From: a virus
Lineage: Duplodnaviria > Caudoviricetes
IMG/VR virus record: IMGVR_UViG_3300030116_005147
Coordinates: 1-55,990 of that record
Length of the DNA stretch: 55,990 nt
Reading direction: 5' to 3' (one strand)
In this document: positions 1 through 55,990 of the stretch, in pieces
Position numbering within the stretch: position 1 is the first letter of the stretch
How the letters are laid out: each line of letters opens with the position of its first letter
The notes under the pieces: generated by a model
Seen by the model: the letters and a program-made list of their open reading frames with translations, nothing else
What the model was told of the DNA's origin: nothing
Databases searched by the model: none
Program-made: the position numbers and the translations under genes

Positions 1-96
1 ATGAGATTACTATACGTGTCACTAATAGTCCCAGCGACAGACTAAGCCATTATGCAGAAAAAATTGCTCACCAGAAAGCAAAGAAGATTATCAACC
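1..96. repeat. Terminal direct repeat (copy 1), circular-assembly overlap
   Basis: Bases 1-96 are identical to 55895-55990; the repeat lies inside an ORF that reads through the junction in frame. Confidence 0.95.
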
Positions 97-104
97 AAGA
101 ACTA

Positions 105-3100
105 ATGCGCGGAAAAGGCGTTGTTTTTGTTAGACAAGCTACTACCGAACAAAGAGCAGCAGCCGCTCGCAATTCCGGTATTCCTTTCTTATACAATACT
201 TTTGTTCCTTCTGCTCCTAGCGACACGCTCTATGTCAACGAAGACGGCTACGTAGTCGCTACAGAGAATACGTTTAAAGAAGGATCTTTTGCTATTGATT
301 ACACAGCGCAAGTTTTTAACAGCACTATTGCCTACACAGGCGCTGTGGGACACGAGCTTTGGGACTCAGGCGTTATCTCAGACATGTCGAGTTTTGCAAC
401 TACCGAAGACGGTAGTTTTAACTGGCAAGGCTTAGGCGGTCAGCAAACGCTTAAGCACCGAGTTGCTGAAGGAGAAACTTTAGAGGACATTGCTTTTAAG
501 TACTACGGCAGTAGAGAAAACATGCACGGTCAGTTGTGGGTAGAGCGGCAGCGTGTTGCGTTAGGTTTAGGCCCCGGCGAACAACCCCCCGTGGGCACTC
601 GCGTCTCCGTACATCGTGATGTCTTTGATGTGTTGAACAAAGCCGCTGCTGTTGCTCTGGGTACAGCAAAGGATGTAAACGTATGGGAGGAGATGGTAGA
701 AAGAGAGCAGTTGTTGGCAACAGAACAGCTTCTTGATTTGGCCGAGTGGTCTGCTCACAACCTGGATTTATCGGGCTCTGTTACGCTTCCTTTTGGCGGC
801 GGCCCGACGATGACCTCTGAAATAGAACTTCTTTCCTGGGGAGATTTTGACTTAGATACTAAGTCTGCCGCCTTGGGTGCTCTCTTTGCTACTAGCGGCA
901 TCTATGCAGACGTACGAGCAATAGATGCCTTTACTGGTACTATGGTTATTGCAGGTAAAGGTATTCAGGCTGGTAAGGCTTATAGGCAAGCCCGACAAGT
1001 CGAGCGCACTGCTAACGAGATGGTCAAGGTTGTAGACGAAGCGTACGATTACGACAGCCTGGTGCAGAAGATTAGAGAGATAAACCCTGGTGCAGACTAT
1101 GTGTACGAAGCCAAAGTAGCTGCGGCTATGGGTATAGACGAGAACGTATCGGCTCAGCTTAGGGCATTGGACAGAGCCAGAGAGCAAGAACAGATTCTTC
1201 TTCGCCGGGCAGAGTTAGACGAAGAGAGTTTGGTTTCTCAAGTAGAGAGAGCGGAGGCTACTGCTGCAAAAGACAGGGCAACAGAGAATATTCTGGAGAT
1301 ACAACTTAAGTCAGAAATACTTAAAAAGGAAGCTTACGAATCTGTTGTATCTGCTTTAGACAAACAAGGAGCGGTGGCAGCGGCCAAAAAGTACAAGCAA
1401 GAGCTTGAGGCTGCTGGAGTATTACAGAAACAAACAGACGCAGCGGTTGCTTCTCGTGATTCGTTTATTGCGAAGGAGACAACAAAGAGCCACGTTAGGA
1501 CTTTAGAAAACAACCAGAAGCAGATTAAGGATGCTGTAGAGCAGGAGAGCGCTGCGTCAAAGTCTTTTTCTGTAGAGGCAGAAAACGTAAAGACTGTTGT
1601 TACTGACCTTCGGCTTCAGAAGAGATCTCTTAATGCGCGAATGGATGAGTTGCGAGCAGCGCAACGACAAGAGCTTGATGACATTGCTCTGCAAGCACAA
1701 CCCGTACGTGCTCCTACAGCCGAACTGGTTGTAAGAGCCAAGAATGCAGGCGTGCCTATAGACATTAACAGACCCCCGACAAACCTTAGCAGCTTTAGAA
1801 AAAAAGTTAGTAGAGCAGAAAGCAAGGCAGGTAAGAAAGACGTTAATCCAGACGATGTGGAAGCCGTTCAAAAAGAACTCGATAAGGTGGCAGCGGCTAA
1901 CAAGAAGAAATCAATCAGCAAAAGAAGAGCAGGACAAGAGGCTGCGAAGAAACGTCACAAGGCAGAAAAACAAGAAATCTTAGATCAAATCAAAGACGTT
2001 AACAAAGACATTAAGTACCTGACCGCTAAAAGAAAACCTGGAGCCGAAAAGCTTGAAGGAAGCCCGGATGCGGAAAGGTTTTACAACAAAAAGAAAACAG
2101 CCAAAGAACGATTAGACAAGGCAAGAAAAGCCCGAGAAAGCCAAGTAAAGCAGGCCCGAGAGTATCGGGCATCTAAAGAAGCAAAGAAAATAAGAGAAGA
2201 GCTAAAGAAATTAGACGCAGAGGTGTTTCGATCGAACGCTGCCTTAGCTCGCGTAGAAGGCTCCGCCTACTCTCGACTAGCAGCTTACGCTCCCGGCATC
2301 AACATGGGCGTGCTGAAGAAGTCAGACGCAGTTGATGCGCTTGAAGAAGCAGTTCAAAGAAACAAGCAAGCTGCTCTGGATGCTGACGAAGCAGTTGCTG
2401 CTGCCAAGAAGAAATACCTTGAGTTTCAAACCTCTCGTAAGACCGCTCAACTATCTGCGCGAGAGGCAGAACGCGCTTTAGATAAGTTAATCGAAGTTAG
2501 GGACAGAAAAGCTCGCTTAGAGCAGAGCATTCGCGGCCAGACAGAACAGCAAGATGTTTGGCGTAAGATTGCTCTAAACATGGCAAGAGAGCTTAGAGAA
2601 GGAAACGGGTTGCTAAAGGCGTTCCCTGACCAATCTGTGAAGTTTGTAGACCCTCTTGGTCCTTCTACTATGTCTGTAAACGCACGCACCGGAGAACGTG
2701 TCATCGACACAAAACTACTTCGGAAGTCTTACGACGAGATGTACGGAGAAGACGCAGTAAATCACTTCTTAAAAACAGAGCCGGAAATGGCTAAGCCTCT
2801 CAATAACTTGTTGTCTAAGACAGGAGAGGTAACGCTGTCTGGAAGCGAGGTGTTTGGTATTCAGCAACTCCAGGCTGGGCTTCTTCGGGCTCGTGAGGCA
2901 GTGCATCCCAAAGCGCAATCGATAGCAACGGTTCGTGCTATTGCACAAGCCAAGGGAGATGTTGACATGATGCGCGTTTCTTTACGCGCATCCAAGAACT
3001 ATTTTAAGAGAGCTGGTCAAACGTTTTTGCACACGATGTCTTTGAATCCCGATTGGTTGGCGTACACGGCTGCTCGTATAGAGAACCAGTTTAACTCTAT

Positions 3101-6100
3101 CAACAATCGTGTCGGCCCTATCGCGGGTGAGTATGCTGCTCTGTTGAAGTCTGCAGACTACAGCGCGTCTATGATCAATGACGATTTGCGTTTGATTCAG
3201 AGAGAAGCACACGGCGGTACTCTTTTGGGAGGAGCCCCAGGTGTTGTCTTAGAGACTTTTAACGCCAACAAGAAATCGCTTAACTCTCAGAAAGCAACCA
3301 ACCTATATTTTGATTTGGTAGATGGGGACGTTCAGCGTCTTAGTACTACGGTCTTTGGAGAAGTAGAGGCTGTTGATGTTATCCGTGGTCTTCAGCAGGA
3401 AGTTAAAAGCTTAGACGAAAAACTTAAGGACATAGACAGAAAGCTTAAGATAGAGAGTGAAGTACCCGGAGAGACTCTTCTGGACGATGCTCTTCGGGAA
3501 GCCAGCGAAAACCTTACTATCAAGCAAAAGGAGTTGGAAGAAGCAGTAGCTGCTCAGCGTGTTTTAGAAGAACGCTTTTATAAGATGAAGCGAGACGTAG
3601 TTACTCAGTCCAATCGGCTTTCTGAAGAAGCAGATCTTTTAGAAAAAACCACTAAGGTATCAGACAACGAATATTCCGTTTTTAATAACTATACCGCTGC
3701 TATGCAAGCTAGAGAAGCTGGAGATACAGTCGCTTTTCAATCCAGAATAACAGACGCAGCGCAAGCATCTGGTGTGTTTTCTCCAGCTAAAATACGAGAC
3801 ATGCGTACAGGCTTCTTAAATGTTTTTGGGGACGCAGAAGAAACAGTTCTTAGAAACCTGGCTGCTGCTGTAGAGACAAAGCTTACACGTCCGCAGGCTT
3901 TGCGCCAAGAAGCAGACGACCTCTTGGTTGGTTTTGAAAGAGGAAACCACCCGCAGCAGAACAACTACGACCGCTTAGTAGCCCAGATTAGAGAATCCCA
4001 AGTCGAGGTAGCTGCTGCGGAAAAAGCAGGTAAGTTAGCAGAAGCTCGTATTAAAAACTTAGAGAGAGGTCAACTCCCCGAAGACCTTATGGCTGCTCTA
4101 ACCAGCAGACAGCAAGTAGTTCGTAAGCAACACGAATACAAACGCTTAGAGCAGAAAGTAGCAGTTCGACAGAAAGACGTAGATAAGTTGGACGCTGAAA
4201 TTGAAGACCTTCAAAACCAAATAGACACAAAGCCCGCGCAGATACAAGAGGAAATCGCTAAGCTTGAGCAAAAAGCTGCGCCCCTCTACACGCGACTACA
4301 GGCTGCTCAATACGTCGGAAACGTAGACGAATCCAGCGACTTGGCTGCAAGCATCGCAAGTATCAATAAAGAAATCGACGAAGCCCAACTGCGCTTTAAT
4401 GCGTATGCAGAAACGAGAACAAACACAGTCGACGGTTCGACTATTGTTGAGCCACGGTTTGATAACACCAACCCTTTATATAACCGAATCGAAAAAGCAA
4501 GGGCTCAACGAGACGATGTTTTTGCTAAGCTATCGAGTGATCAAGATTTATTAGCAGATATTAACACTGAGCTAAGACAACTAATCGATGAGGTAGGGTT
4601 TACTTCAATCAACAGCGAAACGAAGCTGGCTTTAGTACAAGAGCGTAAGTACGTAGAGCGCTTGATTGCGGAAACAAACCAGAAGATAAAAGACCAAACT
4701 AAGAAACCTTCTTACAAGGAAGCGAGTGATTTCTTAGAGTTTAGTGACGAAGGCAACGCACTTCGGGCTGCTACGGTTCGTAAACTAAAAGCTGAAAATC
4801 GACTTGAGCAGCTACAACAAAACTCTTCTTTTGTTGCTGGAGAATCTGAGTTCCACGCTCAGTTGCTTAAAGTAGCTATCGAGCAGGAGAAGAACGAGCT
4901 TGCTAGAGTACTACAAGCCACAAAGCCCGAAGAAGGTACGATATCTAGCGTTCAGAAAAGAATAAGCAACGCTCGACAGATTGCAAACGCTCTAAAGAAA
5001 GAGCCTTTGATTGACTCGTACGAAGAGACTTTGCGTCTTCTAACTAACCAAAAAGCGTTTACTTACGGCATGCACATTGAAAAGTTAGCAAGCGCAGAGC
5101 AAGAACTCTTGCTTGCAACACGGGCGTTTGACGAAGCAAAGCCAGCGTACAGCCAACGACTAAAAGCGTTGATGGACGGCGACGAGGTAATGCCTGTAGG
5201 CAATCGACAACACGGAGAGCTTATCGTCAAGAAGAACATTCCTATTAAGGTTGGGGCACGAACAACTGCGTCTAACACGGGCATGACTGTTCCTTGGGAC
5301 GATGCTGTTCATCAGTTTCGATACACTGACTTACTGCACTTCAATAAAAAAGTAGAAGCAGCAGCAAAGCAACCAGGTAACTTTTCTACCAACTTAAGAA
5401 ACCACGGTGTGTCTGAAGCGTTCATGGGATTGTCCCGCATGTGGTTACCCAGAGGACACAAGCTGTCGGATTACAACTCAACAGAGCTTTTGTCTTCTGC
5501 AGCAGACATCTTGGCGTCAGGAAAAGGAACTACTTTCAGAGAGTTCTCTGACGCTATGAGGTTGAAAACGTATCAGATTATTAAAGAAACTTCTGGTATT
5601 CCAGAACAAGCGTTGTTGGATTTAAACTCTACGACGAAAGCCGCTGAAGCAGAGCACTCTATCGCTATGGGCGCGTACAATGTTTTACGAGCATCGTTGC
5701 TCAAGAAGACACTGGACAGAATGGTGACCACGCATGGAGCGATGTTCACTACTAAACAAGCCGATGCGATTAACGCTTTCTTAGGTGCAGAAGCCGGAAT
5801 CAAATCTATTGACCCCGCAGATTGGCCAGACGTTGTCGAAGGACTAAACCGTCTCGGCACACCGATTACTCAAACGCACGTAGGTGCTCGCCACGGACTT
5901 GCAGAAAAAACCACGCGGCTAATCGCTTCGGGCGCTACTGCTGAGGGCTCTACTATTTACGCCAGAGAAGATTTGATTGGTGCCATTAACGATGTCTTTA
6001 ATGACGCTGCTAAAAGATCAGATAGATTCTACCGTGCTAGCAGTGATTCTCAGATGGGGCTGGGCTCCAAAGTTGCAAACAACAAACTGTATTCTATGTG

Positions 6101-8060
6101 GAAACAGAGCGTTACCACCGGGCTGATTCTACCGAATCCTCACTACTGGGCTAACACCGCAGTGGGTGACTTTTCGCAAATGGCTTTTACGGTTGGTTAT
6201 GGAACAGCGACCAAGCAAAGCCTTATGAACCTGCCTCACTTTGTTCCTGTATTAGGTAAGTACTGGCAGCCCTGGGTGTCTACAATGACGCACTGGTCTT
6301 CAAACAAGCCTGTCTTGGGGACACTGACAAACGCCTGGTTTAACCCGCACTTAAACAGCATCTGGAACAGAAAGCCCGGTTACATTGTTTTTAAAGGCGG
6401 GCAAACTGCTTCTTACGACGACGTATATCGCTTTGCTGTAGAAGACGGCATCATAGATTCAGTCATCCAACAAGAGTTCTTGGCTGCTTTAGATAGAGGC
6501 AAAACAGCAGCTATGAAAAACAAGTTTGAGTCTATGGCTACCATAGGCAAGAACTGGAACGAAGATATCTTGTTGTTTGCGGACTTTGCCCAGAAACGAC
6601 AAAGAATGGCTTTGTATGTAGATTTATTGCAGAAAGGCTATACAAGAAAAGAAGCGGCTCGTCTTACTTTAGAGGCTTTGTACGATTGGAAGCACGGTGT
6701 TTCTCAATGGGAAGTAGCTAAGATTTTGTGGATGAGCCCGTTCTGGCGGTTCTGGAAGAATGCTCTTAAGCAAACTGCTCGTGTCTATACCGACCCGCTT
6801 ACGAAGCCAGACAAGGTTATTCAGGAGCTTATGGCTTCTGGGCTCGGAGAAGTACCTGCGGGGTCTGCGGCTGCTCAAAGAATGCGTCAAACACTTATTG
6901 CTGCAGATCGAGGCGGCGAGATGTTGTATGAACAGTTTGCTCAAGACACAGAACCTGCCCAAGCTCGTTTCTATACGGACGTATTAGAAGATGGAAGGGC
7001 ACAACTAAAAGAAGTCTACATGGACGCTTCGGTGTTTATGCAAGACTACATGTTAGACAATCTTTACTACGGAACAACTACGCTGTCTGACCAGAAGCGG
7101 AAGTTTTTTGATACTGAGTTAGTTCCTTTGGGTGGTTTGTTAGACCCTCTGGGTAACGCAATGGGTATCGCCCCAGGAAGATCTCCCTTCCCAGACTCTA
7201 CGTCTGTAGACGCTCACAGGTCTTACACACACGCTCACTACATAGGTCCAAAGTTCTCTACCATAGAGTCGTTTGTCTTGTTCTCTACCCTTTCTGCTTG
7301 GGCTGTTTCTGGCGGATACGCTGCAAAAGAAGCAATAGAAAACGGAGAGGACACGGTCATAACACCTGACTTTATAGAGGACTTCGTACTAAAACCCTCT
7401 ACAAAAGTAATCGGCGGACCCGTAGCGTTTCCTATGTTGGAAGCTGCAGCCAAGATGGGCGGCTACGAGATTCCTTTTGGAACCTTAGACAGGTACGCGT
7501 ATCGAGGAGGATACAGTTCAACGCTGTCAGAAGGAGAAGCTTACCTAATGTCTGCAATGAACCTGAACGTTACACCCGCAGAAGCAAGAGAACAACTCAA
7601 GGAAGATCCAAAACCGTTTACTCCAGGCACCGCAGGAAAGTACGTAACCGACAACGCTTTTGGACTGTTCCTCTTACGGAACCTGCCCTTCGTAATGCAG
7701 CTACCTACTAAAGTAGATCAAGCTTACTTTAGGAATCCAGACGTGCAGAGAGGTTTGTTTCCCGCCGCATACGGTGCTTTTCAACAAATGGGAGGACTGC
7801 CTTATAAGCCCGTATACTTTGATCCCAAGCAGATATTTACAGGCAAACAATACGAAGTAGACAGCCAGTTTAAAGCCATGAAAGAGAAGTACGGTAAGCT
7901 GGAAGCAGATAGGAAAGCAGCTAAGTCGCGTGCTGCAGCCGAAAGGGACTTAGAGCAGAACATCGAGTTCTTGCGAGGCGAAGGCGAGATAGCACCGTTG
8001 CCGGAAGGAATGTCTACGGACGAGCTATTAGAGGGTTTTGGCGAAACAGCCGACGAGTAA
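105..8060 (+). CDS. C-terminal 2651 aa of a giant (about 3316 aa) putative internal virion/DNA-ejection protein with a LysM-like domain; true start is probably at 54004
   Basis: Frame is continuous with the open frame 54004-55990 across the circular junction; LysM-like segment HRVAEGETLEDIAFKYYG...PPVGTRVSV (about 456-611); long Ala/Lys/Glu coiled-coil stretches; last and largest of three genes after the tail genes, as in podovirus ejectosomes. Confidence 0.75.
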   Translation: MRGKGVVFVRQATTEQRAAAARNSGIPFLYNTFVPSAPSDTLYVNEDGYVVATENTFKEGSFAIDYTAQVFNSTIAYTGAVGHELWDSGVISDMSSFATTEDGSFNWQGLGGQQTLKHRVAEGETLEDIAFKYYGSRENMHGQLWVERQRVALGLGPGEQPPVGTRVSVHRDVFDVLNKAAAVALGTAKDVNVWEEMVEREQLLATEQLLDLAEWSAHNLDLSGSVTLPFGGGPTMTSEIELLSWGDFDLDTKSAALGALFATSGIYADVRAIDAFTGTMVIAGKGIQAGKAYRQARQVERTANEMVKVVDEAYDYDSLVQKIREINPGADYVYEAKVAAAMGIDENVSAQLRALDRAREQEQILLRRAELDEESLVSQVERAEATAAKDRATENILEIQLKSEILKKEAYESVVSALDKQGAVAAAKKYKQELEAAGVLQKQTDAAVASRDSFIAKETTKSHVRTLENNQKQIKDAVEQESAASKSFSVEAENVKTVVTDLRLQKRSLNARMDELRAAQRQELDDIALQAQPVRAPTAELVVRAKNAGVPIDINRPPTNLSSFRKKVSRAESKAGKKDVNPDDVEAVQKELDKVAAANKKKSISKRRAGQEAAKKRHKAEKQEILDQIKDVNKDIKYLTAKRKPGAEKLEGSPDAERFYNKKKTAKERLDKARKARESQVKQAREYRASKEAKKIREELKKLDAEVFRSNAALARVEGSAYSRLAAYAPGINMGVLKKSDAVDALEEAVQRNKQAALDADEAVAAAKKKYLEFQTSRKTAQLSAREAERALDKLIEVRDRKARLEQSIRGQTEQQDVWRKIALNMARELREGNGLLKAFPDQSVKFVDPLGPSTMSVNARTGERVIDTKLLRKSYDEMYGEDAVNHFLKTEPEMAKPLNNLLSKTGEVTLSGSEVFGIQQLQAGLLRAREAVHPKAQSIATVRAIAQAKGDVDMMRVSLRASKNYFKRAGQTFLHTMSLNPDWLAYTAARIENQFNSINNRVGPIAGEYAALLKSADYSASMINDDLRLIQREAHGGTLLGGAPGVVLETFNANKKSLNSQKATNLYFDLVDGDVQRLSTTVFGEVEAVDVIRGLQQEVKSLDEKLKDIDRKLKIESEVPGETLLDDALREASENLTIKQKELEEAVAAQRVLEERFYKMKRDVVTQSNRLSEEADLLEKTTKVSDNEYSVFNNYTAAMQAREAGDTVAFQSRITDAAQASGVFSPAKIRDMRTGFLNVFGDAEETVLRNLAAAVETKLTRPQALRQEADDLLVGFERGNHPQQNNYDRLVAQIRESQVEVAAAEKAGKLAEARIKNLERGQLPEDLMAALTSRQQVVRKQHEYKRLEQKVAVRQKDVDKLDAEIEDLQNQIDTKPAQIQEEIAKLEQKAAPLYTRLQAAQYVGNVDESSDLAASIASINKEIDEAQLRFNAYAETRTNTVDGSTIVEPRFDNTNPLYNRIEKARAQRDDVFAKLSSDQDLLADINTELRQLIDEVGFTSINSETKLALVQERKYVERLIAETNQKIKDQTKKPSYKEASDFLEFSDEGNALRAATVRKLKAENRLEQLQQNSSFVAGESEFHAQLLKVAIEQEKNELARVLQATKPEEGTISSVQKRISNARQIANALKKEPLIDSYEETLRLLTNQKAFTYGMHIEKLASAEQELLLATRAFDEAKPAYSQRLKALMDGDEVMPVGNRQHGELIVKKNIPIKVGARTTASNTGMTVPWDDAVHQFRYTDLLHFNKKVEAAAKQPGNFSTNLRNHGVSEAFMGLSRMWLPRGHKLSDYNSTELLSSAADILASGKGTTFREFSDAMRLKTYQIIKETSGIPEQALLDLNSTTKAAEAEHSIAMGAYNVLRASLLKKTLDRMVTTHGAMFTTKQADAINAFLGAEAGIKSIDPADWPDVVEGLNRLGTPITQTHVGARHGLAEKTTRLIASGATAEGSTIYAREDLIGAINDVFNDAAKRSDRFYRASSDSQMGLGSKVANNKLYSMWKQSVTTGLILPNPHYWANTAVGDFSQMAFTVGYGTATKQSLMNLPHFVPVLGKYWQPWVSTMTHWSSNKPVLGTLTNAWFNPHLNSIWNRKPGYIVFKGGQTASYDDVYRFAVEDGIIDSVIQQEFLAALDRGKTAAMKNKFESMATIGKNWNEDILLFADFAQKRQRMALYVDLLQKGYTRKEAARLTLEALYDWKHGVSQWEVAKILWMSPFWRFWKNALKQTARVYTDPLTKPDKVIQELMASGLGEVPAGSAAAQRMRQTLIAADRGGEMLYEQFAQDTEPAQARFYTDVLEDGRAQLKEVYMDASVFMQDYMLDNLYYGTTTLSDQKRKFFDTELVPLGGLLDPLGNAMGIAPGRSPFPDSTSVDAHRSYTHAHYIGPKFSTIESFVLFSTLSAWAVSGGYAAKEAIENGEDTVITPDFIEDFVLKPSTKVIGGPVAFPMLEAAAKMGGYEIPFGTLDRYAYRGGYSSTLSEGEAYLMSAMNLNVTPAEAREQLKEDPKPFTPGTAGKYVTDNAFGLFLLRNLPFVMQLPTKVDQAYFRNPDVQRGLFPAAYGAFQQMGGLPYKPVYFDPKQIFTGKQYEVDSQFKAMKEKYGKLEADRKAAKSRAAAERDLEQNIEFLRGEGEIAPLPEGMSTDELLEGFGETADE

Positions 8061-8062
8061 AC

Positions 8063-8091
8063 TGGCACAGGCAACTCGCCTATGATAGGAT
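8063..8091 (+). promoter_or_regulatory. Putative sigma70-type promoter for the fibre/lysis block
   Basis: TGGCAC-17 bp-TAGGAT with extended -10 TG; the same TGATAGGAT occurs in the primase promoter; AGGAGG RBS precedes 8142. Confidence 0.45.
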
Positions 8092-8141
8092 TTGAGCGGT
8101 GATGGGAGCATGAAGCTCTAAGGATTGGATAGGAGGTCACC

Positions 8142-8795
8142 ATGGGTATTCCACAACATTCTCTTAATCCCGGTCGCGCAGTTCCGAACTCTCGGGACCA
8201 CGGTCAGGAAATGCTTTTTGAGGCCGCAGGCACTATTACTGCCGACGCTCTCGTTTATTCTTCAGCCGACTCCAGCGGTCGCGCAGTTGTAAGTGTCGCT
8301 GATGACGATGCTCGGTCTACTGCCGATGGCGCTCTCTGGGTTGCACTTCACGCCGCTGCTGCAGGACAGCAGGTTCGTTGCGCCAAGTACCGTATCTTGA
8401 GCAACGTCAACGCTTCTTCGGGCGCGGTCGGTGGTGCTGTCTATCTGAGCGATGACGGCGGTTGGTCGGCCACAGCGGGTACTGTTCGTAAGCGCGTTGG
8501 AACTTTCTTGGACAATAGCGCAACTACAGGTGTCGTAGAGCTTGCTCCACAAGCGAGCTTCTCAAGCGAGACATTGTCAGGTGCTTTTATCTCTTCGGAG
8601 CAAACAGGAAGTGGAAGCCTACAGAGCATTGCTCACGGACTGGGAAGGGTGCCTACTACGATTATCCCCATCCTCACGACTACAGCGAGTGGTGCTAATT
8701 CGGCTGTATTGGGGACAAGCAGTGACGCTTCTGACGCTACCAACGTCAAGATTACAGTTACTAATACTGCAAAGTACATCGTTATCGCATTCTGA
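8142..8795 (+). CDS. Putative virion decoration/capsid-fibre-like protein
   Basis: 217 aa, strong RBS, Gly/Ala/Ser/Thr-rich, GGAVYLSDDGG motif and C-terminal IAHGLGRVP fibre-like motif. Confidence 0.55.
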   Translation: MGIPQHSLNPGRAVPNSRDHGQEMLFEAAGTITADALVYSSADSSGRAVVSVADDDARSTADGALWVALHAAAAGQQVRCAKYRILSNVNASSGAVGGAVYLSDDGGWSATAGTVRKRVGTFLDNSATTGVVELAPQASFSSETLSGAFISSEQTGSGSLQSIAHGLGRVPTTIIPILTTTASGANSAVLGTSSDASDATNVKITVTNTAKYIVIAF

Positions 8796-8803
8796 GGTGA
8801 GCT

Positions 8804-9202
8804 ATGGGCGCTTATAGACGCTTTGATTCTACAGCGTCCACGGGCGGCTCTGCCACAGTGGACGTAACACTACAGCTTTCTAACGTAGACTTGGTAACGA
8901 GTAAGCCACTCAACCCGATGTGGCTTGTTCGTGCTGTATATGTGAAGTTCACTCGTGGCGGCTCCTCTGCGGCTACTTATGACGTGCGTATTGGCGAGAC
9001 TTCTGGTTGGACCAATGGTGCCCAGGACGAGCGGTACTCTAACACAGCTACTGCTCACGGCACTCTGGTCACGGACGTGCTCGATGGCGTGCCCATCAAG
9101 ACGGACGATAACGGTCGTGTGTATATTCGCTTTACAGGTAACGCAGGAACAGGTCACTCCATCGAGTATACCGTCGATTTAGAATCCGTACCGGGGTCTT
9201 GA
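8804..9202 (+). CDS. Hypothetical virion protein (beta-rich)
   Basis: 132 aa, GAGGTG RBS, operon context. Confidence 0.6.
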   Translation: MGAYRRFDSTASTGGSATVDVTLQLSNVDLVTSKPLNPMWLVRAVYVKFTRGGSSAATYDVRIGETSGWTNGAQDERYSNTATAHGTLVTDVLDGVPIKTDDNGRVYIRFTGNAGTGHSIEYTVDLESVPGS

Positions 9203-9203
9203 T

Positions 9204-10178
9204 ATGCCTATTGTTCGTCCCAAGCAACCAGGAAGAACTCAGCTTTCTGAGTTGGAAGTTGATGAGACTACTACTGTAGTAGACTCTGTTAACAATCGCC
9301 TTGGGGTCGGTCTTTCAGATCCCAAGACTCGATTGACTGTCGAGGGCTCTGTCACCTTGAAGGAGCAAGCATCTGCTGATGGTGACACTGCTGCTTACGG
9401 TCAGCTTTGGGTAAAGACCGCGACCCCGAATGAGCTTTACTTCACCACCGACGCTGGTGACGATATCCCGATTACCTCTGGAACTACGACTGCTTTTGTT
9501 GGTGATATTACGGGAGTGACGGCGGGCACAGGATTGTCAGGAGGAGGATCTTCTGGAGCAGTTACTCTTAGTGTAGACGCCAGTCAAACCCAGATTACTG
9601 CTGTCGGAACTATCGGTACGGGAGTCTGGCAAGGTACTGCAATCGCTCAGGCGTACATTGCAAACGACGCCATTAACGGCGACAAGATTGCAGACGACGC
9701 GATTAACTCGGAGCACTACACCGACGGTTCTATCGACACCGCCCACATCGCAGACAATCAGGTCACACTGGCTAAGATGGCGGGGATTACTCGCGGGTCT
9801 ATTATTATTGGAAACGCCAGTGGAGATCCTGCCCTCTTGGCTGCGGGCTCAAATAACTATGTGCTAACTTCCGATGGAACCGACATTGCCTGGGCTGAAG
9901 CATCGGGAGGTGGGAGCACAGATCTAAACGGTCTAAGCGCTGCTGTTGTAGATGTCGCGGCTGACAGCATTGGAATCATTGATGCTAACGACAGTAACAA
10001 CTCAAAGAAAGAAAGCATCGCTGACTTCGTTAGCGCTATTGCTGGCACAGGGTTTAGTGCTTCAAATGGTGTGCTGAACCTCAATGCTTCAACATCGGCG
10101 GCAGGGTTCGTCAGTGGCGGCGTTCGCGGTACTGCTGACCAGTTAGGCGAAGTTTTATTCAACCAAGTTTTTAGTTAG
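9204..10178 (+). CDS. Tail fibre-like protein
   Basis: 324 aa; DITGVTAGTGLSGGG, GTIGTGVWQGTAI and KIADDAI...HIADNQVTLAKMA repeats typical of phage fibre shafts. Confidence 0.65.
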   Translation: MPIVRPKQPGRTQLSELEVDETTTVVDSVNNRLGVGLSDPKTRLTVEGSVTLKEQASADGDTAAYGQLWVKTATPNELYFTTDAGDDIPITSGTTTAFVGDITGVTAGTGLSGGGSSGAVTLSVDASQTQITAVGTIGTGVWQGTAIAQAYIANDAINGDKIADDAINSEHYTDGSIDTAHIADNQVTLAKMAGITRGSIIIGNASGDPALLAAGSNNYVLTSDGTDIAWAEASGGGSTDLNGLSAAVVDVAADSIGIIDANDSNNSKKESIADFVSAIAGTGFSASNGVLNLNASTSAAGFVSGGVRGTADQLGEVLFNQVFS

Positions 10179-10189
10179 AGGGCTCGATT

Positions 10190-10540
10190 ATGGCGACAAT
10201 TGTAAAGCAAGAATTCTCTGAGTCAGACGATGGCAGACCAATCAAAGTGGCAGATTCAAACACCACTATTCACCAAACACAAGCGGGTACTGGTGATAAC
10301 AACTTCGACGAAATTTGGGCTTGGGCGACGAATACCTCAACTGCCGGGGTAGAATTGACTATCCTCTGGGGAGGCACAACAGACCCTGATGATAAAATCA
10401 TTGTGACCATTCCTCCTAAATCAGGTTTAACGCAGATTATTCCGGGCCTGGTTCTTCAAGGCGGGGACGACTTTTTGGCTGTGGCAGCCACCACCAATGT
10501 TATTAATATTGTTGGCTTTGTAAACAAGTTGACAGCCTAA
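10190..10540 (+). CDS. Hypothetical fibre-associated virion protein
   Basis: 116 aa beta-rich ORF (DEIWAWATNT...LTILWGGTTDPDD), coupled TAATG to next gene. Confidence 0.6.
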   Translation: MATIVKQEFSESDDGRPIKVADSNTTIHQTQAGTGDNNFDEIWAWATNTSTAGVELTILWGGTTDPDDKIIVTIPPKSGLTQIIPGLVLQGGDDFLAVAATTNVINIVGFVNKLTA

Positions 10541-11391
10541 TGCCTCGTAGAACGCGAACAATCGGTCAAACGTCAGATGACCACCAGCCCAAGAGAGGCG
10601 GGTGGGTCGATGTCTGCCGTCTGAACTTCAAAGACTTGCCGAACCAAACCATGACCAAGAACCAAGAGAACGTGGTTGGCGGTCATACGTTTTGGATGAA
10701 TGATATTTGGGATACGGGTAACAATGCCAGTTGCGCTATCGTCAACGGCACAGGGTTGGTATGCAACTTCAGCAACGCCTCGGCGTCTAACAAGCATTCT
10801 AACTTTCTCTTCAAGGGAACAGGTATTCCGAAGTTAGAAAGCGGCGGCTGGCCTTGTTTCCGTATCGCCATGGTGGTGAACAGCATCACGTTCCGTAGCA
10901 ATTTGGACGCTGTAAAGTTGGTGGCGACAGGGCATCCTTGGGAGGACACGCAACGAATCCCGATGGTCAAAGCCACTTATAGGCGTGAAAACTCATCCAA
11001 CAACGAGTATCACCTGGCTCACCGAACAGGCGGACCATACGCAACAGGCAGCAACACTAATAGCAGTGATGTTGCGAGCGGCGAACCAAGCACATTGTGC
11101 ATGCAGTTGTTTATGCGTCCAGAAGCAGGGCGGTGGGAGTTCTCAATCATTGAGGGCGCTACAGTCATTCCCCACACACCCCATGACTCATCATTCACCA
11201 ACATCGCGTTTGGTAGAGATTACCGGTCTGTCTTGGCCTCGACCAATGAAGGCTATTGGGATGGAGATAGCAATACCGGGCCGTACCTTGGTCCTTCGCT
11301 GTTGGCCCGTTTCAGTGGGGGCACGACAGAGGCTTGCACTATTACTCATTTCTTAGTCCAGAAATACGTTGGAGGTAACGATGTCCGATAG
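10540..11391 (+). CDS. Hypothetical protein, possible receptor-binding/lectin-like domain
   Basis: 283 aa, beta-rich, Trp/Asn/Ser/Thr-rich, between fibre genes and lysis genes. Confidence 0.5.
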   Translation: MPRRTRTIGQTSDDHQPKRGGWVDVCRLNFKDLPNQTMTKNQENVVGGHTFWMNDIWDTGNNASCAIVNGTGLVCNFSNASASNKHSNFLFKGTGIPKLESGGWPCFRIAMVVNSITFRSNLDAVKLVATGHPWEDTQRIPMVKATYRRENSSNNEYHLAHRTGGPYATGSNTNSSDVASGEPSTLCMQLFMRPEAGRWEFSIIEGATVIPHTPHDSSFTNIAFGRDYRSVLASTNEGYWDGDSNTGPYLGPSLLARFSGGTTEACTITHFLVQKYVGGNDVR

Positions 11392-11602
11392 TGCTGATGT
11401 TTGTTACGCCATCGACTGTTACCCTCAGTTGGTCGATCCCTACGACGAACAAACAGGTGAAGATATCGAAGGCTTAGGTCCAGGCAAGATTGTTGTGTTA
11501 TGGGTCCCTGACTCTCGTCGAGATGATATCGATCGCAACGATGACATGCGGCGTTTGGTCACCGGGAAGATTGATGCAATCATCACAGCCGCTGGAGGTT
11601 AG
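11381..11602 (+). CDS. Small hypothetical protein
   Basis: GGAGG RBS precedes ATG at 11381 (better start than 11369); 73 aa. Confidence 0.55.
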   Translation: MSDSADVCYAIDCYPQLVDPYDEQTGEDIEGLGPGKIVVLWVPDSRRDDIDRNDDMRRLVTGKIDAIITAAGG

Positions 11603-11604
11603 CC

Positions 11605-11856
11605 ATGCCGCAAGACCAGATCAAAGACTTGTGGAAGGTTACCAACGGTATCCGCACAGACCTTAATGAGATCAAAATCTGTCTTGCACGGCTTGATGAG
11701 AAAGCGTCTGCGCGTGAAACCCAGTTTGCTGTACAGGCCCATCGAATGGACAAGATGGAAGCCAAGCTACAGAAACTTGATTTAAAGGTTGCCGCAGCCA
11801 TGGGCATGGTTGCGCTTATCTCCTATGGTCTTCAACTTCTGGCACCTGCAATATGA
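11605..11856 (+). CDS. Coiled-coil protein with C-terminal transmembrane helix (holin/XhlA-like)
   Basis: 83 aa; heptad N-terminus and hydrophobic VAAAMGMVALISYGLQLLA; directly upstream of the lysin. Confidence 0.55.
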   Translation: MPQDQIKDLWKVTNGIRTDLNEIKICLARLDEKASARETQFAVQAHRMDKMEAKLQKLDLKVAAAMGMVALISYGLQLLAPAI

Positions 11857-12440
11857 GCTATCTTCCCCCAGTTTTGCGTGCAGTACACGCACTCAACTAT
11901 GAAGTGTTTGATGGTGCTGCCGATTACGACCTAAACATTGTCGGCGTTCGTAACGAAATAAGTCACCGCAAACCTGACCTGTACGCAGATGATTTGTATG
12001 TTTACTGGAAGCAGTCGGGCACTTGGCGCTGCTTCAATGCCGCGATGACCACCACCCCTGGTGAGTATTACCTTGTCCACCCAATGCGCCCGTCGCAGGG
12101 CTGTGCGATTATGGCTCCCGGTCAGTACCGTGGCGCTTACAAACGTGGGCTACACAAAGGCAAGCAAGCTCTGCGGCAGCACAAAAAGGTCAACTACTAC
12201 AGAGACAATGACCGTGACCGAGAACTCGATTTAGACCCCGCAACGCTTCAAAGTGGTATTGCATATTTGAATATCCATCGTGGAGGCACCAGCGATCGGG
12301 TGGGTCGTTGGTCAGCAGGATGCCAAGTGCTGCACCCAAAAGACATGGACTTTCTGGTAGAGTTGGCAGACAAGCAAATCGCAGTCAACGGCTGGGAGAG
12401 CTTTACTTATACGCTTTTGACAGAGGACCAACTCAAATGA
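11853..12440 (+). CDS. Putative endolysin, L,D-transpeptidase (YkuD)-like Cys/His enzyme
   Basis: 195 aa; NIHR-x9-SAGCQV resembles the YkuD H...S-x-G-C catalytic motif; TTTPG and PGQY motifs; flanked by membrane proteins. Confidence 0.6.
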   Translation: MSYLPPVLRAVHALNYEVFDGAADYDLNIVGVRNEISHRKPDLYADDLYVYWKQSGTWRCFNAAMTTTPGEYYLVHPMRPSQGCAIMAPGQYRGAYKRGLHKGKQALRQHKKVNYYRDNDRDRELDLDPATLQSGIAYLNIHRGGTSDRVGRWSAGCQVLHPKDMDFLVELADKQIAVNGWESFTYTLLTEDQLK

Positions 12441-12784
12441 CTACAGCTAAGAAGACTGCAAAGAAGACTACAAAGAAAGCACCTGCCAAAAGAGCGGCTC
12501 GTAAGGCGAAGCGCAAGCTTGCCGTTCAGCGCCTTGGGCTTTTACTCAAGGCTGCCTGTGAACTGGCAAACGACTTAATGCCTGATGCCAGCGGTGCAGA
12601 CAAGAAAGCCTGGGTAGTTTCTTTGCTCAACAAGAAGATTGATATTCCTATTTTAAACGAGGACCAGGAAGAGGTTGTATTCGACCTCATGGTCGATATC
12701 ACTTGCGACCTAATGTTTGGTCGATACAAGACAGATAGCTATAAAGCACAAGAAGAGCTAACTGCTCTATTGGAAAGAAAGTAA
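12437..12784 (+). CDS. Hypothetical lysis-cassette protein with Lys/Ala-rich N-terminus
   Basis: ATGA overlap with lysin stop and GAGGA RBS give start 12437 (115 aa); NKKIDIPILNEDQE motif. Confidence 0.6.
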   Translation: MTTAKKTAKKTTKKAPAKRAARKAKRKLAVQRLGLLLKAACELANDLMPDASGADKKAWVVSLLNKKIDIPILNEDQEEVVFDLMVDITCDLMFGRYKTDSYKAQEELTALLERK

Positions 12785-13032
12785 TGGACAGCGATATAAC
12801 AAAGAAAGTGATTGCAGCAGGCACTGCTGCGGTTGCCGCATTTATTTTTGGTGAGGCTCAGATTCTTGATATGGACGAGCGTATCTTGGCTTTGGAGGAA
12901 GCTTGTCTTCCTGCCGATGAAGAAGCTATTGACGAGCCAAAAGAAGAAGAGCAAAGTGAAGAGGAAGCTGCTGCTTCTAAAGAACCCGAAGAAGAAGAGC
13001 CCGAAGAAGAGGGCGAACTAGAAGAGGAGTAA
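12784..13032 (+). CDS. Small membrane-anchored protein with very acidic tail
   Basis: 82 aa; N-terminal hydrophobic segment then Glu-rich tail. Confidence 0.6.
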   Translation: MDSDITKKVIAAGTAAVAAFIFGEAQILDMDERILALEEACLPADEEAIDEPKEEEQSEEEAAASKEPEEEEPEEEGELEEE

Positions 13033-13036
13033 GCCA

Positions 13037-13387
13037 ATGGATCCGTCAATGCTAATGGAACACATTGACGCGATCGGGCTCATCCCGTTGCTCATCTGGC
13101 AGTCGCTGCGTATGGAGAAGAAACTCGATACTCAGGCTGAGCAGATGGCTGCTCAGCGAAAAGACAACGAGGAGAGAAACCTCGACATGGTCAAGGGCTG
13201 GGAGAAACAACTCGTGGCTCTGGTCAACAAGTACGAAGAGCGCGAGGACGAGATTCGTACCCGCTATGATCAAGTGATTGCCACGTACAACAACGAGCGC
13301 GATCGCATGTTTCGAGACTTCGATCGAAAACTCGATGACGTGGTCCGCTTCGTTGGAAGCCGAAACACGACCTTCTACAACGAGTAG
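13037..13387 (+). CDS. Putative holin/spanin-like protein (N-terminal hydrophobic helix plus coiled coil)
   Basis: 116 aa; AIGLIPLLIW followed by a long heptad region; last gene of the + arm. Confidence 0.45.
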   Translation: MDPSMLMEHIDAIGLIPLLIWQSLRMEKKLDTQAEQMAAQRKDNEERNLDMVKGWEKQLVALVNKYEEREDEIRTRYDQVIATYNNERDRMFRDFDRKLDDVVRFVGSRNTTFYNE

Positions 13388-13391
13388 GGCC

Positions 13392-14402
13392 TTACCGCGT
13401 AGATGCTAATATCCACCCCTCCACGGGCTGTGGAGATATCGTACTGGTTATAAACACAGAGCATGCCGCCTCTGATATGTTCTCCATAAACGTAGATAGC
13501 GTCTTAGCATCCCAGGCTACGTGATCAATAACCAAAGCATCTATCGCAGGTAGCTGAACCAAGAGTCTACACGCTTGAGTCAGTTGCTTTACGCTTTCTG
13601 ATTTCGGTTTGAGCTTGAGAAGTCGATCGTCTACTCGTTGCTTCAACAACTCATACACAATGTGCATCATGTGGTTTTGACATTTCTTGTTTAGGGACAG
13701 TCTTCTCTTAGCTTCCTCTGTCTGCGCGTAAGCGCCTTGGCACACCTCGTATATAGCTGAGTTCTCTACACACGTTTGAAGGGTGCTCCACGCCTTCTCC
13801 TTGCTTGGCAGCGTCATAAGAGTCTCTTTGGTGCCAAGCATCCGAAGCACGTAACTAAGCGCCTCCAGCGGCTGTTTGTTGCTCTTTGCTTGGGCAGCTT
13901 TGATTGCTTCTACTAACAGACCGACCCTGGCTGCTTTGATGAACTCGCCCTTAAGTTCGGCTATTGTTTTCTCTGGGGGCACGATACCGTCAAAGAGAGA
14001 CAAGACCATCGACGCTTCTTGTATTGCGTGCTCTAAGTTGTCTTGTTCTTCTTCCAAGTGGTTTAGTATGTCGATGAGGTTGTCAGAAGATATTTGTTTT
14101 CCAATCAACCTTTCTTTGATGACGCGAAGAACTTCCTCATCGCCTTGTTTGATGAACAGGTATGTCGGCATTTCAGGCAGGTAGTTGTGTATAAGAAATC
14201 TTTTATACTCTTCGCGATCGTTTATTCTGTCAATCAAATCAGTGGCGTAGAACACTTTGTCTACAGATAGCGTCTGTAGGAACTGCTCTATGCGCGTTGT
14301 CTTTCCTGTGTTGTTATTTCCTACCAGGCATAGCTTTATTTGCTTCTTCGTAAAGCTTTCGCACTGCTGCTCGGTAGGGAGGAGATGGTTGGGTTTTTCC
14401 AT
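13392..14402 (-). CDS. P-loop NTPase-like protein with helical insert
   Basis: LCLVGNNNTGKTT Walker A near N-terminus, ALVID Walker B-like strand near C-terminus, helical middle. Confidence 0.55.
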   Translation of the reverse strand: MEKPNHLLPTEQQCESFTKKQIKLCLVGNNNTGKTTRIEQFLQTLSVDKVFYATDLIDRINDREEYKRFLIHNYLPEMPTYLFIKQGDEEVLRVIKERLIGKQISSDNLIDILNHLEEEQDNLEHAIQEASMVLSLFDGIVPPEKTIAELKGEFIKAARVGLLVEAIKAAQAKSNKQPLEALSYVLRMLGTKETLMTLPSKEKAWSTLQTCVENSAIYEVCQGAYAQTEEAKRRLSLNKKCQNHMMHIVYELLKQRVDDRLLKLKPKSESVKQLTQACRLLVQLPAIDALVIDHVAWDAKTLSTFMENISEAACSVFITSTISPQPVEGWILASTR

Positions 14403-14538
14403 ATCGCCACCGTCTAATGCTGTTTATAGATGGAGGGACATTGCCGGGTAGAAAATCAGACAACCGAGAAGCAATCATGCCGTCGGTGTATCCGTTGTCT
14501 CGCAGTTCTTGTATTATTTCTTTTATGGATGTACCCAT
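14314..14538 (-). CDS. Helix-turn-helix DNA-binding protein
   Basis: 74 aa; GYTDGMIASRL...SINSIRRWRYGKTQP is Xre/Cro-like. Confidence 0.6.
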   Translation of the reverse strand: MGTSIKEIIQELRDNGYTDGMIASRLSDFLPGNVPPSINSIRRWRYGKTQPSPPYRAAVRKLYEEANKAMPGRK

Positions 14539-14558
14539 GTGAGCCTCACCTGAGTACC

Positions 14559-15044
14559 TTAGCGAGATCTTCGCCAGCGGTCAATGCCCTGTTTCCTAAA
14601 GTAATAAGCGCCAATGCCTATCGCATCCCACGCATCGTGCGTAGCGTTGCTTGCTATGTTGCTTTTCTCTTTGTCTGTCAAGCGCGACCGTAATCTCTTA
14701 CGTGATATTTCTTTAGGTACTTGCCCTTTCCATTCAGCGGGCTTGTAGCCTTTTAGCTTAGCGCCTTTGAATCGCCAGACAAAAGCACCGAGTACGCCTG
14801 TCAACTCCAGCAGGTCATCTGCGTTAGTCGTCTTGTCTCGATACACTTGCATCTGCTCGCACACCAGAACCGAAATGTCTGGTGAGATTTTAACGGCTTC
14901 TACCATCTTGACCCACGCAGCAGGACCACGCGCACCCCCTCGGGCACGGGCTGTCCATGCCCGAAGGAGTCTTCCGTCAGCAGTCCAAAGCGCACAACCG
15001 CACTTTCGCAGTCCAGGGTCAATGCTTAGTACGGTTCCCAACAT
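14559..15044 (-). CDS. RuvC-like Holliday junction resolvase
   Basis: LSIDPG, LVCEQ, PAEWKG and DAWDAIGIG motifs of the RNase H-fold RuvC family. Confidence 0.85.
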   Translation of the reverse strand: MLGTVLSIDPGLRKCGCALWTADGRLLRAWTARARGGARGPAAWVKMVEAVKISPDISVLVCEQMQVYRDKTTNADDLLELTGVLGAFVWRFKGAKLKGYKPAEWKGQVPKEISRKRLRSRLTDKEKSNIASNATHDAWDAIGIGAYYFRKQGIDRWRRSR

Positions 15045-16936
15045 AGTAGTTTGCCCTCCTCGTCTCTGGATTCTTCTGCTCCCTTGTACCAGCGGCGCAT
15101 TGCAGCAGGTTCTGCGTCAATCTTGACATCGGGGATGTAGACTTTCATGGCCTCGACCATGACTTCAGCGAGTCTATCTGCGGCTGCGGTCCGTTCTTCG
15201 ATGCTCTCAGGCACCTCGACGAGAAGCTCATCGTGAATAAAAGCAACAGGACGGCAACCAAACAGCGGGCTTTCTTCTCGGACATAGCACTCCTTCATTA
15301 CTTCCCAGATAGCGTGTTTAGCTCCGTCGGCAGCTAATCCTTGGAAGAACGTATTACAACCAGCGCAATAGTTTGTGCCTCCTCTCAACCTGCCAGAGCG
15401 TAGTTGCTCTACCGTGAAGTCGTTACCCATTTGGCTAAGGGCTGCTACGTGTCGAAAGAACTCCTGCATCTCAGGCCACGTATCAATCCACTGATACTTA
15501 AGTTCTACTGCTCGGTCTTCCGAGATGTCTACGTTGTATCCTGCCTTAGCAAACGATACGAAAGAAGCAGCGCCCATGCCGCCGGGGAACCCGAAGTTAA
15601 GAGCTTTGGATAGCTGCCTTGCTTCTTTGACTTTCTCGTCTCCCTCTTTTCTTTTGGTCTTGGCGTCTTCGTATGACATTCCTAAGAGGTTGGCTGCCAT
15701 AGCAAGGTGCAGGTCCATTCCGTTGTTGATGGCGTTGGCCATCTCAGACCAACCGAACAGGTCCAAGCAAGCTTGAGACAAAGCACAAAGCTCCAGTGTC
15801 GAGTAGTCGCAGGCTACGAAGACCGTCCCTTCTCGGGGCACGTATGCTTCTCGGATACCACCCATCCTCGGTACGTTCTGGATGTTGGGTCTGTAGCTAC
15901 TGGTGCGTCCAGACTCCTTTAAGAGATCGTAGGATGGATTGAGAGGCACCTGTGTCCCTTGCTTGAGCACGGGGATGTACGTAGTCAGGAGCTTTTCAGC
16001 GTTGGTGTTTGACCCGTACTCCACGAGCAGGGGGTCACCGCTATGTCGCAGTGTCTCTCTCGACGTAGAGATCCTACCAGTCTCGGTCATGGGAGGACGC
16101 TTGCCTTGCTTACCGTATGCTCGACGCACCCTCTCCTTAATCGCCGCCATGTTCTTAGATGTTTTACGTTCTCCTTTGACAGTCTTGATTCGGGTGAGCC
16201 CTGCACTTTGAAGGTCTGCTTGTAGCTTCTCCACCTTGGGCTTGAGCACAGCTTCCAGCTTAGCAACTTGCTCTCCGTCGGTGCGAATGCCCCAGACTGA
16301 AATCAAGTGAAGACCCCACGCTGCTCGCATCTGCTCGTCTTCGTTGGTGACCCCGTCCGGTCCTGCGTACATTCTGCCTTCACATTGGAATGGCTGTGCT
16401 TGGGATTGGTACACTTTGTAGGTCCACTTGGAATCGTCCATAGCGTACGCGGCAGCAGCAGGCGGCCAAGAAGCCAGAGGCACTCCGTCCAACTCGTTAT
16501 ACCTAAGTCGCCAAGCGTCGTCTCCTTTCTTGGATTCGCTAAGGTCTACCCTGAACCTATTGTTTACAAGAGTAGCTAAGGAGAACGAAGGGCGTTGTTT
16601 CTTATTTACATAGTCGTAAGTCAAGCGACCTTGCGCCAAGAAGAGAAGCTTCTCTCTAACCTGCGTGTCCTTAATCCTGCCCTGCTCTATGGCGTTGAAG
16701 ATCAAGGGCAACAAAGAGCCATCCTCCGCTGCCAGAACTGCAAGGTCAAAGCTCACGTTGTGCCCTACCAGAATCAACCCGCTGTCCGATAGCGCGTGCC
16801 TGGCCCACATGACTGCGTCTTTTCGCAACATCAAGTCTTCCGTCTCTCCGTCGTAGGTAGAAAGACAGACCAACCTGGGCGCGAGACAGCCCGGTTTAAT
16901 GAGATGTGTTTCTGTATCAAATGCTATTACTTTCAT
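15026..16936 (-). CDS. polA: Family A DNA polymerase with 3'-5' exonuclease
   Basis: Exo motifs FDTET, GHNVSFD, YAMDD; SGRTSS, NIQNVPR; motif A DYSTLE, motif B RQLSKALNFG, motif C FIHDE. Confidence 0.95.
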   Translation of the reverse strand: MKVIAFDTETHLIKPGCLAPRLVCLSTYDGETEDLMLRKDAVMWARHALSDSGLILVGHNVSFDLAVLAAEDGSLLPLIFNAIEQGRIKDTQVREKLLFLAQGRLTYDYVNKKQRPSFSLATLVNNRFRVDLSESKKGDDAWRLRYNELDGVPLASWPPAAAAYAMDDSKWTYKVYQSQAQPFQCEGRMYAGPDGVTNEDEQMRAAWGLHLISVWGIRTDGEQVAKLEAVLKPKVEKLQADLQSAGLTRIKTVKGERKTSKNMAAIKERVRRAYGKQGKRPPMTETGRISTSRETLRHSGDPLLVEYGSNTNAEKLLTTYIPVLKQGTQVPLNPSYDLLKESGRTSSYRPNIQNVPRMGGIREAYVPREGTVFVACDYSTLELCALSQACLDLFGWSEMANAINNGMDLHLAMAANLLGMSYEDAKTKRKEGDEKVKEARQLSKALNFGFPGGMGAASFVSFAKAGYNVDISEDRAVELKYQWIDTWPEMQEFFRHVAALSQMGNDFTVEQLRSGRLRGGTNYCAGCNTFFQGLAADGAKHAIWEVMKECYVREESPLFGCRPVAFIHDELLVEVPESIEERTAAADRLAEVMVEAMKVYIPDVKIDAEPAAMRRWYKGAEESRDEEGKLLCWEPY

Positions 16937-16949
16937 ATTTCCTCCAGAG

Positions 16950-16985
16950 AAAACCCCCCACCAGCGGGGAACACTGATGGGGGGC
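16950..16985 (-). terminator. Intrinsic terminator between SSB and DNA polymerase
   Basis: Minus strand CCCCCCATCAGTG-loop-CGCTGGTGGGGGG-TTTT hairpin with G-U pairs and a short U tract. Confidence 0.7.
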
Positions 16986-17010
16986 AGACGAAACTTGAGT
17001 TTTCCCTACC

Positions 17011-17457
17011 TTAGTTGTCGTCTTCTCCCTGTAGTGCAGACCAAAAATGCTTTGAGAAAACCCCTCCTCTCTTGGTCTGTACTTCCTCCACTTGGCAATT
17101 CACTTTTCTACCTGAGACTAAGTCGCCTGGACCGTCTACAAGTTCTTGCATGAACTCTGCATCTACCTCATCTTCGTCTGCGCCTGTGACCGCAACAGCG
17201 AACTTCTTAATATCTGCAAGAGCCATCTGAGGATAGTCGCCTCCCAGCTTAACTACCCAACTGGCACGGGTGCCTGGTCGAATGTCTTCGTTGTTGGATT
17301 CCATAACAGTGGATTCCACTACGAAGAAAGTGCGGTTACCGACAGTAGACTCGGTGAGCTTACAACGCTCGATGGTCAACAGGTGCTGCCCCTCGGGGAG
17401 ATACACACCTTTCTGCTCGGTTGCCTTTACGTTTCCGATTCCTGCAAAAATACTCAT
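17011..17457 (-). CDS. Probable single-stranded DNA-binding protein
   Basis: 148 aa, YLPEGQHLLTI OB-fold-like start, acidic C-terminus (GEDDN), own promoter and terminator, between helicase and polymerase. Confidence 0.6.
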   Translation of the reverse strand: MSIFAGIGNVKATEQKGVYLPEGQHLLTIERCKLTESTVGNRTFFVVESTVMESNNEDIRPGTRASWVVKLGGDYPQMALADIKKFAVAVTGADEDEVDAEFMQELVDGPGDLVSGRKVNCQVEEVQTKRGGVFSKHFWSALQGEDDN

Positions 17458-17520
17458 TGTCTTTTCCTTTTCTTGATTTTGTTTTTGTTTTTTAGAGTAC
17501 CCACCTGAGTACTCCCTGAC

Positions 17521-17548
17521 TCTATAACAGCAAGCACACCATGTGCAA
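17521..17548 (-). promoter_or_regulatory. Putative promoter for SSB gene
   Basis: Minus strand TTGCAC-16 bp-TATAGA with extended -10 TG in the intergenic gap. Confidence 0.45.
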
Positions 17549-17551
17549 GCT

Positions 17552-19186
17552 TCATGTCCACATCGCAGACAATATCTTCATTCGGTTACCTTGTGTCTCG
17601 TTGATATATCGAGCTACTTCCTTTGCTTTCTTAATGTCTAACCAGACGCTATCGTGTTGGTCAAAGTACCATACGTTTACCTCATCAGCGTCTTGTCCTA
17701 ACCGGTGCGTTCGACCTATCAACTGCTCAAGAGCAGAGCCGTTGGGGAGAAAAGAAGTCAGTAGATTCTCTGACCACCTTTGTAGGTTCTTACCTGTCCC
17801 GTGGGCTGTGATTGACATGGCGCAGTTGTGAGCGGGAACTGAGGGTATCTCCATACCTGCGCCATACGTCGGCAGACCACGCTCCTCAAACTCTTCCAGC
17901 AAGGCGCGATGCTGACACCAGATAATCGTAGGTAACTCTCGGCTGGCTACGAACCGCATCGCTGCATCCACAATGTATTTGTCTATCCAGACAGTACGCA
18001 CGGGTGGGGGCTTCTTCCCTCGCTGTGCATCCCACTCGTTCCATGCACGAACGAGCGCACGGTCATGGCAGGCATCTGACTGCGCCCATCGAGCGACAAG
18101 GAGCGGACTATCCTTTCCTTCCAAAGACCTCTTGAGGATTCGCCTGACCTGTCTGTGCCACTCACCTCGGGCATCAAGCCAGTCCCAATCAGGAGTACCA
18201 TCGGGCCAGTCCCACACATAGTAGAATCCGCACAGTAGTTGTCTCCGAACCCGCGCCATCTCCAGTGCGTCCTCGATCTCTTCCCCTCCTGGTGCTGTCC
18301 AGGTTCTCTCCAAATGGTCGATGGCTTTCTTGACCATGGGAGGAAGAGCGCACTGTGCTGTACGCATGTAGATAGCGCAGGATGCAGACGAGTCCTGCGT
18401 TGCTACTACGCCGGGGGTAGAGCGGAAGCGTCGGAAGTATGCCTCTCGATAGTTACCTCCGTACTTCTCGACCATGGGCTGGAAGCACTGCCTTTCGTAA
18501 GCATCCGGGCTTCCTCCTACGTCCAAGCACGCTGCCCATATCTGTAGTTCCCAGAAGTCCAGGGGGATGGGCGCGTTGTTACGCAGAGAAATCTCTACAA
18601 TGTGCGCGTAGTCTGCCAGTCCCTTCGCAGTCAGTGTCCCGCTCAGGGCTACGAACTTACACGTCGGGTTGCTCTGGAAGTAGCGAATGACTCTCTTGGT
18701 TCGTGTCGCTGTTCGGTGTCGGAGGTGGTGGCACTCGTCGGCTATAATCAAATCAGGCTGCACATCGTCTAAAATCTTAGCGCCTGATGCTACAGACAGC
18801 TTGCTGTAGCTCACCACCCTGATGTTGTTAGAGATGCGGAAGTGCTCTCGGAACTTCTTTATTTCATTTCTTGTTTGAACTTCCAAGGCTGGAGGCACAA
18901 GCAACAGCGGACGCTCGGCACCAACCACTGTGGGCGCAAGGGCACTGATGAGAAACTTGCCATGCCCCACACCAATAGGAGCGCATAGCCCACCGTACTT
19001 CTCTAGATGGTAGAGTGCCTTGCTTTGGATAGGTCGCAGAGAGTAGCGACACCCTGGCAGTGCGTACTTACTGGTCTGGTCCGGCACCTTGTCTTCGCCA
19101 CGGGACAGTGCGAGTACCCGTCGCATGCCTGGAGTCATGGGGGGACGATCGGGTTTGTTGGCTTTTAGTTTCTGAAGTGTTCTCAT
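17552..19186 (-). CDS. Superfamily 2 (SNF2-like) helicase
   Basis: LRPIQ Q-motif, GVGHGKF Walker A, IADECH, ALSGT, QLIGRTHR motif VI. Confidence 0.88.
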   Translation of the reverse strand: MRTLQKLKANKPDRPPMTPGMRRVLALSRGEDKVPDQTSKYALPGCRYSLRPIQSKALYHLEKYGGLCAPIGVGHGKFLISALAPTVVGAERPLLLVPPALEVQTRNEIKKFREHFRISNNIRVVSYSKLSVASGAKILDDVQPDLIIADECHHLRHRTATRTKRVIRYFQSNPTCKFVALSGTLTAKGLADYAHIVEISLRNNAPIPLDFWELQIWAACLDVGGSPDAYERQCFQPMVEKYGGNYREAYFRRFRSTPGVVATQDSSASCAIYMRTAQCALPPMVKKAIDHLERTWTAPGGEEIEDALEMARVRRQLLCGFYYVWDWPDGTPDWDWLDARGEWHRQVRRILKRSLEGKDSPLLVARWAQSDACHDRALVRAWNEWDAQRGKKPPPVRTVWIDKYIVDAAMRFVASRELPTIIWCQHRALLEEFEERGLPTYGAGMEIPSVPAHNCAMSITAHGTGKNLQRWSENLLTSFLPNGSALEQLIGRTHRLGQDADEVNVWYFDQHDSVWLDIKKAKEVARYINETQGNRMKILSAMWT

Positions 19187-19347
19187 TTCTCACCCCACTT
19201 CTTGAGCCAGTCCGCTGCATCGATGCGATCTTGCTCGTGCTTGCCTGCGAACTGTTGACGAAAGACATGCGCCCTGGCTTCTTTAACGCACTGCTGAAGC
19301 TTTATTATTTCATCGCAAAGGATGTCTATATCTTCTTGTGTATACAT
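19183..19347 (-). CDS. Small hypothetical protein (54 aa, not in ORF track)
   Basis: MYTQEDIDILCDEII...KKWGEK; AAGGA RBS; ATGA overlap with helicase start. Confidence 0.6.
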   Translation of the reverse strand: MYTQEDIDILCDEIIKLQQCVKEARAHVFRQQFAGKHEQDRIDAADWLKKWGEK

Positions 19348-19418
19348 TTCGGGTTCCTTGTTTCATAAGAGAGCCCCACCCCCCAGAGGATTGGGAAGCG
19401 GGGCCGGGATTAGTTGGG

Positions 19419-20972
19419 CTACTTAATCCCCTGTACCACTACGTCCGCAGCCTGGATGAGTACTGTCTTGCAGGCGGGCCAGTAGGGACTATCACTGGAT
19501 ACTGTGATGCAACCAGTGGGTGGTTGAACGCGGAGGCGTCCAGCCACCTCGTTCTTACCTTTTCCGTAGTCAATTTGCAACGGTGTAGAGACTTTGTTTT
19601 CTTCTGCTATCTCTGCAACGAAAGAAGCGATGATGTCTTCAAACATGACAGGAGCAGAAGAAGCACCTTTGGCAGGGACACAGTCAATGTATAGATGCAA
19701 CTGTGGTGCTGTCTCTTTCTTCGGCTCTTCCCTTTTCGTAAAGACTTGAGACTTCAGGTTGGGCTTGGGCTTTGCTACAGTCTTAGGTGTCGCAGCCACT
19801 GGGGGTTGGGGCTTGGTTGCTTGTGGTCGAACGGCAGTGTCCGAAGCCCCTCGATACACTGTTCCCTTTTCGTAGCTCAGTGTGCCTTCGGAGAAGTGGC
19901 ATGCCTTTTCTACATAGTATGGACGCACACGTCCCAGGTCCAGCACACGTCCCACGATGGGGCGAGCGGTGACATTGTTTAGAGATCGAACATCTCGGTT
20001 CCGCATGAACAAGAGCAGTGCGTCGGCAGCTTCCGAATACTGCTCGTCTGTGTACTTGTCTTTCGACGGGGCAGGTTCCGTGAAGTAGAGGATGTCTTTA
20101 GCCACCACGGGCTTGGGTTGTTCTTCTGCTACTCGGGGTGCAGCGTCCTGCGACAGGATGGATGCAGTGCGCTCTCTTCTTCCTTGCAGCATTTTTTGTA
20201 GGCGGTCATTCATATCATTCTCCTTTTCTGTTTTTATGTTTTCAATACCTGCGAATGGAGACTGGCTGTCTCCGAGTGCAGCGCAGGTGTCTGCGTATGG
20301 GCAACCACCAAACGCTCCGCAAGCGGAGGTGTTTGGCTCTACATCTTCAACGCTATCGAGCAGAGACGTTGCCTTAATCTCTGCTGCTACTTTCTTCAGT
20401 CCTTCCCAGTGCTCATCGACATGCTCTCGATCTATGATTGCCGAGACTCTCCGCGCTTCCGGTGCTCCTTTCGTAATGTATTGGATGTGACAGACCTCCA
20501 CGGCGTCTGCGGCAACACATTGGTCGAGTGCATATCGAGCGTATGCGATCATTTGGGGATCGCTCTTCAACTCTTCTTCCGTCTTTGTCCAATCCCAGGA
20601 TGACGTTGTCTTGTGGTCAATGACCACTGGCATCCAAGGTTCCGTCAGGTCCAGCACATCGATGTACCCCAACAGCGGGGGCTCGATGTCCTGCAACTTA
20701 ATCTCTCTTTCAATCTCCAACACACCCTCGGGTAGAAGGTGTAGTCCAGAGGCAGCTATTCTCCCAGCCCGTGTCTCTTCGTCGGGCTCTACTCCGTCAC
20801 GGAGGTACGCTTCTAATACCTCATGCACAGCAGACCCAAGCACCACAGCCTTAGAAGGCTCGGGCTTGGGCGTGTCCGTACACTTCTCGATGTACCACTT
20901 ACGTTTACATAGAGAAAACGTCTTGAACTGAGACGCACTAACGTGCTGTATTTTAGCTTCGGAGGTACTCAT
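19419..20972 (-). CDS. Cas4/RecB-like PD-(D/E)XK exonuclease with long C-terminal extension
   Basis: SASQ...CKRKW, GSAVHEVLE, GYIDVLD, IDHKT, QMIAY, C-x5-CPYxxxC Fe-S-type cysteines; start 20972 avoids overlap with the primase. Confidence 0.85.
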   Translation of the reverse strand: MSTSEAKIQHVSASQFKTFSLCKRKWYIEKCTDTPKPEPSKAVVLGSAVHEVLEAYLRDGVEPDEETRAGRIAASGLHLLPEGVLEIEREIKLQDIEPPLLGYIDVLDLTEPWMPVVIDHKTTSSWDWTKTEEELKSDPQMIAYARYALDQCVAADAVEVCHIQYITKGAPEARRVSAIIDREHVDEHWEGLKKVAAEIKATSLLDSVEDVEPNTSACGAFGGCPYADTCAALGDSQSPFAGIENIKTEKENDMNDRLQKMLQGRRERTASILSQDAAPRVAEEQPKPVVAKDILYFTEPAPSKDKYTDEQYSEAADALLLFMRNRDVRSLNNVTARPIVGRVLDLGRVRPYYVEKACHFSEGTLSYEKGTVYRGASDTAVRPQATKPQPPVAATPKTVAKPKPNLKSQVFTKREEPKKETAPQLHLYIDCVPAKGASSAPVMFEDIIASFVAEIAEENKVSTPLQIDYGKGKNEVAGRLRVQPPTGCITVSSDSPYWPACKTVLIQAADVVVQGIK

Positions 20973-20982
20973 GTGAGTACCC

Positions 20983-23124
20983 TTAAGCCAAATCACTATT
21001 AGATGCAAACACTAATATTTTATTTATTGTTCGCTCGTGCTTTTCAGCACCTCTAATATCTCTATACTCTCTACCTTCTGGTAGTTCGATGCCGGGTTTA
21101 ATCCAGTAGCTCATACGCATCTGGTCTGCCTGAGATCTTTTTAGTGGCGCGGCTCCCAGTTTCCTAAGCATTTTAGATAGTCGGTTGCTGGAGATACGAA
21201 CACCTGCCAGTGCCTTTTGAAACACATCAGTCATGGTAAAGGTTTCGTATCCTGGGCGTTCCAACCATTTTGCCAGAACGCCCATGAGAGGGTCCTCTTC
21301 GGTAAATCTCTCCTCCGCTATTCGCTTCTGCTCTGCCTCCATTGCACGGTCAAGGTGCCAGGGTTCGCCTGCGAGATAGGCTGCTCGGGCTTCTGCCCAC
21401 AGTTGGTTTCTATTCTTCTTGATCCATTCCAGGTTGACGTGTTGCTGTAGGCGCACGGGCCAGAAGCGTCGGCTACCTGTGGGGTCGGTCAGCGGTGTGT
21501 CTTCGTTACTGGTAGCCACGATGCAGGTGTGACGTGGGTAGTCCATTGCCTTTCTTTCAAAGGGCATACGGAAGTTATCTACCTGCGATGTGATGAATGC
21601 CTTGACCTTCTCAGCATCTGAGCGTCGGAAGGATGTGAGTTCTGCGACTTCGTAGATCCATGCTCGGGCGAGCATCATGAACGAGTCCTTGTTCTGCAAG
21701 GGGAGGTCGGTATCTCCGAACCACTCGCCACCTGCCAAGGTACGCAGCAGGGTTGACTTACCCAAGCCCTGTGCCCCGATGAGTAGGAGCACGGTATCTA
21801 CCTTGCAACCTGGAGAGTAGGCTCGGGCACATGCTGAGATAAGAAACTTCTTAGCGATGTTCTGATAATAGGGACTGGGCTCACACCCGAATGCTTTCTC
21901 CATCCATGTGCTTGCTCGTTCTATTCCGTCCCACTCAATCGAGTCCAACCATTCTAATAGTGGGTTCCTTTTGTTGGCGTATACAGCGGAGGCGAAGGCA
22001 TCGAACATCATGTTCTTACCGGGCTCAAAGCCGTAGTGCTCACCAATCCAGATGCGTGCGTTGATGACATCGGAGTCACGCAGTTGGCGCTCGTCAATCA
22101 TTTCGCAGAAGGTACGCTCGTTATACCAGAGTCGATTGGCCCATCGGGTGTCGAGGGTCAGGATGGTCACGGCGTTTTGCAGGCTGTTTCTAAACCCACC
22201 TTGCGCGGTGATGGTCAGTTGTTGGACGACATCTCTTTGTTGTCTGGGCGGAATCCATTCGTCATCCCAGTATGTCTGTCCGTCCTGTGCGGATGTGCAG
22301 ACGAGGTATGCCTGCCCTTCGTCGTTTCTTTTTAGGAAGGCAGAGTCTGTAGAAGATCCTTCATGGAAGGGACACTGCAATCGAATGCGGTGACCGTCAT
22401 GTCCAAGCTCTGCATCGACCAGTTCTCTAAGAGTAGCGTAAGTATTACTCCAATGGTCGAGTAGGTTTACCTCGGAGTACTTCTCTCGACGTATGCCCGT
22501 AGCATTCTCGATGCCGCTAAACACACCGCTGCTCTGACTGGTACGCTCTTGTCTCAGGTTGGGCACAGTCCGAGGTAGTTCATACACTGGCCCATCTGTA
22601 GACATAAGGAGCACAGCAACCGGCTCGTTACCTTTGCGGTTGAACGTACCAGGGGGTCGAAGGATACGTGTACCGGCGTCGGTGGCGTTGATGTCTGCCA
22701 TCGCAAAGCCGACTGTCTCGTTAATCTTATGTGCCAACCAACGGTTGACTGCTTTTGCATGGTCAACGTCATGACCGCCACAAGCAGTCCACAGGTAGAC
22801 GTGGTAACCGTAGCCTGACATAACAACTGCGGAGGGATCTACACCGGCTACCTGCTGGACCACCAACTCGATAGTCTCTAACAACTCTGCAAGATAAGTA
22901 TCGATGGCATCCCTATCCAATCCGTACAGTACCGACTTCGGTACTTGCAACCAATCGGATAAATCAAAGTCCAACACCAAGGTCGGACAACGTAGCAACT
23001 CCGACTTAGTGTGTGACTCTGCGCCCAGGGGGAAGAGTCCGGTCGTAACGTAGACCTCCTGTCCCACCACTCGCTGGGCATATTCTGTTCCCTCATCTAC
23101 CGGAGGGAGATGCCTATACTCCAT
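20983..23124 (-). CDS. Primase (AEP/RepB-like) - Zn finger - VirE/VapE-type helicase fusion
   Basis: LDFD, SGYGYHVY, RILRPPGTFN primase motifs; CPFH...C; GAQGLGKST, YEVAEL, DPTGSRRFWPV helicase motifs. Confidence 0.9.
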   Translation of the reverse strand: MEYRHLPPVDEGTEYAQRVVGQEVYVTTGLFPLGAESHTKSELLRCPTLVLDFDLSDWLQVPKSVLYGLDRDAIDTYLAELLETIELVVQQVAGVDPSAVVMSGYGYHVYLWTACGGHDVDHAKAVNRWLAHKINETVGFAMADINATDAGTRILRPPGTFNRKGNEPVAVLLMSTDGPVYELPRTVPNLRQERTSQSSGVFSGIENATGIRREKYSEVNLLDHWSNTYATLRELVDAELGHDGHRIRLQCPFHEGSSTDSAFLKRNDEGQAYLVCTSAQDGQTYWDDEWIPPRQQRDVVQQLTITAQGGFRNSLQNAVTILTLDTRWANRLWYNERTFCEMIDERQLRDSDVINARIWIGEHYGFEPGKNMMFDAFASAVYANKRNPLLEWLDSIEWDGIERASTWMEKAFGCEPSPYYQNIAKKFLISACARAYSPGCKVDTVLLLIGAQGLGKSTLLRTLAGGEWFGDTDLPLQNKDSFMMLARAWIYEVAELTSFRRSDAEKVKAFITSQVDNFRMPFERKAMDYPRHTCIVATSNEDTPLTDPTGSRRFWPVRLQQHVNLEWIKKNRNQLWAEARAAYLAGEPWHLDRAMEAEQKRIAEERFTEEDPLMGVLAKWLERPGYETFTMTDVFQKALAGVRISSNRLSKMLRKLGAAPLKRSQADQMRMSYWIKPGIELPEGREYRDIRGAEKHERTINKILVFASNSDLA

Positions 23125-23154
23125 GTTGTTCCCCTTGTACTCACCAACCGGGTC

Positions 23155-23183
23155 ATCCTATCAAAGACATCCCGACCAAGCAA
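23155..23183 (-). promoter_or_regulatory. sigma70-type promoter of the replication operon
   Basis: Minus strand TTGCTT-17 bp-TAGGAT with extended -10 TG, 30 bp upstream of the primase ATG (AAGGGG RBS). Confidence 0.7.
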
Positions 23184-23199
23184 ACACTATATGTTGTGT
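23184..23199. promoter_or_regulatory. NrdR-box-like operator
   Basis: ACACTATATGTTGTGT matches the NrdR consensus acaCwAtATaTwGtgt with one mismatch; abuts the -35 element. Confidence 0.65.
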
Positions 23200-23212
23200 C
23201 TTTTATCGAATC

Positions 23213-23570
23213 TGCCAAGCACTTACCCATTAAGTGGATGGCATCGATAACATAGGTTCTAACTGTACTTTCTAAATAGCTGCCAAGCACTGTACGTCTG
23301 TGCCCAGAGGAGTGGTTGGCAGCAATAACGTAGCTTCAAACGTAACAACCAAGCCCCTGCCAAGCACACCAACCACTTTTATCAAATTATTTAGTAAGTA
23401 TTTATCTATTAGTTAATCTATTTATTTATTTTATTTGTACTCTAATTATAGTGTGGCACCCGTTTTTACCCCGAGTGCTTGGCAGCCGCCTCATAACCTA
23501 CTTCCTTTGGGCACAATCGCTGCCAACCACACTCAAGAGTGCTTGGCACTGTGCTTGGCAGTGGTTGGCA
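23213..23570. repeat. Iteron-like TGCCAA[G/C]CAC repeats around an AT-rich core; probable replication origin
   Basis: Nine copies: forward 23213, 23281, 23358, 23521; reverse 23312, 23475, 23539, 23551, 23561; AT-rich tract about 23377-23450. Confidence 0.75.
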
Positions 23571-23766
23571 CGGTCCAAGTTTCCACCGTCTTACCCACCC
23601 ATCCGCACTCACACTGTCTCTTTCTCACGACGAAGTCTTCGCCGCGCCGTCCGATCCTGGTCAGCGCCCGTCTCCCTGCCCGAACCAGGCCGGGGTCTTT
23701 CGCCACCTTACTCTCCGTCCGGGTGGCGACCACCTTCGTTCCCTTCCCACACTCTGGGCACAGCAT
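23533..23766 (-). CDS. NrdR-like N-terminal Zn-ribbon protein without ATP cone
   Basis: MLCPECG-x-GTKVVATR...VVRKRQCECGWVGKTVE parallels NrdR MxCPxC...TxVxDSR...RRRRECxxCxxRFTTxE. Confidence 0.65.
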   Translation of the reverse strand: MLCPECGKGTKVVATRTESKVAKDPGLVRAGRRALTRIGRRGEDFVVRKRQCECGWVGKTVETWTVPTTAKHSAKHS

Positions 23767-24029
23767 CAGGCTTCTGCCGCAACAAAAGTACTCGACGAGT
23801 ACCCGCAGCTAATGCACATCTTCCATGCGTCGGGCAGCACCTCGCCATCCCCGGCCAACAAACCGATAGATCCACACGCTGGACACACTTCCACATCCGG
23901 TGCCAGAGTCAGCGCCACGAACGCCAAGTCCCGCAGTGCGTGCCACTCATCTTCCGTAACGATGTACGAACCGTCGGTCAGCCTACGGCGTCTCGCCTTG
24001 TCTACCATTTCATCTAAAGTTTTCTTCAT
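23766..24029 (-). CDS. Zn-ribbon protein
   Basis: CPACG...CISCG; AGGAG RBS favours start at 24029. Confidence 0.6.
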   Translation of the reverse strand: MKKTLDEMVDKARRRRLTDGSYIVTEDEWHALRDLAFVALTLAPDVEVCPACGSIGLLAGDGEVLPDAWKMCISCGYSSSTFVAAEA

Positions 24030-24033
24030 AGCA

Positions 24034-24423
24034 TCACTCCTGTAACCAAACATACCGTATCACTCCACCCAATCTTCTTCTCTTTCTCGTCCACCCATTC
24101 GCCCGCAAACATTTAGTCACGGCATCATGCACAGATCTCCTACCAATCACCCGGCAATCCTCCCCCCACATAAAACGAACCAACGTCCTCACCTCAAACG
24201 GACCTATCTCCTCCCACAAGCCACGCGCGACTATCTGCACCTCGCCCTCGCGCACATCACCCACTCCCTTGGGCACAGACAAAGACTCCAACGCTTCCCA
24301 ATCACGAGTCAACGCTTCTTCCAACGCTTCAATAGCAGCTATCCGCGCAGTCACCCCACGCCGTCTCCCCAACTCCGCTGCTAAAACATCTACCTTCCTC
24401 TCTGTTTTCCTTCTATTGCTCAT
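24034..24423 (-). CDS. Basic hypothetical protein, possible winged-helix DNA-binding domain
   Basis: 129 aa; AGGAG RBS; C-terminal VTKCLRANGWTRKRRR...RYVW. Confidence 0.55.
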   Translation of the reverse strand: MSNRRKTERKVDVLAAELGRRRGVTARIAAIEALEEALTRDWEALESLSVPKGVGDVREGEVQIVARGLWEEIGPFEVRTLVRFMWGEDCRVIGRRSVHDAVTKCLRANGWTRKRRRLGGVIRYVWLQE

Positions 24424-24471
24424 ACTTCTCTCCTGTGTTAGCGTTTACCCACCCTCCGCAGGTAAAACAAA

Positions 24472-24846
24472 ATGGCTATTACTAGTTCAAAACAAAACAT
24501 CCCGTTGACCTACCACGTGACCATCCAAACGGACTGTGACGCGACCATGGCGAACAACATCACGGGCACAAACTCCACCCTCTACGCCATCGAAATAGAC
24601 AACGACGCAAACGCGGGTGAGATCAACTACATAAAACTATACGACGCGACATCCGCGACCATAAACTCGGACGATCCCTACCTCTCACTCCAGGTAGACG
24701 CCGACGAAAAGAACATCACGTACCACATCCCCCAGGGGCTCACCTTCACAAACGGTATCTGCCTCGCGGGCGTATCCGATGGCGGTGGCACCGCAGGCAA
24801 CACCAACCCCACCTCCAGCGTAATCGTGCGCCTCATCCACAGTTAA
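24472..24846 (+). CDS. Hypothetical beta-sandwich protein, paralog of 25321-25710
   Basis: Shared IDNxAN...[YF]xKL[YW]...P...YxxPQ..FxNG...GGxxG pattern. Confidence 0.7.
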   Translation: MAITSSKQNIPLTYHVTIQTDCDATMANNITGTNSTLYAIEIDNDANAGEINYIKLYDATSATINSDDPYLSLQVDADEKNITYHIPQGLTFTNGICLAGVSDGGGTAGNTNPTSSVIVRLIHS

Positions 24847-24857
24847 AGGAAAACACA

Positions 24858-25142
24858 ATGGCACTCCCCAAGAAGGGCAACAAACCGCTGAGCCCAGAAG
24901 ACCGCAAGAAGATCAAAGAATCTGAGGAAGAGCACCGTAAAGATCGCACCGCTGGAGACGTGCAGTCTATCGAAAAACGGATGATGAAGGATTTCGTATT
25001 AGATCCAGCTACTAAACAAATGATGAAAGACAGAAAGCTTAGTAAGCAAGCCAAGACGGAATACCTCAAGAAAATAGAAAAGCAAAAAGGGAAAAAGAAA
25101 GACTATCCCAACATAAATAAAGAACTGAAAAAGGCTAAGTAG
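24858..25142 (+). CDS. Lys-rich small protein
   Basis: 94 aa, AAGGA RBS, highly charged. Confidence 0.65.
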   Translation: MALPKKGNKPLSPEDRKKIKESEEEHRKDRTAGDVQSIEKRMMKDFVLDPATKQMMKDRKLSKQAKTEYLKKIEKQKGKKKDYPNINKELKKAK

Positions 25143-25144
25143 TT

Positions 25145-25318
25145 ATGGACACCTACAGAAGCAAGCCGCCGAAAACAAAACAGAAAAAAGATAAGGCTAC
25201 CAAGCCAGACAAAGAATACAAGAAGCCTCGCTCCCGCTCCTTTCAAAAACTAAACAAGAAAGAACAAGACACTTCGACTGAAGCATCCAAAAGGTTTCTT
25301 AAGAAGAAAGGTAAGTAG
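25145..25318 (+). CDS. Lys-rich small protein (57 aa, not in ORF track)
   Basis: MDTYRSKPPKTKQKKDK...FLKKKGK fills the gap between 25142 and 25321. Confidence 0.55.
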   Translation: MDTYRSKPPKTKQKKDKATKPDKEYKKPRSRSFQKLNKKEQDTSTEASKRFLKKKGK

Positions 25319-25320
25319 CC

Positions 25321-25710
25321 ATGTCTTTTAGCACGACGACACTTGCGAACCCTACCGGGTCTAAACTGCACAAGGTAACTCCCGCTTCGGGCAGTGGGTC
25401 TGCCGATGGGCAGGAAGATCAACTGAACTCCGGCGCTACCGACTTAGCCCAGGTCCACATCGACAACACGGCTAACGCATCCGCCACCGCTTTCGTAAAG
25501 CTATGGAACAACACGGCGAGTAACGTAACCGTCGGGACGACTGCACCGAACATGATACTCCCGTGCCCTGGGGGCTCGACTATCACGTACAACTTCCCGC
25601 AGGAAACGTCGTTCGCGAATGGTTGCACGATCGCAGCGGTGACTACCGGAGGAACCGGAGGCACCACGCGAATGACAAACGCCATCACGGTCTACGTCCT
25701 ACAAGGATAG
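25321..25710 (+). CDS. Hypothetical beta-sandwich protein, paralog of 24472-24846
   Basis: 129 aa, Thr/Gly/Asn-rich; shares the motif pattern of its paralog. Confidence 0.7.
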   Translation: MSFSTTTLANPTGSKLHKVTPASGSGSADGQEDQLNSGATDLAQVHIDNTANASATAFVKLWNNTASNVTVGTTAPNMILPCPGGSTITYNFPQETSFANGCTIAAVTTGGTGGTTRMTNAITVYVLQG

Positions 25711-25717
25711 TACCGCT

Positions 25718-25900
25718 ATGGCTGAACAGAAAAGCACAGTCAACAAGGCGGGTAACTACACCGATCCAGGCAAGCGTAAGGAACTGTTCGAAAAGATCAT
25801 GGCAGGCGACAAGGGAGGCAATCCGGGTCAGTGGTCTGCCCGCAAAGCTCAAATGTTAGCCAAGGAATACAAAGCAGCGGGCGGGGGCTACAAAGACTAA
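25718..25900 (+). CDS. Small basic protein of the GQWSARKAQ family
   Basis: NYTDP...GGNPGQWSARKAQMLAKEYKAAGGGY, a pattern I recognise from conserved phage hypothetical proteins. Confidence 0.7.
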   Translation: MAEQKSTVNKAGNYTDPGKRKELFEKIMAGDKGGNPGQWSARKAQMLAKEYKAAGGGYKD

Positions 25901-26175
25901 TGGCAATGCAAGAAAGCCAGAGGAGCCTCAAGCGATGGACTGACCAAGAGTGGGGAACTAAGAGCGGCAAGCCATCGACCCAGGGTGCGAAGGCTACCGG
26001 CGAAAGGTACGCTCCCAAGGCAGCCATAAAAGCTATGAGCCCAGGCACATACGCTGCCACCACAGCCAAGAAAAGAAAGGACACAGCAGCGGGCAAGCAA
26101 CACAGCAAGCAACCCAAAGCAGCAGCGGAGGCAGTGAAGCGTTACCGCACTCCCTCCGAAAGAAGGAAGAACTGA
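25900..26175 (+). CDS. Small basic protein, DUF5872-like
   Basis: TAATG coupling gives start 25900; QRSLKRWTDQEWGTKSGK...GERYAPKAA...GKQHSKQP. Confidence 0.65.
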   Translation: MAMQESQRSLKRWTDQEWGTKSGKPSTQGAKATGERYAPKAAIKAMSPGTYAATTAKKRKDTAAGKQHSKQPKAAAEAVKRYRTPSERRKN

Positions 26176-26178
26176 ACC

Positions 26179-26445
26179 ATGGCAAAGGCACCAGCCAAAG
26201 GCAAAGCCGTTCGCGTTAAGGTCGGCGGCAAGACACGCAGCGTAGGTCAGGCGGGCAGGACACCGCAGCCAGGAACTTCCAAAGGCGACTCGTACTGTGC
26301 TCGGTCAGCTAAGATCCCTAAGTGCAAGGATCCCCCCTGCGCCAACGACATCTCGCGCAGGAGATGGAAGTGCAGGGGCGACAAGTCCATGAAAGACGCA
26401 GCAGTCAAGAAGTACAAGACGCCGAAACAACGGAGACGTTCTTAG
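26179..26445 (+). CDS. Small basic protein
   Basis: 88 aa; GDSYCARS...SRRRWKC pattern of conserved small phage proteins. Confidence 0.65.
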   Translation: MAKAPAKGKAVRVKVGGKTRSVGQAGRTPQPGTSKGDSYCARSAKIPKCKDPPCANDISRRRWKCRGDKSMKDAAVKKYKTPKQRRRS

Positions 26446-26684
26446 CTCTCCCATTGCTCCGCTGCGTCCAGTGCCTGCCGCATTGCCCATGCACTTAGCA
26501 CGTCTTCCTTCTTGTCCGTCACCTCGTACTCGATGTCGCCACCGAGTACCGAAGTCGGAGTCTTGACGAGTCTCTTACATGCCTCGACGAAGGCAGCATC
26601 TACGTCGCCGCCCCACCTGTCCTCAAGGTCTACAACTTCAAGGTCCAGGCGGAAGCGGTATGCTCTGGGTGTGGACGACTTCAT
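26442..26684 (-). CDS. Hypothetical protein
   Basis: 80 aa, ATGA-coupled to upstream gene; last gene of early/middle arm. Confidence 0.6.
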   Translation of the reverse strand: MKSSTPRAYRFRLDLEVVDLEDRWGGDVDAAFVEACKRLVKTPTSVLGGDIEYEVTDKKEDVLSAWAMRQALDAAEQWES

Positions 26685-27055
26685 TCGCTGGGCTCCCAGG
26701 TTCGCTCGACGAGTTCTTCTATCACGTCGAGGTCACGCAACCCACCCTCACCCAGCCGGGCATCTGCCCTACATGTAGTGAGTGTTTGTTTTATTCCGCA
26801 GACCTGCATCCAAGACAAGCGGCTTCTTGTGTTCTTCCACTCTTGCATGTCTCGGGCTGCGATGTGGTAGGAGTAGGGCAGGCTACTGTACCCCACGCGA
26901 TCGAGCACCTGGTCTACGAGCGTCATCCGCTTATCTGTTTCTTCTAAGGATACTGTTCGCTGGTCTTGCTCTGTGTACAGGGCGTTCTCTGCCAGGGCAC
27001 ATATCCATTTCACGACTGCTGCGGGCAGTTCCACGGTCTTTACTTTACTCACCAC
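26681..27055 (-). CDS. Hypothetical protein
   Basis: 124 aa, GGAGGTGA RBS. Confidence 0.6.
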   Translation of the reverse strand: MVSKVKTVELPAAVVKWICALAENALYTEQDQRTVSLEETDKRMTLVDQVLDRVGYSSLPYSYHIAARDMQEWKNTRSRLSWMQVCGIKQTLTTCRADARLGEGGLRDLDVIEELVERTWEPSE

Positions 27056-27212
27056 TCACCTCCTCGGGCTCGACTACCATGTTCCTGACATCGACATCGA
27101 TACCTTCCATGTCATCGAGCAACTGGTCAGCCATCCATTCGAGCGGGTGTCCTTCAAAGTCCACGTCCGCGACGATGTAACCTTTGATTGTTATTTGGTA
27201 TACACGATTCAT
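27045..27212 (-). CDS. Small acidic protein (55 aa, not in ORF track)
   Basis: MNRVYQITIKGYIVADVDFEGHPLEWMADQLLDDMEGIDVDVRNMVVEPEEVSGE; AGGAAG RBS. Confidence 0.6.
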   Translation of the reverse strand: MNRVYQITIKGYIVADVDFEGHPLEWMADQLLDDMEGIDVDVRNMVVEPEEVSGE

Positions 27213-27215
27213 GTT

Positions 27216-27734
27216 TCACTTCCTATGTTTTGGTTGTTCATATGTTTCTACTAAGCAGCGGGACTCCCACTTAGGGTGGAAGATGAGCACCGCTGACGGT
27301 GCTGGAGAAGGCCCGCCTTCCTTCTCTCCTTGTCTAAACTTTAGCCTGCCTTTGATGAGCAGGATGCGGCTGGCTTTCATGGCGTAGTCATGCCACCACC
27401 GGGTGTCCGTCCGGGCAAATACCAAGACGACCACGTACCTACCCCCATCTAGCAGAGATTGTTCGTAGGCTTTCTGTACCCACTTGCCCACGTCCCTACC
27501 GTAGGGAGGGTTCAGCCAGATGTCGGAACCCGGCCATCGTTCCATAGCCAGGGCATCCTCTCCCAGGTCCGAGCCGGGGCCGAGGTGTCGGATACACAGG
27601 GACGATTCCTTAGTCGCCGCCGCATCCAGGTTGAACAGGAACGTCTCGTTCAGTTCATCGAACAGCCAGTGCGGTGTCTGCCAGCACATATCCTTGGACG
27701 AGAACAGCCCGTCCTGTTTCCAGTTACTCATCAC
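27216..27734 (-). CDS. dam: Phage DNA N6-adenine methyltransferase (Dam family)
   Basis: WQTP...FNLDAAA, WLNPPYG catalytic motif, ARTDTRWWH, IKGRLKF. Confidence 0.9.
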   Translation of the reverse strand: MMSNWKQDGLFSSKDMCWQTPHWLFDELNETFLFNLDAAATKESSLCIRHLGPGSDLGEDALAMERWPGSDIWLNPPYGRDVGKWVQKAYEQSLLDGGRYVVVLVFARTDTRWWHDYAMKASRILLIKGRLKFRQGEKEGGPSPAPSAVLIFHPKWESRCLVETYEQPKHRK

Positions 27735-28414
27735 TCACCTCCTTTGACTTTGGCGATTGCTTCGCGCAGGTCACACCGGGCGCGTTGACGAAGCTCTCGA
27801 CGCACTGCTTTCTCGCTCCGCAAAACCGTCTCTTCCAGCGTGATGTGGATGTTGTGAAACGGTCCCACCTTCGTCACCTTGTGGACATGCTCATCGCTTC
27901 GCACAAGGTCCAGAAACTCATCGAGCTTGTAGTGCTTGCGCTTGAGAGTGCCGTCGGGCTGCGGTATCGAATCCTTGATTGGTCGGCGGTTCGCAGTATT
28001 TGGGTTGGGGGGCCAGTCGTCCAAGAGCATGTAGGAGATGACCTCGGCGGGAGGAGTGGCGGAAGTCCACGTTCCTCGGCCTCGCTTCCATCGACAGAGG
28101 AGCGCTCCCCCAATGCTGTTGCGAAACTGGAGGACATAGCGGGCCTTGCGCTTGTAGTTGGCCTTCACCAAGTATTCGCCAAGGGGATCTTCTCCTGTCT
28201 TGGCGACGTAGGCTTGGTAGCGTTTCCAAGCCGCTTCTTGCTTTTCAAAAGAGGGAACGTCCGACTCGTCTACTGGGTCTCTGTCACCGTCACTGACGTA
28301 ATCTACCCAGTAGTTTCCTTCTTCATCCGTCCAGTAGTTGGACTTGTGCCAGCCCATCGAACAGTCTCTATCGTCGCACTGCCAGGGAATCTCTACCATG
28401 ATATAGTCCATCAC
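27731..28414 (-). CDS. Hypothetical protein
   Basis: 227 aa, GGAGGTGAGTGATG coupled start. Confidence 0.65.
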   Translation of the reverse strand: MMDYIMVEIPWQCDDRDCSMGWHKSNYWTDEEGNYWVDYVSDGDRDPVDESDVPSFEKQEAAWKRYQAYVAKTGEDPLGEYLVKANYKRKARYVLQFRNSIGGALLCRWKRGRGTWTSATPPAEVISYMLLDDWPPNPNTANRRPIKDSIPQPDGTLKRKHYKLDEFLDLVRSDEHVHKVTKVGPFHNIHITLEETVLRSEKAVRRELRQRARCDLREAIAKVKGGE

Positions 28415-28809
28415 TCACCTCCCATGGCCCAGACTGCTGGGCGCTCCTTACCTTCAACCGTTTTCGACCCCATCACAGCCAAGTCAGACGTTCTTACGGG
28501 CTCTCCCGTCTTTCGGTCCGTGAAATGGTTGTGCTTGAACGGGTTATACGTGACGTGCTTTGGTTCGTCGTCAACGTAGAAACGAAGTTCTTCGTCGCAG
28601 AAATCTTTTAGAACGCCACGGGCAAAGGCGTGTACGTTCTTCTTGCCTTCGCGGAGTACTCGCTCACGACCACCCTGCTGGACCACCCAGGTCACGCCCT
28701 CCATCTCCAGGTAGGCGCGGTGGGGTCGGTCGGCAATGAGCTTGCCGTGCGCGTGGCGGATACTCCAGCATTTCTTGTGTAGGTTCCAGTAAACTTCAAC
28801 TCTCATCAC
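28411..28809 (-). CDS. Conserved phage hypothetical protein
   Basis: VYWNLHKKCWSIR...GRERVLREGKKNVHAF...VTYNPFK pattern recognised from many phages. Confidence 0.75.
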   Translation of the reverse strand: MMRVEVYWNLHKKCWSIRHAHGKLIADRPHRAYLEMEGVTWVVQQGGRERVLREGKKNVHAFARGVLKDFCDEELRFYVDDEPKHVTYNPFKHNHFTDRKTGEPVRTSDLAVMGSKTVEGKERPAVWAMGGE

Positions 28810-28820
28810 TCACCTCCTTG

Positions 28821-28860
28821 AAAGTAAAAGACCCCATGCCTCACCATGAGACACGGGGTC
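28821..28860 (-). terminator. Intrinsic terminator after the DUF932-like gene
   Basis: Minus strand GACCCCGTGTCTCA-TGG-TGAGGCATGGGGTC-TTTTACTTT. Confidence 0.75.
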
Positions 28861-28879
28861 ATCTCTGCTATCTGTCTAC

Positions 28880-30061
28880 CTATGCGTGGACGAGGATACG
28901 TCCGTTGTCTGCCGCTGCCAGACCTCGCTGCATCATGCGTGCTGCTGCCCGTTCGATGTTCGCCTGTTCGAACATGTCGAACTCTTGGGCGATGAGCGTG
29001 GTGGCATCGATGACGGTGGCGAGGGTATCACCGGGCGCGTTCCACTCATGCCCGATAGCAGCAGTAGCCTTATTGATCTGCTCCTTGGTGAGCTTCTCCT
29101 TCTTCAACTCGCGAGTCATGAAGGCGAAGGCATCATCGATGGCGACATCGAGTGCTTCGTTGTAAAGCTTCACCACTCCGCGTGCCTTGGTCTGGAGGTT
29201 CTCGACAGCGGAGGCCACACCATCCGAGATGCGCTGGGTGTTGCCCGAGTGAATCCACCGGAAGCTATCCTTCTCACTGAAGGTCTGCATCCCGTTGGTG
29301 CAGATGAGCTTCCAGATGGCTGCGGTCAGGATGGTACTGCGCCGACCCGCCTCACTATTGTACGCCTCGATGATGGGCATGGGCTTGTTCAGTTCGAAGG
29401 CACCCACGTCCTCGGTGCAGAACCGTAGCCGCATCAGGGTATCGGTGACCTTGAACTCCAGCACGGGCATGTTCGCCAGTTCGGGTGCGTTATTGAGCAG
29501 GTCATCCACGAACCGCAGGTTGTCGTACTCGGCGAAGGTCTGACTGTGCTGGCTGCGGAGCATCCGACGCACGGTGCCATCGGCATCACGGGTACGGACT
29601 GAGCGCAGCTTCACGGGTTTATCGTTGCGCTGGCTGAACAGTGCCCATGAAAAGGTGGACAGCTTCTCTCCGTTCTCGCCCAGTTCTGCCTGCTCCAGCA
29701 GTCCGTTACCGAACCGACTGGGCAGGATGGTCCTGCTCAACTGGTCGTAGGCGTTCTTGTGGACGAGCATCACCTCGGGGTCGAGCCCATCCCGCGTGAG
29801 GAACTGCGCCGTGACCCGTCCGTTTCGGAAGTCCATGTGCAACTGGTCAGGGGAGCGGTCGAAGGACACGGGTTCCTGCGCTTCGCTCTGCCGACGGAGC
29901 AGGTCACGCACCTCCTCCAGGTGCAGGGTCGATAGCTTACCGGGCCGCGCTCCTTTGTTGAACATGGTGCGGTTCTCGATCAGGCGTGGTCCCTCCCCTA
30001 TCGTGGCGGTGCCAGCGGTGAAGGTGGCGGGAGCGGTGGGGTTTTGTACGATCTGGTTCAT
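28880..30061 (-). CDS. DUF932-like protein
   Basis: YNSEAG...AAIWKLICTNGM...WIH motif characteristic of DUF932; 393 aa. Confidence 0.7.
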   Translation of the reverse strand: MNQIVQNPTAPATFTAGTATIGEGPRLIENRTMFNKGARPGKLSTLHLEEVRDLLRRQSEAQEPVSFDRSPDQLHMDFRNGRVTAQFLTRDGLDPEVMLVHKNAYDQLSRTILPSRFGNGLLEQAELGENGEKLSTFSWALFSQRNDKPVKLRSVRTRDADGTVRRMLRSQHSQTFAEYDNLRFVDDLLNNAPELANMPVLEFKVTDTLMRLRFCTEDVGAFELNKPMPIIEAYNSEAGRRSTILTAAIWKLICTNGMQTFSEKDSFRWIHSGNTQRISDGVASAVENLQTKARGVVKLYNEALDVAIDDAFAFMTRELKKEKLTKEQINKATAAIGHEWNAPGDTLATVIDATTLIAQEFDMFEQANIERAAARMMQRGLAAADNGRILVHA

Positions 30062-30204
30062 GAGTTCTCCTTGACCTGCACTCGGCAGGCGTTCTTGTTT
30101 TGTTGTTTCTTCTTGTCGGGCATGGCACCCGCTCTCCTATTGTGGGCGTGAACTGCCAACCAGTTACGCCCCGTGTTCTTCTTACTGTTCTTGTCCTTCT
30201 TCAT
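30058..30204 (-). CDS. Small basic protein
   Basis: GGGGAG RBS gives MKKDKNSKK... (48 aa). Confidence 0.55.
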   Translation of the reverse strand: MKKDKNSKKNTGRNWLAVHAHNRRAGAMPDKKKQQNKNACRVQVKENS

Positions 30205-30331
30205 GTCTCCCCCTTCTGAGGCGGGCGCGTAGGTCAGCGATGATAGCAGACATGCCCTCCGCATCCCTTCGCAGTTCATGGATGGCAGACGCTTGCGCTG
30301 CCAGTAGTTCTCGTAGTTCTTGTTCGTTCAT
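30182..30331 (-). CDS. Small coiled-coil protein (49 aa, not in ORF track)
   Basis: MNEQELRELLAAQASAIHELRRD...; GGGAG RBS. Confidence 0.55.
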   Translation of the reverse strand: MNEQELRELLAAQASAIHELRRDAEGMSAIIADLRARLRRGRHEEGQEQ

Positions 30332-30432
30332 TGGTTCTCCCATCGGTTTGTCCAGGTTAGTTGTTTGCCCGTGTGTCCTGGGTAGTACGCCAGAAACAGA
30401 GCGGTAGCGGTGGATAGTACTACGAATGTCAT
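30328..30432 (-). CDS. Small hydrophobic peptide (34 aa)
   Basis: GGAGGTG RBS, MTFVVLSTATALFLAYY...; ATGA overlaps on both sides. Confidence 0.45.
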   Translation of the reverse strand: MTFVVLSTATALFLAYYPGHTGKQLTWTNRWENQ

Positions 30433-30587
30433 CGGGTCACCTCCCAGATGACAGCGGTGAAGCAGCATGCCATGTAGGCGCAGCACAGTACCAGGAACGT
30501 GGGCCAGTGCAGCCACGCTACCAGGAAGGGAACAGCCAGGCAGGCGACAGCCCACAGGTAATAGACGGGTGAGTGTAGGTAGTTCAT
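30429..30587 (-). CDS. Small two-helix membrane protein (52 aa)
   Basis: AAGGAG RBS, MNYLHSPVYYLWAVACLAVPFLVAWLHWPTFLVLCCAYMACCF. Confidence 0.55.
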   Translation of the reverse strand: MNYLHSPVYYLWAVACLAVPFLVAWLHWPTFLVLCCAYMACCFTAVIWEVTR

Positions 30588-30862
30588 CGGGTTTCTCCTT
30601 TCTTGTTTCGGGTTACGAATCGGTACATGTTGATCACGGCTGCGATCGGGGGCTGGACTCCGGTGTCCCACTCGGTAGCTTTGCGGGCTGCGCGGATGGC
30701 ATCACCCAGGGTCAGGTTGTCGTTCACTGCTGCGTTCACAGCGAGCATCAGGTCCCAGATCATCTTCCCGTCGTCGCCCCCCTCCAGGCAGAGCATGTTG
30801 TCCCGCACGATCACGGGCGGGAACTCAGGCATCACGGGTATCGTGTTCTTAGCTATCGTCAT
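30584..30862 (-). CDS. Hypothetical protein
   Basis: GGAGGTG RBS gives start MTIAKN at 30862. Confidence 0.55.
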   Translation of the reverse strand: MTIAKNTIPVMPEFPPVIVRDNMLCLEGGDDGKMIWDLMLAVNAAVNDNLTLGDAIRAARKATEWDTGVQPPIAAVINMYRFVTRNKKGETR

Positions 30863-31068
30863 CGCCCACCTCCCTTCGCGATGGGGGTGGTGCTTCCACC
30901 GCACTGGGGGCAGCGATGCTCTCCAAACGGCACAACTCGTACCTCACTGCTGTCTCCCACCCACCCGCAGCGGGTCTTCCCAGTACCGGTTCGGCTGCCG
31001 TAGCATCGGACGGTCACCCCCGAGAGAACTCGCCTCTGCTCTCTAAGTTGTTGTTGCTTACTCATCAC
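30859..31068 (-). CDS. Zn-ribbon-like small protein
   Basis: C...CGW...CPQCG; GGAGGTGAGTGATG start. Confidence 0.6.
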   Translation of the reverse strand: MMSKQQQLREQRRVLSGVTVRCYGSRTGTGKTRCGWVGDSSEVRVVPFGEHRCPQCGGSTTPIAKGGGR

Positions 31069-31259
31069 TCACCTCCTCGGCAGTGGCACTCGTCGTCCTC
31101 GCACTCGTCGTCCTCGCACTCGTCGTCGTCCTCCATCCAGTCGTAGTGATCGTAGCCGGGGCCATCGTCCACGGCATGGAAGCGGGCGTGCTCCTCGGCT
31201 TCGGCGACGGTGGTGCTCCAAGTATCTCGGGGGTGGTAGAATGTTCCGGGTTTAGGCAT
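31065..31259 (-). CDS. Small acidic protein with (EDDEC) repeats
   Basis: 64 aa; 15-bp tandem repeat at about 31086-31133. Confidence 0.6.
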   Translation of the reverse strand: MPKPGTFYHPRDTWSTTVAEAEEHARFHAVDDGPGYDHYDWMEDDDECEDDECEDDECHCRGGE

Positions 31260-31269
31260 GGTTCAGTCC

Positions 31270-31347
31270 TCAGTTCAGGGGGATCAGGGCATAGGTAAGC
31301 AGGGCTACCAGCAGGATCGCAGTAGCCATCAGGTCATCACGGGTCAT
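31270..31347 (-). CDS. Single-helix membrane peptide (25 aa, not in ORF track)
   Basis: GAGGA RBS; MTRDDLMATAILLVALLTYALIPLN. Confidence 0.45.
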   Translation of the reverse strand: MTRDDLMATAILLVALLTYALIPLN

Positions 31348-31435
31348 TGGTTCCTCGTTTCATGTGTAGCCAGAACCACCGGGCACCATGCTCGGTAGCT
31401 CAGGGAACACCCCCGACCGTAGCCGGGGAGGGGTT

Positions 31436-31762
31436 CTACTTGGGCGTCCAGCCAGCGTCAATCCGTCGCTTGAATGCGAACATCGCAGTGACCGCGTCCC
31501 GGTACGGGCGCTTCACTCCTGCCACGGGCGGGCTGTCCCGGTATCCTGTCCGGTCACCGAGCCGTGTCCATGTGGGGTGTGGTCCTATAACCCCCGGTCC
31601 CGGTTGGACGGCTGCGTCCGACGGGACATAGGAGAGGCACCACGCGACCTGCGGCTGCGGGTCCAGGCGCCGCACTATCACGGACCCGAGCACTATCACC
31701 CCGTCACCCGCTGGGATCGTTCCGCCGTATCTGATGTGCCGCTGTAGCTGGTCAAGGGTCAT
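31436..31762 (-). CDS. Hypothetical protein
   Basis: GGAGG RBS and ATGA overlap give start MTLDQL. Confidence 0.55.
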   Translation of the reverse strand: MTLDQLQRHIRYGGTIPAGDGVIVLGSVIVRRLDPQPQVAWCLSYVPSDAAVQPGPGVIGPHPTWTRLGDRTGYRDSPPVAGVKRPYRDAVTAMFAFKRRIDAGWTPK

Positions 31763-32622
31763 GCTGCTACCTCCTGACCTTCTGCCCATCGGGTGAACGT
31801 GCCCACACCGGGGCCGTGTACCTCGATCGTTTTGTTTGGTCGTTTGCTGTTAGTCTCGGAGCCATCGCACTGTAAACAGACGGCGCAGGGTACTGGGCTG
31901 TCACCCACTGCGGGGCATGGTTTCTCGCCTGCTACATCGGGTTCACCGGGTGCCTTCGCTCGGAAGGTACGCCAGCCAGCCGATCGTGCTCGGAGTGAAT
32001 CGGCCAGGGTAGCAGCGGAGGCGGTGAGCCAGTGCCAGCCCTCACCCAGGACAGACCATCGGGCAGTGTACCCGGTGTATCCCTTGAGAACGTGGCGGAA
32101 TGAATCCCATACATGTAGCGGGACCATGCCGGGATCCCCGTATGCACCGAACCGAACCACGGACCCAGCGAAGAACTCCGCGCGGTCATCCTCGGACAGG
32201 TAAGGGTAGCCGCCACGGTTCCAACATTTCCAGACAGAACCGGCAGCCTTCGCGAGTTCCACGTAGCAGGTCCCCTGTCCACCGCTGGCCTTGCTCCGGT
32301 GGATGCATTCGACCGGACAGTTAGCGCCAGCATCCGCACCAGCCATGTAGGCATCCATCGGGCTCATAGCCTGGAGTAGAATCCAGATCTGTATCATATC
32401 GCTTGTCTTATCGTTGTTGCTGGCCTGGTCTGTAGCAGTGGCGATCACCACGATCGGGGCGCCGTTACCCGTGCTCGGCCCCTCGTACAAGACCACGCCG
32501 TTAACGTAGCCGGATCCGCTGGGGCGTTGGAGCAATGCGCGGAAAGCTTTCCGTCTAAGCTTGCGCCCCACTTTCATAGCTGCTCGGTGGACGATATCGG
32601 CTTTCAGTTGTTTGGTTTTCAT
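31759..32622 (-). CDS. Cys-rich putative Fe-S/radical-SAM-like phage protein (Gp88/DUF7227-like)
   Basis: LYEGPS, NDKTSDM, CxxxCxH...CYV, RFGAYGDP, GYT, GWRTFR, CPA...CxxCxxC...HG. Confidence 0.55.
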   Translation of the reverse strand: MKTKQLKADIVHRAAMKVGRKLRRKAFRALLQRPSGSGYVNGVVLYEGPSTGNGAPIVVIATATDQASNNDKTSDMIQIWILLQAMSPMDAYMAGADAGANCPVECIHRSKASGGQGTCYVELAKAAGSVWKCWNRGGYPYLSEDDRAEFFAGSVVRFGAYGDPGMVPLHVWDSFRHVLKGYTGYTARWSVLGEGWHWLTASAATLADSLRARSAGWRTFRAKAPGEPDVAGEKPCPAVGDSPVPCAVCLQCDGSETNSKRPNKTIEVHGPGVGTFTRWAEGQEVAA

Positions 32623-32648
32623 GGTTTCTATTTCCTATTGGTTTGGGG

Positions 32649-32948
32649 TTATGGTAGTTCGGTTCTGATTACTTTTAGGGCGTCGTCCCATTCATGCATG
32701 TCCAGGCATGACATGAGCCCATCAAGGGATAGACCTACACCGCTGCTAATATCAGGAGCATTCCGCCACATGGTATGGACTGAGCACTTCATAGAGTACA
32801 GCGCCCTTTCAAAATCGCTTTGCGCTTGTTGTTTTCTCTCAAACATTGAGTCCGATTGATAGGACAGGGATGGTCCTGGCGTGTTCAGAAATTTTCTCTG
32901 TAGTGATTTAATTTCTAAGACTGACTGAATAAGAAGATCGCGTGTCAT
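32649..32948 (-). CDS. Early hypothetical protein
   Basis: 99 aa, preceded by the start-associated repeat. Confidence 0.65.
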   Translation of the reverse strand: MTRDLLIQSVLEIKSLQRKFLNTPGPSLSYQSDSMFERKQQAQSDFERALYSMKCSVHTMWRNAPDISSGVGLSLDGLMSCLDMHEWDDALKVIRTELP

Positions 32949-32974
32949 GGTTTCTATTTCCTATTGGTTCGGGG

Positions 32975-33265
32975 TTAGCTTTGTTCTTTGGCTGCCACGA
33001 TATGGAAGGCTGGCCGGTTCACGTATTCAGGATCCTGTGGACCGTAGGCAGTGATGGACGCCCACAGTCCGGGGCATGGGGGCATGCCTTGGAGTACTTT
33101 GCAGGAGTCGGTGTCGATCGTTTCACACGCGTGTCTGTTCACTGCCTCACCCAATGCCTCGCGTATGCAGGATGCCTCGACCGTATAGGATGCGACCTGT
33201 ACAGATCCCTTCCATCCGTCGATCTGTTCAAATGTTTTCTGCGTTTGAATTACATAGCGTGTCAT
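32975..33265 (-). CDS. Early hypothetical protein
   Basis: 96 aa, preceded by the start-associated repeat. Confidence 0.65.
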   Translation of the reverse strand: MTRYVIQTQKTFEQIDGWKGSVQVASYTVEASCIREALGEAVNRHACETIDTDSCKVLQGMPPCPGLWASITAYGPQDPEYVNRPAFHIVAAKEQS

Positions 33266-33269
33266 GGTT

Positions 33270-33455
33270 CTATTTCCTATTGGTTACTGATTTATGGGCG
33301 AGATCTACAGATCTCATGTCGTCAATGTTCGCTAGTGTTACCCAGCTATTGGATTCCAGCGATATCTTCTTAGCTGCTGCCATAGCTCCAAAGAAACGAC
33401 CGGTAAAGGTGCGTGTCTCGTTGGTGGCGTGGATTGTGATCAGGTAGTCTTTCAT
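33270..33455 (-). CDS. Early hypothetical protein
   Basis: 61 aa, preceded by the repeat; ends TNRK inside the next repeat. Confidence 0.65.
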   Translation of the reverse strand: MKDYLITIHATNETRTFTGRFFGAMAAAKKISLESNSWVTLANIDDMRSVDLAHKSVTNRK

Positions 33456-33460
33456 GGTTT

Positions 33461-33694
33461 CTATTTCCTATTGGTGGGGGTTAGTCCGCACATCCACGTT
33501 CGGAGCCGCTTGCCAACTAAATCATTCGTCTGGTATTCAGACAGGCCCATCGCTTTTCCTTCACATATGATTTCCCACTTGATCTGGTAGTAAAGAGCAT
33601 TGATTTCACGGCACCTTTTGGCATCTAATGAGTCACATTTGTGGAGGGTTATTGTTCCGTCTGCGCTTTTGATCTTTAGGTTTAAGGTGGGCAT
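33461..33694 (-). CDS. Early hypothetical protein
   Basis: 77 aa, preceded by the repeat; ends TNRK. Confidence 0.65.
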   Translation of the reverse strand: MPTLNLKIKSADGTITLHKCDSLDAKRCREINALYYQIKWEIICEGKAMGLSEYQTNDLVGKRLRTWMCGLTPTNRK

Positions 33695-33699
33695 GGTTT

Positions 33700-33933
33700 C
33701 TATTTCCTTTTCTGAGATTGACGTTTGATAGCTGCCGCGATCCGCCGTTGTCGGGCTTGATCGCGGAATGATTGAATGGAATCAGAGATCTCCTGATCGA
33801 TCGTTCCGTTGTATGCTTGCGGCCTACCGTAGACCGGCGACGTGTCAACGGTTCGGATCACTCCGTTGATCTTGGCTGAATCGGGACGACCGGGCAGGCC
33901 TCCCATATGGGCAAGGAATGGGGGGAGACTCAT
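33700..33933 (-). CDS. Early hypothetical protein
   Basis: 77 aa, GGAGG RBS, ATGA overlap. Confidence 0.6.
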   Translation of the reverse strand: MSLPPFLAHMGGLPGRPDSAKINGVIRTVDTSPVYGRPQAYNGTIDQEISDSIQSFRDQARQRRIAAAIKRQSQKRK

Positions 33934-34202
33934 GTTGCACCCTCCGCGATAGCTTGATCAATGGGGAAGCCAGGAACCGGATCATCTTGGACTATTGATA
34001 CGTTGCTGATGTCCAGGCCTGGATATCTGCGCAGAATATATAGCGCCCAGGCTTTAGCCGTTGCATGGTTAGAGCACTGTTTCCTGTGGACTATGCCACC
34101 ATTGAGGATCTCTACAGACCACCGCCCAGATAGGGCGTGATCCCCTGACACGAGATGGCCCAGGGCATATGACAGACCGTTGATTGCTTTGTTGATGCTC
34201 AT
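33930..34202 (-). CDS. Early hypothetical protein
   Basis: 90 aa, ATGA overlap with upstream gene. Confidence 0.6.
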   Translation of the reverse strand: MSINKAINGLSYALGHLVSGDHALSGRWSVEILNGGIVHRKQCSNHATAKAWALYILRRYPGLDISNVSIVQDDPVPGFPIDQAIAEGAT

Positions 34203-34378
34203 TTGATACCCCCTGCGATCTCAGCTTGTACATCACGTTCGCTCTGATCGATCGCGTTCCAGATCTGTGGATAGTCGCGGATCAATAGGGCGATCGCTCG
34301 GGTTGTAGCTGGCATACCATACTGTTCTTCAGCTATTGACAGGTCAATGTATCGGTTCACAATTTCGTTGTTAGACAT
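34199..34378 (-). CDS. Early hypothetical protein (59 aa, not in ORF track)
   Basis: MSNNEIVNRYIDLSIAEEQYG...IAGGIK, preceded by GGAAATTAGAACC. Confidence 0.6.
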   Translation of the reverse strand: MSNNEIVNRYIDLSIAEEQYGMPATTRAIALLIRDYPQIWNAIDQSERDVQAEIAGGIK

Positions 34379-34390
34379 GGTTCTAATTTC

Positions 34391-34428
34391 CAGGGTTCAG
34401 GGTTTCAGGGTTTCAGGGTTCAGGGTTT
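34391..34428 (+). repeat. (CAGGGTT[T])x5 intergenic microsatellite, G-quadruplex-competent
   Basis: GGG tracts at 34393, 34400, 34408, 34416, 34423; a second 3-unit copy at 34633-34654. Confidence 0.85.
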
Positions 34429-34621
34429 ATTGACGCGGTGGGCATGGATTGACGGGAAAGTCCGGGTCGGAATGGATAGCGATTGCGTCAACATCGATCG
34501 AAAGTATTCGATCAATCAATTGTGCGTCCGTTTCTCCTGTCTTCCTGCGAGGCATAGCCACCGGTTTGGGCAGTTCGTCAACGATAGATAGGTGCATGGA
34601 TTGCGCTTGTGAAATGGTCAT
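34427..34621 (-). CDS. Early hypothetical protein
   Basis: 64 aa between the two microsatellites. Confidence 0.6.
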   Translation of the reverse strand: MTISQAQSMHLSIVDELPKPVAMPRRKTGETDAQLIDRILSIDVDAIAIHSDPDFPVNPCPPRQ

Positions 34622-34652
34622 GGTTTTATTTCCAGGGTTCAGGGTTCAGGGT

Positions 34653-34844
34653 TTATGCGTCTGATCGTTGGGCTACTCGCTCGGCGTATCGATGCGATAA
34701 GACGGCAGCAACACCAGGATCAGAAGGATCACCGACTTGTTCACAATAAACGTTTCTGAGAATGATTAGCTCCTCTACAATTTTAGCGTCGCCATTGATT
34801 AGGTGGTGTCGGATTAGTCCGTTGAGAATTTCGATTGTTGTCAT
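34653..34844 (-). CDS. First early hypothetical protein
   Basis: AAGGAACAAAACC-ATG gives start MTTIEIL (63 aa). Confidence 0.6.
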   Translation of the reverse strand: MTTIEILNGLIRHHLINGDAKIVEELIILRNVYCEQVGDPSDPGVAAVLSHRYAERVAQRSDA

Positions 34845-34858
34845 GGTTTTGTTCCTTG

Positions 34859-35420
34859 TTTCCGGTTCTAAACCTGACACGATCACGATCGATCATGCCA
34901 GGATCCGAACCGGAAAATTGGCCCGGTCGCTATCTCCTTCTCTCCATATTTTGGGTTTGTCTCTCCATATTTTGGGTTTGTACACTTTGAGACAGCGACC
35001 GGGCATCAAATAAAATCACCCCATTGCCTATGGGATTAGATGGGCGGGAATTTCCAACGTGTCACTACATAGGGTGCCTCCTATGCCGTCGGTGTGCTTG
35101 CAAGCTTGAACGGTTCCACTCACTTATCTATTACGGTGATCATTGTCCGGGGCTCGCTCCCTACCTCGCTCGGGGCAGATCATAGCTGTTCGGACGATCC
35201 CGCAATCCTTTAGATCGTGTACTGCGTTCTTACTTGGGGGTTGGTGCTGTCATGGCACTGTCCCGTCCATCATTGCGCTAGGCTGTTCGGTTCTGTATTC
35301 CGGTGGAGAATGCGTCTCCACTGGTCAAGGGTTGCCGGATATTGGCTTTGCGCTCTACGTATATTGGGTTTGTCAAAGATCGCTCGCTGTTGTCGTTCCT
35401 CAGTCGTTAGCAGCGAGTGG
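34859..35420. ncRNA. Candidate structured leader/ncRNA upstream of the early genes
   Basis: Consecutive long hairpins (34859-34916, 34921-35004, 35068-35085, 35300-35324, 35383-35417), boxA-like GATCTTTGACAA on the - strand, no convincing ORF. Confidence 0.45.
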
Positions 35421-35526
35421 AGATTTGAAAGAACTAAATAAGAATGATTTACAATCACGTAACCCATTAGACCATAACGTGAATATAGCGTGATTTAACT
35501 GTAGGTAAGTTCTCTAATTTATTCAA

Positions 35527-35746
35527 TAAAATCAACAACTTACGTCATTCAGCGAAAACCCAGTTTAAACCTGCATTATCGGCTAAAAGATCCTAAAAGA
35601 TCCCCTAAATTAACTATTTCTGTCAAAGAAATGTCAAGACTGAAAACCCAGTTTAAACCTGCGTTTTCGCTGAATCTGTCTATTAGATTAACTAATAAAA
35701 TTAGCCAGATTTTAAAACCAAAACCCAGTAAAATCAACAACTTACG
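35527..35746 (+). promoter_or_regulatory. Two IHF-consensus sites flanking direct and inverted repeats; candidate packaging/terminus site
   Basis: TAAAATCAACAACTTACG at 35527 and 35729 (contains WATCAAnnnnTTR); GAAAACCCAGTTTAAACCTGC at 35554 and 35642; ATTCAGCGAAAAC/GTTTTCGCTGAAT inverted pair at 35547/35663. Confidence 0.6.
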
Positions 35747-36240
35747 GCTACTGGTCTTGACAAGCCAATAGCGTTTAAAGGGCCGTAAAGGGGCCTACAC
35801 GGCCTCTGAATCGAAATTCAGGCCCTACCATGTAAAATCGTCCGGGAGCCCGTGAGGCCTCACAGCGGCCAAATTCGCAATTTTGAGATCTGGCTAAATT
35901 TAGCCTATTTTGTAAACGCTGTTCACTGTTTTAAACCGGCCAATTTCGGGTATCGATTAAACGGCCTGACAGCCCCGTGGTTCTATCCAGATCTGTATCC
36001 GTCCCACTGTAGATCAAAACGATCGGAGGCATTCAGGCCAGCACAGCGACCGATAGAAGCGATCAAAAAAATAGAGAAAAAAGAGATCGATTAAGGCTCC
36101 GATTAAATTATTTATTTTTAGGCATCCCGACTTTCGACTACCCCCCAATCCAATCCAACCCCCCACTCACATCAATACTTATTTTTTCTGATAGTACCCA
36201 CATGTGTACCCCGTCTCGACGCAGTATTTTTCTGGCCTAA

Positions 36241-36663
36241 ATGTACCCAGGTGGGTATGCTGTACTAAACCTGGGGGCTCTTGTGGAAAGGGACGAGCTG
36301 GAAACACGCCTGGAAGTGCTGCTTGCACCGGGTGTTATGCGCGAGTACGAGGATGTCATGGACGCGGCTGCTGCTTTGGCGCATGGCACCTCGCTCAATC
36401 TCATCAATCCGGCTGCGAGTAGGTCTGCTCATGGCTTTTTGGAGCTGGCTCACAAGGCGATTCGCGACCGTGAGACGCCTTCGGGCACGGAGGGCACTAA
36501 CGCTGGTATTACAAATCTGATTGCGATTGCTACGGGAGGCGAACAAATAGCTCCTACTATTACTACGCAACAAACTATTAAGCCAAAACGAATAGATAAA
36601 GAATCTATTTTAGACGAGATATTCGATGTCGAACCCCAGCGGTCACGCTCAGACAATACTTAA
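36241..36663 (+). CDS. Putative terminase small subunit
   Basis: 140 aa helical ORF directly upstream of and overlapping terL; positional call; start uncertain. Confidence 0.45.
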   Translation: MYPGGYAVLNLGALVERDELETRLEVLLAPGVMREYEDVMDAAAALAHGTSLNLINPAASRSAHGFLELAHKAIRDRETPSGTEGTNAGITNLIAIATGGEQIAPTITTQQTIKPKRIDKESILDEIFDVEPQRSRSDNT

Positions 36664-38323
36664 CTATTTAACTACGCCGTCTAAAAGTATTCCGCAGTAC
36701 GGCAAGGTGCATGACCAGAAGACCTCGTCGTTTGTTGCGTATACGCCAGACCGGCTAACCACAAGATTCCAGCAGCAACTGCTTGCCTATCTGGACGCAC
36801 CACCCCGTACCAGAGATGGTCAAACGCGCTTTCTCACCGCATTAACAGCACGGCAGATGGGGAAGTCGTTGTCTGCGGAGTACGGGTGTTATCCGTTTGC
36901 TGCTTATCGTCCGGGCTGGGACCATGTGTGTATTGCGGATAACTCTGCGCGTGCGGAGTATTTGCATAAGCGTGTTCACCAGTTGCACGAGCAGTGGCCT
37001 GCAGATATTCGGTCGCCGACTATTCCGAATAGGGAGTCTCGTCAGCTTACGTTTCAGGCTGGCGGCAAGATGCGTGTGTTGTCTGCGGAGAACGGTGCGG
37101 TAGGTATTGGTCAGAGCCCTGACTCTTTCCATGCGTCGGAGTGTGCCTTCTGGGCAGACTTTTCGGGGTCGATGTTTCTCATCAACCCTTCGATTATTAA
37201 CCGTGATGAGTGTCGTGTAATCTTTGAGTGTACTCCTTGGGAGCGCAATACGCCGTGGCACAACCATTATCTCGCCGCTAAACGGGGTGAGGGTCGGCAC
37301 ATGGCTATTTTCCAGCCCTTTTGGGATGGGTTGCTTAATGTTCGTAAACCAGATCCCGACTCTCCGCTGACGAACGAGGAGATACGCCTGCTGGAGCAGT
37401 ACGCCCCCTCCGGGCTCAGACACGAACACCTTGCTTTTCGTCGCTTTATGATGGAATCGGACGTAGAGATACGCAGGAAGCCGGAGTTATTTCAGGTTTT
37501 CTACCCGTTTGATGACGTGACGTGTTGGGTAGCTGCGACAAACGCTGCGATACCAGACCATGTTCTTCAGAAGCACCAGGACAAAACCTTGTTGCAACCC
37601 TGGCAGGCACCGTACAAGGAGTACTACCCGCCGAATCCTGACTCGCGGTATGTGATGGGGGTAGACCCTTCTGGGCACGCTGCTCGTGACCATGCATCGT
37701 TTCATATTTTGGAGGTTTATAATAACTCTTGGCGGCAGGTAGCCAGTTTTGCAGACCACATAGACCCGCTGGCATTTACGCGCACGTTTCTTGATGCTGC
37801 GAAGAAGTACAACAATGCCAAGATTGTCGTGGAGTCGAACGGTGTTGGGCAAGCGAGTCTGTCTTTGCTCCGCGAGTGGGGGTATAACAATATTTTTTAT
37901 GAGAAGAAGCGCAAGCCTGGCTTTACATCGACGGCACAATCGCTTGACAAGGCAACGGGTTGGCTCTTGGATGCCCTTATGGATGACCTTATTTTGCACG
38001 ATGAGGATACGGTAGAGCAGCTTATGTCGTACAAACACGACAAGCGGGTGGAGGAGTCTGCGAGTAGTGAGTTGATGCGCGGCAAAGCGAGCACGAAGCG
38101 TCGTGAGCGCCATCACTGGGACAAGGTTAGTGCTCTTATTATGGCTGTTGTGGGGGCTCGGACGTTGCCTCAGCGCCCACATCCGAGTAGTATTCCTAAA
38201 AGTCTTGAAGAGGAGCCTTGGCAACCTCCCGAGACAATTACCCGTGAATGGGCTAATAAAAGATGGCGGCAGATACAGAGCAAGCGGCGCAGGAAGAAGA
38301 GAGATCCCTGGTATAGGAAGTGA
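36626..38323 (+). CDS. terL: Terminase large subunit
   Basis: ARQMGKS Walker A, FHASE Walker B, ECTP motif III, MGVDPSG...DHAS and VESNGVG nuclease domain. Confidence 0.93.
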   Translation: MSNPSGHAQTILNYLTTPSKSIPQYGKVHDQKTSSFVAYTPDRLTTRFQQQLLAYLDAPPRTRDGQTRFLTALTARQMGKSLSAEYGCYPFAAYRPGWDHVCIADNSARAEYLHKRVHQLHEQWPADIRSPTIPNRESRQLTFQAGGKMRVLSAENGAVGIGQSPDSFHASECAFWADFSGSMFLINPSIINRDECRVIFECTPWERNTPWHNHYLAAKRGEGRHMAIFQPFWDGLLNVRKPDPDSPLTNEEIRLLEQYAPSGLRHEHLAFRRFMMESDVEIRRKPELFQVFYPFDDVTCWVAATNAAIPDHVLQKHQDKTLLQPWQAPYKEYYPPNPDSRYVMGVDPSGHAARDHASFHILEVYNNSWRQVASFADHIDPLAFTRTFLDAAKKYNNAKIVVESNGVGQASLSLLREWGYNNIFYEKKRKPGFTSTAQSLDKATGWLLDALMDDLILHDEDTVEQLMSYKHDKRVEESASSELMRGKASTKRRERHHWDKVSALIMAVVGARTLPQRPHPSSIPKSLEEEPWQPPETITREWANKRWRQIQSKRRRKKRDPWYRK

Positions 38324-38329
38324 TCTGAT

Positions 38330-40132
38330 ATGGCATTAGATACTAAAACACTCGCTACGATTATTAAGGCGCACGTAAAACGCGCCGAAGAAGAGCATGA
38401 GAACTGGGACCGGTATCGCGCTTTTTACCGTTGCGAGCGTTGGGGCAATACGAACCCAGATAGCGAAGAGTTGTTTGTAGAAAACGGACACTTGTTTGGT
38501 TTCGTAGACACGATGACGGCATCTGTTGTACCGCCGACTCCTCGGATTACGGTCAACTCGCGCAAGGACAATGACGAGACGCGGATTGCAGCCAAGTATC
38601 GAGAGGCGCTCTTAAACTATAGTTTCTACGAAAGCGGTTTACACAAGACCTTGTGGAAGATTTCTACGCACGCTTCTATTTATCCTCGCGGTATTTTGAA
38701 GACGGTATGGAATCAGCAGAAACAGAAGCCTGAGTATCTTTCTATCGATCCACGGAACTTCTTTTTTGATTTGACTGCGGCTCGGTGGGAAGACATTCGG
38801 TATGCCATCGAGGTTACGGTTCTTACATCGGCTGAGTTTCAGGCCCGCGTGAAGCGAGGTAAGAACAAGAAACAGTACGACCGCATGTACAACCGCGAAG
38901 TAGCCAAGTCTGTTACGTATGAGAACTATCCGTCGTGGTTGCAGTCAAAAAGAAACAACAAGACGCACGCCAACAAGCAGATACGAGAAGTTTTTAAGTG
39001 GGTGGTAGTATACGAAGTATTTGATTTTACTACAGATACTTATTATCACATGGTAGACGGCGAGGACGAACCTCTTTACGAAGGCGACCTGCCCTACGTC
39101 TTTACAAGAAACCCTTTTTCCTTGCTAACGTTTAACGACAACATCGAGAACATTGGTGGCTTGTCGGATGCCCAGCTTATTGAGAACCCTCTGGGGCGCT
39201 TAGACGAACTCGATACCCTGGAGCTACGCTTTGCTCAGTCTACGATTCCGGTCACTACTTTAAACGAGGCGTTCGTAGAAGACCCGGAGCGTGCCGCCGA
39301 TGAGTTGCAAAACAAGACTTCACCTGGGGACGTATGGAGAATCCAGGGTAAGGACATGGCGTCTATCTCGGATATAGTAGGTCAAACGCCGACTTCGCAA
39401 CTATCGCCTAACTTTTCGCAGGTACGGTCTAAGGTTTCAGAGGACATTTTGTTCCGGCTTGGAATGCCGCAATACATGCGAGGTGGTGCGGGTGCTGCCG
39501 ACCTTGCGACAGAGCTTGCGCTTATCAACCAGGCGCTACAGACACGTCAAGGCAAGCGCATTAAAATGCTTGAAGACGTGATTCGTCAGGTCGCAGAAAA
39601 CACGATGGGCTTGTACGAGGAGTTCTTATCTCCTGGGGACGTACTACCGATTCGCATTGGGCGAGAGGATTTCTTAGAGGTAGCGCGTAAGCACCTTGAA
39701 GTAAGAGATCCTGTCATTGCAGAAGACGCCTACAAAAAGAATCTTCCGGTAGAAGCACCTCTTTCGGTAGACTATGAGGTAGTGCCGTTTAACCCGTCGG
39801 CAAACTCAAAATCAGCGCAGTTGGGTCGGATGATGCAGTTTATGCAGTTGCTGCTAAACAATCCTCTGATAGATCAAACTCGTTTGATGATTAAGATTTT
39901 GGAACTTCTGGAGCTTGGTGACGAAATGCTGGCATCGCCGCAACAAGTACAAGCTGCTGCACAAGCTGCCGCTGGGATGCCTCCCGGTGCAGAAGCACTA
40001 CAACCTCCCACAGATACCGTGGAGGGAGGTGGTCTTCCTCCTGGTGTCGGAGAACCCGCTGCGGGCACAGAAGCTATGGGAGCTATGGCTGGCGGCGAAG
40101 GTTTTCCTACTCCCTCTCCCATTTCGATATAA
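38330..40132 (+). CDS. Portal protein
   Basis: 600 aa immediately after terL; GILKTVW, IDPRNFFFD, ATE motif and Pro/Gly/Gln-rich tail of podovirus-type portals. Confidence 0.85.
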   Translation: MALDTKTLATIIKAHVKRAEEEHENWDRYRAFYRCERWGNTNPDSEELFVENGHLFGFVDTMTASVVPPTPRITVNSRKDNDETRIAAKYREALLNYSFYESGLHKTLWKISTHASIYPRGILKTVWNQQKQKPEYLSIDPRNFFFDLTAARWEDIRYAIEVTVLTSAEFQARVKRGKNKKQYDRMYNREVAKSVTYENYPSWLQSKRNNKTHANKQIREVFKWVVVYEVFDFTTDTYYHMVDGEDEPLYEGDLPYVFTRNPFSLLTFNDNIENIGGLSDAQLIENPLGRLDELDTLELRFAQSTIPVTTLNEAFVEDPERAADELQNKTSPGDVWRIQGKDMASISDIVGQTPTSQLSPNFSQVRSKVSEDILFRLGMPQYMRGGAGAADLATELALINQALQTRQGKRIKMLEDVIRQVAENTMGLYEEFLSPGDVLPIRIGREDFLEVARKHLEVRDPVIAEDAYKKNLPVEAPLSVDYEVVPFNPSANSKSAQLGRMMQFMQLLLNNPLIDQTRLMIKILELLELGDEMLASPQQVQAAAQAAAGMPPGAEALQPPTDTVEGGGLPPGVGEPAAGTEAMGAMAGGEGFPTPSPISI

Positions 40133-40149
40133 TACTTTAGGAGTTTATT

Positions 40150-40473
40150 ATGCCTATGACATCCGATGGAAAGCGTCTTCCTTACAAAGAAGACTACATG
40201 AAAGCCGCTAAAAAGAACATGGGCATGGACATGCCTGAAGAAATGCCTGAAGGAGAAATGCCTGAAGGAGAAATGCCTGAAGGAGAAATGCCTGAAGAAA
40301 TGCCCCCTATGGAAACGGCAACGCTTCAGTTGACATTGACTCCAAACGCTATCGAAGAGCTTTCTAAGCCAGAAAACAAAGGGGAGCTTGAGAAGTTAAT
40401 TACTGCAGGCATCGTAGCGATGAAAGAAGGCGCTGAGATGATGGACGATGCGATGCCAAAGGGAGAAGACTAA
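40150..40473 (+). CDS. Acidic protein with MPE(G)E repeats
   Basis: 107 aa, AGGAG RBS, tandem repeat at about 40231-40300. Confidence 0.65.
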   Translation: MPMTSDGKRLPYKEDYMKAAKKNMGMDMPEEMPEGEMPEGEMPEGEMPEEMPPMETATLQLTLTPNAIEELSKPENKGELEKLITAGIVAMKEGAEMMDDAMPKGED

Positions 40474-40799
40474 TGGCTCTTCCTGCTCTGGCTGCTCTTA
40501 TTCCTATGTTTACTGGTGCGGGTGCTGCTGGTGCTGCTGGTGCTGCTGGTGCTGCTGGTGCTGCTGGTGCTGCGGGGACTGCTGCTGGACCGATTGGTGC
40601 TGCCTTGGCTTCTCCCGGTGGACAAGCAGCACTTACTGGAGCAGCAAAGTTAGGCAAAGCTGCAGAAGAAAGACAAATGCAAGAAGCAACGCAGCCTAAG
40701 CCTTCTGAAACGTTAGCTGCTTCTGTTCCTCAAAACAGAGGACAAGACCCTTTTGGCGCGGCAGCTATTAAAAGAAGATACAACCAACTACTGGGTTAA
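40473..40799 (+). CDS. Gly/Ala-repeat small protein
   Basis: 108 aa, (GGTGCTGCT)n at about 40521-40572. Confidence 0.6.
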   Translation: MALPALAALIPMFTGAGAAGAAGAAGAAGAAGAAGTAAGPIGAALASPGGQAALTGAAKLGKAAEERQMQEATQPKPSETLAASVPQNRGQDPFGAAAIKRRYNQLLG

Positions 40800-40800
40800 C

Positions 40801-41262
40801 ATGCTTTGGTATGACCATGATTGTCCAAACTGCGGCGTAACGGAAGACGTTCCTCGTCCGCTCGATCAGTACGACGTTTGCCCCGCGTGTGACGCTACTG
40901 TTCGGATTATTGTTTCTGCTGTTCCTACTCACGGGATTGTGTTCTCTAACGCAGAACACTCAAAACAGTTGGGCACGACATTTCATTCAAATGCAGAAAA
41001 GCGTAAGTTCTTTAGGGACAATCCAGACATTGTTCCTATTGCTAAAGGCTCTATGCAAGATCAAAACCTTAAATGGAAGATTGAGCAAAAGAGAGAAAGC
41101 ACAGCTAAGAAGTTGGGGTATCAAGACGCCGATGCTCACTACAAACACATGAAGCAAGAAAAAACAAGAGCAAGAAAACACGCAACCCCGCCGCCTTCTA
41201 ATACAGCACGTAATTTTACTGTGCCTCCACAGCACGTTGACAAAAAGTCAACATCGCTGTAG
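40801..41262 (+). CDS. FmdB-like Zn-ribbon protein
   Basis: YDHDCPNCG...CPAC...RIIVS; ATG at 40801 directly after the upstream stop. Confidence 0.65.
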   Translation: MLWYDHDCPNCGVTEDVPRPLDQYDVCPACDATVRIIVSAVPTHGIVFSNAEHSKQLGTTFHSNAEKRKFFRDNPDIVPIAKGSMQDQNLKWKIEQKRESTAKKLGYQDADAHYKHMKQEKTRARKHATPPPSNTARNFTVPPQHVDKKSTSL

Positions 41263-41265
41263 GTT
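41236..41265 (+). promoter_or_regulatory. Putative promoter for scaffold/capsid genes with palindromic operator
   Basis: TTGACA-17 bp-TAGGTT; GTTGAC-AAAAA-GTCAAC palindrome over the -35. Confidence 0.6.
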
Positions 41266-41280
41266 TGTTTTGAGGAAACC

Positions 41281-41607
41281 ATGCCCAGTCCTGCGACCCC
41301 CGAACAGGTAGACGAAGTTCGACAACTGCGCGAGCAAGTCAACCAGGAGTTGAGAGCTTTGATTAAAGCAGACATGAAGAACAAAGTTCGCGACACCATC
41401 GAAGGCATGCTCGCAACCAATGCAACTGCTGAAGAGATTGTGTCTGCTTTGGATAAAGCTGGCTATTTTGTAGGTGATGAACCGATGGTAGAGCAACCAC
41501 CGGCTGCTCCCGAAATGCCCCCACCGGGCATGTCACCGGATATGCCACCTGAAATGGTTTCTAAACAAGAGCAGTACATGCAGGCTGCACAGAGGAATAT
41601 GATTTAA
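41281..41607 (+). CDS. Hypothetical head-module protein
   Basis: 108 aa, GAGGA RBS, Pro/Met-rich tail. Confidence 0.65.
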   Translation: MPSPATPEQVDEVRQLREQVNQELRALIKADMKNKVRDTIEGMLATNATAEEIVSALDKAGYFVGDEPMVEQPPAAPEMPPPGMSPDMPPEMVSKQEQYMQAAQRNMI

Positions 41608-42554
41608 TGTCTGAAGATTCTACGACCACCCCCGTCGCTGATGTTTCTACGCCAGCAGCAACCGATACAACATCGACCCCGGTTGGCGATGTTGCTGGTG
41701 AGGTTACTGCTGCAGAAACACAAAGTGCAGTGGAGTCGTCCAGCCAGTCGGATGGTACACCGGCTACCCCAACAACGAGCCAAAATCAAGAAACGGAACC
41801 GAGTAATCAAAGCCCTACATTTAGTCTTGATACTTGGGACGGTGTTTTCGACTCTCTTCCGGAAAAGATTCGTGACATTGTCTCTAAGAAAAACAAAGAC
41901 TTAGAAGCCGGGTATACGCCCAAGTATCAGGAACTTGCTGAACAGCGCAAGGCTTTTGAAGCCGAGTCTAAGAAGCAAAAAGATGCTTGGACGCAAAGAG
42001 AGTCTGAGTATGCTTTGTACAAAGCGATGTACGAGGGTCGTGAAGATCCTCGTTTAGCAAAAGTACAAACAGAACTCAGTGAGCTGACCAAGAAGTACGA
42101 GACAGAAAAGACAGATTGGAAGAGACAAACTGAACTACTTCAGCAGAAGTATGTAGAGTTAGAAGATGCTCATGACAATGTTTATGTCGAAGACTTCCGT
42201 AAACGCCACGCTGACATGTTGGCAAGCGAAGAGATGCGTCAAAAGTTTTCTGACTTTGTAGAAAAGGGTTGGGACTTAGACGTTGCTGCTTTGTTGACGA
42301 ATCAGAGCGAGGAAGTAGTGAACCTTGCTGCAGAGTTTGCAAGAAGCGGAGTACCGCACGAGCACGCTTTGCAGTATGCGGAACTTAAGATCAATGGTTC
42401 AGCGCCTGCTCCCCGGCAACCTCGTGTAGGTGCCAAGATTACAAACGGTGCTACTCCGAGTACGAATGCGGCTCGTGTTCCTGTCGCGGACTATGACAAG
42501 TTGTCATTGAAAGATGCTTATATGCAAGCTGCAAAAAAGGCATTCCGCTCTTAA
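41607..42554 (+). CDS. Capsid scaffolding protein
   Basis: 315 aa; disordered acidic N-terminus, GYTPKYQELAEQRK coiled coil, directly before the MCP. Confidence 0.75.
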   Translation: MSEDSTTTPVADVSTPAATDTTSTPVGDVAGEVTAAETQSAVESSSQSDGTPATPTTSQNQETEPSNQSPTFSLDTWDGVFDSLPEKIRDIVSKKNKDLEAGYTPKYQELAEQRKAFEAESKKQKDAWTQRESEYALYKAMYEGREDPRLAKVQTELSELTKKYETEKTDWKRQTELLQQKYVELEDAHDNVYVEDFRKRHADMLASEEMRQKFSDFVEKGWDLDVAALLTNQSEEVVNLAAEFARSGVPHEHALQYAELKINGSAPAPRQPRVGAKITNGATPSTNAARVPVADYDKLSLKDAYMQAAKKAFRS

Positions 42555-42581
42555 TACCCCCATCTTTAAGGACATAAAAAG

Positions 42582-43658
42582 ATGACTGTTCGTAACGATG
42601 TCCTCCTGGCAACGACCGAGGACTTGCTCCCTAAACTGGAGCAAATTTTTGTTGACGGTCACCCCGCGATGGAGCGTATCTGGGATAAGCTGGATAAGCG
42701 CCAATCGGGTGGTGAGTACGCGGCCTTCGATGTAATGATCGACGGTCCTGGTGATGCAACTCAGATCGTGGGTGGCTCGGAAGCCTATACCTACGGCAAC
42801 AAGAACGTGATCAAGCAAGGTCGCGTGTACATCCCTGAAGTGGTGTACTCTTATGCCGTTCTTGGTAAAGACCTCCGACGGGCTCAAGGTCCAAGCGGTG
42901 TCGTAAAGCTCATTGAGAAGTACCCTGAGAGTGCCATGATGCACCTCAAACAAGAAGTGGTTCGCCAGTTCGTAACCGGTACTGCTAACATCAATGGTCT
43001 TGGCGGCTTCCTTACCCTAAACGGTGAAGCAACCTACACTCCTGACACAAGCGCAAGAAACGGTGTTCTTGATTTTGCTGCTCAAGCAAGTCAATCTGAC
43101 ACTGTTCTTAACCTTGCTAAGGAAGGTGCTGCTTCTGGTGTAACGGGTTGGTACAACCAATACGGTTCCTGCACAAGCTTTGCTACTGACGGCAAGCGCA
43201 CTATGCGGGACGTATACAACAAGTGTAAGCTTCGCGGCGGCAAGTACGGTAACCCCGATATTGGCCTTTGCGACAGCACTTCGTTCAACAACTACTACGA
43301 TAGTTTGGACGATCAAGTTCGTTATGCTGTTTCTTCCAAGGGTGAAGAAGGCTCCGATTCTGTCGAAGGACTTTTGTTCCACCAGCTTAAGCTGTTTGTG
43401 GAGCCGGTTCTCGATGACGAGCTTTCCAGCCAGTTCAGCGGAAAGAACGGTGTTATGATGTTCTTGAACACTCAGACTTGGCACATGCTGACTCTGGGCT
43501 CGGACGACTCTCAAGAAACCAAAGGGCTCTTCTCTACCCGTACCGTCGGGCAGTTGCAAGGACGCGATGCTTTCGGTCACGAACTTGTGATTGCTATGCA
43601 GCCGTACTGCGACTACCTTAAGGCCAACGGGATCATTGAAGGCACCGCAACCATCTAA
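42582..43658 (+). CDS. Major capsid protein
   Basis: 358 aa after the scaffold; biased codon usage; N-terminal LATT...SGG and MMFLNT pattern of podovirus-type HK97-fold capsids. Confidence 0.85.
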   Translation: MTVRNDVLLATTEDLLPKLEQIFVDGHPAMERIWDKLDKRQSGGEYAAFDVMIDGPGDATQIVGGSEAYTYGNKNVIKQGRVYIPEVVYSYAVLGKDLRRAQGPSGVVKLIEKYPESAMMHLKQEVVRQFVTGTANINGLGGFLTLNGEATYTPDTSARNGVLDFAAQASQSDTVLNLAKEGAASGVTGWYNQYGSCTSFATDGKRTMRDVYNKCKLRGGKYGNPDIGLCDSTSFNNYYDSLDDQVRYAVSSKGEEGSDSVEGLLFHQLKLFVEPVLDDELSSQFSGKNGVMMFLNTQTWHMLTLGSDDSQETKGLFSTRTVGQLQGRDAFGHELVIAMQPYCDYLKANGIIEGTATI

Positions 43659-43670
43659 GGAGATAAGACT

Positions 43671-44210
43671 ATGCATGCTGCAGATGTTGCTATTGACATT
43701 ACGGAAGTTGATTCTTCTGCGATGTATCCTCTCGGTCAGGAGTTCTACGCTCCGGCTACTTCTCAGGCTTCTGTCACTACGTCGAAGCCGCCTGCTAACA
43801 CTGGTCCTCGTGTCTGGGTCTACGTCTACAATGATGAAACCTCCACTGCGTTTGCGCAGGGACACATCATCATGCGAGATGCAAGCATTACGACTTATGA
43901 CGGACTACTTGCGACGGCTAACGCACCCGCTATTCGGCTTCTTGGTGTAGCTCAACACGCTATTGCTGCTGGAAGCTATGGCTGGATTCTGAAGCGGGGT
44001 ATTGGCGAGGTTCAGGCAAGCGACGGAGGAGACGATCAAGATGATACTGCTCTCGTGCCTGCCGGTTCTGGTCAAGGTCACCCTGTTAATACGGGAACGG
44101 CTGCTGAGATCCCTGCGATCTTTGCATGGGCAACAGAAAATCAGGACCACGGTAGCGCTTCGGCTGCTGCTGGTGACTTGATGACCTGTTGGATCAACTG
44201 CCTCGGATAG
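43671..44210 (+). CDS. Capsid decoration/cement-like protein
   Basis: 179 aa after the MCP; YPLG, WVYV, GVAQHAIAAGSYGWI motifs. Confidence 0.65.
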   Translation: MHAADVAIDITEVDSSAMYPLGQEFYAPATSQASVTTSKPPANTGPRVWVYVYNDETSTAFAQGHIIMRDASITTYDGLLATANAPAIRLLGVAQHAIAAGSYGWILKRGIGEVQASDGGDDQDDTALVPAGSGQGHPVNTGTAAEIPAIFAWATENQDHGSASAAAGDLMTCWINCLG

Positions 44211-44219
44211 GACTGAGAT

Positions 44220-45656
44220 ATGAACCTAGGTGATGTCCGCAAGCGTGTATTGGAGCAACTGGATTGGCAACCAACCCAGTCCGCTGACTTCGTCGCGCTT
44301 GTGGACCGCCTTATCAATCGGAGCTACCAGACCTTGTGTCGGGAAGCTCCGTACCTTTTCTGGGAAAAGAAGGTACGCTTTGCTACGCAAGCGGATACGA
44401 CGAGCGTCTCAGGCGTTACGGCGGACCGACTTGCTGTTTACTCTACTGATAAATACGTTCTTGAACGTGCCGAGTCTCCTACCGGAGGTGCGACGTGGGT
44501 AACCGACGGCACCTGGGATGGTAGGCAGATAGAGGTCACAGATTCCGCTGGTCAAACGCATCGGCGTAGAATCCGACAGGTTTGGAACCATAGCAGCGAT
44601 GCTAAAGATCGCATCTCTATCGATCGCCCCTGGCCCAACAACACAGATACTGCGATGACGTATCGTATCTTTACGGACAACTACTACTTGCCCGAAGACA
44701 CGATAGAGCTTCGCTCCGCTACTCTTTTTACAGACACAAACTACCGACTGACTGTTGCTACGCAGTACGACATGGAGCGATATCAGCTTCAAGATTTTAA
44801 GGGTCGGTTTACCGCACGTCCCGAAGTTATCTACCGAGGGCCTCCGTTTCGTCTCGACGCACCCACGCTTGCGCCTGAAGTGTCTCTAAGCAAAGACGGC
44901 TGGCAAGGCACAGCCCCGGCTGGTGAGTTTGACTACGTCTACACATACTGCTGGGGACGTAGAGACGCTGACTACGATACTGCTTTAGGCAAGAAAGCAC
45001 CTAAGTGGGAAAGCCCGCCAAGTCCTATTTCTACAAAGCAAGCGACTACGTATTCTGGTCGAGCCATTTCTGTAGAAGTTCCTGACATTGACTTTATGTT
45101 GAACTTCGGCTCTTCTGCTACCAAACGTTTTAATCGCTCTGGTTACTTTATTCGTATCTATGCTCGACGTTACAGTCGCGACGGAGGGCCCCGCATCGAA
45201 ACGCCAGAAGTATTCTTCTTGGTCGGTGAGATATCAGGCTCTGCAGAGACATACACACACGACGGTTCAGAGTTTTTAGATTATCAAAACAGGCTACGAG
45301 ACATCCACGGATACCAGTCTGTTAGTTTGTATCCTATGCCTGATGCTCGTTACGAAGTGGACTTGCGTGTGCTTGCGCGACCCAAGCCATTGGTCAATGA
45401 CCAGGACACACCACAGATTCACGAGGACGGAACTGAGGCTTTGATTCTTAAGACGTTGTATATGCTACATCGTCACAACGGAAGCGAGCAGTCCGCTTTG
45501 GTATCTCAAGAAGAATACGATCGAACGCTTCGTAATCTAACAAAGCGATACGGGTCGATTCCCTATCAACACATACAAAAGCGCCCAGCGCGTGTATATT
45601 CTCACGGCTCTAGAGTTACTCGACGAGCGGTGGTCGGAACAATCAAGGAGTTGTAA
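44220..45656 (+). CDS. Head-tail adaptor protein with inserted domains
   Basis: MNLGDVRKRV...LINRSYQ N-terminus and LYPMPD...DTPQIHE...AL C-terminus typical of podovirus adaptors. Confidence 0.65.
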   Translation: MNLGDVRKRVLEQLDWQPTQSADFVALVDRLINRSYQTLCREAPYLFWEKKVRFATQADTTSVSGVTADRLAVYSTDKYVLERAESPTGGATWVTDGTWDGRQIEVTDSAGQTHRRRIRQVWNHSSDAKDRISIDRPWPNNTDTAMTYRIFTDNYYLPEDTIELRSATLFTDTNYRLTVATQYDMERYQLQDFKGRFTARPEVIYRGPPFRLDAPTLAPEVSLSKDGWQGTAPAGEFDYVYTYCWGRRDADYDTALGKKAPKWESPPSPISTKQATTYSGRAISVEVPDIDFMLNFGSSATKRFNRSGYFIRIYARRYSRDGGPRIETPEVFFLVGEISGSAETYTHDGSEFLDYQNRLRDIHGYQSVSLYPMPDARYEVDLRVLARPKPLVNDQDTPQIHEDGTEALILKTLYMLHRHNGSEQSALVSQEEYDRTLRNLTKRYGSIPYQHIQKRPARVYSHGSRVTRRAVVGTIKEL

Positions 45657-46030
45657 TGAGCAAACCAGTTAGCATCAAAGAAATCGATCCCGAGATTCTT
45701 TTGTACAAACGTGAAACAAAAGAAGGGCCTGAGTTTCGTATGGTTCTTTCCGGTTCTTTTAACACCACTCAGAAACGTTGGCGGGTTTGGGTTGCTGACC
45801 CTGTTCGTGGGCTTGTGCAAGAAACCAACCTGTCCAACGAGATGGGTCGCTGGGAAACGGTTAGTCTTGTAACGAGCGACAACGTCAATAAGATTGTCTT
45901 GGAAGCTACCAAGCCACTTATCGATCGAATCGCTGCGTTGGAAGCAAAACTTAATGTAGATACTGTAAACCAGCCTGTTAAGCGCGGACGAGGTCGTCCC
46001 CGTAAATCCGAGGCAGTCGCTGCTGAGTAA
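45656..46030 (+). CDS. Hypothetical protein with C-terminal AT-hook-like motif
   Basis: 124 aa ending KRGRGRPRK. Confidence 0.6.
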   Translation: MSKPVSIKEIDPEILLYKRETKEGPEFRMVLSGSFNTTQKRWRVWVADPVRGLVQETNLSNEMGRWETVSLVTSDNVNKIVLEATKPLIDRIAALEAKLNVDTVNQPVKRGRGRPRKSEAVAAE

Positions 46031-46041
46031 GGAACAAATCG

Positions 46042-48186
46042 ATGGCCCCAAAGGTTTATGATACGGGGATTCTTCCGTTACGGACAGAATCTGGAAAGAC
46101 CCTTGGGCCGGTAGAAGTAGCTGCGGAGATACAGAACTTTGAAGTCACGTCGCAAGGAACGCTACGAACTGTTCGGGGGCCTATTCCTGTCTACCCTGAC
46201 TATGGGGACCAGTTGTCTTATTCGTACGGCAACGTACACGGCGTCTTCCACGCGCTACTTAAAGAAGGCAAAAGGGATGTTCTCCTCGCGCATTTCGGAG
46301 ACAAGGTCTACGTTTACGATGGATGGGATCAATCCCCTCCAACCAGCCCCTGGAGAGTTATCATCGGCAGCACTACCGGGACTCCTCCGGGGGTTGCTGC
46401 AGAATTAGTAGATACAACTACGCCGCAGTTTCCTACTCAGTTTGAGCTTGTGTCTAACGGCATTGTCATTATGCCTCAGAACGGTAGCCGTGCTTTCTTC
46501 TATGACGGAGAGGTTTGCACGGAACTGGGGTACGACGCTGCGCCGGGTGCTCCGTACGCTTACGGACCAGACAGTACGACCACTACGTTGGCGGACATGG
46601 CTGGCGATGACAATGGCGGCTTTGACGTATCTGGCGAAACGATGCAGGAGTTTTTTGGTAAAGGTCGTCTGGGCACGGTGGGCACAGAGTACAACGAAAA
46701 CGGGGCTGCCGAGTATGTGTTGAAGGCCAGTCGGTATGCCTATGCGTATCGTTGGGTAGATCGCTGGGGCAACCTGTCTCCGCTGTCTGCAAGGTCCAAC
46801 ACCATTAACTGGAGAAAGCAAAGCGCAGAAGATTTTGGGGATGATGCTTCGGCAACATCCTCACTTGCAGATGCTCGTTTAAAACAACTTACCTTGGCAA
46901 GCGTACAGCCAGGTCCAGAAAGAACCATAGGACGAGATGTTTATCGTACTCGCGATTTACTAAACAGCGGCTTTGCTGACTTGTACAACATACTAAGCGT
47001 GTCTGGGGGAACTGTTTCTGCCAACAAGGCTACGATTCCCGATAACAGTTCTACTTTGTTTCCTGACAACAACCCAGATTCTTGGTTGGTTTTGTCTGCT
47101 GAGGAAACAGACCCTATGCCTGCGGTTCGCTTTGGTCGCTTGGCATTTGGCCGGATGTGGTACAATCCTGTATCAAACCCATCGGCTTTGATTGGTACGT
47201 TACCGGGTCGTTGGGGCACACCAGAAAAAAACCAGATTATCTTTCCTGACGCCAGCGGCGGCGCTTTGACAGGAGCATGGCCAACACAAGGCGGCTTGTT
47301 GGTCTTTACGCAGACATCTACGTTTGTTCTTGTGCCTTTTGACGACGGCATTGGTTTTCGGGCTGCTACTTTGGATGCGTCTAAAGGATGCGTTGCGCCT
47401 TCCAGCATTGCCAATCTTCCGAACGGAACAGTTATGTGGCTGGGCCGAGAGGGCTTTTATTTGTACGACGGTCAGCAGATTGTGCTTGCGTCTGAGGCAG
47501 TGCGAGAACTAACAGAACGTATCAACGCAGGTCGCGCTCTACAGGCGTGTGCTGCTGTAGATCCAACAACAAGAGAGTATCGTTGTTGGGTTCCGATTGA
47601 TGGATCTCGCGAAAACAATCTTTGTTTAATCTGGGACGGCGATGGGTGGCGCAGAAGAACAGGAGAAAACCTGGTTTCTGTTTGTGTGACTAAAGACCAC
47701 CGAAGCGCAATGATAGGCGGTGGAATAGTAAACAAAGGAAACGGCGTCTTTGTACTGGACCGAGAATCGACTGCGTATACTGCTCCTACTCGCGAGTCGG
47801 TAATGGAAACAAGCTGGTTAGAGTGGCCACGATCGCGTGAACGTAAGAGCCCGATGTCGGTGTACGTGCTTTTGCGCGAGTACAGCAACGCTACTTTTGA
47901 AGTAGAGGTGTATCGCGATTGGAGGAAGACCAAGGCGGTGTACACTACCAAAGCTACGCAAATGGTTAGCCCGGAAGACACGCCCGCACTGTGGGGCACG
48001 ACTGAGTGGGACCAAGCAGCAGAGCCAAACCAGTGGGTTAAGCGTCGTCCGTTTTGGAAACAGTTAGATGTTTATGTTCCAAGTTGCGAAACATACAAGA
48101 TTCGTATTTCTACAACTGCTAAAATAGAGTTCGTTGCTTTGAGTGTAGACGAAATGCCCAAGGCAGAGCGGTCACGGATTCCATAA
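46042..48186 (+). CDS. Tail nozzle/stabilisation protein (P22 gp10/T7 gp12-like beta-propeller)
   Basis: 714 aa beta-rich; NFEV...GTL, GCVAPSSI, WLGREGFYLYDG motifs. Confidence 0.7.
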   Translation: MAPKVYDTGILPLRTESGKTLGPVEVAAEIQNFEVTSQGTLRTVRGPIPVYPDYGDQLSYSYGNVHGVFHALLKEGKRDVLLAHFGDKVYVYDGWDQSPPTSPWRVIIGSTTGTPPGVAAELVDTTTPQFPTQFELVSNGIVIMPQNGSRAFFYDGEVCTELGYDAAPGAPYAYGPDSTTTTLADMAGDDNGGFDVSGETMQEFFGKGRLGTVGTEYNENGAAEYVLKASRYAYAYRWVDRWGNLSPLSARSNTINWRKQSAEDFGDDASATSSLADARLKQLTLASVQPGPERTIGRDVYRTRDLLNSGFADLYNILSVSGGTVSANKATIPDNSSTLFPDNNPDSWLVLSAEETDPMPAVRFGRLAFGRMWYNPVSNPSALIGTLPGRWGTPEKNQIIFPDASGGALTGAWPTQGGLLVFTQTSTFVLVPFDDGIGFRAATLDASKGCVAPSSIANLPNGTVMWLGREGFYLYDGQQIVLASEAVRELTERINAGRALQACAAVDPTTREYRCWVPIDGSRENNLCLIWDGDGWRRRTGENLVSVCVTKDHRSAMIGGGIVNKGNGVFVLDRESTAYTAPTRESVMETSWLEWPRSRERKSPMSVYVLLREYSNATFEVEVYRDWRKTKAVYTTKATQMVSPEDTPALWGTTEWDQAAEPNQWVKRRPFWKQLDVYVPSCETYKIRISTTAKIEFVALSVDEMPKAERSRIP

Positions 48187-48860
48187 TGGCACAACGATTT
48201 CCAAAACATAATCCTAAGAACGGAGACGTTATGGACGTAGAAGTCTATAACGAGAGTCTCCGTCCTGTAGTAGAAGAGCTTGGCGGCAGACTAAACGAAA
48301 ACAACTGGAAGACAGGTGCTGTTTCTTCCATAGAGGATTGTTCTGCCGATTACGTCTTGCGCGTAGCCCACAGCAACCAGGCTGTAAACTGGAGCAATAG
48401 TTTTGATTCTGTAGGTCAGCCGTCTGCAAATCCTACTAATGCTTTCAAAGTCAGTCCTGTCATGGAGTGGCAGGTCATAGTAGGCATGAATGTTTCGTTT
48501 ACGTCCCGAGGCTTGTTGCTTTGGGTGATGGGCTCTTTGCAGTATGACGGTGCTGAGGTTGCAAGCAGTGCGGATTATTATTCGTACTTAGAATTTGGTC
48601 TGCAGTTCGGTATTCGCGTCAATGGGTTGGTTGTAGAGGAAAGTATTATAGGCGGTTTGGAAAGGTCTAATGACGTAAAGGGAGAGGGATACGGTTGCGA
48701 CATTGCTCCTGTGGTGTTTGATGCGCTTGTTCCTGTGCCTCCTGGTGCGGTTACTGTTGAGGCAGTAGTTAGAATGCCGAAGAACACAGATTTCAAAACA
48801 TCCAGCGATTACTATTTTGAGATCTTCAACAGAGAACTGATTGTTATAGAGGCACACTAA
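48186..48860 (+). CDS. Putative tail protein
   Basis: 224 aa; short N-terminal attachment-like segment plus beta domain. Confidence 0.55.
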   Translation: MAQRFPKHNPKNGDVMDVEVYNESLRPVVEELGGRLNENNWKTGAVSSIEDCSADYVLRVAHSNQAVNWSNSFDSVGQPSANPTNAFKVSPVMEWQVIVGMNVSFTSRGLLLWVMGSLQYDGAEVASSADYYSYLEFGLQFGIRVNGLVVEESIIGGLERSNDVKGEGYGCDIAPVVFDALVPVPPGAVTVEAVVRMPKNTDFKTSSDYYFEIFNRELIVIEAH

Positions 48861-49609
48861 TGGCTGTTAACTATGTAGAAATAGAAGAAGGCCAGGTTGT
48901 TTCTGCTTCTGTAGCAAACGCCAGCTTGGAAGCTGTTCGTACCGAAGTCAATGACTTAGACGAAACGTCTATTGAGAAGAACACACTGCACAGAGAGCAT
49001 TTACCAAGCACTGTGTTGAGTGCCCATACTACGGGTATTTCTGGAACGGACCATACATACACAGCATCTGCGTATCCATATCCTGGTTGGAACACGGTAT
49101 CTGGGTGGGCTACTACTGGTTTAGATACTCAGGTACAAAGCTTGTTTTTGTCCAGAGAGAAGACAGCAGGCATTTTGGTTCTGGCTAACATTAACGTCAA
49201 AGACATTAGCGGTATCTGGGGCATCTCGGCTGCTTCGTCTACTACTGCGTATCACCCAAGTTGGATGGCTGTGTTTGCAATACAGTTTCGTGCTGGTGGT
49301 GCTTGGCGGCATGTTGCTCGGACTGAGCGATACGTAGAGATGGACACGGGCGACGATAATGACTTTTTAAACAGCACACCAAAGACTGCAGTTAAGTACG
49401 CTACTGATTTGTTGGGTAAAGACGTTGCTATTCGTACCTTGATTAAGGAATCCGACAATCCTTCGGGCATGTCAGTAGACGCTGTTCGGTTGGTCGTAGC
49501 TGTAAAAATACCGTATTTAGCATCGCCGTCTTCTATTCGGGAAACCACTGTTACGCTTAGACAAGGTAATATAAGCGCGATTGCGCTACAAGCGGGAGAG
49601 ATTAGCTGA
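48860..49609 (+). CDS. Putative tail protein
   Basis: 249 aa, similar layout to its neighbours. Confidence 0.55.
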   Translation: MAVNYVEIEEGQVVSASVANASLEAVRTEVNDLDETSIEKNTLHREHLPSTVLSAHTTGISGTDHTYTASAYPYPGWNTVSGWATTGLDTQVQSLFLSREKTAGILVLANINVKDISGIWGISAASSTTAYHPSWMAVFAIQFRAGGAWRHVARTERYVEMDTGDDNDFLNSTPKTAVKYATDLLGKDVAIRTLIKESDNPSGMSVDAVRLVVAVKIPYLASPSSIRETTVTLRQGNISAIALQAGEIS

Positions 49610-50304
49610 TGCCTGACATTACGTACCCGCATAGTTTTTCTACTGGCGTAACCGACGCTCAGCAGTTTGCTGAGAACATCTACGATCCAAACGCTGCTCC
49701 AGACTCTTTGGATGTAATCAACGGGTTTTTGGACAACGATAACAGAGAGCCCGGTTGGGACATTGACCACACGCATGTTCGTAGCTTGAGCATGGCGTCT
49801 GGTCAGATGGTGGGCGCGACTGCAAACGCAGACTACCTTGCGGCGTTGTTTCCTGTAGAGGCAACCAGCACCGAAAAGTACAAAGAGATGACGCCTGTTG
49901 CAGGTTGCTCTCTTTCCTTTTTCTGCCCTACAGACGCTGCTGTTGGCATTTTTACTTGGCAAGTGACTGTGTCTAACGATTCTCGCACCGATTCTGGTGC
50001 AGAACTAAATCCGGTGTTGATGTTTTTTATAGACGACGTTCATAAGAAGGAAACGTTTCGTACCCTTCCGGGCACGATGGACTCTGCTGTTGCTACTACG
50101 AAGAACGTTTATAGAGATCGAGTCTACTCGGGTCACTACACTATGGCTCCTTTAGATACTGCAACGCTTACTGCTGGTTGGCACACAGCCAGTCTTCGTG
50201 TGTTGATGCCTGGAGACACGTCTATTTTGTCTTCTTCGTACACTACGCGAAACCCGCTTGTGCGTTTTCGTGTTAGAAACTTTAAAGTGTTTTGGCTTGC
50301 TTAG
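49609..50304 (+). CDS. Putative tail protein
   Basis: 231 aa, ITYPHSFSTG fibre-like N-terminus. Confidence 0.55.
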   Translation: MPDITYPHSFSTGVTDAQQFAENIYDPNAAPDSLDVINGFLDNDNREPGWDIDHTHVRSLSMASGQMVGATANADYLAALFPVEATSTEKYKEMTPVAGCSLSFFCPTDAAVGIFTWQVTVSNDSRTDSGAELNPVLMFFIDDVHKKETFRTLPGTMDSAVATTKNVYRDRVYSGHYTMAPLDTATLTAGWHTASLRVLMPGDTSILSSSYTTRNPLVRFRVRNFKVFWLA

Positions 50305-50316
50305 GAGGAAGGAGTA

Positions 50317-50871
50317 ATGTTTCCAGGTCTGCGTGCGGTTGGCGGTGTCTTAGCGGCTAAAAACAAAGATACGTTGAAAGATAAAATCAAGGGAGCTTTT
50401 GACCCTGGCGTTTCTTTTGGCGATGTCAAGGATGCTTTTTCTGCTCAATACGACCAGCTTGAGGAGCTTCAGAAACAAGATCCCGAGGGACTAACAGAGT
50501 CTCAGAAAGACGCAGCAATGACAAGAAGTGCTGAGGCAGCGACAAAAACAATAGCTGCTCAACAGAAAGCACTTGCTGACCCTACTGCTGTTGGAACGCC
50601 GGACGCTCGATCTATCTCAAGAGCACAGGCTATTACTGGCGAGGGAGCCAAGCAGATTGCTTCGGGGGCTGCACAAACAGCCGCTGAAATAGAACGTTTG
50701 TCAGAAGAGCTTGAGCTTTCTGAAAGAGACAGGAAGTCAGCAGAAATACAACAGCTATTATCAAACATCGCAGCCTATCGAGAAATGCGTAGCCAGCGTC
50801 TAAACAAAATCTTTGGCGGCGTAGGAGCGGCAGCCGGTTCTGTTTTAGGCGAAGTTACTGAGATGGATTAG
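50317..50871 (+). CDS. Putative small ejection protein
   Basis: 184 aa helical, Ala/Gln-rich with C-terminal IFGGVGAAAGSVLG glycine-zipper. Confidence 0.5.
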   Translation: MFPGLRAVGGVLAAKNKDTLKDKIKGAFDPGVSFGDVKDAFSAQYDQLEELQKQDPEGLTESQKDAAMTRSAEAATKTIAAQQKALADPTAVGTPDARSISRAQAITGEGAKQIASGAAQTAAEIERLSEELELSERDRKSAEIQQLLSNIAAYREMRSQRLNKIFGGVGAAAGSVLGEVTEMD

Positions 50872-50880
50872 GGGAATACG

Positions 50881-53800
50881 ATGGATCTATTTAGCGAAAT
50901 AGAAAAACTCAAGGGTGATGACTTAGTGGAAGCTCGGGCTCTTTTGCTGTTATTTCAAAAAGTTAACATACCTTTAGATACCATTGTCAAAGCGTTTAAC
51001 GAAAGCGAAGAGCGTCCTGACAAGGTTATTGATTTTTTAAGAAAACAAGCAAACGACAGCGAAGATGCTAGAGCTTATGTCTACGAGGGATATGAAGGAG
51101 GAGCGCAGCGGGTTGCCGATCTTTTTGCACAAGCAGAAACTACAAGATTGTCTGACATATTGCCTCAAGCAACTGCTCCACAGACCGTTGCTGACGAGCC
51201 TGTTGTTGAAGACTTAAAAGAAGAAGCAAGTGACCTTGCGCCTGAAGTCGTAGAAGAAGCCTTGACTATTCCGCAACGCTTGTCTGGCATCATCCCTTCT
51301 CGTCGTCGGTTAGAACAAGAGTTGGATTCAGACCTTATAGAAAAGGCTACTGAGCTACGGAAGTTAGACAGACAGAAAGCTGCTTATGACGCGGCGTTCC
51401 GGGCGGGTAACTTTGCCCGAGAAATGGCTGGTCAAGCTCCGTTGCAGTACGGTTTTGCCCCTGCCATTGCACCTGAAGAGCTAAGTGCAGAAGAAATTGC
51501 GGCACAGAAGACAGCGTTATTGCGTCAAATTTCTGAGCTTCAAAGAGCTAAAGCGCGGCTTTTAGGAGAGCAGCAAAAGAGCGGCAGAGAAAGCGGAAGA
51601 ACACAACGCGAAATCTACCAGATGTTGTTGAAGATGCAAGAAGAGCGCATCAAGACAATGACTGACGCAGAAGAAAAGAGATACAACGATTTGCAGGTTC
51701 GTTTTAAAGAAGCGGGCAAACAAATTGATGACGCAAGAGAAGAGTTAGATCTAAGAAAGAACAAAAAAGCAGGGACTGTTGAGACGGCAGTAACCAAGTA
51801 CTTAGACAACACGTCTGGACTTGGTAGACAAGAAGTGATTCAAGAAGCCTTTAATACCTTACAAGCCGATAAACTTGCCCAGTACTTGCTTATAAAGAGA
51901 ACAGCGGAGGCGTATTCTGCGGATACTATAGTTAACGAGGGAGGCAAGTTTAAAATCGGTCCTCGCACCTTCTTAGATGAAAACGAGTTTGTAGAGGCGG
52001 CATTAACGTTAGGAGTAGATGACGCCAACAGAGACTCTATTCGGCAGGCTTTTAAAGATTTTAAGTCTCAAGCAGTAAGAGTTAATGAGCTTGAGCAAGA
52101 CCAAATAGAGATTCGCAAACAGTTAGATGAGCTTGTTTGGCCGGGCGTATCTAAGTTTTACGCGGACAAACTAAGGACAGCTAACCCTTGGTTTGAGCAG
52201 CAGTTCGGTTCGAGTTCTGGTTTAGGTGTTGTTCAGGCTGCTCCTCCTGCATCAGACATATCGAATGCGTCTTCGTATGTCGCTTCGGTTGCTCCTGGTG
52301 CTGTGCTTGCTGGTTCACAAGTCAAGATGCCTTCTGGCGATGTTGTTTCTTACGATGACTTCGTGTCTCAGTTTCCGAGTGCTATTTATAATCCAGAAAC
52401 GCAATCGTACGGTTCACTGGCCCCGGCTACTCGTTTCTTAGAAGAGACAATCGAGCAGATTCAGGATGAGATTAGTGACCTGGATGAGCCGTCGTTGTCT
52501 GAGATGCAAGAGCGTAAGCAAGAGATTATGGAAGACCCTCGCTTCGATCAGTACATGCAGCGGTTTGGGTATACAGATCCCGAGAAAGCATTTGAGTACT
52601 TCTTAAGCGATTACGCAGCCCGTAGAAAAATCTCTGGTCCTGTCACAGACAGACAGAAGAGAGACGCGGCGATTATGTCCGGTCAAGCCCTGGGCACATT
52701 ACCGCAACGAATCGGGGCTGTCGCAAGAACTGCGCTCGGTCCTGCCGGAAGAGACAGGAGACAACGCAGGCGGCAGGCTATCTTAAACATCTTGAGCCCT
52801 GGTGCTAAGAAGTCTCGCATTACAGAAACAGACGCACGCACGACAGTGCCTACAGAAGACGCACCGGAAACAGCGCCTGCACGGGCTGTCGCTTCTCCAC
52901 CACCCGCACCGACAGAGGAGTCAACCCTTCCTCTTGTTTGGACAGAAGCAGAGGGGACACCTTACGCAAAGTACAGCTTTGATGCCGATGGGAATCTTAC
53001 GATGACCCGTTACAACCCCGAAACGAAAGCGTACGACGGCGAGACAAAGATTATAGATCCTGACAAAAACAAGAAAGCATACGATGCGATTACAGCGTTG
53101 CGTTCTAATCCTGAAAAAGGAAAAGGCTTGGTCTTTCCAGAGAAACCAGCTTCCGGTGCCGATGCCGAAACACAAACTGCTGTAGGTAGAGCAGTAGTGC
53201 AAGAAGCTGTAGAAGGGAAACAAGCACCTACTGCATTGCCTCGTCAGGTTCCGTTGTCGAAAGAGCAGTTTAAAGACGAGCTTTCTCGCATACCAGATGC
53301 CCCTGAAGACATTCAGATGTCTCCTCTTGAACGACTTCGGTTTGCGTTGGACGAGCGAAGAATGCGTCCTTTGAAAGAGGGCAGCCGTGCTCGCGCTAAG
53401 AGTGAAGCCGAGGGAGCAGCAAGAAGAAAGGATGTCGGCATCAAAGCTGCTGAAGATGCTATCTCTCGCGCAAGGATGCTTGACGAAGAGCCACCCGCTT
53501 GGGCTCTTGCTACTATCGACTCTTTGCCGCTTGCTCCTCAAGACCGAGGAGAGATTAGAGCCGAAGGATCGGAAGCACCGGGTAGCTTGGTAGACCCAGC
53601 CCCCGCGCCGTCCGAGACACCGGGCTCTCCCGGCGGTTCACCTGGAGTTCCTTTAGGCGTGTCTGCTCGGTCAGACGAAGAGCGTCCAAACGTAGGATAT
53701 ATCCAACAAGGCGTAACTACGGCAAAACAACGAACCGGTATTCCAGAGCAAGGAGGAGACGCTTTTCCTTCTGCAATTGCGTATGTTGGAGAGCCAGAGG

Positions 53801-53976
53801 TGTCTTCTAAAATGCCTGCTCCAGACGCAGTAGACTCTACAACCGCAGCAGACCCTACAACCGCAGCAGACCCTACAACCAAAGAAAAAGAGCGCAAGCG
53901 TAAGCAGCGTCTTCTGGATAGACTTCTTGAGAAAGCGTACGAACTTCCTTCTACAGGAGGAGTTCCTACTATCTAA
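50881..53976 (+). CDS. Putative internal virion/ejection protein
   Basis: 1031 aa helical plus Pro-rich low complexity; TTAADP repeats at about 53838-53880. Confidence 0.55.
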   Translation: MDLFSEIEKLKGDDLVEARALLLLFQKVNIPLDTIVKAFNESEERPDKVIDFLRKQANDSEDARAYVYEGYEGGAQRVADLFAQAETTRLSDILPQATAPQTVADEPVVEDLKEEASDLAPEVVEEALTIPQRLSGIIPSRRRLEQELDSDLIEKATELRKLDRQKAAYDAAFRAGNFAREMAGQAPLQYGFAPAIAPEELSAEEIAAQKTALLRQISELQRAKARLLGEQQKSGRESGRTQREIYQMLLKMQEERIKTMTDAEEKRYNDLQVRFKEAGKQIDDAREELDLRKNKKAGTVETAVTKYLDNTSGLGRQEVIQEAFNTLQADKLAQYLLIKRTAEAYSADTIVNEGGKFKIGPRTFLDENEFVEAALTLGVDDANRDSIRQAFKDFKSQAVRVNELEQDQIEIRKQLDELVWPGVSKFYADKLRTANPWFEQQFGSSSGLGVVQAAPPASDISNASSYVASVAPGAVLAGSQVKMPSGDVVSYDDFVSQFPSAIYNPETQSYGSLAPATRFLEETIEQIQDEISDLDEPSLSEMQERKQEIMEDPRFDQYMQRFGYTDPEKAFEYFLSDYAARRKISGPVTDRQKRDAAIMSGQALGTLPQRIGAVARTALGPAGRDRRQRRRQAILNILSPGAKKSRITETDARTTVPTEDAPETAPARAVASPPPAPTEESTLPLVWTEAEGTPYAKYSFDADGNLTMTRYNPETKAYDGETKIIDPDKNKKAYDAITALRSNPEKGKGLVFPEKPASGADAETQTAVGRAVVQEAVEGKQAPTALPRQVPLSKEQFKDELSRIPDAPEDIQMSPLERLRFALDERRMRPLKEGSRARAKSEAEGAARRKDVGIKAAEDAISRARMLDEEPPAWALATIDSLPLAPQDRGEIRAEGSEAPGSLVDPAPAPSETPGSPGGSPGVPLGVSARSDEERPNVGYIQQGVTTAKQRTGIPEQGGDAFPSAIAYVGEPEVSSKMPAPDAVDSTTAADPTTAADPTTKEKERKRKQRLLDRLLEKAYELPSTGGVPTI

Positions 53977-54003
53977 TACATTACGCTGACCCTGGAGGCA
54001 TGC

Positions 54004-55990
54004 GTGACTACCCCCAAGACGTTCGGACTAAAGAAACCAACAGGCACAAGAAGTTTTGGTTTAAAGGAACCAACAGGCACAAGAAGTTTTGGTTTAAAGG
54101 AACCAAAAGGCACAACCAAAACCGATAAAAGTGCTGGTTCTCAAGAACCCACAGGCACAAGAAGTTTTGCTTTAGAGGAACCAAAGGATGTTTCTGAGTT
54201 TCTTGTACTTACAGAAACAAAACCGCCTCCGCAAGTAGCCGTCAAAGGCCAAGTGGCTGCTTTAAAGAACCCGAAAGATTACACAGACGAAGACTTAATC
54301 TTTCCCGAACGTCAGCTTCTAAAACAAACGGTTGATGTAAAGAAACGATTTGAGCAGCGAACAAGTCCTTGGTGGGTAGGCGCTCATACGGTTGGAACGG
54401 AGACTGTTGGTGGCGGGGTAGAGGTTCCTCAGTACGCTCGTGACAAAGACTTTGTCTATTACGCTGGGGCTCCTAACAGGATTGACGAAGTTATGGGCTT
54501 GACGCGAAGGGCTACGTATGAAGAGATAGACGCGAACATAGCCAAGTTAGTTGAGAAAGGGTTTAATCCCTCTATTGCTTTGGAAATGGCACCGGTCTTG
54601 GCCTGGAAAGACGAGCTTTCCAGAGAAAAGGCGATGAAAAGTCGCTTTTCAAACAAGGCGTTGAAGAGTGATAGAGACTTATCTAACGAATATGTACAGA
54701 GTGTTGGTGAGTTTTTAAAAGAAGAAACAGATCTTCGCTTGGCTGTGGAGGAGCTTTACCGAGATACAATCGCTAAGTTCTCTGTAGATCAAAAATATCC
54801 TGAGACAAAAGAACAACAGGTAGCTGCACTAAGGAAACTCAACGCCGAAGGAACAGAGCAAGACAAAGAAATCGCAGAACACGGCTTTAACTACCTGCAG
54901 GACACGAGGTATTTGCTAAGAGCCGCAGGCGAAGAATACAACACAGGGGTTAAAATCTCTGAGCAGCTACAGAAGACAGCTTGGATTCGGCAACGAAACG
55001 TCTTATCGGACGAGATAGCAAAAGAAATAAAAGACAATGCTCCTGAAAACTACGCACAAGCATCTGCCTTAGCAGAAGAAATTGTAGGGCTAAAAGGAAA
55101 CGACGAGCAGTTTGAGTACTACGTAGATCCCTCTGGCTACGCTACCACGTCGGGCCTGAAGACTTTGGGAAAAGCCACTTTGTCGGACGACTACGTTCAA
55201 GGCTCTATAAAGTCTGGTATTTACGTAGACCAGGAAGGCGCTGATGTTTTATCTGTTCGTCCTTTTGGCGGTGGAGGAACACTTAGAAAAAAAGACAGCC
55301 CGTTACCGGAAGACTTCAAAGCCCTCTACGAGAACTACGACCGCTACCAAGCAGCCGTTAAGAAGGCGGCACAAGACAAAAACCCGCAGATGCTGAGTCA
55401 GCTCATTGCGTATAAGAAAGCATACGGTGCGCTTCGTGCGTACGAAGCAGGTTTCCAGGTAGGCGAGAAAGTAGAGCTTCAAGGCCAACGCATTGTGCGG
55501 AGGCCAGACGAAAAAGGAGCGGCTGCGGCGGAGAGAGAAGCGGCTACTAAGTGGGCTCGCGAGATTATTTTCTTAAACGATGTTCTTGCTTATCGAAATA
55601 ACCTTGTTGCACAGCAAGTAGATACAGCGGCTGAGTTCGCTGGAGTCGATCCCAGAGCAATGGCTGAGATTGTTTTTAGTAGGAAGCTACAAGCTTCTGG
55701 CGCAAAAGCAAATGAGCAGGCGTTTGATTATGAAGCTACCTTTAACGCCATCAAAGAACATCAAATGACCGTAATCGCTCAGTCTTTGGGGTATGAAGAC
55801 TACGAAGACATGGCGTATTCTGCAGATACAGTGGAAAGTCTTTCCAGTCCCGATGCACGAAAAGGCGAGTACACGTACATAAACAGTTTAGGCGATGAGA
55901 TTACTATACGTGTCACTAATAGTCCCAGCGACAGACTAAGCCATTATGCAGAAAAAATTGCTCACCAGAAAGCAAAGAAGATTATCAACC
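54004..55990 (+). CDS. N-terminal part of the giant virion protein (continues at 97-8060)
   Basis: GGAGG RBS then GTG at 54004; I read the frame codon by codon and found no stop to the window end; missed by the ORF track. Confidence 0.85.
   Translation, partial: MTTPKTFGLKKPTGTRSFGLKEPTGTRSFGLKEPKGTTKTDKSAGSQEPTGTRSFALEEPKDVSEFLVLTETKPPPQVAVKGQVAALKNPKDYTDEDLIFPERQLLKQTVDVKKRFEQRTSPWWVGAHTVGTETVGGGVEVPQYARDKDFVYYAGAPNRIDEVMGLTRRATYEEIDANIAKLVEKGFNPSIALEMAPVLAWKDELSREKAMKSRFSNKALKSDRDLSNEYVQSVGEFLKEETDLRLAVEELYRDTIAKFSVDQKYPETKEQQVAALRKLNAEGTEQDKEIAEHGFNYLQDTRYLLRAAGEEYNTGVKISEQLQKTAWIRQRNVLSDEIAKEIKDNAPENYAQASALAEEIVGLKGNDEQFEYYVDPSGYATTSGLKTLGKATLSDDYVQGSIKSGIYVDQEGADVLSVRPFGGGGTLRKKDSPLPEDFKALYENYDRYQAAVKKAAQDKNPQMLSQLIAYKKAYGALRAYEAGFQVGEKVELQGQRIVRRPDEKGAAAAEREAATKWAREIIFLNDVLAYRNNLVAQQVDTAAEFAGVDPRAMAEIVFSRKLQASGAKANEQAFDYEATFNAIKEHQMTVIAQSLGYEDYEDMAYSADTVESLSSPDARKGEYTYINSLGDEITIRVTNSPSDRLSHYAEKIAHQKAKKIIN
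54035..54183 (+). repeat. 33-bp coding tandem repeat (EPTGTRSFGLK)
   Basis: Units at 54035, 54068, partial 54101, diverged 54146. Confidence 0.85.
55895..55990. repeat. Terminal direct repeat (copy 2)
   Basis: Identical to 1-96. Confidence 0.95.

Follow-up and report, generated by a model that had tools for sequence, protein, structure and literature searches.

The phage protein p77 is a real, basic, stand-alone zinc ribbon of the NrdR type, and its gene lies 334 bp from a near-consensus NrdR-type box that is conserved in relatives. These are the only NrdR-like protein gene and the only NrdR-like box in a complete genome of 55,990 bp (the window, i.e., the whole stretch of DNA that was analyzed), which comes from an uncultured marine phage lineage without cultured relatives. 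The box is located in a 408-bp spacer between the p77 and primase-helicase genes that, judged from its repeats and base composition, appears to be a replication-control region of the phage and most likely its origin. Tentatively, and with somewhat less than even confidence, we propose that p77 binds this single box to control expression of the primase-helicase or firing of the origin. What the initial annotation had observed in this region largely holds, and its interpretation is partly supported.

The replication block and its upstream spacer

The primase-helicase gene stands at the head of the replication block, as annotated. Its product matches a VapE-like Pfam domain (3e-76) and PHROG DNA helicase/primase families (5e-88 to 1e-21), and the block that it heads comprises PD-(D/E)XK exonuclease, SNF2-type helicase, family-A DNA polymerase and RuvC-like genes. 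On the other side of the spacer, p77 is translationally coupled to p95 by a TGATG overlap. p95 is conserved at 68-74% in the related loci L001, L003 and L004, and p129 is 85% identical in L003 and L004; the match of p129 to PF07704, an Rv0623-like transcription-factor family, is below the cut-off (E 0.0065). The order p129-p95-p77-spacer-primase is conserved. Searches of IMG/VR, cultured phages (blastn, tblastn) and species genomes found no close relatives of p77 or of the primase-helicase.

Table 1. Features in and around the spacer, in positions of the window.
Feature	Position	Strand	Basis or remark
Primase-helicase, 713 aa	20983..23124	-	First gene of replication block
Conserved leader of primase-helicase gene	23125..23183	-	50/59 identical to L001
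NrdR-type 16-bp palindrome ACACTATATGTTGTGT (minus strand ACACAACATATAGTGT)	23184..23199	.	Near-consensus and conserved
Iteron array, nine x 11 bp, CTGCCAAGCAC / CTGCCAACCAC	23212..23571	.	Repeat count versus shuffles, and conservation
Iterons, plus orientation	23212, 23280, 23357, 23520	+	
Iterons, minus orientation	23312, 23475, 23539, 23551, 23561	-	
AT-rich core, candidate DNA-unwinding element	23376..23452	.	Between iteron groups
p77, 77 aa, stand-alone NrdR-type zinc ribbon	23533..23766	-	Profile and fold matches
p95, acidic, C-terminal CxxC...CxxC	23766..24053	-	Weak generic zinc-ribbon Pfam matches only
p129, basic (pI 10.2), first gene of three-gene operon	24034..24423	-	Weak Rv0623-like family match

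The box is 59 nt upstream of the primase-helicase ATG, and the leader between them contains a Shine-Dalgarno-like run, AAGGGG. A good sigma70 promoter, which had been described at this place, was not recovered: the only sigma70-like candidate is weak, with TTGCTT (23183-23178) and TAGGAT (23160-23155) 17 nt apart and 7 of 12 matches, and a promoter scan of 22900-24200 called no site.

The main feature of the spacer, unmentioned in the initial annotation, is an array of iterons around an AT-rich core. At no more than one mismatch the iteron has 13 matches in the window, nine of them inside the array, where 2.15 are expected for the whole window and none of 100 shuffles reached 13. In L001, 97 of the 99 iteron bases are identical, compared to 179 of 267 (67%) in the DNA between iterons. 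No 75-mer elsewhere in the genome matches the 86.7% A+T of the core (the runner-up has 73.3%, and the mean is 49.5% with an sd of 7.0). Divergent metagenome contigs carry unalignable DNA of near-equal length in its place (135-136 nt instead of 130-131 nt). Three of the iterons coincide with the 3′-terminal stretch of the p77 gene, where they encode the tail of the protein, TAKHSAKHS.

The spacer thus combines the three elements by which we recognize an iteron-type origin, namely clustered repeats, an AT-rich stretch and an adjoining primase-helicase gene. The same anatomy is known from the lambda origin and from the P4 ori/crr with its alpha primase-helicase, where repeats also occur in both orientations, flanking an AT-rich stretch, next to the gene for the initiator or helicase and partly inside a coding region; here, the iteron sequence is new and the array a candidate origin only. 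The GC-skew profile of the genome tracks gene orientation and is uninformative on the origin. Judged by eye, the iterons are probably not DnaA boxes, since their common variant has a G at the position of the conserved C of these boxes. No tRNA genes were found in the genome, nor did any Rfam family match.

A single NrdR-type box

Compared to ACACWATATATWGTGT, which we take to be the NrdR-box consensus, the box ACACTATATGTTGTGT has one mismatch and is the sole site in the window at this level, while none of 100 dinucleotide shuffles contained any such site. At up to three mismatches there are two window sites, versus 0.32 expected. NrdR operators are characterized by six highly conserved positions (C4, A6, A8, T9, T11 and G13) together with at least 63% A/T between C4 and G13 (PMC13584703). 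The phage box has all six, as well as A/T at seven of the eight bases between C4 and G13, and thus shares the 16-bp architecture and AT-rich center of these operators; the six-position rule by itself is not rare, with 11 sites in the window. Moreover, the box is identical at 14 of 16 positions to the logo-derived synthetic box of PMC13584703 (Table 3).

All 16 positions are identical in L001 and L002. In L001, identity drops to 6 of 12 positions at 23200-23211, so that on the upstream side conservation ends where the box ends. The divergent metagenome contigs, which represent two further lineages, have no variant at 23176-23199 among those listed, whereas 23169, 23175, 23200 and 23204-08 vary. 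The full box alignment to a clearly diverged relative is that to L001 only, and its 16/16 identity is less striking because the whole block from box to ATG is 85% conserved (0.85^16 = 0.07). The annotated box is thus present, far above background and conserved in relatives, rather than a background-level or unconserved match.

In the initial annotation this box was read by the host: host NrdR would repress the primase-helicase promoter in response to dATP/ATP, and p77 would compete with it or relieve its repression and derepress host nrd genes. The box is indeed as good as natural NrdR boxes by its likeness to the synthetic one, NrdR is found in 77% of bacterial genomes, and NrdRs bind heterologous boxes (PMC13584703). 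The phage also lacks a ribonucleotide reductase of its own, as had been noted, since domain searches of the complete genome found no class I, II or III enzyme, and a host NrdR would have the Asp that reads C4/G13, which p77 lacks. However, published work indicates that NrdR requires two boxes, with a linker of 15-16 or 26-27 bp, and that an isolated box is bound neither in the test tube nor in cells (PMC13584703, section 4), as is also stated in PMC12051234. No partner box with at least five of the six positions is present at a start-to-start distance of 31, 32, 42 or 43 bp.

Two nearby sites were considered as partners and rejected. The best one, at +41 with 4/6 positions, is a decayed iteron that is not conserved in L001, and the three-mismatch site at 23439-23454 is 255 bp off, inside the AT-rich core, and keeps only 9 of 16 positions in L001.

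Since it is single and unpaired, the box is unlikely to be under direct control of host NrdR. It is also not part of a ribonucleotide reductase or nrdR promoter; the gene downstream is the primase-helicase. Moreover, NrdR binds DNA when dATP rises (PMC9110341), from which we infer that it would silence the replication genes of the phage at times of ample dNTP supply, so that the regulatory logic runs backwards. A box read by host NrdR therefore appears highly improbable to us.

p77, an NrdR-type zinc ribbon without an ATP-cone

Profile searches place p77 next to the N-terminal ribbon of NrdR. PF22811 ranks first among Pfam families for p77 as well as for four of its five relatives; the match to p77 covers residues 1-19 with 20.9 bits (13.4 bits in a six-frame search), below the cut-off of 27.2, and the relatives P0005 and P0006 score above it, with 29.3 bits. 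An hhalign comparison of the p77 lineage with two canonical phage mini-NrdRs gave 96% over the first 17 columns. Sequence searches of the PDB with p77, its profile or P0006 returned nothing significant, with NrdR at E 2.7-2.9, and there was no NCBIfam NrdR match for p77.

The predicted structure points in the same direction. The AF2 model of p77 has a pLDDT of 83.9 (below 50 at residues 70-77), and in a Foldseek search with it ranks 1-10 are all NrdR, with a probability of 0.97-1.0 and E-values of 0.05-0.16. VIA likewise ranks NrdR first and second among 48,161 chains, with Z 4.2 (7p37_A) and 4.1 at an rmsd of 1.9 A over 43 and 42 residues and with 40% and 38% identity (chain residues 1-45); the Foldseek E-values and the Z of 4.2 are weak in absolute terms.

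Among small phage zinc-ribbon DNA-binding regulators, the Ogr/Delta activators of P2-like phages (PF04606) are an obvious comparison, and a few of the BFVD neighbors of p77 carry this name. In contrast to these, p77 has no PF04606 match at E <= 1 (cut-off 26.3 bits), and its genome is not P2-like; the relative P0003 matches PF04606 with 16.2 bits (E 0.01), ranked below PF22811. By the Pfam ranking and the structure searches, the ORF is closer to the NrdR ribbon than to Ogr/Delta or any other zinc ribbon, in agreement with the initial annotation.

The absence of the ATP-cone was confirmed as well. The ORF ends at 77 aa, a genome-wide search gave no PF03477 match at E <= 1, and TIGR00244 (cut-off 124.65 bits) has no match in the complete genome, while 9 of 14 control genomes match. 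A search for longer p77 homologs, a weak test, found none. Lacking the ATP-cone, p77 would have neither nucleotide sensing nor the tetramer that the cone mediates.

The ORF is ribbon-like and has the basic run of NrdR, but it deviates at the second knuckle and the specificity residue, two points that the initial annotation did not mention. p77 (pI 10.2) has four Cys, with CPEC as the first knuckle and CEC, a CxC, as the second, versus CPEC in P0003 and L003. The specificity motif, D-S-R in P0005 and P0006, reads A-T-R in p77, so that the specificity Asp of NrdR (D15 in S. coelicolor) aligns with an Ala in p77 and with a Thr in P0003 and L003, whereas p77 retains the Arg of the motif and, ahead of the second knuckle, an R-K-R run; for the roles of these residues we follow PMC9110341. 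The change from Asp to Ala suggests that p77 may recognize another site, perhaps the iterons.

p77 thus shares with bacterial NrdR (S. coelicolor 7P37/7P3F; E. coli 9FVR/9FXK/9GEX; PMC13584703, PMC9110341) the zinc-ribbon fold, the xSR Arg and the basic run. It differs in the missing ATP-cone, the Asp-to-Ala change, the CxC knuckle and a helical insertion of ~20-25 residues between strands 1 and 2 (helix 25-37). The phage system also has one box instead of two, with a replication gene and origin region as the target instead of a ribonucleotide reductase operon.

Mini-NrdRs of other phages and the reader of the box

Phages commonly encode NrdR-like proteins that consist of the ribbon only. Many of the best 50 BFVD matches, 12 of them by name, are phage ‘NrdR-like N-terminal domain’ proteins of 51-185 aa, mostly 51-81 aa, and 25 of 30 ESM Atlas matches have the same family set as the PF22811 clusters listed, which are 75-78 aa long and 94-100% viral. 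Such proteins, with PF22811 only, have the size class and fold of p77; the p77 lineage differs from them by its helical insertion and its score below the Pfam cut-off. Our literature search turned up neither a function nor a DNA target for such proteins, and no viral locus was found for P0006.

Some mini-NrdR genes are located in replication or recombination modules: the L005 gene overlaps with, and is translationally coupled to, a DUF927/Cch helicase gene, and the L129 gene is, by eye, upstream of apparent recombinase and SSB genes. The gene of L125-L127 is beside a portal gene, without a box. No good box was found in the 3-8 kb around the mini-NrdR gene in any of three other lineages (L005, L125 and L129), and p77 is the only case examined here in which an NrdR-type box adjoins the gene.

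Perfect consensus boxes were also surveyed in IMG/VR, where at least 80 loci carry one, and 80 were examined with their flanks; the survey has no control set, and the counts carry no claim of enrichment. Among the 80 loci listed, 21 have a partner at canonical spacing, and 17 of these 21 partners have all six positions. A strict ribbon regular expression, a weak test, matched no ORF within 2 kb of the surveyed boxes. An above-cut-off PF22811 match is encoded in 22 of 79 records searched, always in open frames of 69-129 aa; by their box flanks these 22 records, mostly of ~55-59 kb and from one data set, apparently form one redundant family. Gene and box are far apart in this family (26 kb in G007), and the box lies just past the terminase stop.

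The likeness to an NrdR box might be coincidental, the palindrome being an ordinary element of a promoter or origin (an upstream promoter element, a bendable AT tract, an operator for some other regulator), with p77 acting elsewhere, e.g., on host DNA. We consider this unlikely. Perfect consensus palindromes do occur in unrelated phage settings, as in L010, where one follows the terminase stop by 6 bp, and the 11 sites that pass the six-position rule, the lack of an adjacent box in other mini-NrdR lineages and a conservation that is inseparable from that of the adjoining 85% conserved leader all fit with coincidence. Against it, a 16-mer within one mismatch appeared in none of the 100 shuffles, the expectation of ~0.002 per genome is multiplied by ~0.02 for a position within 500 bp of the sole NrdR-like gene (both figures come from a simple post hoc calculation), and conservation breaks off upstream exactly at the box.

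Equally doubtful is a role of p77 as a replication accessory, i.e., an iteron-binding initiator, a helicase loader or a primase zinc module in trans, while something else, such as p129, the primase-helicase or a bending protein of the host, would read the palindrome. In favor of this, the Asp-to-Ala change hints at a shifted specificity, by our comparison the iteron GCAC(T/A) or CCAC(T/A) resembles the half-box ACAC(T/A), the p77 gene shares its 3′ end with three iterons, and the distant L005 homolog is coupled to a DUF927 helicase without a box nearby. However, p77 is linked to the iterons by proximity alone, and its fold match is NrdR and not primase zinc-binding domains (PF08273 only at E 0.018, with P0003). 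The alpha protein of phage P4 is a primase-helicase that binds its own origin iterons; by analogy, the primase-helicase here could do the same, and an extra binder would be unnecessary. Such a role would also leave the adjacency of gene and box as a coincidence.

We therefore favor p77 itself as the reader of the box, at the tentative strength given above. NrdR places one ribbon pair on each box, burying about 1200 A2 in ribbon-ribbon contacts and kinking the box by roughly 90 degrees (PMC9110341). A ribbon-only protein that pairs with itself would accordingly need just one box and no nucleotide sensing, which would suit the single palindrome at the gene-proximal edge of the iteron/AT-core spacer. 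If p77 dimerizes in this manner, it would sit 59 nt before the primase-helicase start, beside the outermost iteron, where it may set transcription of the replication genes, bend the origin DNA, or both.

Several observations argue for binding of the box by p77. A single box argues against the tetrameric host NrdR; the only box and the only NrdR-like protein gene are 334 bp apart; the box is 16/16 conserved, compared to 67% in the nearby spacer; and p77 is an NrdR ribbon by Pfam ranking, Foldseek and VIA that keeps the D-S-R Arg and the RKR run at a pI of 10.2. Moreover, the gene order from p129 to the primase is conserved, the anatomy is origin-like, and other mini-NrdR genes are also in replication or recombination modules (L005, L129). 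The same reading is weakened by the Asp-to-Ala change, the CxC knuckle and the sub-cut-off Pfam score, by the lack of a good box near the genes of the three other mini-NrdR lineages, and by conservation that comes from one clearly diverged relative (L001) with a leader that is itself 85% conserved.

p77 might also be a nucleotide-blind mimic of the NrdR head that reads its own operator at the origin and primase promoter and, in addition, counters host NrdR by occupying its boxes or poisoning the tetramer through ribbon pairing, a dual use that we regard as quite improbable. If true, host ribonucleotide reductase would be freed from dATP feedback to feed a phage without a reductase, and ribbon-only phage NrdR-like proteins would be a general device for taking over dNTP supply.

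With the iteron array, this uncultured lineage of marine phages, which has no cultured relatives, gains a candidate origin, and p77 and its near-consensus, conserved box form a concrete candidate protein-DNA pair. If this pairing is true, the NrdR ribbon would be an autonomous DNA-binding module acting on one box, and interference of such proteins with host dNTP regulation would become testable. It would also mean that phages adopted the recognition code of the universal ribonucleotide reductase repressor to control their own replication.

Genome context and conservation

The record is complete, at 55,990 bp, and PHROG and Pfam scans identify it as a tailed phage whose plus strand encodes the large terminase, portal and major head proteins. 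In the same scans, a replication block on the minus strand encodes a VapE-type primase-helicase, PD-(D/E)XK exonuclease, SNF2-type helicase, family-A DNA polymerase and RuvC-like resolvase. Blastn searches of cultured phages revealed no near relative. There were 1017 records with a match to the primase-helicase, all below 60% identity and none with 80% coverage of the query, and the portal matched one record, at 21% identity. Near-identical DNA is present in marine/seawater metagenome runs of at least 11 further studies. Searches of the complete genome found no NrdR or ATP-cone domain and no ribonucleotide reductase domain of class I, II or III, in agreement with the initial annotation, which had recognized no ribonucleotide reductase.

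A metagenome scan for homologs of the 77-aa ORF p77 yielded six loci, L001 to L006. L002 is nearly identical to the window, p77 is 73–79% identical in L001, L003 and L004 and 33% identical in L005, and in L006 only 16 residues matched. The gene order p129-p95-p77-spacer-primase is conserved, including the 129- and 95-aa ORFs p129 and p95 upstream of p77.

Several further features were observed elsewhere in the genome. The 2651-aa ORF at the left genome end, ∼14% of the total length, matched no PHROG family at E ≤ 1e-5. The cassettes, CATGGTTTCTATTTCCTATT on the plus strand, appear to overlap the start codons of small minus-strand genes and could be a common module of an early gene cluster, for translation initiation or as a promoter leader. 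The 57-nt repeats near the right end and the 21-bp repeats TCTCTCCATATTTTGGGTTTG, the third copy of which lies 392 bp off, may be further regulatory or packaging sites.

Features of the phage genome and their conservation in the metagenome locus L001
Feature	Position	Strand	Description	Identity to L001
Direct terminal repeat	1-96 and 55895-55990		96 bp, exact; agrees with the record's 'direct terminal repeats' class	
2651-aa ORF	105-8060	plus		
Spacer, whole	23125-23532		408 bp	311/408
Box-to-ATG leader	23125-23183			50/59 (85%)
NrdR-type box	23184-23199		16-mer, 1 mismatch to consensus	16/16
12 nt upstream of box	23200-23211			6/12
Iterons	23212-23571	both orientations	nine copies, seven exact and two with one mismatch	97/99
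Spacer DNA between iterons				179/267 (67%)
AT-rich core	23376-23452		86.7% A+T, iterons on both sides	
3-mismatch site	23439-23454			9/16
p77	23533-23766	minus	exactly four cysteines, pI 10.2	
p95	23766-24053	minus	acidic; C-terminal CxxC...CxxC motif	
p129	24034-24423	minus	basic, pI 10.2	
Cassettes	32603-33711		five copies, ∼20 nt	
21-bp direct repeat	34939-34980		two in tandem	
21-bp repeat, third copy	35352-35372		81%	
9-bp repeat GCTGCTGGT	40505-40603		∼seven tandem copies, within small plus-strand ORF of structural module	
57-nt repeats	54018-54185		spacing 33-45 bp	

The box and the iterons upstream of the primase-helicase gene

The spacer between p77 and the primase-helicase gene contains the palindrome ACACTATATGTTGTGT, the sole site in the genome within one mismatch of the NrdR-box consensus ACACWATATATWGTGT. 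Such sites occurred in 0 of 100 dinucleotide shuffles, and two sites within three mismatches were observed genome-wide where 0.32 were expected. On the primase-helicase coding strand the box reads ACACAACATATAGTGT, identical at 14 of 16 positions to the logo-derived synthetic box in Table 3 of PMC13584703. It carries all six positions described there as highly conserved (C4, A6, A8, T9, T11 and G13), with A/T at seven of the eight bases between C4 and G13. These six positions by themselves are not rare, being present at 11 genome sites; the ACAC and GTGT arms also contribute to the strength of the match. The primase-helicase ATG lies 59 nt past the end of the box. A 'good sigma70 promoter' had been proposed next to it; this was overstated, as TTGCTT and TAGGAT, 17 nt apart, match at 7 of 12 positions and a promoter scan of 22900-24200 called none.

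The box is unchanged in L001, against 67% identity in the spacer DNA between the iterons. Contigs of four marine runs, two of which gave identical figures and are maybe one data set, were aligned to the region to find natural variants. In two further divergent lineages, the differences listed include changes at 23169, 23175, 23200 and 23204-23208 and none at 23176-23199; in both, the AT-rich core is exchanged for unalignable DNA of nearly equal length. Among the differences listed, this pattern around the box favors its conservation and is supportive rather than conclusive.

Overlooked in the initial annotation, an 11-bp repeat (CTGCCAAGCAC / CTGCCAACCAC) dominates the spacer. Counting four scattered matches at one mismatch, the whole window holds 13 copies, a number reached in no shuffle (2.15 expected). 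Three of the iterons overlap the 3′ terminus of the p77 coding sequence and specify its disordered tail TAKHSAKHS. No other 75-mer of the genome is as AT-rich as the core: the runner-up has 73.3% A+T, and the mean is 49.5% (sd 7.0). Iterons in two orientations and an AT-rich core directly upstream of a primase-helicase gene constitute the anatomy of an iteron-type origin, and the spacer resembles lambda ori and P4 ori in its iterons around an AT-rich core. We infer that the spacer would function as the replication origin of the phage.

p77, a predicted NrdR-type ribbon

The p77 gene is translationally coupled to the ORF upstream. Its best Pfam family is Zn_ribbon_NrdR (PF22811); the alignment, limited to residues 1-19, scores 20.9 bits (cut-off 27.2). 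The p77 family is small, comprising four proteins at E ≤ 0.001 when 1.84 billion representatives were searched exhaustively with HMMER, and three in a word-index search. PF22811 is also the top family in four of five relatives; P0005 and P0006, which are the two most distant, exceed the cut-off at 29.3 bits. The alternative that p77 is rather an Ogr/Delta-type ribbon fits less well, with one match among p77 and its relatives, at 16.2 bits.

An AlphaFold2 model built from eight sequences (mean pLDDT 83.9) shows a strand (9-17), a helix (25-37), two strands (45-52 and 57-63) and a disordered tail (70-77). In Foldseek searches against the PDB, NrdR occupies all ranks from 1 to 10 (probability 0.97–1.0, TM 0.41–0.46, 25–29% identity), with weak E-values of 0.05–0.16; the next entry has a probability of 0.38. 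A structure search independent of Foldseek (48,161 chains) returned S. coelicolor and E. coli NrdR as the top two, with Z-scores of 4.2 and 4.1 that are low in absolute terms, as expected of a 43-residue domain (rmsd 1.9 Å over 43 and 42 residues; 40% and 38% identity). p77 superposes on residues 1-45 of the NrdR chain, i.e., the ribbon. With NrdR at the head of both searches, p77 is predicted to be an NrdR-type ribbon that carries an extra helix between strands 1 and 2. The observations of the initial annotation at the box and at p77 are real and above chance.

Two differences may be of consequence. The second knuckle is CxC in p77 versus CxxC in its relatives P0003 and L003, and the residue aligned with the Asp of the NrdR D-S-R motif is Ala in p77, with D-S-R retained in distant relatives. 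According to PMC9110341 and PMC13584703, D15 and R17 of NrdR read the conserved C4/G13 pairs. p129 has a weak Rv0623-like transcription-factor match (E 0.0065), and either p129 or p95 could be an iteron binder or a partner of p77.

Ribbon-only NrdR-like proteins are not a new class. The top 50 matches to p77 among predicted viral structures include many phage proteins (12 by name) annotated as 'NrdR-like N-terminal domain-containing protein', of 51-185 and mostly 51-81 aa. Of 30 feature matches in the ESM Atlas, 25 have the same family set as the listed PF22811 clusters, which are 75-78 aa long and 94–100% viral, and hhalign aligned the first 17 columns of the p77 family with two canonical phage mini-NrdRs at 96% probability. 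Our literature search found no paper describing ribbon-only NrdR proteins in phages, nor any that places NrdR boxes at replication genes of phages.

Candidate readers of the box

The initial annotation proposed that host NrdR binds the box and couples primase-helicase expression to host dNTP status, which is unlikely given the published biochemistry. In PMC13584703, isolated box 1 or box 2 was not bound by E. coli NrdR, and PMC12051234 concludes, on in vitro and in vivo evidence, that NrdR is unable to bind a single box. The box stands alone, as the genome has no partner with at least five of the six conserved positions at the accepted linkers of 15-16 or 26-27 bp. The best partner candidate, at +41 (4/6), is a decayed iteron and corresponds to a normal iteron in L001. 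Moreover, since NrdR binds DNA as dATP rises (PMC9110341), host control would shut down the phage replication genes when precursors are plentiful.

One ribbon pair contacts one box, according to PMC9110341, with ribbon pairs burying ∼1200 Å2 and the DNA kinked by ∼90 degrees. If a ribbon-only protein such as p77 can form such a pair, it would require one box and no more. Because one ribbon pair suits one box, and the sole NrdR-like gene and the sole NrdR-like box of the genome lie 334 bp apart, we tentatively rank first the reading that p77 itself recognizes the box. Alternatively, given the Asp-to-Ala change, p77 may recognize another sequence, perhaps the iterons, whose core GCAC(T/A) is similar by eye to the half-box ACAC(T/A).

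In a small sample of other mini-NrdR lineages, the pairing of box and gene does not generalize: no good box was found near the mini-NrdR gene in L005 (8.2 kb), L125 (6.0 kb) or L129 (3.1 kb). In L005, the stop codon of the p77 homolog overlaps (TAATG) the start of a DUF927 helicase gene with a Cch-type HTH (L005 4001-6291). The L125 gene adjoins the portal gene, and that of L129 lies upstream of recombinase- and SSB-like genes (by eye). The phage module of L005 also contains an SMC-like ATPase and a metallophosphatase, and an upstream fragment is family-A DNA polymerase-like by eye.

Among the IMG/VR matches listed, a PF22811 protein above the cut-off is encoded in 22 of the 79 records that have a perfect consensus box (open frames of 69-129 aa), a survey with no control set and therefore no claim of enrichment. 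Judged from the box flanks, the 22 appear to be one redundant phage family, in which gene and box are 26 kb apart and the box follows the terminase stop by 6 bp. This family, of mostly ∼55-59 kb and including L010/L129 (record G007) and ∼20 sister records, encodes a canonical ribbon-only NrdR (PF22811 ∼48-52 bits, one 35.7); its box opens an ∼880-bp stretch without long ORFs before a portal-like gene (terminase and portal assigned by eye). Among the matches listed, perfect boxes were examined at 80 viral loci; at 17 of these (L008, L012, L024, L057, L074 and 12 others from IMG/VR), another 6-of-6 box lies 31, 32 or 42 bp away start to start, which by sequence corresponds to the canonical NrdR operator layout. 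No PF22811 gene was found in the records of the five named loci.

The region is best read as a phage origin/control region in which a ribbon-only NrdR-type protein and one NrdR-type operator would form a cognate pair, and the pair of p77 and box is directly testable.
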